NCBI GenBank assembly: GCA_963693365.1
Contig: CAVNZM010000003.1
Location: forward strand, 5,584,499-5,648,498
Direction of reading: 5' to 3'
Length of the DNA: 64,000 nt
Origin: Amoebidium appalachense
Taxonomy: Eukaryota; Protista; Ichthyosporea
This document shows, piece by piece, positions 1-64,000 of the stretch. Positions within the stretch are counted from its first letter, which is position 1, and every line of letters begins with the position of its first letter. Under the pieces are notes generated by a model, which did no database searches, was not told where the DNA came from, and worked only from the letters and a program-made list of their open reading frames with translations. The translations under genes were made by a program, and so were the position numbers.

Positions 1-57
1 GTTTATTTCGTGCATGAACTTCTCCCGGAAGCACATCAAACAACTTCCAAGCCCTCC

Positions 58-200
58 CATGCTAACACCATCCCATCAAACCAACCCCCATCTAGCTCAT
101 GCTAACACCATCCCATCAAACCAACCCCCATCTAGCTCATGCTAACACCATCCCATCAAACCAACCCCCATCTAGCTCATGCTAACACCACCCCCATCAA
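58..200. repeat. 40-bp tandem repeat, about 3.5 copies
   Basis: gctaacaccatcccatcaaaccaacccccatctagctcat at 61, 101 and 141, partial copy at 181. Confidence 0.95.
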
Positions 201-224
201 CCCCCCCCCCCCCCCCCTCAGCCC

Positions 225-1088
225 TCACTCAAGCTCCGCAACAACCTTCATCACCCAATCATACCCCTCCCGCAGGCGCTGCTCAATCATCTCCATGTCC
301 TGAACAAAATAGTGGTTGCCCTCATCCCACCAAACGGGAACCTCCACCGCCCACTCATCGATCGATGCCGCAAGAGCAGAGTCTCTCTCCTCCGCCCCCC
401 ACACATCGTCCGAGTCGATACGTTTCCCGGGAGGGTACTTCGGATCCCTCTGCACTCGATCAAACAGAAATATCTCGCACTGCCGGAGCACGTTGCCACT
501 TGCAAGCTCCCCGGGTGTGAGCGCAAAGGGGACGAGGTTTGGACGGGGAGAACCGGGGGGGCGGGGAACGTAGGCGAACTGGCCGGGCCCCTCCCCGCCC
601 TGGCGGCGGTGGACACGTTCGGCAATCCGATGGCGCAGCGCTTGCTTGTTGCGCTCCACAGCATCCTCCGCCGACCAAAAACCCACATACCCGTCCTTAA
701 CAGCCCGAGCCGCCTCTGCCATGTCGTGGAGCGCCTGCGCCACCGCCCGTGCCTTAGCCGCGCCCACGACGTTGCGCCCAGGCTGCTGCAGGTACTGGCG
801 CAGACCCGGCACGACGGACTGTGCAGCCACTGCGCACCCCCCGAACTCCGTGACCAACGGACGCACCTTGTCGCGCGCGGGCCCGACGGCGTTCTCTGCG
901 GCGACGAGGGCAAGGATGGCGTCCTGGCAGTGGTTTAATTCCCTGCACACCTTCACATGCGCGGGGATCTGGTCGCTGTGCATGTCAGCGACACAAGCGC
1001 GGCACTTGACCATGTATTTGTCCTTGGTGTTCTTAGTGAAAAGGTGATCGGTCAGCCATTTGTAGCTGCGCTTGCCTACTTGTTCCAT
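225..1088 (-). CDS. Hypothetical protein with N-terminal BED-like zinc finger
   Basis: Long intronless ORF, first ATG at 1088 (MEQVGKR). W..HLF...VKCRAC...HVKVC resembles a BED finger. Confidence 0.6.
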   Translation of the reverse strand: MEQVGKRSYKWLTDHLFTKNTKDKYMVKCRACVADMHSDQIPAHVKVCRELNHCQDAILALVAAENAVGPARDKVRPLVTEFGGCAVAAQSVVPGLRQYLQQPGRNVVGAAKARAVAQALHDMAEAARAVKDGYVGFWSAEDAVERNKQALRHRIAERVHRRQGGEGPGQFAYVPRPPGSPRPNLVPFALTPGELASGNVLRQCEIFLFDRVQRDPKYPPGKRIDSDDVWGAEERDSALAASIDEWAVEVPVWWDEGNHYFVQDMEMIEQRLREGYDWVMKVVAELE

Positions 1089-2157
1089 GGTGTGTGTGTG
1101 TAGAAATGGGGGTGCAAAGCGAAAAATCAGTAAAAGGCGACCTAACAAGCGACTTCAAAGCCTTTGATGTTGACACTACAGAAGGTGTGTGAAAGTGACA
1201 CCCTATCAGCTGTGCCGTGCCCTTAGAAGCCAATTCCCAACTGATGCTGACGAAATGATATCATTGGTCAATTAAACAGTCACGCGTTTGATTGGGAGAA
1301 TGCTTTCAGATCCAGATCACCAAACTGCACGATTGGCTGCTGGGGATTGGATCACACCCAATTCAAGATCCAATCAGATCCCGCGAAGAGCAGGCAATGC
1401 CAGTGCTTCAAGATTTTTCAATGACAGCTGATGCCTTTTTCTCTTCTATCCCTTAGAACCAAACATAAGAATAAAATCAAACGTTTTATACCCAATTTCA
1501 TATTCAAGGTAGTTTTATAAACAATTCGGTCACATTTCTAATAGAAATCGCGAAGAAATAGTCCTATCAACGATTACAAACAGATTCTGAAACCTTGGTC
1601 AGGATCTTGAACGCTTTCGACCAATCAGATCGAATAGCGGGGTAGCCAACTGCGCGCTGCTTTGGCCGTTTATTGGCACACCTGGCGCTGCTTTGGAACG
1701 AAGTTGTGGTTCCGCGTTGCCTGTTCCGGGGGCTGGGGGGGGCGCCTGTGGCACACAGACCCTTTCGTGAGACCACTGTGCCTTCCGTGCCTCGCGTGCC
1801 CCTCATGCCCCCAGGCCCCGCTCCTAGGAAAAAGCAATCGGCGAACAGGGTCCACCCCCGGCACCTGTTCTCCAAGGATCCGGGAGACATGGTTGGGGAT
1901 GCCATGGTGTTCTCTTGGGTTCCGGGAGACATGGGGGGGACCGGCGATGCTGTTCTCTAGCAAAATGCGGGCCAAACGTTCATGGGCACTGCCGTGTTCT
2001 CTCTGGTTTGTGGAGAAATCGGTGGACTGGGTAGGGGGCGGGGGGCAGGAGAACAGGGTGGTGAACGCGCAGGTGGATATGGGCCGGGTTGTTGCCGTGT
2101 GACGTAAAGGTCGATTTTGATAGTTTGTGGTACTTTATCTGTCGGTTCAACACCGTG

Positions 2158-2955
2158 ATGTCTCAACTCAGCGAAGGGGCGGTTGTGCGCTGCCTCCACC
2201 TGGTGCGCACGTTTTTGGATAACGATAAGAGCAGCGCTTTGTTCATGCAGGGATACACAACGCACCACCTAGTGTTATACATCAAGCACCTGATGGAATT
2301 GGAAATAAACGAAAAGGTCCCAGTCGAACATATTGAGAGGCTGATCTCCTGCCCCGATGAAATGTCCGAACACACGCGCTCATCGAAGAAACTGAAAAAC
2401 GTCGTTATAGCAGTTCGCGAGCTGTTCCCCACACCGTGGGTTTGGAAGGGGATTGATCCAGGCACGTTTACGGTGGAGCTCGCTAGGGAGGTCCATCGCA
2501 AGGTCATGGACGGGCTGCTCGATAGCGCTGGACGGTATCGGGTGCGCTTTGCGCTTCCCGCAGGCTGCAGTCATCAGTACCTTGCACCGTTCAAGATCGA
2601 AGAGGCTCTCAAGCGCCTGTTCGAAAGGACACGCACCGAACTCCAAGGCTGCAATGACGTTCTCGGTGCCATACAGGTCACTGCCCGTTTCCTCGGGGAG
2701 TTCCTCTACATCCACCCGTTCAGCAACGGCAACGGGCGCGTCGCCCGTCTGTTGGTCAGCGTGCTGCTCTCGCCCTATATTGCCGTTCCTCTCTCGTTGT
2801 ACACAGACCGCAGCTCCCGCGAGCGCTACCACTCGCTGCTGCTGGCCGCGCAGAGCCAGCCGCCCCCCCACGACTACTCCGAGCTGGCGGCCTTCGTGCT
2901 GGACTGCGCAAGGGCAAACCTGGTCTCGGTGTGCAACGCCCTGGATTTGGAATGA
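2158..2955 (+). CDS. Fic/DOC-domain protein (AMPylase-like)
   Basis: Canonical Fic motif HPFSNGNGRVAR, preceded by EVHRKVM...AGRYR. First ATG at 2158; the frame is open from about 2089. Confidence 0.92.
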   Translation: MSQLSEGAVVRCLHLVRTFLDNDKSSALFMQGYTTHHLVLYIKHLMELEINEKVPVEHIERLISCPDEMSEHTRSSKKLKNVVIAVRELFPTPWVWKGIDPGTFTVELAREVHRKVMDGLLDSAGRYRVRFALPAGCSHQYLAPFKIEEALKRLFERTRTELQGCNDVLGAIQVTARFLGEFLYIHPFSNGNGRVARLLVSVLLSPYIAVPLSLYTDRSSRERYHSLLLAAQSQPPPHDYSELAAFVLDCARANLVSVCNALDLE

Positions 2956-3863
2956 AGCCGCCAACTCTTATCGCGCCCTACATCAACATGGACACACCCT
3001 CCCAAGCCAGGACACGTGTGCGGATCCTGCTGCCCGGGGGCGGCGTCAAGGGCTGCTTCCAAGTCGGGTTCATGCAGGGGATGCTCGCGTCGGGGCTGTA
3101 CCAGGTCGACAGGGTGTACGGCACGTCCGTCGGCGCGCTGGTGGCGCCGTTCGTGGTTGCCGACCGCCTGGACGACCTGGCGCGCGAGCTGGGGAAGCTG
3201 AAGTGCGTGGAGGACATTGTGGAACCGTGGGGCGGCGCAATGGCGCTGCTTCCGAAAAGCTGGAGGACGGTTGTGGGGTCAATGCTGTACGGGGCGGCGT
3301 ACAGCCGCTTCACCCTGCAGGAGCGTGCGGCGGCGCTTCTGGAGGGCATCGACGCGGACATCTACACGCGCTGCCACTGCGTCGCCTGGGACTTCCTCAA
3401 CAAGAAGGAGCGGTGGTTCACAGGGCCCGAGTACCAGGTCGGCATGCGCGCGTCTTCGGCCCTTCCACTCGCGGTCCCCCCCGTCGAGTACGACGGCACC
3501 GTGTTTCTGGACGGCGGGGTCTCTGAGCTGGTGCCCCTCACCAAGGCACTCGAGGATGCCGCAGATGGGTTCGACGGCATCTACGTCACGGTGCTGTGCG
3601 ACTCGCTGGCGCACTGCCCCGCAGAATCCGTGCCAAAAACGGGCATGGAGCTCTGCTATGCTCTGCAGCGTGACTCGGGCACCGAGCTGGCGGCCACCGA
3701 GTTCGCCAACCTCCGCACCCGCCTCGGAGACCGCCTCGTGGTGGTCGCTCCAGAGCGGAGGCTGTTTGCGTCGCCCATGGACGTCGACCCCGGGAAGGTC
3801 GCGCGGGCGCTTGCGGATGGCCGCACGGCGTTTGCTGCCTGGGCCGCCGCGGCACGCCAATAA
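2952..3863 (+). CDS. Patatin-like phospholipase
   Basis: GGGVKG oxyanion motif, GTSVG nucleophile motif and DGG motif. ATG at 2952 overlaps the Fic stop (ATGA). Confidence 0.93.
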   Translation: MKPPTLIAPYINMDTPSQARTRVRILLPGGGVKGCFQVGFMQGMLASGLYQVDRVYGTSVGALVAPFVVADRLDDLARELGKLKCVEDIVEPWGGAMALLPKSWRTVVGSMLYGAAYSRFTLQERAAALLEGIDADIYTRCHCVAWDFLNKKERWFTGPEYQVGMRASSALPLAVPPVEYDGTVFLDGGVSELVPLTKALEDAADGFDGIYVTVLCDSLAHCPAESVPKTGMELCYALQRDSGTELAATEFANLRTRLGDRLVVVAPERRLFASPMDVDPGKVARALADGRTAFAAWAAAARQ

Positions 3864-4041
3864 ACCCGGGTCCAGTCCATATCTGCCACCCATCCGGGCC
3901 TGGGGGGCTGGGGGTGGCTGGGGGTGGCCGGGGGTGGCTGGGGGGGGCTCCTGTGTCCCCCCAGCGCACGTGCCTCGCCCGCCTCCTGGTCCTTCCGTGC
4001 CCCACTTGCCACTCCCAGCCCCCCAAGCCCCGGGCGCAGTG

Positions 4042-4704
4042 TCACTGGCTAATTGCCCTTATTTTTGCAAAGGATACCCTGTATCCTTTTGCTATGGTTG
4101 ACCCAGGTACATAAACACTCACACGCTCTCCGAGCACCTGCCTGAGAGTCCTGCCCATGGTGTTGACACTAGCCTTGCTGTGGTCTTTGCCATTTTTCTG
4201 GCACCAGACCTGGAAAATTGGTAGAAGGGTGGCGGAATCAGTGATAGTGCCATCCTTGATGTGTGGAGTATCACCATCGGTAACCAAACTCTTGAGAAAC
4301 AGCACGTAGTCCTCCCGGCAGAGGGTAATCTCAGGAAGATCACATACAACTGGCTGCATCTCAGACTTTGGAGGGCAAGCCTGTGACCCCCACATTAGCT
4401 CCATTACATCCTGCTCGACTGTTACTCGTATACCCAGACGAGACATTGTCTCAACTGCCACTCTGAACACCTCGATCGGTGCTGTATCAAATAGGTGAAT
4501 TCTTGGACGATGTTTAGGATAGAACCCCCAATAGGATAGCACCTGCCCAATGGCGGACTTCCATTTGGAAGCACGCTTAACTTCGATGATTTCGGTGCTC
4601 GTCAAAAGGTCAATTCGTCCAGCTGGAGTTAAGACCTCGGTAGTCCCCCCTTCTATTTGTGCTAGTCTGTCTCTGACAGACGCCTCGTCGTAGTCGGCCA
4701 TCAT
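4042..4704 (-). CDS. PD-(D/E)XK-type nuclease domain fused to a C-terminal winged-helix-like domain
   Basis: EV.TPAGRIDLLT...IIEVK...WKSAIGQVLSY nuclease motif. The C-terminus resembles the C-terminus of the helicase at 5678-7204. Confidence 0.75.
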   Translation of the reverse strand: MMADYDEASVRDRLAQIEGGTTEVLTPAGRIDLLTSTEIIEVKRASKWKSAIGQVLSYWGFYPKHRPRIHLFDTAPIEVFRVAVETMSRLGIRVTVEQDVMELMWGSQACPPKSEMQPVVCDLPEITLCREDYVLFLKSLVTDGDTPHIKDGTITDSATLLPIFQVWCQKNGKDHSKASVNTMGRTLRQVLGERVSVYVPGSTIAKGYRVSFAKIRAISQ

Positions 4705-4894
4705 ATAAGCACAAAGAAAAAAAAAAACATCAAGCCCAAGCGAGCCGCCGGTGAGCCACCGTGCCTCCCCGTCCTCCCCGGCCCCATGCTTAGTGTGCCA
4801 CCCCCAGCCACCCCCAGCCCCCCATGCCCCGCCGCGGTAGCTTTGAAAGCTGTTTTCAGACTAAGTGCAAGACCTGCTTGCTCGTCTCTGACGT

Positions 4895-5365
4895 TTATTG
4901 GATGTCGACATGGTGTTTTCGGATGTGATACCAGAGACTGGCTCGCTGGCGATATGACACCTGGCAGCCTGGTTCCTTACATTGGTATGGGCGGTCTCCA
5001 GTGTGGCGATTCATGTGCACTACGAGTGCGTCTTTACTATTAAAGTTGGCTTCACAACCATCCCATGTGCATTTAAATGCTCTTGCATCTGTGTGCTTGT
5101 ACTGGTGCATTTTTAGTTGGCTTTTACATCTAAACACAGCTTTACACCCATCCCAACTGCATTGGTATGGTGCTTCCCCCGTGTGAAGCCGATAGTGAAC
5201 CTCGAACGAGTGTTTCTGTGTAAATCTTCTTATGCACCCTGGCCACGAACAGACATGAGGACGGTGACCCAGGTGTGTGAGAGTGTGTCGCCTGAGTGCT
5301 GCATTACTATCAAAAGGCATTTTACAAGTCTCCCAATCACACACAAAGGCTAGTTGCGCCTCCAT
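4895..5365 (-). CDS. C2H2 zinc-finger protein, five fingers, GLI/Zic-like, intronless
   Basis: Repeated CxWxxC...HxxxH fingers with HTGEAPY and HTGDRPY linkers. Confidence 0.9.
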   Translation of the reverse strand: MEAQLAFVCDWETCKMPFDSNAALRRHTLTHLGHRPHVCSWPGCIRRFTQKHSFEVHYRLHTGEAPYQCSWDGCKAVFRCKSQLKMHQYKHTDARAFKCTWDGCEANFNSKDALVVHMNRHTGDRPYQCKEPGCQVSYRQRASLWYHIRKHHVDIQ

Positions 5366-5510
5366 GTTTCACTGTAAACTCTGGATAAAAAAAAATATTA
5401 ACCATCTGGACTGATCGGGGGTTCTCTGATGTCGATTATCGCAACCCCCAAAACACCCTATCCTCCAATCAAATGGCTCCGTTTTTTGACCTCCCCTTAG
5501 CTCAAACCCT

Positions 5511-5672
5511 CTCCCGACCTCCCGATTCTCCCGATAAAATAACCTTATATAGAAGCAGTAAGAAATCAATTAGAAAAACTGCAAAGTTACGTGACTTTTA
5601 ACCAATCATTATCTCCCGATATCTCCCGATGTTGGATTTCGATCGGGAGATCGATCTGGAGATATCGGGAGA
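5511..5672. repeat. Iteron-like CTCCCGA cluster, direct and inverted, with a 15-bp stem
   Basis: ctcccga three times at 5511-5534. tctcccgatatctcc (5612-5626) pairs with ggagatatcgggaga (5658-5672). Confidence 0.8.
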
Positions 5673-5677
5673 ATTGT

Positions 5678-7204
5678 TCAAGCCTTAGCAATGGCTCTTG
5701 GGCATAATATATAGCAATCTGCCTTCGCGCTGGTACCGGTTGGGGGGTGGTATGGCCATCTGCAGATGTTTGCTTCCAGTGTAGTCTTCGGCTTGCCCAG
5801 AATTTTCCTGATAGCCATCCCAAAAGTCCGGTTGCTTGGCAGTTTTGTGTCTCGGGCATTGATCTTGTGCCAAGCTTGGTACAGCTGAAACAGGCCTGTA
5901 GGGGTAACAGCACAGCCGCTGTAAATGAAGTCAAACTCCTCACAGCCATTTGTGTGAGAGATGAGGTCCTTGAGAAATTGAGCCTCGTCGCTCCGGCTAA
6001 TCGATTTGATGTTCATCTTTGTGTCGTTATCCATAGGCCTGGGCATTGTTTGGGGGATGTCTGGCATGTTCATGAAGTCGTGGTAAATTGCTGCCAATAC
6101 GTCAGGACGTCTGTGATACTCCACAAAGGCCTCGAAGTATTTGTGGTCACCAATCCGTTCCGGACTGACCCCAAAACATGCCCATCGCCTATCACTGGTC
6201 TCCACACGTACAGGCCAATCTTCGTTAGACAAGACAACATATCGCTCATACGAGTTGGTGTTGATTGCATCACATCCTTTCTTCTCCAACATCATGGTGG
6301 GCTGTGTAATGCGCGCCTTCATTAAGTTGTTAGTTTCGTGTGAACCACCCCACGTCACCTCGTCGCACAGCACAAGAAGTTTGTTTGCAATGTGCTGGTT
6401 GAACTTTCCCGACATGTGCTCCCGGTGAATGACATAGGCGTAGTACTCTGGTGAAAGGATGTCCATGATTGCCTGCCACCACACGTTCTTTCCGGTTCCT
6501 TGTTCAGATACAAACAGCAGTGCTGTACCTGGTTTGCTTCCAGGGTACTGAAACAGGTGGGCAACCCACATCCGCAGATAACTGTACTCGTCTTCCCGGT
6601 TGTTGCACAGAACCCTTCTGGCATGCTCGTGGAACGAGCTGGTCAGGTCTTGACGCAGACAGTACTCTGGGTCAAAATTGAAACGGAGTCCTCGATAGAT
6701 ATTGTATGGACGATAGACCGAATCGGTATTGTCTGGCTTTCGTTTTCCGGTTTTGGGGTCAGGATCAGCTGGGTCAAAGATGATCTTGGTGTAGATGGGG
6801 ATTGCGGTTGTTTTTAAGATTTCTGTCCCATTAATTGGAGGTTGGGGCTTCCATTGTTTTCCAACCTTCATGTTTGGCTGCCGAAATGAAAAGAGTGAAA
6901 GTGTTGCATAGATTTCCTGCCTGCTGACGATCTTTGCAACATGCTGTTTAATCTCATGGTCAAATGTTTTCAGGACAAATAGAGTTGTCCCGCTGATGTG
7001 TGCAACATTGGCGCCTATGAATTCCTCCACCTCCTCTCTCGCCCACTCTCTGAATTCGCAGGTCGCTGGGTTCATCATCAGCCCCTTATAGGCATCAGCC
7101 CCGAGATACTCAAATGCTTCAAAGCGCTCTTTGCTTCTCTTTCTGATACGCTCTTGATCGATGCCAAACATTGTCTCTTGTCCAGTTTGTTGGTGTGTCT
7201 GCAT
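5678..7204 (-). CDS. D5-like superfamily 3 helicase (primase-helicase C-terminal module)
   Basis: Walker A SEQGTGKN, Walker B LVLCDEV, motif C VVLSN, DRR arginine finger and a C-terminal winged-helix. No primase catalytic domain recognised. Confidence 0.9.
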   Translation of the reverse strand: MQTHQQTGQETMFGIDQERIRKRSKERFEAFEYLGADAYKGLMMNPATCEFREWAREEVEEFIGANVAHISGTTLFVLKTFDHEIKQHVAKIVSRQEIYATLSLFSFRQPNMKVGKQWKPQPPINGTEILKTTAIPIYTKIIFDPADPDPKTGKRKPDNTDSVYRPYNIYRGLRFNFDPEYCLRQDLTSSFHEHARRVLCNNREDEYSYLRMWVAHLFQYPGSKPGTALLFVSEQGTGKNVWWQAIMDILSPEYYAYVIHREHMSGKFNQHIANKLLVLCDEVTWGGSHETNNLMKARITQPTMMLEKKGCDAINTNSYERYVVLSNEDWPVRVETSDRRWACFGVSPERIGDHKYFEAFVEYHRRPDVLAAIYHDFMNMPDIPQTMPRPMDNDTKMNIKSISRSDEAQFLKDLISHTNGCEEFDFIYSGCAVTPTGLFQLYQAWHKINARDTKLPSNRTFGMAIRKILGKPKTTLEANICRWPYHPPTGTSAKADCYILCPRAIAKA

Positions 7205-7309
7205 TATTAGTATTGCTGAGAAAATATTTACGCAGGGACACTGCTGGAAAATACTGAATTTTCTGCCTTTTATACCCTTGGGGTTGGGGCTGCCGGGTCC
7301 AGAAAACTC

Positions 7310-7918
7310 TCAATTTTTCGATGCGTCGCCCTGGAAAATGTTGAACGTCCGGCTATGGGTAGACGTGTAACGCGGGTTGCGAACGCCAGTCTCGGGATCG
7401 GGGTCGTTGCGGTCGAAGACGATGCCACCGTGGTAAACGACCATATGACTGCTGTCCAAGTGCCACGATCCCTTGTATATCTTTATCTTCTTGCCTGTCG
7501 GGTTGTATTTGAACTTGTACTTGGACAGCATGTCGGCCACATTCTTCTTCGACTTGATCTCGAAGACGAATCTCCCATCCTTGAAACGCTTGAAGATGTA
7601 CGCACCGTCCGGGTGGGAATATGCCACCAGAGTACGGCAGAACGTATGAATCTGCTCCTCCGTCCACTCGTGTTGCTCAACGATGTCCGCGTCCAACCAG
7701 TTGTTGCGAGTGCCTGTTGTCCTCTCAAACTCCTCGTATGCTGCAAGCTTGAGCTGCTCGTTCTCGGACATACCCGTTGCTATCTTCATGTACAGATCTT
7801 CCATGTTGTCCGTTGTATATATGGTTAGATAATATCTGACGGGTGTCGCCTTGTGTTTGGGGTATTTATATCGGCTCGGATGCTGAACCCACCAGCTCGG
7901 GGTGCGCGGCTCTGACAT
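7310..7918 (-). CDS. Paralog of the N-terminal region of the adjacent D5-like helicase, lacking the ATPase
   Basis: IVFDRNDPDPETGVRNP...RTFNIFQG aligns with IIFDPADPDPKTGKRKP...RPYNIYRG of the helicase. The true start may be a downstream Met. Confidence 0.75.
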   Translation of the reverse strand: MSEPRTPSWWVQHPSRYKYPKHKATPVRYYLTIYTTDNMEDLYMKIATGMSENEQLKLAAYEEFERTTGTRNNWLDADIVEQHEWTEEQIHTFCRTLVAYSHPDGAYIFKRFKDGRFVFEIKSKKNVADMLSKYKFKYNPTGKKIKIYKGSWHLDSSHMVVYHGGIVFDRNDPDPETGVRNPRYTSTHSRTFNIFQGDASKN

Positions 7919-8303
7919 GGCAGTTGAGCGCAGCCGACCGGTTGAACGCAGATGTACAGCCCACAGACGGACACCTGAGGGTGTTCCGCACAGGCTGTTT
8001 TGGCGTCTTGTTTTCCTTGTGGACTAAGCGCCGGTGCCACCACAGTGCGGCAGGGTACGGGAAGTCGGCCGGGCACGTGTCACAGACGTATGGCCGCTCA
8101 CCGGTATGCATTCGCACATGCAGCTTCATGTAATCGCTGCGGGTAAAGGTAGCAAAGCAGCCTTCATGGGGGCACGTGTAAGGGCGTTTCTCGGAGTGTG
8201 TTGCGGCACGGTGTCTTTTCATGTTTGCGTTTGTGGTGAACGTTTGGGCACAGTCGGTGCATGGAAATACTCTCTTGTGTGGGGGTCTGCATGGTTCAGC
8301 CAT
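7866..8303 (-). CDS. C2H2 zinc-finger protein, four fingers
   Basis: CTDC..HRAATH, CPHEGC..HVRMHTGERPY, CDTC..HRRLVH, CPSVGC..HVRAAH. Confidence 0.88.
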   Translation of the reverse strand: MAEPCRPPHKRVFPCTDCAQTFTTNANMKRHRAATHSEKRPYTCPHEGCFATFTRSDYMKLHVRMHTGERPYVCDTCPADFPYPAALWWHRRLVHKENKTPKQPVRNTLRCPSVGCTSAFNRSAALNCHVRAAHPELVGSASEPI

Positions 8304-8351
8304 TGCTAAAGAAAGGGTAGAAAATGAATGTGGCCCCCCCCCCCCCCCCCC

Positions 8352-8606
8352 CTACCACCTGTACACCAGCACGCCGGCCAGCAGCACGAGCAGCACCATG
8401 CATGCAAGCGCTATGCCCCTCCACATCGAAGCCCTCTTGAGCTGTGCATCATGGTCGTCCAATGAAGTGCCCATGTAGAGCATGAAGCGCGTGCTGTTGT
8501 CGATGGTCAGGTGGTACTCGTGCGGGTCGGCGGCAATGTCATCCCTGCGCACCCACGAGTTACTCGGGTTGTCAAATCTCAGGTTTGCAATGTTCGGAGA
8601 AGTCAT
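8352..8606 (-). CDS. Small tail-anchored membrane protein
   Basis: ATG at 8606 (MTSPN); C-terminal hydrophobic helix IALACMVLLVLLAGVLVY. Confidence 0.5.
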   Translation of the reverse strand: MTSPNIANLRFDNPSNSWVRRDDIAADPHEYHLTIDNSTRFMLYMGTSLDDHDAQLKRASMWRGIALACMVLLVLLAGVLVYRW

Positions 8607-8686
8607 ACCTTCCGAAGAGATAGTTTGGAGCGCCCCCTCCCCAGCAACTCGGGGAGCACACACAGAGATTATGCATCGCAGTGCTA

Positions 8687-9058
8687 ATGGAACCTAAAAA
8701 CCGCTGGGACGTAGGGCGCGCCAAGACGGAGGACGCACTGACGAGGTACATGGACAGGGTGTGCTCGGGTGAGGATCCGGAAGGAACATGGTGGTTCACC
8801 ACCATGGCCCCGGGCGGCGCAACCACCGAGGACCTGAGCACAGCACTTGAAGATTGGGGTGAGCGCTGGCTTGACTATTTTTTCAAAGAGGTCGGCCACG
8901 TGGTGGAGGCAGCAGGGCTGCCGCTGCGCGAGGGTGTCTTTGACAGAGCCTACGGGCGCAACCGCAACCAGGAGTTCGAGGGGGTGGGTGCGGACCTTGA
9001 TGAGTGGAACGAGGGGACCCCCTGGAGCAACGCGGGCAACGTGGGGCATGCCTTATAG
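8687..9058 (+). CDS. Hypothetical acidic, Trp-rich protein
   Basis: Non-repetitive ORF with coding-like GC3 bias; no family recognised. Confidence 0.55.
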   Translation: MEPKNRWDVGRAKTEDALTRYMDRVCSGEDPEGTWWFTTMAPGGATTEDLSTALEDWGERWLDYFFKEVGHVVEAAGLPLREGVFDRAYGRNRNQEFEGVGADLDEWNEGTPWSNAGNVGHAL

Positions 9059-9738
9059 CAAAAAATCTTAAACAGTTTCGGGGTGAATATATAATGTAAA
9101 TCCAACGATCCAAATAATGGTTTTGCAACTTCACATTGGGGTGAATATACAATGTAAATCCAACAACAGAAATAAATATATCAATATGCTTGGCGCTTTA
9201 CTCGCACACTCTGTCGGAGCACCAGTCTCCGGTATTTTGGCATGAACTCGTCTGCATACACGTACTTCCTTGCACGTCTGTGACCCCTCTTTTTGGACCG
9301 ACCTCTTCGTTTTGACATGACGTTCACCCAAAAATTGTGGGCATCCGACTCCAAAACCTCTCCTAGTGAAACCACTTTCTCCGCTTACACCCTGCGGCAC
9401 ATTGGTTGCTGGTCCACGCGCCCTCCTCGAGCTCGAGGGACACCTTGCGCCACCCGGATTCTGCGCGCTTGATCTCGCACGCCACCACAATGTCTCCCGG
9501 TCGCACACCTGCGGTCCACATGCTTGTGCAACAGCGCACGCTCAGCACCTCACACTCCGATTCGGGCCCACGTACACACACGCCGAAACACGCAAGCGCG
9601 CACTCGTGGTCATGCAGCGCCTCGAGAACTGGCACCTTGCGAATGAGTGTGCGCCGACGCAGGCGGGGACTCTGGAGGGTATAAAAGCGTGTGTCTGACA
9701 CGGGGAGCTGCCAGTCTGAATCTGCACCAGAACCGACC

Positions 9739-10257
9739 ATGGCTTTTGAGCAGGACCTGAAGCTATTTGTCAATCGGCTGTCGCTGCTTGTATCCAACAT
9801 GACGTTCGACTCGAACGGCGCCGGGAGGGTGGCAAGCCGGCCGCTACAGCTCCACGCAAGACTCGGCAAGGGCGACACGATGCTGTCGGACACGATGCTG
9901 CCGCTGCAGTCGGTGGAAACGTCGAACAGGACTGGACTCAACCACCTGGTGTTTTCGACGTGTCCACTGGAGGGGGCCGGGGATGCGGTGACCATCGACC
10001 TGGATTGGGGCAAGTCGTTTCGGCTGACCTGGGAGCGCTGGGACACCACGCTGTCGCTGCTGCCACCGAGGGATCCGACGGAGGAGGAGGGCATGAGCGA
10101 GGGACGAGCTGTCCCCATGGAGGCAAAGAGAAAACGAACAACCCTTCTGCGAATCGACTTTTTGAAGGACTTCCTTTGGCATGACATGGGGTGCGACATT
10201 CTGTCGCTGCAGTTATATGAATCAGTACAGAAAAATAGGCGGCAGTGTAGAGAATAA
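9739..10257 (+). CDS. Hypothetical protein
   Basis: accATGg start context, TATAAAAG at 9680-9687, coding-like codon bias. Confidence 0.6.
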   Translation: MAFEQDLKLFVNRLSLLVSNMTFDSNGAGRVASRPLQLHARLGKGDTMLSDTMLPLQSVETSNRTGLNHLVFSTCPLEGAGDAVTIDLDWGKSFRLTWERWDTTLSLLPPRDPTEEEGMSEGRAVPMEAKRKRTTLLRIDFLKDFLWHDMGCDILSLQLYESVQKNRRQCRE

Positions 10258-10649
10258 TGCAGGTATCACGCAGTGCGTGTGTGTGTGCGACTGCCGGTGA
10301 AGGTGCAACTGTGCCCTGGATGGCGCAGCATGTGAATATAAGGAGGCCCACAGCCAGGGAGTCATCGGAGCACATGTCTGGTGTGCGTTGGGATTATGGT
10401 CGATAATATTGTTACAAATATGTGGGTTTGGAGTGTCCATTAGGGAGCCAGCCCTACACTCAGGATATATATATATATAAGTATAAGCAGATACACGTCA
10501 CCTGAAACTTGTTGCACTGAGTAACAATAATTATCTTACTCAAGGTACTGATTCTGAGTAACACAGACAAGTGTCCCACACTAGATGTTACTCGACCAAA
10601 TATGGTAAAGGTTTCCTTTTTAGGTATAAATATATGCAATTGTCATATA

Positions 10650-10786
10650 GTGAGTAGGATGAGTAGGATGAGTACGTACTCATCTACTGTGGGCTACGGG
10701 TATACCTAAATCTCAATCCAAAAGGAAATTGGAACACCCGGGGGGAGACCAGATGAGTAGGTACTCAAGCTACTCATCCTACTCAC
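10650..10786. repeat. GATGAGTA iteron-like cluster with 17-bp inverted repeat and 18-bp palindrome
   Basis: gtgagtaggatgagtag (10650-10666) pairs with ctactcatcctactcac (10770-10786); gatgagtacgtactcatc at 10667-10684. Confidence 0.85.
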
Positions 10787-10795
10787 CCCATCACT

Positions 10796-11357
10796 GCCTA
10801 TAGGCATGCTCCGTGTGCAGGGCACTGATTTCTACCCTCTTCTGGTTGGTGCCAAGAGGCAGTGCCCTACACGTGTGGTGTCTAAACAGCCTATAGGCAT
10901 GCTCCGTGTGCAGGGCACTGATTTCTACCCTCTTCTGGTTGGTGCCAAGAGGCAGTGCCCTACACGTGTGGTGTCAAACAGCCATAGGCATGCCCGTGTG
11001 CAGGGCACTGATCCCCCGGGGGCAAGAGGCAGTGCCCTACACGTGGGTGCAAACAGCCTAAGGCATGCTCCGTGTGCAGGGCACTGATTTCTACCCTCTT
11101 CTGGTTGGTGCCAAGAGGCAGTGCCCTACACGTGTGGTGTCTAAACAGCCTATAGGCATGCTCCGTGTGCAGGGCACTGATTTCTACCCTCTTCTGGTTG
11201 GTGCCAAGAGGCAGTGCCCTACACGTGTGGTGTCTAAACAGCCTATAGGCATGCTCCGTGTGCAGGGCACTAATTTGTTGTGCCTTCCTTTTTTGGTTAG
11301 ATCTATACCCGGCCAATGGTTAGCAGCCACGGGTTTGTTTTCATCAAGCTTGGACGT
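10796..11357 (+). repeat. Left inverted-repeat arm: about five 93-bp tandem units (one internally deleted) plus about 86 bp of unique flank
   Basis: Period 93 (taggcatgctcc at 10801 and 10894); reverse complement of 16634 onward. Confidence 0.95.
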
Positions 11358-11415
11358 TAATACATACTAAGTAACAGAATGAAATCACTCGCAAGTGTTA
11401 TCCCTCATGATTGTA

Positions 11416-11772
11416 TCAATCCGTTTCATCCGGAGTCTTAGCGGACTGGCCCAGCCGTATGAGACAGGCCCGTAGAAAGTCCTTTTGCTTCTTCAGCTTG
11501 TCGTTTTCCAGCTGCAGCTCTTGGTTCTCCACCACCAAATTCTTGTTCTCTTCGCACACCTTGTTGCGCTCCTCTTGCAGGCCCTTGATCACCTCCCGCT
11601 GGTTCTTGTTCATTGTGCGCAGCGCGTCGTTGTCCTTGTCCATGTCGTTGTTCAACTCCCTCAGCTGCTGGATCAGCCCGTGCAGCCCCTCGTTGGCCTC
11701 CTTCAGCATCTTGTTGGTCTCTTGCAGCTGCTCGGTGTGTGCATCTTGGCGCTGTGTATCTGTTTCATCCAT
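11416..11772 (-). CDS. Coiled-coil protein
   Basis: Continuous heptad pattern (N..L..EN..L) over about 90 aa. Confidence 0.7.
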   Translation of the reverse strand: MDETDTQRQDAHTEQLQETNKMLKEANEGLHGLIQQLRELNNDMDKDNDALRTMNKNQREVIKGLQEERNKVCEENKNLVVENQELQLENDKLKKQKDFLRACLIRLGQSAKTPDETD

Positions 11773-12631
11773 TGTGTCGTTTGCAGCCGGTTGGGCAGGA
11801 GGTGTTTAGTTTTTATCCACGAAGCAAAGCAGTGTGAACAAAAAAAACGTCCCTCTTATTTTTACGAAGCAAAAGTGTGACCCAAAAAAAAAACGTTCCT
11901 CTTACACAATGCAAAATAAAGCAAAATCCTATGATGCGCAAACACACCGTGAACTAAAAAAACTCGCCACTGATTATTTACAAAGTAAAGCAGTGTGAAC
12001 AAAAAAAAAAAGCGCTCCTTACACAGTGCAAAATAAAACACACACACACACACACCAAGCCATTTGTATCCAGCTCGGACCCCTTTTTGTGCGCACACTT
12101 CTGGTTGGTGTATAAGTATTGGATCCACGTGAGCGCGAGTTTCCTAAGTGCTGCTCAAAAAGTGACATGTTGTTCCCAGCAGGCAGTGCACCGATTCGCT
12201 ATCAGTTGACATCGTGTTCAAGCAGTCAGCACCATGTGATTGTGTACTTTTCCTGACCAATTTTTGTATCCCTGATAGACAGAATAATGCTCGTAATTGT
12301 TGGGAAGCATATTCGTGTTTTTTTAGGAGTTGCTACATCAAAATACATTGTGTTCAAACACTGACGGCCAAGTTGCAAAGATCGGATTACAATCCAATCT
12401 GTCAAATGACAATTCTCAAGTCAAAACATGCTCTTGTTGATCCAATCAGAATTCATCAATCAGTCAGCAGATTTGGTTGAGCCCCAACTTATCGGATACA
12501 CCAAGATGCCCAAATGACAATTAGCCAATCAGATATTCACGCGATCTCTAGATCCAATCAAGCGTCGCGGCTGGGGTATATCCAACCAATCTAATGCAAT
12601 AAAGCATCTGATGCCAAAGCCGGGCACGGCA

Positions 12632-12639
12632 TATAAAAG
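12632..12639 (+). promoter_or_regulatory. TATA box (GGCATATAAAAGC context) preceded by several CCAAT motifs
   Basis: About 90 nt upstream of ATG 12724; the same 13-mer lies on the minus strand upstream of the ORF starting at 16420. Confidence 0.6.
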
Positions 12640-12723
12640 CCCATACTCTCTTCAATCCACACACCTTTTCCATGTTAGCTAGCTTCTCCCTTGGCACACA
12701 ACGTACATCCAACTGTCACGAAA

Positions 12724-13470
12724 ATGAGTTCTAACATCAAAGATCTAGAAAGGCGCGCTAAAAAAATAGAGACAAGACTCAAGACTTTGGAGGAGGATGC
12801 AAAGGTCCTGCGGGACACCCAGACCCGTTTCGCGTGCGCCCTTGCTAGGCACGCCCGCATGGCTTTAAGCAAGCGCACCACTACAGCAGCAACCGTGGCA
12901 CCCCCAGCGCTGACCGTGGCACCCCCAGCGCTGACCGTGGCACCCCCAGCGCTGACCGTGGCACCCCCTGTCCTGGCAGCGGCACCTGCACTTCGTGCTG
13001 GCGAGCATGGCAGCTCCTATCCCGTGGACTTGGCCCCCCTGCCCCTGCAGCGCTCACGTTTGCACATCACACAGGGGTCCAAGACACGGGAGAAACCACG
13101 AAGACAGCAGAAGAGGACACGAGAGGAAGTCAGAAGCTCTGGGTCGGAGGAGGAGCACCATTCTCCAGTGCCTCCTTGGTTCAACTGGAAGACCTTCACA
13201 CAGGGGTCCAAGACACGGGAGAAACCACGAAGACAGCAGAAGAGGACACGAGAGGAAGTCAAAAGCTCTGGGTCGGAGGTACAGGAGGAAGTGCCTCCTT
13301 GGTTCAAGACCTTGCTATGGGGACCTGAGGAGTACTCGTCTTCTGAGGAGCACTCGGAAGACGAGTCCAAGACCTTGACACGGGGACAGCAGAAAAGGGC
13401 ACGAGCCAGTGAAGCCAGCAGCTCTGGGGCGTCTTCCGAGTCTTCAGACGGAGATATCAACTGGCCTTGA
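12724..13470 (+). CDS. Hypothetical protein: N-terminal coiled coil, TVAPPAL repeats and a duplicated basic block
   Basis: aaaATG at 12724, upstream TATA, 21-bp repeats at 12893-12968, TQGSKTREKPRRQQKRTREEV twice. Confidence 0.62.
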   Translation: MSSNIKDLERRAKKIETRLKTLEEDAKVLRDTQTRFACALARHARMALSKRTTTAATVAPPALTVAPPALTVAPPALTVAPPVLAAAPALRAGEHGSSYPVDLAPLPLQRSRLHITQGSKTREKPRRQQKRTREEVRSSGSEEEHHSPVPPWFNWKTFTQGSKTREKPRRQQKRTREEVKSSGSEVQEEVPPWFKTLLWGPEEYSSSEEHSEDESKTLTRGQQKRARASEASSSGASSESSDGDINWP

Positions 13471-13549
13471 CACGGTGAAAAAAGGGGCCGCTATTAGAGA
13501 GTAGCCTCAGGCTATTCTAGTGCTTGTGTGCAGGTGTACTTAACATTGA

Positions 13550-14830
13550 GTGTACTTAGGGTGGGGCTGTGCAGACGTGTACTTAAAGGGTGGGGCTGTG
13601 CAGACGTGTACTTAGGATGGTGCAGACGTGTACTTAAAGGGTGGGGCTGTGCAGACGTGTACTTAAAGGGTGGGGCTGTGCAGACGTGTACTTAGGATGG
13701 TGTAGAGGTACTTAGGGTGGTGCAGAGTGTACTTAGGGTGGTGCAGAGTGTACTTAGGGTGGGGCTGTGCAGAGTGTACTTAGGGTGGTGCAGACGTGTA
13801 CTTAGGGTGGGGCTGTGCAGAGTGTACTTAGGGTGGTGCAGACGTGTACTTAGGGTGGTGCAGAGTGTACTTAGGGTGGGGCTGTGCAGACGTGTACTTA
13901 GGGTGGTGCAGACGTGTACTTAGGGTGGTGCAGAGGTGTACTTAGGGTGGTGCAGACGTGTACTTAGGGTGGGGCTGTGCAGAGGTGTACTTAGGGTGGT
14001 GCAGACGTGTACTTAGGGTGGTTCAGAGTGTACTTAGGGTGGGGCTGTGCAGAGGTGTACTTAGGGTGGGGCTGTGCAGAGTGTACTTAGGGTGGTGCAG
14101 ACGTGTACTTAGGGTGGTGCAGAGGTGTACTTAGGGCTGTGCAGAGGTGTACTTAGGGTGGTGCAGAGTGTACTTAGGGTGGTGCAGAGGTGTACTTAGG
14201 GGGGGCTGTGCAGAGGTGTACTTAGGGTGGTGCAGAGGTGTACTTAGGGCTGTGCAGAGGTGTACTTAGGGTGGTGCAGAGTGTACTTAGGGTGGTGCAG
14301 AGGTGTACTTAGGGCTGTGCAGAGGTGTACTTAGGGTGGTGCAGAGGTGTACTTAGGGTGGTGCAGAGGTGTACTTAGGGTGGTGCAGACGTGTACTTAG
14401 GGTGGTGCAGAGTGTACTTAGGGTGGTGCAGAGGTGTACTTAGGGCTGTGCAGAGGTGTACTTAGGGTGGTGCAGAGGTGTACTTAGGGTGGTGCAGAGG
14501 TGTACTTAGGGTGGTGCAGACGTGTACTTAGGGTGGTGCAGAGGTGTACTTAGGGTGGTGCAGACGTGTACTTAGGGTGGGGCTGTGCACCACAGTGTAC
14601 TTAGGGTGGTGCAGACGTGTACTTAGGGTGGGGCTGTGCACCACAGTGTACTTAGGGTGGTGCAGACGTGTACTTAGGGTGGGGCTGTGCACCACAGTGT
14701 ACTTAGGGTGGTGCAGACGTGTACTTAGGGTGGGGCTGTGCACCACAGTGTACTTAGGGTGGTGCAGACGTGTACTTAGGGTGGGGCTGTGCACCACAGT
14801 GTACTTAGGGTGGTGCAGAGTGTACTTAGG
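13550..14830 (+). repeat. Telomere-like minisatellite: 21-29-bp units each built on GTGTAC-TTAGGG-TGG
   Basis: Basic unit gtgtacttagggtggtgcaga with variants; a regular 51-bp higher-order repeat, five copies, at about 14545-14815. Confidence 0.93.
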
Positions 14831-15235
14831 TGGGTGTCTTGTGGTGAAAGTAAAGTTTATGGCATACAGGCAGATGTGTGCTTTAAGCCTTAGGGAACTG
14901 TGGGCAGACATGTCAACACTTGGGCCTATGGGTAGACGTGTACACACTTAGTGTATTTGTTTGTGTCTCTCATGGTTATTTTATAGCATGAAGCACTGCA
15001 AAAAATGGTGTATGTTTCCGTGGTCCACGTACACAGAATCCTTTAATATGAACACAAGTGATTGTATAGAAAAAGAGTACGTACGTACATGATAGTCTAG
15101 TCAGATTACAAAGAACAAATCAACTTGGACCGAGTATATTCAAATACAAACTAAAAGAGAAAAGAAACAAATAAATCAAGACCGATCAATTCAAATACAA
15201 ATCAAAAGAGAATGCCACTTAGTCGACCAATCAAA

Positions 15236-16420
15236 TCAGTACATCTTATGCTCATACTGGTCAAACTCTTCCTGGTCAAGATCAATGAGGGGAATTTCTT
15301 CAGTTTGTTTATGTTTGGGTTCAGGTTTGCGGTCATACACGACCGACTCACGATCAGACGCAGATTCGTCATCTGTCATATCATCGAGTACCTGATTTGC
15401 CCGTCGTTTGAGCCGCTTGGGGTTGAATGCTTCATCTGAGTCCCAATCACATTGATCATGGACGCGTTTGGCGGGTGAGGCAGGTGAAGAGACAGACTCA
15501 TTACCACCTGTGTATGCCTTCAAGTTCTTCTCCCGTCGCAGAATCTTCCTTCGGATGCTTTTTATGGTGTTTTGGGCTGCACACACAGCAGCAATGGCCA
15601 GGCCCTCCGCCATTTCATCTTCAGCCGCCTTTGCCTCTTTGACACGCTCTCGAGCATTCTGGAGCTCCCCCCTCACACTAGTTAGCTGTGCATCGAGGTC
15701 CATCGTATGGTCATGCAACGAAGTCTCAGGTGTTTTGGTGTGCTTGGGCCTGGGCTTAGCGGCAGGGGTGGTCTTGGCAGGAGTGGTCTTGGTGGTAGGG
15801 GTGGTCTTGGCAGGAGTGGTCTTGGTGGTAGGGGTGGTCTTGGCAGGAGTGGTCTTGGTGGTAGGGGTGGTCTTGGCAGGAGTGGTCTTTGCGGCAGGGG
15901 TGGGGGCAGTCACAGGGGTGGTCTTTGCGACAGGGGTGGGGGCAGTCACAGGGGTGGTCTTTGCGGCAGGGGTGGGGGCAGTCACAGGGGCGGTCTTTGC
16001 GACAGGGGTGGGGGCAGTCACAGTGGTGGTGTTGGCGGCAGGGGTGGGGTCAGCAGTCACAGTGGTGGTGTTGGCGGCAATGGTAGTCTTGCGAGGGCCA
16101 CTGAAAATGTAGTTTTCATAGGCCACCTGGCCATCCCGACGGGGTGCTGCAGCCCGTTGCAGGCTGGCAAGCTCGGCCTGCAGGGTCTTGATCTGCTCTT
16201 CGGCTGCCCTCAGTCGTGCCTCTACATCAGAGGGCTGGGGTTGGGGGGGTCGGGGGGTACGCGCAGCATTCTCATTGGTCACTTGACTGCGGAGGCTGGT
16301 GAGGTCGGTGCGGAGGCTGGTGACGTCGGTGTGCAGGGCCGTTAAGCGAGACGAATGGTCCGTGTACAGAAAATCAAAGCGCTTCTGCAGCTGTTGAAGC
16401 TCCTCTTTCCAAGAATCCAT
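15236..16420 (-). CDS. Coiled-coil protein with a central Thr/Pro/Ala/Lys repeat linker and basic NLS-like C-terminus
   Basis: 394-aa ORF, PAKTT/TPVTAP repeats, PKRLKRR, TATA at 16516-16523. Confidence 0.75.
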   Translation of the reverse strand: MDSWKEELQQLQKRFDFLYTDHSSRLTALHTDVTSLRTDLTSLRSQVTNENAARTPRPPQPQPSDVEARLRAAEEQIKTLQAELASLQRAAAPRRDGQVAYENYIFSGPRKTTIAANTTTVTADPTPAANTTTVTAPTPVAKTAPVTAPTPAAKTTPVTAPTPVAKTTPVTAPTPAAKTTPAKTTPTTKTTPAKTTPTTKTTPAKTTPTTKTTPAKTTPAAKPRPKHTKTPETSLHDHTMDLDAQLTSVRGELQNARERVKEAKAAEDEMAEGLAIAAVCAAQNTIKSIRRKILRREKNLKAYTGGNESVSSPASPAKRVHDQCDWDSDEAFNPKRLKRRANQVLDDMTDDESASDRESVVYDRKPEPKHKQTEEIPLIDLDQEEFDQYEHKMY

Positions 16421-16633
16421 GTTTCGTGTGAGTGTTTGAAAAGCAAGTTTGTTGTGTGTCGCCTTTTACTATTGAGTGTCAGTGTTGAAATGAGTGAATG
16501 TGACCGTGTGTGCTGCTTTTATATGCCACGGTACAAAGCAGCTTACAGCAATGGTGCCAAGGCTCAATGGGATAGATCTCTCCAATCAACGGTCATTGTC
16601 ACTCAAACGGCCTTGATGGTTGGCAAAGTATCA

Positions 16634-18792
16634 CGTCTAAGCTTGATGAAAACAAACCCGTGGCTGCTAACCATTGGCCGGGTATAGATCTAACCAAAAA
16701 AGGAAGGCACAACAAATTGGTGCCTGCACACGGAGCATGCCTATAGGCTGTTTAGACACCACACGTGTAGGGCGCTGCCTCTTGGCACCAACCAGAAGAG
16801 GGTAGAAATTGGTGCCTGCACACGGAGCATGCCTATAGGCTGTTTAGACACCACACGTGTAGGGCGCTGCCTCTTGGCACCAACCAGAAGAGGGTAGAAA
16901 TTGGTGCCTGCACACGGAGCATGCCTATAGGCTGTTTAGACACCACACGTGTAGGGCGCTGCCTCTTGGCACCAACCAGAAGAGGGTAGAAATTGGTGCC
17001 TGCACACGGAGCATGCCTATAGGCTGTTTAGACACCACACGTGTAGGGCACTGCCTCTTGGCACCAACCAGAAGAGGGTAGAAATTGGTGCCTGCACACG
17101 GAGCATGCCTATAGGCTGTTTAGACACCACACGTGTAGGGCGCTGCCTCTTGGCACCAACCAGAAGAGGGTAGAAATTGGTGCCTGCACACGGAGCATGC
17201 CTATAGGCTGTTTAGACACCACACGTGTAGGGCGCTGCCTCTTGGCACCAACCAGAAGAGGGTAGAAATTGGTGCCTGCACACGGAGCATGCCTATAGGC
17301 TGTTTAGACACCACACGTGTAGGGCGCTGCCTCTTGGCACCAACCAGAAGAGGGTAGAAATTGGTGCCTGCACACGGAGCATGCCTATAGGCTGTTTAGA
17401 CACCACACGTGTAGGGCGCTGCCTCTTGGCACCAACCAGAAGAGGGTAGAAATTGGTGCCTGCACACGGAGCATGCCTATAGGCTGTTTAGACACCACAC
17501 GTGTAGGGCGCTGCCTCTTGGCACCAACCAGAAGAGGGTAGAAATTGGTGCCTGCACACGGAGCATGCCTATAGGCTGTTTAGACACCACACGTGTAGGG
17601 CGCTGCCTCTTGGCACCAACCAGAAGAGGGTAGAAATTGGTGCCTGCACACGGAGCATGCCTATAGGCTGTTTAGACACCACACGTGTAGGGCGCTGCCT
17701 CTTGGCACCAACCAGAAGAGGGTAGAAATTGGTGCCTGCACACGGAGCATGCCTATAGGCTGTTTAGACACCACACGTGTAGGGCGCTGCCTCTTGGCAC
17801 CAACCAGAAGAGGGTAGAAATTGGTGCCTGCACACGGAGCATGCCTATAGGCTGTTTAGACACCACACGTGTAGGGCGCTGCCTCTTGGCACCAACCAGA
17901 AGAGGGTAGAAATTGGTGCCTGCACACGGAGCATGCCTATAGGCTGTTTAGACACCACACGTGTAGGGCGCTGCCTCTTGGCACCAACCAGAAGAGGGTA
18001 GAAATGGGTGCCTGCACACGGAGCATGCCTATAGGCTGTTTAGACACCACACGTGTAGGGCGCTGCCTCTTGGCACCAACCAGAAGAGGGTAGAAATTGG
18101 TGCCTGCACACGGAGCATGCCTATAGGCTGTTTAGACACCACACGTGTAGGGCGCTGCCTCTTGGCACCAACCAGAAGAGGGTAGAAATGGGTGCCTGCA
18201 CACGGAGCATGCCTATAGGCTGTTTAGACACCACACGTGTAGGGCGCTGCCTCTTGGCACCAACCAGAAGAGGGTAGAAATGGGTGCCTGCACACGGAGC
18301 ATGCCTATAGGCTGTTTAGACACCACACGTGTAGGGCGCTGCCTCTTGGCACCAACCAGAAGAGGGTAGAAATTGGTGCCTGCACACGGAGCATGCCTAT
18401 AGGCTGTTTAGACACCACACGTGTAGGGCGCTGCCTCTTGGCACCAACCAGAAGAGGGTAGAAATTGGTGCCTGCACACGGAGCATGCCTATAGGCTGTT
18501 TAGACACCACACGTGTAGGGCGCTGCCTCTTGGCACCAACCAGAAGAGGGTAGAAATTGGTGCCTGCACACGGAGCATGCCTATAGGCTGTTTAGACACC
18601 ACACGTGTAGGGCGCTGCCTCTTGGCACCAACCAGAAGAGGGTAGAAATTGGTGCCTGCACACGGAGCATGCCTATAGGCTGTTTAGACACCACACGTGT
18701 AGGGCGCTGCCTCTTGGCACCAACCAGAAGAGGGTAGAAATTGGTGCCTGCACACGGAGCATGCCTATAGGCTGTTTAGACACCACACGTGT
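16634..18792 (-). repeat. Right inverted-repeat arm: about 86 bp of unique flank plus about 22.5 near-identical 92-bp tandem units
   Basis: Period 92 (tgcctgcaca at 16721 and 16813); units contain the palindromes gcctataggc and acacgtgt. Confidence 0.97.
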
Positions 18793-19447
18793 TGTGGCTT
18801 CTGCCTTTATCACCCACACACCCACACGTGCCAACATACACTATCCTCCCCGTGAGTGGCATGCCAGTCTCCCCAGCCCCCCTGCTCCCCAGCCCCCCAG
18901 TCCCCCCAGCTCCCCTGCTCCCCTGCTCCCCTGCCCCCCTGCTCCCCTGCCACATGCACACCCACACACTGGGTGGCCCCCCTGCCCCCCTGCCTGCCGG
19001 AACCAGGCCCCCCAGTGGTGGCATTCCAACACGTGCATGCTAGAAGATCGTGCTACATGAACAAATGGTCTTAACTCAGCCATACATGGGGGGGCATGGT
19101 TCCCCCACTCTCCCCAGCCTCCTGTGCACGTGTGCCTCCCCCGACCCCCTGCCTCCCCTGCACGTGTGCCCCCCCTCCTGCCGGAACCACGGCCCCCAGT
19201 GGTGGCAGCCAGTGCCTTACATGCTAATCTATTCTATGGCCACATGGCCAGATGGCCAGATTGTTTTGACTTCAGGTGGATCCCCCTCCCCCTGCTCACA
19301 GACTGAATTTGATCTGGCCATCTGGCCATCTGGGTATAAACCGTTTTCTGTTCTAATATTGGAGAACTGTCGATAGTGATAGAAAATGTCATTGGAAGAA
19401 CAATCGGGAAATCCCGCGGTGTGACAACCAATCAGAATGAAGCAATA

Positions 19448-19835
19448 TTGGGATATTCGGGTTGGTTGTAAGGTTTTCAGGTCGGGCCGAAGGCCCTAAC
19501 GGGCCGCAGGCCCGCTTATTGGGCCGCTAGGCCCTAGGCCGCTAGGCCGCTAGGCCCGGGGCCCCGGGGACCGGGGGCCCGACCCGGCCCGCGAGCCACC
19601 CCCGGCCCGGCCCGCGGGGGCCCGGCGCCGGGGTTAGCAGTCACTGCTAACCCCGGCGCCGGGCCCCGCGGGCCGGGCCGGGGGTGGCTCGCGGGCCGGG
19701 TCGGGCCCCCGGTCCCCGGGGCCCCGGGCCTAGCGGCCTAGCGGCCTAGGGCCTAGCGGCCCAATAAGCGGGCCTGCGGCCCGTTAGGGCCTTCGGCCCG
19801 ACCTGAAAACCTTACAACCAACCCGAATATCCCAA
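19448..19835. repeat. 388-bp GC-rich near-perfect palindrome (hairpin/cruciform)
   Basis: Arms 19448-19641 and 19643-19835 centred on ttagcagt-c-actgctaa; the only difference seen is one G/C indel in a homopolymer. Confidence 0.97.
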
Positions 19836-20322
19836 CAGGGCCTCCTATGAGGCTTCCGGCGGTCGACCGCCGGATAAAATCCCAGCGCCGGATTGTTTTG
19901 ATTGGTCTAGCATTTTATCCAGCGGCCCTGTGATTGGTCAAGCCGGAACCCTTGGCCGCGAAGCAAATACGCCAAGCACAGCCTAGGGTGACAGTAAACA
20001 ACTCAGCACACGAGCGACAAACCACAACAAAAAACAAAAATGAACCCGTCTCAACCTGTTACCTTACTTGACGGTACCCATATCGACATTTCACGCGCAA
20101 GTGTTTAGGGTTGTTCCAAACATGAGTTCAAAGGATGCGAGTAACCCTGTCAGTGACGATGCTTCAAACAAACGCACACAATCCGAAAACATAGAATTAG
20201 ACCCTAAAGCTGCGGAAGACGATGGTGAAGATGTGAGTGAACAGAAGAAAAAACGTATTCGAACCAAATGGAATTGTGCAGGGCGGGTGTTGTGTCGGGA
20301 AGTGAGGGGAAGGGGGTGGGCC

Positions 20323-20721
20323 CTACGGACTTGCGACCGGCAAAGTCACAGAGTTCTGGGAGGGTGTGGGGTAGCTCAGGCGACATAGGGCGACGCACAG
20401 CATTTCGAATCCCTTCACCTTGTACCTACGCCCACGTTCGTATGGTATAGTGAACTCATCCGCCATGTTCAACTCCACAAACAGAGTTTCGAGCTGTGTG
20501 CGTGTCATGCGAAAATCACGTACTATTTGATGGGGTGTGAGCTTGGATATGTCAAAGCGTTCCTGTGATGTGATGGGCCGCTCAACAATTCTCATGTTTG
20601 CTAACTGCCATGCACAAAGGTACTCTTCGGCTCCATCTTCGCTGTCCAACTCGTACGCAACAAGCAACCAAAACAAGTTTTCCTCTTGCCGCCTGCTAAC
20701 TGCAGAGCGGCTGTTTGGCAT
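20323..20721 (-). pseudogene. Truncated PIF/Harbinger/ISL2EU-like (DDE_Tnp_4 family) transposase N-terminus
   Basis: DFRMTRTQLETL...FEMLCVALCRLSYP is the pre-HTH signature of this family; the DDE core is absent. Confidence 0.7.
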
Positions 20722-21157
20722 GTTAAAAACCTAGTCAGGTAGATGGCGGGCCTTGTTAAGTACGATGTGTTTCACCAACAGGTTCTATTCACGGTTCAAA
20801 CATAACGAAACTAGGCGTCCTCGGTTCTGTGTGCCTGTGTACCATGACCACGTGGAAGCATGACAAGGCCAAACTAACACGAAGAAAATCGCAGTCTCGG
20901 AGCAACAAGTATGCGTTTTGTGGGGGGGAAAAAAAACACTCGAACCATGCTTTTGGCTGTTTCCCGCCAATTCTTATTATTATGCGCAAACTTAGACCAA
21001 TCATAGCCCTTATTGTTTTAAACCATCTTACGGCTCTGGCTATCGGAGAATCAATCCGGCACTGCTGTAAAATGATTTTGCCGCTATCGCAATGCCATAG
21101 CCGGATCAATCCGGCTATCGCTATCGCTATCGCTATCGCCGAACTGTAAAAACACTC

Positions 21158-21642
21158 TCGCTATTCACTTCGTCATCTGACACGTCCAACAGAAACAATC
21201 TGAAATCTGGATCTCCCGTATCTTTCGCAACATAGGCGATCATCTGCTCAAATGTTTGCCCAACCGTCTGTCTCATTCAATCGCTTGGCACTTGTGCGCA
21301 TTGAAATATTTTCATCATCCTCTGGCGGATTAATATAACTCTTCAACTCTTTCTTCAGAGTACTAACACCTTTCCTGCCACCAGGGATCCGAATTTTCCA
21401 CAAAGCCTGAACATGCAAATTACCCGCACTTTTCCCCCGCTCCAAAGTGTGTAAACCCCAACGCAGTAGCTCCCTTCACAGCAAATTGCCTCGCAAAATT
21501 ACACATGATCATACCACACTGCGGGCACATTCCCACCCGCATTGGTTATGTTAAGGCTTATGCTCGCAACTGCATATTCACTAATACCACAAGGAGGCTG
21601 TACAACTTTCTTCTGCTTTGCTCTGCTTCGCTTCGGCGGCAT
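21158..21642 (-). pseudogene. Replitron-type HUH endonuclease, frameshifted
   Basis: Across three frameshifts: MPPKRSRAKQKK (NLS), SISLNITNAGGNV (motif 1), LERGKSAGNLHVQAL (motif 2), GQTFEQMIAYVAKDTGDPDF (motif 3, YxxK). Confidence 0.72.
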
Positions 21643-22429
21643 TGTAAAAACTGAGCGTCAAATATCGTGTTGATGCATTATATACTACCCCCAGATCTAC
21701 CATTAAATATATACCCGCCAAAAGAATTGAATGGTTTTCATCCAATCATACAACTTTAAACCACTACCCAATGGTATCGCTCGCTTGTGCAAGTTAGAGG
21801 TGTAATTAACGCTCATTAGCTAACTTTCACAACCGGGCCCTCCGACTGGTTCACTATCACGGCTCACGAGGCCACTTCTGCAACTTCCACGACCGAAGAA
21901 TCTGATTGGTCCCCTGCTAACGAAGTCATTAACCCAACTTTCACAACCGTCAATTCGTCAATTAAATCTCCCCAGACCAACATTTCACTAACCACCTTAC
22001 GTAAGGCTTACGTAAGCCCCTACGCAAGCCTCCCCCCAAACCTCTATATCGTGGTCTGGCCCCCCCCCGACCCCACCGCCTCACGTAACCCCGGCCCCGG
22101 GCCAGCCAACCAAAAGGTCCAGTTGTGCAAAACAGCCGAGTTGGCCGCCCCCCCCCTACGGCGGGCGCCCCCTACGGGTACGGTAAGTATCACGGCCATC
22201 TACAAAAAGAAACACCGGTGTTTCTAGATGGTCGTGGAAAGTATGTATGTAAGGTATGTTATAGGCCGCAGGGACTGCGCATGCCAGGGAGACAGTGTAA
22301 TTACAACATTAAGAAAAAACGCGGCTTATGGCTGGGCCAATCAAGGCGAAGCGATTGCTTTTTTGTTCGACTGACGTCATCGAGGTGCGAGCAAACTGTT
22401 TCGGAGCGTAAAAAAACTTTGTCAGGATA

Positions 22430-22830
22430 TCGATGAGACCCCCCAAATGCGAGCGAAGCGAGCCAGGTGCATAACACTGGTGGCGGACCGGGCCACTGGT
22501 GATGGGACTGCGGTTCGCGGCGCTGATCCTTCAAGGGCCCCGGATTGGCAAGGGCCGTCCTCTGTATTATAATCCCCCCCCGCAAAATGCGAGTGAAGCG
22601 AGCCTACCGTAAAAAAAATTACGAACTTGCCCCCTAAAATGCGAGCGAAGCGAGCCTACACGTAAAAAGATAGTCAGGATATCGATGCCCCCCAAAATGC
22701 GAGCGAAGCGAGCCAACATGTACATGTATAAAATAGCAAACGGCCTAGCGGGCCCCCCGGGTCGGGCCGGCTGCACGTGGCCCGTTGCGGGCGAAGCGAG
22801 CCTAGCAAGACTGCGGCCCGCTGCGATAGC
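22430..22830. repeat. Dispersed GCGAGCGAAGCGAGCC motif cluster with a GC-rich end, probable transposon subterminus
   Basis: aaatgcgag(c/t)gaagcgagcc at about 22445, 22585, 22637 and 22695, partial at about 22790; gtcaggatatcgatg twice. Confidence 0.7.
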
Positions 22831-23244
22831 TATTCTACTCTATTTGTGAATTTTATCGTTAGCCAATCGGAAGTACCTTGCCCGTTTGCGCTATCATTCT
22901 GAGCAGAAAAATCTGGATCCTCTGCAGTTTTGTTTTGTTTTTCACGGAACATATCAAAGAGCACCATGGCAATGCAATATGTAGCAGCCTTGAATATTGA
23001 ATGGTAATGTTGAGGACACACGTACGCTGTGACACAAAATAAAGACTGAATAGATCATACAAACAGAATTCTAGTGTAACCCAAAAAACCACTCGTGGAG
23101 AGAATCAATCATTCAGCAAACTTTCAACCAAAAACAAAGTTGCATACGGTTTCTTTGTTTCCCCACTACTCTCTCACTGACTAAGAGAACAAATCACTGT
23201 CATAGTATAGCTAATTCACGGGCGTCTGCCTTTGGTCGTTCAAA

Positions 23245-28849
<5,605 letters not shown>

Positions 28850-29640
28850 TCATGAACCGATTTGTGTGCTTGATTTTGAATTGCGGGTTTGAATTTACCG
28901 GTTTTCATGTATGTGGTCGGGGGTAATATTCCTCTTATGTAAACATGTAAGTTGAAAGGATTTAAGTTTTCAACATCTAGAAGTGATAGACTTGCGCCCG
29001 AGTCTGCAAACAGACCTCAGGCTTGGAGTTTTTGGTATGCATATTTACATGCAATTTATTCTTGGACGAGGGTGTATTTAGCTGTGTACGCGCACATGGG
29101 GTGTTTATACAGTTTGTGCAATGCATAACCCTTGACGTTTATGGTAGAAAGTTTTTTAAATGGCCCATTCAGGAGTCGAGATTAAACTTACACTTTTAAA
29201 TATAGCTTCTCACTGATACATATCACGTAGGAACTGTACGATCGTAGGAATGATTGGTTCAGGTTTTGGGTTTTATATCAACACAGTGGGTGATCATGTA
29301 GGCAAGAGTTAACGTTTAGATCTCTCTTTAAAATGCTACTATTAGAAAACAATAAAATAAGTGCTAATTTCTGCGGAACGAAGCAAAGTGCACGTGGGAG
29401 CGTTTCAAGTACACGTACATGTCTCAGTGACCGAGAGCCTCCCTCCCCCCCTCCCCCCCCCCCCCCCCCCAACCACCACCACCACACACACACACACACA
29501 CACATGCACACACACACACATGCACACACACATGCACATGCACATGCACACACGCGCGTACACGCGCACACGCACACTCACACTCACACCCACACCCACT
29601 CCCACACCCCTACCCACACACGCACACGCACACACACATG

Positions 29641-29681
<41 letters not shown>

Positions 29682-30171
29682 CACCAACAAAAACACAACT
29701 CCATTATACGATTCACCGCAACAACCCCCATCACCAGACGCACTGTGGCTCATTATTTCTCCCCAAAACACACATGTCATGCAAGTGCCCCCCTGCTCCT
29801 TCCCTCCAAAAACACACACGCACACACAAAATCATTCTGTTACCTATGCCGCGCATGGGCACGGTTGTGGAAACGTGGGTGACACGGTGTGCATGTGTGT
29901 GCCCGTGTATCTGTGTGTGCGTGTGTGTGCGCGGAACCGAAGGTCCGGGGGGGGGGGGGGGGGGGGGGGGAGAAGGGAGGGGGGGCTGGCTGGTTCAGAT
30001 ATTCTGCCTACAGCATTTTATATTTTGGTAAATGTTTGCCGTTTTTTCCTTAAGTTGTGTTTGACAACGGTTGTGTCTGACTTCGTTTCCCTCTTTCTTT
30101 AATTTCGTGGTTTCCTTCTATCTATTATATTATATTGCTTCATTCAATTTTTCTGGCTTCGCGATCGGGCT

Positions 30172-30207
<36 letters not shown>

Positions 30208-30852
30208 TTGGTTCAAGATTTGCAACAACCCTTCGGTCCACACATGCACCGAGTATATTTGCTGGATGTATACAAAAGGAACCACAACCTTGATTTTCAC
30301 AAAGCATCACCTAATACAACCTGACCACTATAATTATGCTTCGCATCAAAGACAAAGCTACATGCATTTGCCTTCCAAGCCCATGCGTGCGCATACCTAT
30401 CTAATGATGATGGTAATCATTGATACATTCTTGCAATGTGTGGAATGTAGTCTGGAATGTAGCGTAAACCACAAATAAACAGCTTTATAGCCATAACAAA
30501 TTCACAATCCCAACTCTATCTTAATAAACGTTATATAAAACAAGCATATCCTATTCATGTAACTTCATGCCATATTCCTACTTTTTTTAATGTTTTATAA
30601 TAAAAAAATTATACATGTTTTGAAGGTTTACCCATACAACACATACGATAGTCATTCGGGTACATTCCACATCCAGCTACGCACATGTGGAATCCGTTGG
30701 AATGTATTTTCAAACAACAGATGTTCAGGTTCAGCCCAACAACACTCACACTACAATTAAAAATACAAAAAAAAAATAATAATAGTAATAATAATATTGA
30801 AAATACACGTACATGTGGGACTTGTCTCAGAGTAATCCCAAGATCATCATCC

Positions 30853-30900
<48 letters not shown>

Positions 30901-31780
30901 ACCCCACACACACACACATACACACACCCACCCATGCACCGACCCACCTATCCGGCATGCACTGCACCACTCATGATGATACAGGTACCAAAAAAAAAAA
31001 AAAAAAAAAAAAAGAAAAAAGAAAAGAAAAGAAGAATTCACTCACAACATATTCAATATCCCCCTCCCCTTCCACCCCCCCCCCCCCCCCCCCCCCCTCC
31101 CCCCCCCCCTTTGTTTTTAACACAGTCTCCCACCCGCTGTTGTACCCGTTCTTTGTAGGGGCATCACCTCCACCAGGGAGCATCGATGTCACACCCCGGG
31201 CAAAAAATTATCTTTGGAAAGCGGTGTGGGTTGATAAGCATAAGGAAGCTCTCTGCCCGTGTGCACCTCACAGCGTGTTCAGCCTCTCTGTAACAGTGTT
31301 TCCAGCTTACGTGTTGCTTTGTGTTTTGTGTTTTGTGGGTAAGACCCAATGCTGTACCCGCTATGTATACGTAGTCCAAGATTCCTCTAAAGCCGACAAT
31401 CACACAGTCGATGGTTTGTTAGAGCCTATGTACGACGTGTGGGGGTTGGCACAGGCACTGCAACGTCCGGCCTTCCAGTTTATTTGAATGGTGTGATCAT
31501 TCTCACTATCGGAAGATAGAAATCTTAGTGTTCTTTGACTTGCTAAGCAAACATAAGGTGGCACACAACACGACTCGTCATTCTTGGTTGACATATGTTG
31601 ACTTGTGAATCTGTGGATCATCGGTACGTGCCCAGTGTTTGTTCCGTTTGACACTGTAAATTATGCAAATTCATCTGTACAGATGCACATGGCATGGTTG
31701 TGCGTAGGTGTAAAAAGTTTGCGAACAATTCCGATGTATATGCAACACCCCCCCCCTGCCCCCCCTCCCCCCACCCCCAT

Positions 31781-31922
<142 letters not shown>

Positions 31923-31987
31923 AGAGAGGAGAGAGAGAGAGAGGGCCACCCACACACCCACACCCACACCCACACCGCCCTCATCTC

Positions 31988-38150
<6,163 letters not shown>

Positions 38151-38222
38151 GGTGATGGGTCTGCTGCCTGTGGCTGGAAACGTGGGTGACGGTGAGAAAG
38201 GTGTTTTTTTTTTTTTTTTTTT

Positions 38223-38253
<31 letters not shown>

Positions 38254-38530
38254 GGGTTGGGTTGGGGAGGGGGATATAAATTTGACGAGACATGGCGGAA
38301 ACCACGTATAGAGCAGGCGATGTGGGGTTGCTGATGAGAGAAAGCGGAGTCAGGGGAGCAAAAGGGGAGAAGCACGGGGGATTGGGCAAGGTCTGGGGGG
38401 GGGGGGGGGGGGGGGGGGGATAGGAGTCTGCGCGATCTACACACACACACAGAGAGAGAGGTAGAGGGAGCCTCAAATAAATACAGGTTGTGCAGGATCC
38501 CTAACATGGCTCTCTCATGAATGCTTTTTG

Positions 38531-38562
<32 letters not shown>

Positions 38563-38565
38563 GGT

Positions 38566-38597
<32 letters not shown>

Positions 38598-38725
38598 GGG
38601 GGATATGGTGGGAATATTTCAGTGAGACACGAGTGAAGCTGGATATTCAGGTGGTGGGGTGTGTTAGTGTGTGTGCGTTGTGGCGCCCGAAGCGGAGGGG
38701 GAGGTGGGGAGGGGGTGGGGTGGAG

Positions 38726-38772
<47 letters not shown>

Positions 38773-39342
38773 ATCTTGATAGGCATGCCACTTCAGATCC
38801 CTTGTGTTTATGTCCAGTAAAGCAAAGATTAAGAAAACTCAAGGAATACCCAAAGAGTGCTGTTGAGTCATGGCAGGACGGCGCAAAAACGTGTTACCAG
38901 GTGTGCCTAGATACGAGCTCCGCATGTGTGGGGTGGTGGATGATGGGAGTGGTGGTGTGGTCGTGGGGAGGGGGGGGCTGGGGGGGAGGGGCGGGAGAGG
39001 GGGGGGAGGTAAGGTCAGCAGAAAGAGGTTGGAGGAAGGGGAGGGGCCGCGAGGGGGGAGGGGGGGTGGGGAAGGGAGGTACTTGAGGAGACACGGGCGG
39101 CGTGGTAGGGGGGGAGGCGGCCTTGGATGCGAGAGTGTGTGTGGGAGGGGAGGCAAGGGGGGTGGAGTGGGTGGTTGGGGAGGGGGGGGAGGGGGCGGGG
39201 GGGGGGGGGATGAGGGGAGGGGGGGGGGGGGGGAAGGCGAGGGGGGTTAGGGGGGGGGGGGGGGGGGGGGGGAGGGGGGGGGAGGGGATTCGGCGGAAGC
39301 GGACACGCGGGCAGTGTGTTGGGGTGGACGCAGGTGTGTGTG

Positions 39343-39403
<61 letters not shown>

Positions 39404-40581
39404 TGCGTCCGTGAGTGCGTGTATGCGTGTGCGTGTGGTGTTTATCTGTGTGTGTGTGTGTGCGTGTGTGTGTGCGTGCGTGTGCCCGTGCGTGTGTGTG
39501 TTCAGGGGGGGGGGTGGCGGGGGGGGGAGGGGGGGGGGGAGGGGGGATCTTACCTTCACAAGTGCTGTCTCCTGGATAACAGTGGGTGGCGAGTGCACGG
39601 CAAGCAAGCAGACGGGTAGAGAGGGGCAAGGCAACGCACAGGTTGCGCGTGAGGCGAAACATGGGAGGGGATGACCATACACACAGTGTCACAACAAGGG
39701 GCGAGTGGGTATGGTTCGAGTCCCTCCCTTTGCCGTGCCGCACCGCACAAACCATTTGCTCTTGTTTACTTTTCGCACCAAGAATGTGTAGCAAATCATT
39801 GCAACTGTAAAGTTGCTATATTTAGTAACTCAAGAACACCTAAAATGGTAGAATGAGAATCAAAATGGAGCTGTTATAACAAAGCCCATTTGCCTGCAGC
39901 TAAGAAAGCTGATTGGTTTGTGAGCAGCAACACTGCCCAGTGCCAACAAGATGTCAGTAACACCCTTATCGACGTCTTAGAAAGCAGGTCATGCAAATAT
40001 ATAACAATATTTAAAATTGTGACATGACTGGAAAGTGAACACAAGTATCAGGCTGCATATAAGCGAGAAGTACTGAACCAGTGAACAGCCTAAACTTTGG
40101 CCACAGCAGCTGCAGGGTTACAAACCAGTGGAATGTGTGTGCATACCTAAGTAGATCATGAGTCACGGACGATGCGTGAAGCCCCCCCGCGGCCGCCCGG
40201 TGGCCGGCTTCCTTTGTTTATATCCATGTACCATTAGACGGAAAATCTCATCTTTCTATCAGATACAAGCACAAATTATCCAGTTATTTCACTAAAACCC
40301 ACACACTACGATTCAAACGACATGGGTGATGATGGGTGTGTCGTGTACCCCGGCGTATATGCAAAATAGAGCGAGGGTTATGATTGGCTCTAAGGACGTT
40401 GGGGAATTTTCTGAACGTGACCGAAGATCCTATTGGCTAGTGTGTTTTACGTGCGAGTAAATAAAAAGCAGCAGATGGCTCATTTGCACAACAACAACAC
40501 GGCGGTTTACTTGCAAAGCAGGTCGCATTATCAATCCAGTGTACATCAACACACACCCATTTCAGTGTTTCCCATTTCAAA

Positions 40582-41334
40582 ATGGCCAGCTCACGCACAC
40601 TCGCAGCCATTCTGCTCTCAGCGACTGCCCTCTTTTCAGGGTCCGCAGTCGCCTCTCCCACCCGCACACAGCGCAGCACAAAAGCCACCGTTCCCTCCTT
40701 CGACGGGTTTGTGCGGTGTGACACGGTCATGAGCTGCGGGTGGGGCTACTACACAGACTCATGGGACGGCGGTGTTGCGCGCTGCAACCCCAAAGAGAAA
40801 GACCTCGAGGACGGGTTTGCTGCGTGCTGGTACGTGCAGTGCTGCCTGCAGCCGGCAGACATGCGCTGCAACGACCCGGTGCTCAACATCACATGCCCGG
40901 CCGGCGAGGAACTGACCCGGGACAAGAAGGGCATGTCGCAAGAGACCGATTGGGAGTCGGCAGACGCCGACCGTGGGTGCTGCATCAACAAGACAATGAA
41001 CGGGCCCCTGGTGACGCCCAAAACAACAAACTTCACAAAGTGCAGCGAGTCAAAGTCACTCAACCAGACCGGGGGTTGCCCCTTCGGTTTCAAGCCCAAC
41101 CCGTTCGACCCGGCTGGAAGCGAGCAGGTGTGTGACCCGAAGGCCAAGAAGGGGTCGAAGAATGCATGCACGTCCAAGAGGTGCTGCATGATGCCGGAAT
41201 GGGTGCATTGCAACGACGAGAGGCTGGGGGTCAAGTGTGATGGCGACTACAAGAGGGACGACACGGGCAGGGTGGAGACCTGCCGCACAGGCATTGATAA
41301 GTGCGATAAGAAGTTCTGCTGTGCAAGCAGCTAG
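40582..41334 (+). CDS. Secreted cysteine-rich protein, copy A, intronless
   Basis: N-terminal signal peptide; four repeats each ending in CC. Confidence 0.88.
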   Translation: MASSRTLAAILLSATALFSGSAVASPTRTQRSTKATVPSFDGFVRCDTVMSCGWGYYTDSWDGGVARCNPKEKDLEDGFAACWYVQCCLQPADMRCNDPVLNITCPAGEELTRDKKGMSQETDWESADADRGCCINKTMNGPLVTPKTTNFTKCSESKSLNQTGGCPFGFKPNPFDPAGSEQVCDPKAKKGSKNACTSKRCCMMPEWVHCNDERLGVKCDGDYKRDDTGRVETCRTGIDKCDKKFCCASS

Positions 41335-42150
41335 ATTTGAGGCCTTCCCTGTGAAGTTTGACTTAATGCAATAATTCTAACGATTTTCTCAAAGATTTTA
41401 CCTGTGCCTATCCGCTGCGGCCTGGATGCTCGAGCGGGATGTGAATTAAGTATGGTGTAAGCTCAGTGAGCTGAATAAAGAACACCTGCCACAAACAAAT
41501 GCATTTCACGGCCTTGTATCAGGAAGAACAAAAACACCTTTGGGACTCCTAGGAGCCACAAGACCTCATCAATTATATTGGATGTTTTCCCTCCCTCTCA
41601 ATGGTGCTCACGGGGGCCAAGGAGCCGTGCATGCACGCCACACGCAAATGAATGCAGCCGTGCATTTCATTTAAATACAATAAAGTTAAAAACAATGGCC
41701 ATGCTGGTTTAAAGACCAATACTTCGCACATCACGTGAATTTGCATTCACCTTCCACAACGAATCGTTTGAGGCTACGAAAACTTGGGGGGAGGGAGGGG
41801 CTCGTGGAATGGAGCTTTGGGGTGGGGGAGAGGGGGAAGGGACCGGGGGGGGGGAGGGGGGAGGGGGGGGAGGCAAAAGCCCCACGGACCCTCCCTTTCC
41901 CCACCCTACACCTCAAGACTATTGCACATCTACATATGATAACAGATATAGATCTGGGGTTTACGCTGTTTACTCGAGGCAAAGAGAACCAGTCTCAGGT
42001 ATGGGGGGGGGGGTTTTGCTCGGAATATCCCCTCAGCGGTATATCATGATCACGTACATAGATGTCGGGTGGTGACTATATATCAGGGTTTACTTTCTCT
42101 ACGAGACACCATAAAGACTACAAGGAGAAATCAATTAGTTGGGGTTCCCC

Positions 42151-42199
<49 letters not shown>

Positions 42200-42231
42200 G
42201 GGCTCCCCTCGGGACACTCGGTATCAGCTGG

Positions 42232-42308
<77 letters not shown>

Positions 42309-42312
42309 TGCG

Positions 42313-45300
42313 CTATAATTTTGTAGTGATGTGTTTCTCAAGCCAATCAATACATCTAATAAACAGGTCGTAGTTACGCGTGTTTAGTATAAAATCAAGG
42401 ATGTTGTAATTTACAGGTAGGCTATCTTTCTGGGTGTCTGTTGTGAATGTGACGTGTGTGTGTTGCGGTATTATGTGGTCTATCAAACTACATTTGGCGA
42501 TACATGACCGGTTAAACTGGTGTGTGTGTGTGTTGTTTGGGCATGCAAATGATGCCACCTTATACTTATTAGATCTCCACTGTATAGCACGTGTACAGTA
42601 AAAGCGTGGTAATTGATCAATAATACCATCAGCTAGAGAAAGACCAGTTCTACAGGAAGGTAATATGTATTTAGGTGTTATACACTTGCGAGTGCCATAT
42701 TTGGCAATATGGTTGAGGCGGTCAGTATATATAAAACGAGACATAAGGCTTAGTTTTTCAAGGTGTATGCTTTCATCGGGTCTAGTGTCGTTTGGTATCT
42801 TTTTCCATTTGTTATATTGCGTGATTATCTTGTGATTGTGTACATGTTTAATAAGTAAGTGGCAGTCCAAAGTCACACACACACTATTGCGGGGTTTATT
42901 TGTATTTGTGCCCAGGGGAGAAGGGGAGAGAGAGGGGAGGAAAGAGGGGAGAGGTGAGGAGGGGACAGGTCGGATAGAGAAGAGAGGGTGGGAGGGCAAA
43001 TACTTCTTTAAGCGGCTTATGTGCTTATTGAATTTCAGCGCGAGATAGGATACTCTAGCAGCTATTGGGACCAGACCATATATCGAGAGCGTTACAGGCC
43101 CAGGTTTACAACAGTTGTTAGATAGAAAGGAGGCAACTTCTGCTTCAAGGAAATTTGCCAAGGGTTTAAGCGCTCTAGTTCTCTCTTTCTTGATCCAAGC
43201 GGCGAGAAGGGGTAAACCATATTCACATGCCGGGAAGACAAAAGTGCGAATAAATGTAAGTCTAATAGAAGGATGGAGGGGTGTGTCTTTAAAAATATTA
43301 GCCGAGAAGAAAGCTAACCGCTTACGAGCCAACTCTACCCTCTTTTCGACCATATGGGGAAACATAACACCAACAGAATCAACCGGAACACCAAGATATT
43401 TGTATTCTGGAACTATAGGTACAGGTTTAGATGATAATGTAAATGTGTGTAAATTGTTAGCTATATCAGGTACAAGAACACCACATTTGTCTATGTTAAG
43501 GATCATAAGGTTTGCCTTGCACCACTCTGACACTACATCGAACAATCTTTGCAGGCGTCTAGGGGTACGGGCAAGGAGGGACAGATCATCAGCATAGAGA
43601 AGTGCAGGCGGAAAGTTATTAATAGGGTCATCGTTTTCGGCGTAAATCTTGACAGCCAAATCATCTATAAATAGGTTAAACAAAAAGGGGCTAAGCAATG
43701 AGCCCTGCAAGAGACCTCTAGTACGAGCAAAACCATATGAAAGATGCCCATTAACCACAGCTCTACCATAGGTTTGAGACAAGAGTGCTTCTAACAGAAC
43801 ACCAATGCAGTGTGGTACACCCCGTGCAGCAAGCTTTTCCCATAGGAGACCAGGGGAGACAGAATCGTAAGCAGTTTTCCAATCAATAAAGCCAACATAT
43901 TGTGCACCAACTTGCATAGAATCGTGCAGTGCCATTATTTGAACATAACATGAATTGTTTTTACGAAAAGCGGATTGGCATGGGTGTATGTGAAGAATAG
44001 ATTGAAACCTAGGGTGATGTGCAAATAACCTAAGTAAGCAAGCTTCAAAGAATCTACGAACAACCTGGGTTAGTGTAATGGGGCGAAAGGATGATATGGG
44101 GCCCTCAGAGTCCTTCTTAACTATGGGGATCACTAAGGTATCTAACCAAGATGACGGGACATGTCCACATTTAACACACCAAGAAAAGAGAGAGCTTAAC
44201 ATGATAGTAAGATCAGGTTTAATAGCACGATCACTTTCCTTTTGTGGGTAGGAGGGAACAAGGATTTTAAGAAACCCAGCAGGGAGTCCATCAGGTCCAC
44301 AAGACTTACTAGAGCTATAACTAGATATCACAGACCATATGGCATCGGGACTGAAAAAGGGGAGGATCGATTCTATGGGGATAGATGGGTCTACAGGCCA
44401 CACAATAGGTTTCTGAGCGGGGGTCCTATCTTTAAACAGTTCCGAGAAATACTTATCAGAGTCTATGAGGGGGTCTCCAGTGGTATCACCAATAATACGA
44501 GCAGGGGGGCCAAATCGATTCATACTAGCAAGCCGGCGCAAGCTTTCCTTTTGAGACAGGGGTTCACCTAGTCTAGCGGGAGTGGTGTTTGGTAACAAGA
44601 GAGCATCGGGATATTCCTTCCTACCACCGCCAGCATAATCACCGAGATCTATCAAATCATCAACAATAAAGTTAGTGCATGTATCTAGTACGAGATGTGA
44701 ATCTGGCCTGGCTTGTGCAGATTCTAATAGGCGCATATATATAGGGTGTTTCGTAGCATAGCATACACATACATCAACTCTACCCCACTGTGACTTAAGC
44801 TGGGATAGACGGAGGCGAAAGGTGGGAGGGGGAGGGGGGAGCAGATCAAGGGAGATCTTAGGTAGGAAAAGGATAGGAGAGTGGTCAGATGACCTAGAGA
44901 GGTTAGGAGGGAGAGAGAGTTTTGACATGGTTGATGGCCAAAAGGCCACTCCCCAGTCGGTGTTGTGGGCATGGGATATTTGAGGGAACCGCAAAGTGTG
45001 ACTTTGGACATACCTTGCTAAAGGGATAGCACGCTCCGGGGGCTTAGATGGGTACCCGACACTCACTTGCAGTGTGTCTGTGTGGTGGAGTCGCGTGTTA
45101 AAATCACCTAAAATAACAGTGGACATTGGTAACTGTGACAACTCGTGAGTCAATTCGACAACCGACATAGATGGTGGGTAATATACAAAAGTAAAAACAT
45201 TAGAAAGAAACTCTATAGAAACCGAGAATTCCGTTTTTGCTACCGGTTTGCACTTCACTCTCACGTGTGGTGCGGCAAGTACAATAATGCCTCGGTTTTT

Positions 45301-45507
45301 CGCGTAACCGGGGTGTGTGGATGTGTCGACCAATGTAGAGTTGAATTTGTGGTGGTTTTTAAACTGTGTTTCGCAAATCACTGTAAACGTGTGGTTGTTT
45401 GTCTGTTGTTGTATGTAGCTGATTTTATCGTCGAGTGTCCCGGGGGGGAGGCCCTTTTGGGGGCCCAGTGTCCGAGCATTCCAGAAGAAGAAGGATAAAT
45501 TAGGCAT
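42313..45507 (-). CDS. LINE ORF2: APE endonuclease plus reverse transcriptase
   Basis: WNART, ICETQ, ILGDFN, SDHSPI; KSCGPDG, FRPITL, IDWKTAYDSV, GLLQGSLLSPFLF, YADD, YKYLG. Confidence 0.97.
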   Translation of the reverse strand: MPNLSFFFWNARTLGPQKGLPPGTLDDKISYIQQQTNNHTFTVICETQFKNHHKFNSTLVDTSTHPGYAKNRGIIVLAAPHVRVKCKPVAKTEFSVSIEFLSNVFTFVYYPPSMSVVELTHELSQLPMSTVILGDFNTRLHHTDTLQVSVGYPSKPPERAIPLARYVQSHTLRFPQISHAHNTDWGVAFWPSTMSKLSLPPNLSRSSDHSPILFLPKISLDLLPPPPPTFRLRLSQLKSQWGRVDVCVCYATKHPIYMRLLESAQARPDSHLVLDTCTNFIVDDLIDLGDYAGGGRKEYPDALLLPNTTPARLGEPLSQKESLRRLASMNRFGPPARIIGDTTGDPLIDSDKYFSELFKDRTPAQKPIVWPVDPSIPIESILPFFSPDAIWSVISSYSSSKSCGPDGLPAGFLKILVPSYPQKESDRAIKPDLTIMLSSLFSWCVKCGHVPSSWLDTLVIPIVKKDSEGPISSFRPITLTQVVRRFFEACLLRLFAHHPRFQSILHIHPCQSAFRKNNSCYVQIMALHDSMQVGAQYVGFIDWKTAYDSVSPGLLWEKLAARGVPHCIGVLLEALLSQTYGRAVVNGHLSYGFARTRGLLQGSLLSPFLFNLFIDDLAVKIYAENDDPINNFPPALLYADDLSLLARTPRRLQRLFDVVSEWCKANLMILNIDKCGVLVPDIANNLHTFTLSSKPVPIVPEYKYLGVPVDSVGVMFPHMVEKRVELARKRLAFFSANIFKDTPLHPSIRLTFIRTFVFPACEYGLPLLAAWIKKERTRALKPLANFLEAEVASFLSNNCCKPGPVTLSIYGLVPIAARVSYLALKFNKHISRLKKYLPSHPLFSIRPVPSSPLPSFLPSLSPSPLGTNTNKPRNSVCVTLDCHLLIKHVHNHKIITQYNKWKKIPNDTRPDESIHLEKLSLMSRFIYTDRLNHIAKYGTRKCITPKYILPSCRTGLSLADGIIDQLPRFYCTRAIQWRSNKYKVASFACPNNTHTHQFNRSCIAKCSLIDHIIPQHTHVTFTTDTQKDSLPVNYNILDFILNTRNYDLFIRCIDWLEKHITTKL

Positions 45508-46684
45508 CGGTTTGGTCCGACACCTGTGGGGTTGGTTCCCACTTGTCGCTTACGGGGTCGTATGCACGACCTTCCGCCAGCGCGAACAGTTCGCAGAAGA
45601 GCTCGATTTCCATCTCGCATCGGCGTTTGCGCTCGAGCAGTTTCTCACCAGAAAACATTGGTTCCTTCGTGTCCGTGTCTATCACGCTCGTAGCATCGTT
45701 TTCCAACTTTGCGAGGAACTCTTTTGCCTTGCTGATGCGTACACGACAACGTGTGGCGCACGCATTCTTAGCAGACACTTTACGTTCTTTGTCTGCTTTC
45801 TGAATGTTTTCCGGCGCGCATGGGTCGTAGCTTGGGAGGTGGGTGAAGAAGCTTCCACACCCCTTTGTCGCGTCACGGATGAACGCACGGTTATAGTCGC
45901 CCCGTACTGCTACTTCCAGCACATCGTATCCAATGAAGGACAGACAAAGGATGCGAGAGCACCGGAAGCCGAGAGCCTTGAAGATGGACCACATGGCCCT
46001 GTGTGGGCGTCTGCCGTGCTTGACTTTGAAATACACCCTCTCGTATTTGGGTGGGATGTTGATGTTACCGTTTGCTTGGGTGTTCCCCTTAGCCGGCGGT
46101 TTGGGAGGGGAGTTGCGGCGGTACTCGTTGCCTGCAAGAATGCTGGCATATGTTTCCTTGGCAATTTGGCGGAGCTCGGGTGTTTTACGAGAGTTCGCAT
46201 ATTCTAGGAACTCTGCCGGGAGCTGTGCTTCCGGTCCTGTGTTGTTTTGTGTTGGGGTGGAAATGTCTCCGTCGCGAGATGTTTGCTCATGAGTTTTGGG
46301 GTTTTGCGATCCACTAATGTTTAGCTGGGCTGTGAGTGAATCAATGGTGAGCTTGAGTTGGGTATTTTCTGTTTGGAGTTTTTCTATCATGTTCTTGAGT
46401 GGTAACAGCTCATTTAGCTGTTTCTTAACGAGGGCAAGTTCTGCCAGTACTGTATCAACCGAAAGTTTCGGCATGGTTGTTATTGTGTTTCTACGGAGTG
46501 GTGTGGTGTTATTCTGAATGGGTAGTGTATTGTAAATAGGTGTTGCGCTTAGTCTAAGGCGATGTTTTTCTGGTTGTGCATCTGTGGTAGGTGTATCTGC
46601 TGGACGTTTTAATGGTCGCACATGTGTGATGGGTGTAGATGGAACTTTGAAAGAGGTTCTGAAACGATTATAGGCATGTGCCAT
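45500..46684 (-). CDS. LINE ORF1 (coiled coil plus RRM-like region)
   Basis: Directly upstream of ORF2 and overlapping it by 8 nt; leucine heptads LQTENTQLKLTIDSL. Confidence 0.85.
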   Translation of the reverse strand: MAHAYNRFRTSFKVPSTPITHVRPLKRPADTPTTDAQPEKHRLRLSATPIYNTLPIQNNTTPLRRNTITTMPKLSVDTVLAELALVKKQLNELLPLKNMIEKLQTENTQLKLTIDSLTAQLNISGSQNPKTHEQTSRDGDISTPTQNNTGPEAQLPAEFLEYANSRKTPELRQIAKETYASILAGNEYRRNSPPKPPAKGNTQANGNINIPPKYERVYFKVKHGRRPHRAMWSIFKALGFRCSRILCLSFIGYDVLEVAVRGDYNRAFIRDATKGCGSFFTHLPSYDPCAPENIQKADKERKVSAKNACATRCRVRISKAKEFLAKLENDATSVIDTDTKEPMFSGEKLLERKRRCEMEIELFCELFALAEGRAYDPVSDKWEPTPQVSDQTDA

Positions 46685-47760
46685 GACATGGATGGGGGTG
46701 TTCCCCGGCCCTTAGGGCCACGGATGGCCTGGTTTAGGGGTGGATGCGCGAAGGATACTATTTATTAGCAGATAATAAAGAGCGACATTTGAATCGATGT
46801 GTGAAGTATCTATTTGTGTGAAGTATCTATTTCATACGTCACCTGTCCTGTGCCACAGACAAAACAGACAAAGGCTCTGTGTCACTGTGACCTAAGTATT
46901 CGGGTTACAGGTAGCCTAGCCTCTGGTTCCATATAGATCTAGTAGTCCTACAAAGCTGCGTAATTTAATACGTTGGGCCCCTACTGGCACATCCATAGTT
47001 GACACTCCGAGTCCTCGGTACGGGCCCCAGGTCACTATGATCTGGTAATGTAAACTTCTACCCAACAAGACACACATGTAGAAAACGACGTTACAGCATA
47101 CATATTACTATAGTATGTGGAGATATAACTTAAAAGATAAAAACAAAAAAATCGTTTATTTTAGGTACCAGGGCTTAGTCAGTATTCTGAGACTGTAATG
47201 CATTTTAGTCCAGGCAACCCATATATCACTTGTGGAACAGTAGAACCTCGCCAGAGTTAAGTATGAAATCAAGCACAGAAAAACCCGGCAGGCCTTTCCC
47301 TGTGGCATGCTTTGCATGGGCCAGGGTAAATCGGGTGTGTATGTCTGGAAAATCAAATTCAGTATATCATATCGAATATTTTAATTGATATTTTCCACTG
47401 CCTTTCCTCCGGTCCCCCCATCCGCTTCTTCTGTAGAAAAAGGGAACCAGAGATAGGTAGAGAGGGGGAAGGGGGGGGGGGGGGGGGGGGGGGGGGGGAG
47501 GGGGGGAGGGGGGGGGGGGGGGGGGAGGGGGGAGAAGTGGGGAGGAAGATAAGAGAGATAGCACTCAAGAGAGAGGGGCGAAGGGAGAGAGGGAGGGAGA
47601 GAGAGGGGACGTGTGATATGGAGGGAATGGGGTTGGGGAAAGATAGGGCCCGGGGGGGGGGAGGGGGGAGGGAGAGATTCCCGGGGAAAGTGGGAGGGGG
47701 AGAGAGAAAGGAGCTCCGGAGAGAGAGGAAGAGAGATGGGAGGGAGCGGGGGGGGGGGGG

Positions 47761-48085
<325 letters not shown>

Positions 48086-48121
48086 CGAGCGGAACTCAAC
48101 TTGGTTGGCCTTGCCCCGAGA

Positions 48122-48173
<52 letters not shown>

Positions 48174-48910
48174 TCGAGTTGAATATTTGTGCCTAAAATG
48201 TCGTTGAAAAGAAAGAATAATAGGGAATTGTGCGAATACCCTTGTTACATCGATGGCTTGCAGTTGTTGATGATGAATGGTGTATTGAGTCTGTGATACC
48301 AGTGACAGTGCCTAAAAATTTTAAAAATATATATAAGAGTTACTTCCTGCCAGGCAAGAAGACCGGAGACATATATATGGTCGTCGATGTCCCCGTCGAC
48401 ATCTTGAAAATGGAGCGCGATTCGCTCAATGTGAAGGAAAATGATTGGTATGTAAGTTTGTCTTGTGGCGGTGGAACACAGTGACCTACTGCATGTCCAC
48501 ATGAGCCCCATACACGCCATCGGTTTATCAATCTATCAACCCAAATATAAGCTTAGTGAATGGCAGAGTAAAAACTATGAAAACATCAGAGAGTGAATAC
48601 AAGTAGCTCGCGGAGTCGACAATCATCTGTATTGGAGATAGGACAACTGTCCCAAGCATAGCCTTGGAGTCACTTTGGGGAAGTCAGACTTTGGGGAATT
48701 TCTGAAATTCCTTCGAACACAATCCTCATTTCTATTGGCTAAAAAGTTTTGCCTGCGAGTATATAAACTAACCGCTGAGGACTCATTTGCGCACACAAAC
48801 AACCGAGCTCACAAGTTCAGACAATCCCGCCAAGCGACCAAAAAAGAGTGGAGTCTCAGATTACTTTCCTCACACCTATATATTCAACCTTAATTTTTTT
48901 CCATTATAAA

Positions 48911-49663
48911 ATGGCCAGCTCACGCACAGCCACAGCCATCCTCCTCTCAGCGGCTGCCCTCTTTTCAGGGTCCGCAGTCGCCTCTCCCACCCGCACACAG
49001 CGCAACACGAACGCCACCGTTCCCTCCTTCGATGGGTTTGTGCGGTGTGACACGGTCATGAGCTGCGGGTGGGGCTACTACACAGACTCATGGGACGGCG
49101 GTGTTGCGCGCTGCAACCCCAAAGAGAAAGACCTCGAGGACGGGTTTGCTGCGTGCTGGTACGTGCAGTGCTGCCTGCAGCCGGCAGACATGCGCTGCAA
49201 CGACCCGGTGCTCAACATCACATGCCCGGCCGGCGAGGAGCTGACACGGGACAAGAAGGGCATGTCGCAAGAGACTGACTGGGAGGCGGCAGACGCCGAC
49301 CGTGGGTGCTGCATCAACAAGACAATGAACGGGCCCCTGGTGACGCCCAAAACAACAAACTTCACAAAGTGCAGCGAGTCAAAGTCACTCAACCAGACCG
49401 GGGGTTGCCCCTTCGGTTTCAAGCCCAACCCGTTCGACCCCGCTGGAAGCGAGCAGGTGTGCGACCCGAAGGCAAAGAAGGGGTCGAAGAATGCGTGCAC
49501 GTCCAATAGGTGCTGCATGATGCCTGAATGGGTGCACTGCAACGACGAGAGGCTGGGGGTCAAGTGTGATGGCGACTACAAGAGGGACGACACGGGCAGG
49601 GTGGAGACCTGCCGCACAGGCATTGATAAGTGCGATAAGAAGTTCTGCTGTGCAAGCAGTTAG
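48911..49663 (+). CDS. Secreted cysteine-rich protein, copy B
   Basis: Same length as copy A (250 aa) with only a few substitutions. Confidence 0.88.
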   Translation: MASSRTATAILLSAAALFSGSAVASPTRTQRNTNATVPSFDGFVRCDTVMSCGWGYYTDSWDGGVARCNPKEKDLEDGFAACWYVQCCLQPADMRCNDPVLNITCPAGEELTRDKKGMSQETDWEAADADRGCCINKTMNGPLVTPKTTNFTKCSESKSLNQTGGCPFGFKPNPFDPAGSEQVCDPKAKKGSKNACTSNRCCMMPEWVHCNDERLGVKCDGDYKRDDTGRVETCRTGIDKCDKKFCCASS

Positions 49664-50787
49664 ATTTTAGGTTCTACTTGTTAAAATGTAACTATGTGCC
49701 CTCTCAATACGACTTACTCTTGTGCCTTTTCTCCATCATAAGTAAACTCTCGAGGGCACAGCGCATTCATTGATCAAAGTTTGATGTACATCTACTACTA
49801 ATAGCTCTGTGAGCTAAATAAAAAAGAGAAACTCATTTGCAATATGCAGATGCATTGGGCATCATTATGTATAACGGTAAGCAGTGTGAAACCACCATTC
49901 GACCCCAACCAAACTCTTTCATCATTTCCACGAATAATTTTCTCTTGAGGTTCTTTTTGAAAATAGCAGCACACACATATGACGGAAAGCAAGGCACATT
50001 TTGTTTGTTGCCGGGGCTGGCCGAACTTTTTTCCAACTAGAAATATTGAAAAATATGCCCCCCCTCCCCCCCCCCCCCCCCTCCCCCCCCCCCCCCCCCC
50101 CCCCCCCCCCAAACAACAACAACAATGGGACATGACAGTCGCTGTCTGGCAAATATTAAAAAACATGCACCGCAATAACTTTTCTTTTTTTCTTTCTCTA
50201 TTTTTTTTTTTTTTTTTTGTGCGGCGGCGGCGGGGGGGGGGGGGGGGGGGGGGGGCTCAGGCTTATTGGCGGACGACATATCTCCTTCCTTGATACACCC
50301 ACAGGTGATTCGCCACAGTACTGTACTCAACACACACTCAAGCCTCCGAGGAAAGTTAAACGGCACATCCCCGCGTGACGACCAGAACACATACAGTCAC
50401 ACCTGTGCATGCGCATAGGGTTCAAAATACACAGCTATTTTTTACGGTACAAGTTTGAACATGCTGACCGCCGCACAGCACACATGGCGTCTCTGCGTTG
50501 TAATCGAAAGAAAATAAAAGGGGGGAGGGGGGGGGGAAGAAAACAAAAGAAAAAAGTGTTTTGTTGTGAAACCGTGCCATGTGTCCACCTCAATGACTCC
50601 GGACAGATAGTAGGAGAGATGTAAGGCATTAAACTCAATATAATACCCCCCCCCCCCCCCCCCCCCCCCCCTTCTCTACCCCTTTTCCCCTTTAGGAGCC
50701 TTGAGCCAAGCTTGGTGGTGCTTTATAATACCATTACAGATCTCGATGAGCCCCCGGCCCCTCCTCCCCCCCCCCCCCCCCTTTCCA

Positions 50788-50819
<32 letters not shown>

Positions 50820-51844
50820 TCCCCTCCACCCGCACCACATACACACCATCAAAGCTACACGTACCTGGACACTCCGAAGGTGGGATATTTAACATTATGA
50901 TATACCGGTATTAATAAAGAGTCATTTAAGCCCACAAACTTGAAGAGTTCCCCTCTCCCCCCCCCCCCACACACACAAAAATAAAAAATAAAAGAAAAAA
51001 AAATATCCTTCCTCCCTGCCCCCCTGAAAACACGGACACAGACACAAACACTAGTGTGTGTGTACGTAATACTCACGCACGCACATACACGCACACACAA
51101 ACCTGTCGTGCGCACAAAAGCACAGAGTCACACACGTGCGCACACGCGCGTACACACACAAAGACACATGGGGGGGGGGGGGGGGGGGGGGGGGGGGAAG
51201 GAGGAGAAGGAACGGTTCACATTAAACACCTTTATCACTTGGCAAAACAAGGGTGGCGAACTCTTTAAAGTGGCAACTACTTAGTAATACCGTTAGCGCT
51301 TGCATTCTTAGTGCCTTTACGTGTTTTGTATGCACACTCGGTGCATACACACACACAATTCGAAGCGGGATGATCATGTTTGCATCATGTATGCCTGAAG
51401 CGGCCTGGTGTGTGTGTTTCTTTTCAAATCATGTCCCGTACGATTAATGAACAGTGTTTTTGTGATATGTGTGTCGTAGTGTTCATACACGGTGTGCATA
51501 TATGTCTGCCACAGTGTGTTTACGTGCAGCGTTCATGAGAGCGCACACCGTGACAATACCTCAATCTAGGTGATGTGACTTTTAAACAAACACGTGATTG
51601 TGGTGTGGGTCTGCCCTTACTGATACATGTGTGATGTGGATACTGTCTGCCAGCACTCTGGTGGCTAAAGTTTGCCAAACTATTATAATCCTCGTTTACT
51701 ATTGGTCGCAGGGCTATTATTATCTGACTGCCACATCTCGTATAAGAATAAATTTTGTGCACGTGCGCCATTTCTGCCCTCGGCTTTTCGGTCTCTCTGC
51801 TCCGGCAGTTTTTACCCCCTACCGGCCTATCCGATATTGGGTAC

Positions 51845-51877
<33 letters not shown>

Positions 51878-52413
51878 AGGGCTGAAAGGGGCCTGTTACG
51901 ATCAGGGGGACAAAGGGATTGTTGTGTCTCTTTCGAACTGCGAGTGTCAGAGGTAGGTTTAAAGAAGCCCTTCGTGGGTCTGGCAACAAACCGGGGGGGG
52001 GGGGGGGGGGGGAAGGGGGGGGGGGGGGGGGTCACAGAGCACGAAGTCCACATCCGGCATGGCAGACAACACAATGCAGTGCGCATGCAAGCACACAGAA
52101 TCTGCATAATACGCAGAGCAAATCCTCGGGGCCGGGGGGGGGGGGGGGGGGGGAGGGGGGAGGTCTAGGGTGTTAAATAGTAGAGTTTTAACAGCGGAAG
52201 CAAAAACCCCATGTATACACCACTTATGTGGTTTTAAAGTCGAATGGTCACGTTAATTTATTTGTCAGGCTAGACTGAGCGCAGGTAGGGTGGCCCTTTC
52301 TCGTTTTCCACTTCATACACAACACGTGTGACAAAAAACTTTCTTCGATGAGCTTTCGTGCATTTGAAAAGCTTCGGATATGAAATTTCAAAAAGCTAAG
52401 ATTTAACCGTCAT

Positions 52414-52500
<87 letters not shown>

Positions 52501-52548
52501 GGCTGCCCGCCTGCCCATTTCACGTGATCACCAGAGGGCAAAAAAAAA

Positions 52549-52580
<32 letters not shown>

Positions 52581-52718
52581 AGAAGGAAAAAAAAGGAAGA
52601 GTTTCATATATATCATTCACAACTGACGGTGTGTACAACAAGTGTGTGTGCTCCGTGTTTGTATATGCTAACTTGTTTAATAACCATCAAGTTCATGCAG
52701 ACCCAATTGAGTTGGTGG

Positions 52719-52790
<72 letters not shown>

Positions 52791-53049
52791 GTGCGTGTGT
52801 GTGTGTGTGTGTGTGTGCATGTGCGTGGAAGTATGCGACATGCAATACGTTCATACAAAACCGCTACCATAGAAGCTACCATGGGGAAAAGGCTCCGAAA
52901 CACGAAATTGTATGAGCACGTGAAACGTACATTTGAGCAGAAAACGTCTCACTTCTATATTTCGTAACGCACCAACATCCAAATACTATTCATATCCTTG
53001 CCAGTTGTTTCACAGCAAGAGGGCCAACGATTTAGCACCAAGTCACACC

Positions 53050-53180
53050 GCGGCAGATTTTGCAGATTTTCCGACCCAATTTTGCATATTTTCGGACCCA
53101 ATTTTGCAGATTTTCCGACCCAAATTTGCAGATTTTCCGACCAGAATTGCGGATCCTCCGAACCAATTTGCAGAATTTCT
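53050..53180. repeat. Degenerate tandem repeat of about 22-23 bp (tttgcagattttccgaccca), about five copies
   Basis: Seen directly, just past the MED27 stop codon. Confidence 0.8.
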
Positions 53181-53218
53181 TACCCACATTTTCTTTATTC
53201 AACGGAAAAAGTGTTTGG

Positions 53219-53466
53219 TCACTGCAGTGGGGCACACCGTGGGTGGTAGGGTAGGTGGCTGCTCGTGAAATCACGGTATGTTGGAGGGAGCATCTTGGAC
53301 TCCTGCGTGTGTGTGCGTACGTGTGTGTGTGTGTGTGTACGTGTGTGTACGTGTGTATACGTGTGTGTGTGTGTACGTGTGTGTACGTGTGTGTGTGTAC
53401 GTGTGTGTACGTGTGTGTGTGTGTGTGTGTACGTGTGTGTGTGTGTGTACGTGTGTGTCTGTGTGT

Positions 53467-53503
<37 letters not shown>

Positions 53504-53814
53504 TGTGTGTGTGTGTGTGTGCGTACGTGTGTGTACATGTGTGGGGTAGAGGAAAAACAAAATAGCGTGTGTGTATGTGGGTGTGTACGTGCGTGTACTT
53601 GTGAAATTGCGAGTGTGTGTGTGTGTGCGTGTGGATGTTGGTGGGTACATTTGTACGTGTGTGTGTGGCCGTGTACCTAAGGAGGGTGTCCTGTGTGTGC
53701 TGTGTGTTTGTGTGTGTGTGACAGTGCGCGAGTGTACGGGAGTGCGCATGCGAGCACGATCCCATGCATGCAGGCGTGTGGGTGTGTACGCGGGCCGGGT
53801 GAGGCCGGGTGGAA

Positions 53815-53845
<31 letters not shown>

Positions 53846-53940
53846 GGGGGGGGGGGTTAAAATGCGTTATTAAGCACGAAGCACACATTCATGACGGACA
53901 ACACATCATGTGTGTGTGCCTCTGTCCTGTGTATGTCTGT

Positions 53941-53987
<47 letters not shown>

Positions 53988-54088
53988 ACATGCGCGTGCC
54001 TTTTTTCCCGCGCACTCCGTGAGTTTTGGCAGAAAGGGTTTTAGTAACGTAGAAAGTGATTTTGATATTTGCTCTTTCGGCACACACG

Positions 54089-54135
<47 letters not shown>

Positions 54136-54522
54136 AAAAAAAAAGGTTACGAAGAGAAAATAAACATTTGCGCACACGCATACACATCCACATTCATATT
54201 CAAGGGAACACAAACAGAAAAGAAAGGGGGTTGGAGAAAAAGAGGAAAAGCAGCAACCACGATTTCGTCTGCCCCCATAACCCCTGAATCAATCACCCGT
54301 GCCCAGGGCTCTGAATTAGTTGAAATTTTGTTGTGTGCCTACCGTAGATAAACGATTGATTGTTTGCGAAAGGTGAAGCAGGGACAGAAGAAGAGGAGAA
54401 TGGGAATGGCCGTGGTGGTGGACAGGAGGCGGGGAGGGGGTTTGAATGCGGGACACGGTACGAAGTACACATACACTATGCATGGTGCAGGACACATGCA
54501 AAAGGGGCGGGGAGGGGGGGGG

Positions 54523-54568
<46 letters not shown>

Positions 54569-54900
54569 AGGGGGAGCAAGATGTGCGTGTGTGTTTTCTG
54601 TGTGTGTGTGTGTGTTCGGGGGGGGGGGGGGGGGGGGAGAAGGAGCAGGGGAGGGTTCACGAGCAGATACAATCGGAAAAGATAATGAGCGAATCGATTG
54701 GACAACAGCGGTGGGATGGCAGTACGAGGAAGGGAGGGGGAGGGAGGGAAGGAGACAAGAAGGGGGGGAGGGGGGGGGGGGAGGGAGACAAGAAGAGGGG
54801 GGGGGGGGGGAGGGAGGGGGACAAGAGGGGAGGAGGTGGGGGGGGGGGGGAAGGGGGAGGGGGGGGGGGGAGAGGGGGAAAAGAGGGGGACAAGAGGACG

Positions 54901-54935
<35 letters not shown>

Positions 54936-55718
54936 ACCTCCGAATCGAAGCTCAGATGGCGGCCACAGGCAGTGCACTTTGCAGTGAACAGGTTGTGGTA
55001 GCTGTGCAGCCATGACTGTGGCCCGGCCCGTCAGTGCTGACCCGACCCGAATGCTACTGACCAGGACCAACACTGACTCTGTCTAGCCTCAGAACTATAC
55101 CGTGTCGTGTATCTGCCTCATCTTTTTTCCCCTTTTAAAAAAAAAAACCAGCCCAATCTCAATCCCTCTTCTTTGCTCCCTGAGATCTTTTCACTCCCCT
55201 CCCTTTCCAGCTAATCCCCCCCCCCCTCCCCCCACACACATCCACTCTCTCCCTCTCCCTCTCCCTCTCTCGATCTCTTTCCATCTCCCCACCGCCATCC
55301 CTCCCCATCCTCCACCCATTTCTTTCACCTTTTGCCCCTCCAACCCCCCCCCCCCCCCCCCCCCCCCCCCCACCCACCCCACCCCCCTTCCCCCCCTCCC
55401 CCATCACACCCTCCCCCTCCCCCCCCTCCCTTCCCCACCACACTCACCACCACCACCACCCCCCACCCCCCAACAACACTCACCACCACCACCACCGCAG
55501 CGGGAGCCGAACATATCCCAACAAAACATATCACTTATAAGGGGTAATAGCAGTGGGAGATATACCAAGAATACAGCAGTCACGCTGTTTGGTTGGCGCA
55601 CTCGGAAGTGCAGGAGTGCAGCGTTGGCTAGATGGGTCACTCGCTGGAAAACGATGTGTGTGGGCTCACTCCATACATTCATCTGTGCGAGATATGCATG
55701 TAAGTTTATACATGTGAG

Positions 55719-55774
<56 letters not shown>

Positions 55775-56434
55775 CATACATAAAAGGTATACATGTGAGA
55801 TAACTATGTAGGATATACATCTGAACATTTGAGATGTATATGCATGTTATATATGTAAGATACACGCGCGATATACATGTAAGATATACATGAAAATCTT
55901 ACGTGTAAGATATACGTGTGAGCAGTTGAGTACTTGTAAGATATGTGAAGGGGGGGGGGGGGGGGGGGGGGGAGGTGGGAGGGGGAGGAGGGGAGGGGCG
56001 AGGGGGGGGGGGGGGGGGGGGTGAAGGGGGTGGTTTAGGGGGGGATGGGGGGAGGAGGGGGTTTGAATGCAGAACACGGTACGAAGTACACATACACGAT
56101 GAGAAGCATGGTGCAGGACACATGCAAAGGCAAACAAACAAGTATGCAACATCAGCCATGCGCACAGTATGCGTCATAAGCAGAGCCCATCCTCAGGGAG
56201 GGCCCAAGTCATCAATTGCGTCTGAGTTTCGACCCCTTAGCCCGCGTATATACGACTCTCCAACTCAGACAGCAGCATCAACTCAACTTGGGAGGGTCAA
56301 CCCGTCTTGGGGGAAGAGAGAGAGAACGAGAGGGAGAGCCCAGGGAGAGAAAGGGGTAAGGGGAGGGAGGGAGGGAGGGAGGGGGAGGGGGGAGGGAGAG
56401 AGGGGGGAGGGGAGGGGAGATAAAGAGAGAGAGA

Positions 56435-56494
<60 letters not shown>

Positions 56495-56497
56495 GAG

Positions 56498-56542
<45 letters not shown>

Positions 56543-56679
56543 GAGAGAAAAGAGGGGGGAGGGGAGGGAGACGGACTGGAGGGAGGGGGGGGGGGAGGGG
56601 GGAGTGAGAGGGAGAGGGAGAGGGGGGAGGGAGGGAGGGAGGGAGGGATGGAGGGAGGGAGGGAGGGAGGGAGGGAGGG

Positions 56680-56759
<80 letters not shown>

Positions 56760-56801
56760 CTGAGAGAGAGAGAAGAGAGGGAAAAAAAGGGGGGGGGGAG
56801 T

Positions 56802-56877
<76 letters not shown>

Positions 56878-58366
56878 GGAGAGAGGGAGAGAGAGAGAGG
56901 GAAAGAGAGGGAGAGAGAGGGAGAGGGAGAGAGCGAGAGAGAGGAGGGGGGGGGGGGGGGGAGGGGTGTGGAGTGAGAAGGGGAGAAAGAGACAGAGAGA
57001 GAGAGAGAGAGAGCGTGTGTATATGTGTTAGAGATTCTACACACCTGCTCGTCCGGTGCACACACCACCACCCTCTCTGCCACCAACAGCGTAAGACCAC
57101 CCCCATCCACAGCACGAAATGCCAGGTGGGCCTGCAGTACACCATCGATCTTTATCTGTGAAATTTGGGCCCATCATCAGAGGGCGGTTACAATGCCACC
57201 ATTAAAGAACTCTTTCTCATCGGACCATCAGATATCTAATGTGTTGTTCATAACCTATGCTTTGTTTCGACAGCTAAGTCAAGAACGAACACGTTTGTTC
57301 CAAGCAGCAATCAAAAAACACATACCTCGAGTACATGCAAGGGAGGGATTGGGAACGATTGGGGGGGGGGGGGGGGGGGGGGGGGGGATGTACTCAATGC
57401 AACTTTTCCTTAGGTGGTTTGTTGCAGGTATGCTTAATAATCAGGAGGGTCTACAAGCAAACACGGATGCAACACAGCCAAAAAAACGGGCAAAGCCCCC
57501 CTCTCCCCCCTCCCCCCCATTCTCCCCTCCTTCCTCCCCAAGCCCACCCTTTCCCCCTCCCCTCCCCCCTCTACCCCACACACGCACACACATTAACAAC
57601 CACAAAAAGGCACACACACACCCACACCCACCGTCAGTCCGACCAGCGCCCGTCCCATGACCTCTTCCACCGTCTCCATTCGTGGCTCATACGACTGCGC
57701 CCAACCCCGGGCTTCTTCTATGTCTCGCACGCTTTCGCCCTCCCTCTTTTTACCCAATCGGCTGGCGGCTGTGGTAACCTCCAGGCCCAATCGGTGCCCT
57801 TGGTTGCTGTCGACTAAACGACGCACAACTGGAAATAACCAAATTAGGGAACTGAATCAAATTGGAATAAAAATGGGTGAAATGGTGGTGTGTGGGGGTT
57901 TGTGAGTGAATGTGAACATGTGTGTTTTAAACGGGTATGGAGATGTGCATATGACCAGTATTGAGATAGACGGTTGAACAAATATAGAGATACACACATT
58001 TAAATAAATACAAAGATATCTGTTTCAGCAACGATATATACGAAGCATATGGAGATATTCATAATAACAAAAACGCCAATTAAGTAATCTTGACTCTACA
58101 CGTTTCCGTGCACTGGAACGGAGGGGGGGAGAGGACGGGGGGATGTACTGAATAGGTGCGTGTAAAAGCACACGTGTGTGCCTGGCTGTGCATGTGTGTG
58201 TGTGTTTGCTTGGTGTATGTTTACAAGCATGTGAGCAGGTGCACAAGGAGAGCTAGCGGCATAGTAACTGAGAGGTGCCTTTGTGCAGGGTGTGGGTGCG
58301 CGCGCGCGTGTGTGTGCATTTGTGTTGTGTGTGCATGTATATATATGTGTGTGTGTACGTGTGTGT

Positions 58367-58406
<40 letters not shown>

Positions 58407-61400
58407 GTGTCTGTGTGCGTGTGTGCGTGCGTGTGTGTGTGTGTGTGTCCATGTGTGCGTGTGGGTCTGTCCATGTGTGTCTGTGTGCGTGTGCTCCTGT
58501 GTCTGCGCATGTGTCTGTATGTCTCTCTGTGTGTGCATCTGTCTTTGTATAGGTGAATAGATGGAGAAAAAGGGGGGAGGGGGAGAAGACAGAGGGGAAG
58601 GGACGGAAGGGGAGAAGGGGAGAAGGGGGGGGGGGGGGGGGGGTTCAACTAAGAAAAAAAGAGGGTGTACAAGGTGTAAAACCCCACCTGGAGGGAATTT
58701 TCTCAACTCCTCCTTAGCACGTGCACTAGCAAAGCTCCCATGGCACGCCGCCTTTTTCTCCCACGTGTACGCACTGTGCAGGCCCACGGCACTAACTGGC
58801 TCACTAATGTCGTTCTGGAGTATTCCCTCGGCAAGGGGGTAGCCGTCACGGTTGACTAGGCCGTGCTTGGTGGCTGTATGAAGAGCGGGGAAGAGGGGGG
58901 AGGGGAAGGGGGGGGGGGGGGGGGGGTTGAGAGGAGGTTGATGGGAAGTTCTGGGGGGGAGGGGAGGGGGGTTAGGGGGAGAGGGGGTTAGAATGGGTTT
59001 AAGATTACGAGTAGGGGGATGGGGGGGGGGGGGATGCGGAGTGGGGGGAGGTTGGGGAGGAAGGGAAAGTGGGGGAGGGGAGGTTGAATTTGGTGCATTC
59101 TGAAGAGCCGGGGGGGGGGGGGGGAGGGGGAGGGGGGAGAGGGGGGGGGGAGGGAAAAGGAGTGGAGGGGAGGGGGGAGGGGGGGGGGGGGGGGGGGGAG
59201 GGTGAGGAGGGGAAAGGGAATGGTGGTGGTGGTGGGGGGGGGGGGGGGGGGGGGGGGATGGGCTAGAATATGCTACAGAGTACGAGTATGCAATTGCGAC
59301 TGAAAACATACTGCAGGGAGGGTGGAGTGGATGAGCACCCGCAAGGGCCGGTGGGGGGGAGGGGTGGGGGGGGAGACGAAGGTATGTGGGGAGGGGAAGC
59401 TGGAGGCAGGGAGAGGTGGAGAAAAGGAGAGAAAGGGGGAAGGGATTGAGGAGCAATTGGGGGGGGGGGGGGGGGGGGGGGGGGGAGGGGGGGGCAGTCG
59501 ATGGTTGGGCGCTCCCGGAGAGGGGGGGGGGGGGGGGAGGGGGAGGGGGACGGGGGGAGGGGGGGGGGGGGGGGGGGAGGGACGTGAAATATAGCAAGTT
59601 CAGGGAACAGAATTGGACAAAAAAGAGCAGGAACCAGAAACAATGAAAACCCTGACACCCTTCCTTGCCACTGCCCTCCCCCCCCCCTCCCCCCCACCTC
59701 ACCTCCCCCAAAAATCGCTTTCCCCCCTTGGAATGCTTTCTATCCACCCTCCCCTCTTCCTCAACCAGGCATATAGGCCTAGGCATTAGCTTACATTTTA
59801 CCCCCCCCCCCCCCCCCCCCCCCTCACCCCCTCCCCCCCGGAGACAAAAGGGAAAAAAGGCAAGGAAAGCGAAGGGAACAAAGAAAATAAGAGAGCAAGG
59901 AAAAAAGAAAGGAAGTAAAGAGACAACACAACTGCACCTCCCCAATAAGCGCCCAATTTCAAAAAATGTTCCCCTTTACACCGCCCTTGTTGCCTTCACT
60001 TCACCACCGCTCATTCATTCACTTTTCCCAATCCTCCCCCCCCCCCCCCCCTCCCGCCCCCTCCCCCCTCCCCCTGCAGCGCAGAAAAGTGCCCACACAC
60101 ACGCGCACGCAAATATCTTCGGTCTTGCACAAATTGCTACTCTCCTCCCCTCTGCCCCCCCCCCCCCCCCCCCCTCCGTCCCCCCCTCCCACCAAAAAAG
60201 AAAGATCCACGGCTGAATGCCTCCCCTTCCCCCTCCCTCCCCCCCCCTTGCTACTTGCCACCCATCCCCTCGCACCTAAACACACACACACATACACACG
60301 AACCACTCTCCTTAGTATATCTCCCCCCTCTCCCCCCCATCCCCCACCCACACCCTCACCCCTCCCCTCCCCCTTTCCCCCCCCCCCTCAACCCCCCGCC
60401 CCACCCACCCACCCCCCGCCCTTCCCCTCCCCCCCCCCCCCCCCCCCCCACACACGCACACACACCCAGACACACACACATACCCTCTGCATCCTGCACT
60501 ATCTGGTGCAGGTCTCCCACCAGCCCGGTCAGTGCGTTGAGGTCTCCTTTAACTGCTGTCGTGTTGTCTTCCAGGTCTGCTTTAAGCCGTACAGGATCCG
60601 TGGTGCTTGTGAGCTCCCTACAGGTATTGGTATGGGATGCGGGTGAAACTGGTGAGCGGATGAGCGAAAAATACGCTCGTCCAAGTTTCTTGTGCCGAAT
60701 CACCTAGTTCTAAGTGAGTCTAGACCAAACAAAGACACGAACAACAAACATGTGCTACGAAAACGAAGCAAACAAAAATGAAAAAATGTAGCAGTGTCAA
60801 GAAAACGAAGAGGGTGGGCAACGAGAGGAGGAGGGGGGGAAGGGGGGGGAGGGGGGAGGGGAGGAGGGGGGACACCAGAAGTCACAAGACCGAAATCCAC
60901 CGAATTTCAAACCACATGCATCATAAAACACTTGAGCAGAGCTCATCATTTGAAAATAGCCGGGCTTCCACAAAAAGCACGTGTCTCTCCTGTCTCTTGT
61001 GCGCAGGCGGAGGGAAGGGGGCGGAAAGGGGGAGGGGGAGGGGGGAAGGGGGTGGAGAGGGCAGGGTGAAAGAGCGAGAAAGAGGGGGGGGGGGGGGGGG
61101 GGGGAGGGAGGGAGAAGAGAGAGTGAGAGAAAGAGGGGGCGGGAAGGGGAAAGAGGGGGAGGGAGGGGGGGGGGGGGGGGGAGAGAGAGCGAGAGGCGGG
61201 GGGGGGGGGGGGGGGAGAGAGAGAGGGAGGGAGGGAGGGAGGGAGGGAGGGAGGGAAGGAAGGAAGGAGAGAGGGGGGAAGGGAGGGAGGGAGGGAGGGA
61301 GGGAGGGAGGGAGGGGGGCATAGAAATAGAGTGTGTTTCAGAGCCAAATAATAAGGGAAGGGGAGTTACCTAAAGGTTCTTGGTACACCAGCACGCAGGG

Positions 61401-61473
61401 AATTTATCAAGTGTAGGGCTTGGTCAAGCTTGAGCAGTGACGCTAGAAGCTTGTCCTCCGCAGAGGGCCCATC
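53219..61473 (-). CDS. MED27: Mediator complex subunit 27, multi-exon
   Basis: Exon peptides LDQALHLINSLRAGVPRTF, LEDNTTAVKGDLNAL, LHSAYTWEKKAACH, MNVWSEPTHIVFQRVTHLANAALLHF, WLHSYHNLFTAKCTACGRHL and LPPTYRDF...YHPRC follow the motif order of animal MED27. Confidence 0.88.
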
Positions 61474-62789
61474 GTTGTGTGTGTCGACCATTCTGATGTT
61501 TTGAATGCTAAAATACCGCCAAGAATGAATCGGTCACGTGGTGGTAAGGTGAACAGCGCAAAAGAAAACCCTATATCTAAGGTAAGACGTTACTCCCCCT
61601 GAATCGATAAACTCAACCGTGCTCACCCCCCTCCTTGCCAACTACAGGTGTTTTTCTGTCCCACCAACGTTCGTCAGGACATGCTATGATTGCGCCCATA
61701 TTTTTGCGTTAAAGTTTGAAACAGCCAATCAAAAAGCTTGACGTTTATGATTGGGCGTCAGAATGCGCTGGAATGCAGATCTGGGGATCGGCTCTTCGAG
61801 AAGTTCGTAGAATTCTGGAACGACCAGGTGAGAGAGATGCTGAAAGCCTCTTCTTATGTATAAATAAAATATTAATGTTGAACATAGCCGCTCATTGAAG
61901 TTGTGTGAAAATTATAATGCATATTTCTATGCCGAAAGGCTAGAGTTTGAGTATGCGCAGCATCGACCTTTTGGAACGACCATTCCACAAAAACAACTGC
62001 CAAATTGGGAAAAGAATTTGTGCGGATAAACAATTGGATGCTCGGTGGAGCCTCAGATCTTAGAGGGCTAGAAAATCATACACATATAGTAGCGCAATAT
62101 TTCATAAATGGGCAGAAAAGCATGAAATATAGCTATTAAAAAGTTAATGATGCATGTAAGGCCATTTGAAAAGACTTTTTCTTATTAATGCTGCAAAAAA
62201 AATGAAGATTCAACTTGTATGTGGAGGAAGCTGAATGTTTTTATTGGCTCTCAATCACTTGCTGCCGGTGACCGGTTTTACACAACACACAGAGACCGCG
62301 ACAATCGAATTTATAGTAAAACGAAGGCATCATAATTTGTTTTCCTAGGAACTCAGTATAGCCATACACAGGGGAGGCTGGGATGCACAAGTTACAGTAG
62401 CAATAGAGCATGAGCGTGACTACAATAAGTTTCTGAGACTGTTTGTGAGAGTGTCTTCCTGCTGCTAGCGTTGAATCTTGAGCTTGTTTCTCGTTTTTCG
62501 ATTCGGAGCGAGTCACTGAAAAGTAACTCTCGTATGGGCTTGGACATTTCCGGAAAGCAACGCATTTGCTAGCTACAAAAGGGATATCTGAGGTGAGATT
62601 TAGTCCGGCGTGGTTCCTTCCTCTTAATGTTGCCCAAAGCCAGCAGCTTTTCGGCTCCTCGTTGCATGGGTGTGGCATAGATTCAAATTTATGGGCTAAG
62701 CCGGGCGAAGTATGCAGAAACGAGGCACTTGTATTATTTCTGTGTTACGCGCACACAAACTAATTGGAAACATTACAGAACTCAAGGCC

Positions 62790-63561
62790 ATGTCTATTAC
62801 GCTGTCTGCTGCCGCTGCCGCTTCAGCAGCGCAAAAATGCTCAGGTATTCTTCCTCTCTCCTCTTGCCTGTTGTTAGTGTTGGAGTTCTGACTTCGAGGG
62901 TTTGGTATCCGTCAAGGCCTCCCTGATTCTTCTTTTTCTATTTCCACTGCGCTTGGTTATATCGTTTTTCCATACATATTCCCCCGCTCCCCTCCCCTTC
63001 CCCCCCTCCCCCCGCGCTTGCCCGCCTGGGCAAGGCAAACATCCACCCACCTTCCCCTGGGCATTTCTCACTACTTCTGCCTTTCCAGATCTCGTAATCC
63101 CACATTCACGGTCCACTATTTATACCAACTAGCTTTCCGTCCGTGGTAAGCACACTCACAGATATGACGGTTGTCGTTTTTTGACCTTTCTTTGTCCACT
63201 TCTTAGTTCTTGGATCTCCGTTCTAGAGCACCAATTTGAGGTGCAATTTATCTGGAAGTGCTTGGGATCTCCCCCCTAGGGCTACCAATCAAGCGATGTG
63301 TCGCACCTGCTTGTGGATATCTCTCTTGAAGCCAACACTTAGTCCTTTGTAGACTCACAATACAGTCAGGAATCTCCGGCCTTGTTGATGTTTGACCTGT
63401 TTTTTCTGGCATCAGGACTACTTGGCTTGTTGGCGCCGATTGCACGCTACTCCACTGCTGCAGCCAGCACCAGACGGCACGGTGACCTGAAGGATGAGGA
63501 CCGTGTGTTCACAAACCTCTACGGCCGCCATGGCAGCGACCTGAAGAGCGCAATCAGGAGG
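62790..63561 (+). CDS. NDUFV1: NADH dehydrogenase flavoprotein 1 (51 kDa), first two exons (62790-62844, 63416-63561); continues beyond
   Basis: GDLKDEDRVFTNLYGRH signature after a presequence-like N-terminus; phase-1 GT-AG intron. Confidence 0.9.
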
Positions 63562-63624
63562 GTATGTGAATGGTTGGTAGATGTCTTGTGTTTACTTTGG
63601 AAAGGGTCGGTTGTGTGTGTGTGT

Positions 63625-63662
<38 letters not shown>

Positions 63663-64000
63663 CGGGATCAGCACTATTTTTTTGTTTGGGAGGGGGGAGG
63701 GGGGGGGGGGGGGGGGGGAGGGCACACATGGAAGACTTTGGTGGTGTCAGGAGGCTGAAAGTTTCTATAATATTTGATGGGGTTTTGATGATAGGTGAGT
63801 AGTGCAAGGGGGGAAGGGGGGGGGGGGGGGGGGGAGGGGGGGGGGAAGGCGAGGGGTTAAGTGTGGGACAGAGGGTCGGTGGGGAAGGTTTGTCCGGCAG
63901 CTGTTTAATATTTGTATAGAAATCAACCCGAGGAAGAAGGACGACTTTTTGGTGTCTATGTTTTTGTATGATGGGGCAGGACATACAGGACTTGAGGAGG

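Follow-up and report, generated by a model that had tools for sequence, protein, structure and literature searches.

How did two tandem arrays of nearly the same unit come to stand in mirror image around three genes in the genome of Amoebidium appalachense? Virus-derived giant repeats of protist genomes have so far been catalogued by their genes, and no account of their cis-acting DNA was found in the literature searched. A plain reading of the window, the whole stretch of 64,000 nucleotides that was analysed, yields several candidate cis elements, namely palindromic arrays, three short hairpins resembling iterons, the borders of cassettes and what may be a terminal repeat. We give about even chances to the explanation that the mirrored arrays, which lie in a virus-derived multi-copy block, stem from one inverted duplication of a regulatory array native to the region upstream of ORF3.

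The mirrored arms and their units

BLASTN pairs 10793-11357 with 17211-16633 on the opposite strand. From left to right, a 93-bp array and about 86 bp of flank (10796-11357) are mirrored by about 86 bp of flank and a 92-bp array (16633-18792), and the DNA between them contains a 22-bp minisatellite and three orphan ORFs that lack introns (Table 1). Repeat calls, BLASTN and ORF coordinates confirm this geometry, which had been proposed in a sequence-only reading of the locus. That reading had also made one arm the reverse complement of the other. The arms are indeed inverted, with a length of more than 500 bp and an identity of about 92-96%, and the inner flanks match at 85 of 86 bases, but the arms are not identical: left and right units differ by one indel and three substitutions, and the outer ends of the arrays are out of register by about 20 bp. 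The right flank begins at 16633, one base before the 16634 given earlier, because the 85/86 reverse-complement match spans 16633-16718. The first 5 bases of the inner flank also fit a right-type unit.

Table 1. Features of the module and its surroundings (positions in the window)
Feature	Position	Strand	Basis
Fic	2158-2955		Pfam
Patatin	2952-3863		Pfam
C2H2 zinc fingers	4895-5365, 7866-8303		Pfam
DUF5906/D5-like helicase	5678-7204		Pfam
Short inverted repeat outside left array, 17-bp arms of 10-bp tandem units	10650-10786
Left array, 93-bp units	10796-11271 (period 93 called over 10796-11276, 5.4 copies)	+	Tandem-repeat call
Left inner flank, 86 bp, CCAAT box inside	11272-11357	+	BLASTN
ORF1, 118 aa, acidic coiled-coil orphan	11416-11772	-	ORF list, Pfam, PHROGs
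A-rich DNA of about 90 bp duplicated in direct orientation (78%), between divergent ORF1 and ORF2	11834-12040	+
TATA-box 13-mer, TATA 92 bp upstream of ORF2 ATG	12628-12640	+
ORF2, orphan of 248 aa with a short N-terminal helix, Pro/Ala repeats, a duplicated basic segment and an acidic/Ser tail	12724-13470	+
G-rich minisatellite, 22-bp units (21-29 bp variants), one TTAGGG each	13598-14830	+
ORF3, orphan of 394 aa with two blocks predicted to be helical coiled coil, disordered Thr/Pro/Ala/Lys repeats between them, and an acidic tail	15236-16420	-
TATA-box 13-mer, TATA 103 bp upstream of ORF3 ATG	16515-16527	-
Right inner flank, 86 bp, CCAAT box inside, about 105 bp upstream of ORF3 TATA box	16633-16718	-	BLASTN
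Right array, 92-bp units	16719-18792 (period 92 called over 16714-18792, 22.6 copies, 99% matches)	-
Degenerate remnant of the CACGTGTGG part of the unit, just beyond right array	18793-18830	-
Short inverted repeat outside right array, 18-bp arms of 8-bp tandem units	19244-19333
Context: GC-rich palindrome, 389 bp, 193-bp arms, different DNA each side, 650 bp beyond right array	19448-19835

Each array is uniform internally and distinct from its partner at the four fixed sites, and these differences extend into the innermost partial units. All 22 full units of the right array are right-type at the indel and at two substitutions, and a single one carries the left-type base at the fourth diagnostic site; 18 of the remainder are identical and 3 have one variant. 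The left unit contains a 9-bp inverted repeat with a 32-bp spacer (fold z -3.9). The right unit contains a different 8-bp inverted repeat (z -1.1), which the three clustered changes brought about. In left units 2-4 there are 20 deletions but not one substitution, and 17 of the 20 lost bases are T (binomial P about 1e-7). Because deletions with this bias look like consensus error, which is probably what degraded these units, the left copy number of 5.4 is unreliable and probably a consensus artefact.

Outside the arrays, the arms share no common terminus: the outer flanks give an inverted score of 29 against a shuffle mean of 32, and sensitive BLASTN of 1-10795 against 18793-23400 returned only 18-31-bp matches (E of at least 0.15). 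No target-site duplication was found, 8-10 bp ones included, and the best candidates, of 5-6 bp, lie away from the array ends. Exact patterns from the array (24-mer) and the flank (21-mer) had no match in viral_contigs, and Rfam had none in 9000-23500. One match of an array 20-mer in metagenome_contigs was dismissed as chance because, by eye, it lies inside an unrelated bacterial coding region.

The enclosed genes and their virus-derived setting

As the sequence-only reading had it, ORF2 and ORF3 point toward the middle array, the three ORFs contain no transposase or recombinase domain (0 of 3 in Pfam and PHROGs), and they are orphans. Specifically, ORF1 had no meaningful match in Pfam, PHROGs, an exact look-up or tblastn against 82 loci, and ORF2 had no relative at E<=0.01 among 7995 candidates. 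ORF3 had no viral_contigs relative, no usable Atlas match and no fold-search match at E<=0.001; its first 120 residues matched three of 1.84 billion representatives, all of them repetitive coiled-coil-like proteins. The description of all three products as basic coiled-coil proteins holds in part. Coiled coils are indicated for ORF1 and ORF3 by sub-threshold Pfam matches and by the ORF3 model, but ORF2 shows, by eye, no more than a short run of heptads at its N-terminus. Similarly, the computed pI is 9.9 for ORF2 and 9.1 for ORF3, the latter with a net charge of only +6, but 4.9 for the acidic ORF1. No DNA-binding fold was found in the module proteins by Pfam, or in ORF3 by its model and fold search. 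A shuffle score of 80 (95th percentile, 64) was suggestive of paralogy between ORF2 and ORF3, which was set aside as unshown because BLASTP gave E=0.41. Among the runs listed for 11280-13500 none is of RNA, which has no bearing on expression.

The 13-mer GGCATATAAAAGC, regarded earlier as a promoter element common to ORF2 and ORF3, occurs exactly twice in the 64 kb (12628+ and 16527-), and none of 300 shuffles gave a match longer than 10 between the two upstream regions. Its core TATAAAAG is a TATA box that is also present outside the module, where it precedes both the helicase gene (7274-) and ORF 9739 (9680+). CCAATC occurs 15 times in the non-coding DNA of the element, where 3.6 are expected. 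GTGCC, common to arrays and spacers, is weakly enriched (rank 23 of 511), and the GC-rich spacers align poorly as a family, with 44% column identity.

A viral setting had also been proposed, and the left flank supports it with its D5-like helicase, Fic, patatin and C2H2 zinc finger genes. These intronless virus-like genes adjoin intron-rich, holozoan-like host DNA, and one of them, patatin, is tied to a giant virus, since its best homolog (43% identical) lies on a giant-virus genome contig beside PCNA and mRNA capping enzyme. The closest homologs of the helicase (33-58%) are on short contigs, and the best 80 of its 349 viral_contigs relatives, all 24-35% identical, are uninformative. Fic, patatin and the 4042-4704 ORF had no direct viral_contigs relatives, and the Atlas matches of ORF 9739 were all under 0.9.

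None of the genes that would assign the element to a class, for a capsid, polymerase, integrase or recombinase, turned up in the 19 kb of it that the window covers. Likewise, no recombinase was found among 15 ORFs tested from 1-16420 of an element that extends past the window. As for giant endogenous viral elements of the Nucleocytoviricota, whose core genes include capsid, PolB, A32 ATPase and VLTF3, the part of the element inside the window shows the D5-like helicase only. The intron-poor, repetitive genes in a tandem cluster agree with Plavaka giant repeats, and the palindrome centre had no match to the Plavaka termini quoted in the available part of the literature. Of the Polinton/adintovirus set, protein-primed PolB, integrase and capsid were absent from the window, beyond which the element continues.

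The module sits inside a multi-copy, cassette-variable block of virus-derived genes. Read contigs from four of four runs carry many alternative bases across 1100-10790, along with joints at which entire gene cassettes are passed over; 19 of the 22 runs listed for 11280-13500 carry half or more of its words. Contig depth should not be taken for copy number. A 28-bp inverted repeat encloses one further gene of the block, and the short inverted repeats outside the two arrays are of like design and unrelated sequence. Set against a single inverted duplication, these features on both outer sides, with the 28-bp repeat, hint that inverted-repeat bracketing is a recurring design rather than an accident.

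Origin of the mirrored arms

A single inverted duplication could have produced the module in four steps. First, the palindromic 93-bp unit would have been amplified to an array beside the ORF3 promoter, leaving a degenerate remnant outside. The array's origin at this right-hand site is suggested because the remnant still sits outside the right array. Second, a staggered-break inversion or a template switch would have copied the array and 86 bp of promoter-side DNA, reversed, 5.3 kb away. Staggered breaks are a documented source of inverted duplications at inversion breakpoints (PMC1885836). Third, each array would have been homogenised separately, and the right one would have fixed a quasi-palindrome switch, which would account for three of the four differences between right and left. 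Finally, the arrays may act in cis as multi-site protein-binding platforms and, by analogy with baculovirus hrs, would have an enhancer or origin role; their binders are more plausibly the C2H2 zinc fingers of the element or host factors than the three coiled-coil proteins. An inverted duplication is supported by arms that are alike at the inner 86 bp and have nothing in common outside the arrays, as well as by the fixed array differences, the TATA/CCAAT promoters and the virus-like gene neighbourhood. The near-identity of the inner flank is also expected of a young foldback arm or of occasional exchange between the arms.

A foldback-type origin, also suggested by the sequence-only reading, is unlikely but carries some weight. 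The module would then be a non-autonomous DNA transposon nested in the giant repeat, with three genes aboard and its transposase encoded elsewhere. Foldback arms combine a tandem outer domain of variable copy number with a unique inner domain around a variable middle (PMC4079207). This shape is present here and the module contains no transposase, but the external flanking domain, the common terminus and the target-site duplication are absent, the ends are out of register, and the middle consists of intact genes with their own promoters, in the style of the genes beyond the arms.

There is a small chance that the giant repeat works as a cassette shuffler of viral descent in a eukaryote, with the 8-kb module as a cassette and the 92/93-bp palindromic units as recombination sites. 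If so, cassettes bracketed by inverted or GC-rich repeats would be gained, lost or flipped as units, and the module, with its three nuclear coiled-coil proteins, would be a satellite able to invert or be excised within a giant transposon-like element of an animal relative.

It is improbable that the module is simply an invertible cassette, whose three genes are flipped between two isomers by arm recombination, either homologous or site-specific at the palindromic units. Such recombination would suit the length and identity of the arms, the 9-bp arms around a 32-bp spacer in each left unit, the left-type base in one right unit, the cassette-scale rearrangement in the block, and the tyrosine recombinases that ichthyosporean giant repeats often encode (PMC11244446). 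However, frequent flipping should mix or equalise the arms. Instead, the arrays are internally uniform and differ at four fixed sites as far as the innermost partial units, which argues against frequent flipping and also against a read chimera. Moreover, no recombinase was found in the window, and a flip would not switch genes on or off because both promoters lie inside the segment.

The 389-bp palindrome may consist of two transposon ends set side by side, and would then show where the giant repeat stops on the right. We consider it quite improbable that the repeat is a giant TIR transposon ending near 19641, with the arrays as CACTA-like satellite subterminal repeats. The right arm of the palindrome can be read as starting CACTG, and there are precedents in the CAC..GTG termini reported for fungal EnSpm elements (PMC12730594) and in the satellite arrays near the 3' end of plant CACTA elements (PMC8978399). 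Nevertheless, the final G of such a terminus is missing from the left arm, no transposase was found, the window leaves out the element's other end, and the inverted left array is not explained by this reading alone. A giant TIR transposon is compatible with an inverted duplication and does not exclude it.

Very little credence is due to the proposal that the middle array directs telomere integration or tethering and that the coiled-coil proteins bind the arrays. Its 49 TTAGGG hexamers, one per 21-29-bp unit, and strong G skew count in favour, as do the Thr-Pro-Ala-Lys repeats of ORF3, which we take to resemble histone-H1-like tails. TTAGGG is, however, never tandem (TTAGGGTTAGGG occurs 0 times in the window), which does not bear out the telomere-like array of the sequence-only reading, and the hexamer has a 2.5% chance of arising in a shuffled unit of equal composition. 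The module also lies away from any contig or chromosome end, transposon and host DNA fill the 44 kb on its right side, ORF1 is acidic, and the proteins lack a DNA-binding fold in the searches above; little speaks for a genome-end or tethering role. What lies between the convergent genes is an ordinary minisatellite.

An assembly chimera, in which the inverted arm comes from a foldback read or a mis-join, is hardly credible: the left array has consensus damage and the multi-copy region is hard to assemble, but a read foldback would yield identical arms and no 5.3-kb unique middle, whereas these arms are told apart by one base in the flank and four fixed sites per unit, and the inner left part is present in runs of four studies.

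Should the module flip or move in one piece, an endogenous element of an animal relative would possess a system of programmed rearrangement. Should it be a static relic, it would be a clean case of independent concerted evolution in sister arrays 5 kb apart.

Comparison with known systems

In herpesviruses, a gene-bearing unique segment is invertible between inverted repeats that are near-identical, one of them terminal. Here, in contrast, the arms are diverged, internal and almost wholly composed of tandem units, and no herpesvirus gene was found. Baculovirus hrs have an enhancer or origin role. Like the arrays here, they consist of tandem imperfect-palindrome units in variable copies, and the genome of a large DNA virus bears them in more than one place (PMC4758234). 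However, this element is not a baculovirus and only two arrays were seen in it, inverted and sharing an 86-bp flank; the likeness is one of layout.

The foldback elements FB, Galileo and Tetris resemble the module in their tandem outer domain of unequal copies, unique inner domain and transposase-free middle (PMC4079207). They differ from it, in the available text of that source, in their external flanking domain, common terminus and target-site duplication, and the middle of the module holds three promoter-bearing ORFs.

The giant repeats and giant endogenous viral elements of Amoebidium are likewise multi-copy, intron-poor clusters of virus-related genes in an intron-rich holozoan genome, are invaded by transposons and polymorphic between isolates, and include a D5 primase/helicase comparable to the D5-like helicase here (PMC11244446). 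Unlike in those elements, capsid, VLTF3, PolB, tyrosine recombinase and Plavaka transposase were not found in this window. The available main text of that paper contains "inverted repeat", "tandem repeat" and "telomer" 0 times, and such a module is undescribed there.

In the inversion-breakpoint duplications described from Drosophila chromosomes (PMC1885836), as in the module, a short stretch stands at one end of a segment and again, reversed, at the other, and the similarity goes no further. The stretch duplicated here differs in that it includes a tandem array, which has grown since, and no un-inverted ancestral state was seen.

Inverted arrays and their common flank

The module at 10796-18792 is bounded by two tandem arrays, each with an 86-bp inner flank, placed in mirror orientation around three open reading frames (see table). 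This layout, described in the sequence-only reading, is confirmed by Tandem Repeats Finder and BLASTN and is far beyond chance. In a BLASTN comparison of 10000-20000 against the window, 10793-11357 aligned with 17211-16633 on the opposite strand, and the inner 86 bp (11272-11357 vs 16633-16718) agreed at 85 of 86 bases. Elsewhere in the window, the array unit and the flank find nothing beyond 12-13-bp matches. About 105 bp separate the right flank from the ORF3 TATA box downstream of it, and the left copy lies immediately downstream of ORF1.

Coordinates of features in the window
Feature	Position	Description	Basis
Left array	10796-11276	93-bp period, 5.4 copies	Tandem Repeats Finder
Middle array	13598-14830	22-bp period	Tandem Repeats Finder
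Right array	16714-18792	92-bp period, 22.6 copies	Tandem Repeats Finder
Short inverted repeats	5612-5672, 10650-10786, 19244-19333	exact 15-18-bp arms of 8-10-bp tandem units; mutually unrelated sequences	
Cassette-skipping contig joints	1819-4053, 7234-8336, 8372-9297, 8353-10465		run contigs vs window
SH3YL1/Ysc84-like gene	23246-28850	host gene	by eye
Leukotriene A4 hydrolase (LTA4H)	31991-38202	host gene	
Complex I 51-kDa subunit, start	63343-64000	host gene	by eye

The arms are sisters rather than twins. One indel and three substitutions separate the left unit from the right; 18 of the 22 full right units are identical, three have one common extra variant and one carries a left-type base at one site. 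In the left unit, the arms of a 9-bp inverted repeat stand 32 bp apart (fold z -3.9); in the right unit, three clustered changes give instead an exact 8-bp inverted repeat whose partner lies nearer (z -1.1). These changes are of the kind that a single quasi-palindrome template switch leaves, and the switch would later have swept through the array. The outer array ends are out of register by about 20 bp, a degenerate unit piece directly beyond the right array has no counterpart at the left one, and inverted similarity does not extend beyond the arrays (outer-flank score 29 vs a shuffle mean of 32). Because left units 2-4 have only deletions (20, with 0 substitutions), of which 17 removed T (P about 1e-7), we take them for errors in the consensus of an array that was collapsed or varies in length.

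Genes and minisatellite between the arms

All three ORFs are intronless, and their description as orphans holds within the searches run, ORF1 being searched least. The products had also been called basic; ORF2 and ORF3 are mildly so, but ORF1 is acidic (pI 4.9). A single-sequence structure prediction for ORF3 (mean pLDDT 57) contained long helices and disorder only. ORF2 and ORF3 have a common layout, but their sequence similarity is not significant. Upstream of both lies the proposed promoter 13-mer, which occurs exactly twice in the window; in 300 of 300 shuffles the longest match fell short of it. Its core, however, is a TATA box, and this box also stands upstream of two genes beyond the module.

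The middle array had been considered telomere-like. This is not borne out, as its 49 TTAGGG hexamers occur singly, one per unit, with no tandem pair; shuffling a unit while keeping its composition yields the hexamer in 2.5% of cases. The array is a minisatellite rather than a telomeric tract. An exact 17-bp match, borderline for chance, links its degenerate right edge (14926) to position 7353 in ORF 7310-7918.

The surrounding giant repeat

To the left of the module lie Fic, patatin, two C2H2 zinc-finger genes and a DUF5906/D5-like helicase. The best patatin homolog (43% identity) comes from a giant-virus genome contig, where its neighbours are PCNA and an mRNA capping enzyme, and the seven closest helicase homologs (33-58%) are all on short contigs. 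Over 1100-10790, contigs of all four sequencing runs carry many alternative bases, and summed contig depth shifts several-fold at about 4015 and 8230. Among those listed, at least eight contig joints fall here, several bypassing whole genes; the joint from 1819 to 4053 removes Fic and patatin. Relative cassette depth differs strongly between runs, and in X15 Fic and the greater part of patatin have a depth of about 20, vs 1100-1450 for 10172-10790. Contig depth is not copy number, but these observations fit a family of many copies in which the cassettes differ from sample to sample. At least half of the sampled words of 11280-13500 are present in 19 of 22 listed runs. At 10631, all four runs have A at full depth and the window has T, either a window error or a rare copy. 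The C-terminal part of ORF 7310-7918 (-), of 202 aa, looks by eye like the N-terminal region of the neighbouring helicase, and the ORF is possibly a partial tandem duplicate. A 40-bp tandem repeat of 3.5 copies (58-241) lies downstream of ORF 225-1088.

Three short inverted repeats with arms of at least 15 bp occur in 1-19440, vs one, microsatellite-derived, in 23200-64000. One is directly behind the helicase stop. They are candidate origins or transcript-end hairpins, the latter being a feature of mimiviruses. An exact 28-bp inverted repeat (3901-3928/4797-4824) lies in GC-rich spacers at which contig joints cluster. By eye, the N-terminus of the ORF between its arms (4042-4704) is PD-(D/E)xK nuclease-like, and its C-terminus gives a weak D5-like match.

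To the right, a 389-bp GC-rich palindrome (19448-19835; 193-bp arms, one indel, centre 19641-19643) has DNA on its left that differs from that on its right. It looks like two TIR elements meeting end to end, the right terminus of one against the left terminus of the next, and the giant repeat may truly finish here. Nested transposon remnants, recognized by eye, occupy 20122-22830, with a truncated ORF at 20122 (+), a fragment without a Pfam match that we take to be Harbinger-like (20323-20721, -) and four copies of a 12-20-bp motif (22445-22802). From about 23200 rightward, the DNA is microsatellite-rich and its host genes are rich in introns. For one LTA4H exon, the best LTA4H structures (human wherever labelled as such) give 150 bits and another pair, presumably yeast, gives 89; this points to a holozoan host without proving it. 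Two near-identical intronless genes for a secreted-looking, cysteine-rich 250-aa protein without a Pfam match (40582-41334, 48911-49663) flank a LINE-like element with RVT_1 (42313-46684).

Origin of the arms and comparison with known systems

We give roughly even chances to an origin in which a palindromic array would first have arisen upstream of ORF3, a single inverted copy of it would have been made together with the 86-bp flank, and each array would from then on have undergone concerted evolution by itself. By analogy with baculovirus hrs, which act as enhancers and origins, the arrays might be platforms to which proteins bind. PMC1885836 documents that staggered breaks can produce inverted duplications at the breakpoints of inversions.

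A foldback element is unlikely; the arm layout fits, but the termini and target-site duplication of such elements, as characterized in the cited part of PMC4079207, are absent, and the module offers no convincing duplication candidate. Cassette shuffling is rather improbable as well, but this reading stays alive because the inner flank is nearly identical between arms, one right unit has a left-type base, short inverted repeats of like design stand on both outer sides of the module, and the 28-bp inverted repeat brackets ORF 4042-4704; these results speak against a single inverted duplication. About as unlikely is an invertible cassette, against which stand the fixed differences between the arrays and the position of both promoters inside the segment. 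The arrays could, at a long shot, be subterminal satellite DNA in a giant TIR transposon whose end is the 389-bp palindrome (PMC12730594, PMC8978399), which is compatible with an inverted duplication. A telomere or tethering module is very unlikely, and an assembly chimera is the least probable of all.

The closest published setting is the giant repeats and endogenous giant viruses of the ichthyosporean Amoebidium (PMC11244446); the main text of that paper leaves inverted or tandem repeats unmentioned. Searches of open-licence literature, including passages of PMC6431247, turned up no account of endogenous giant viruses with arrays that are inverted or foldback-like. The parts of the module are all of known kinds; within that literature, they seem not to have been described together in a giant repeat of viral origin. 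The module arrays resemble the baculovirus hrs, as outlined in the cited portion of PMC4758234, in being composed of palindromic units of variable number.
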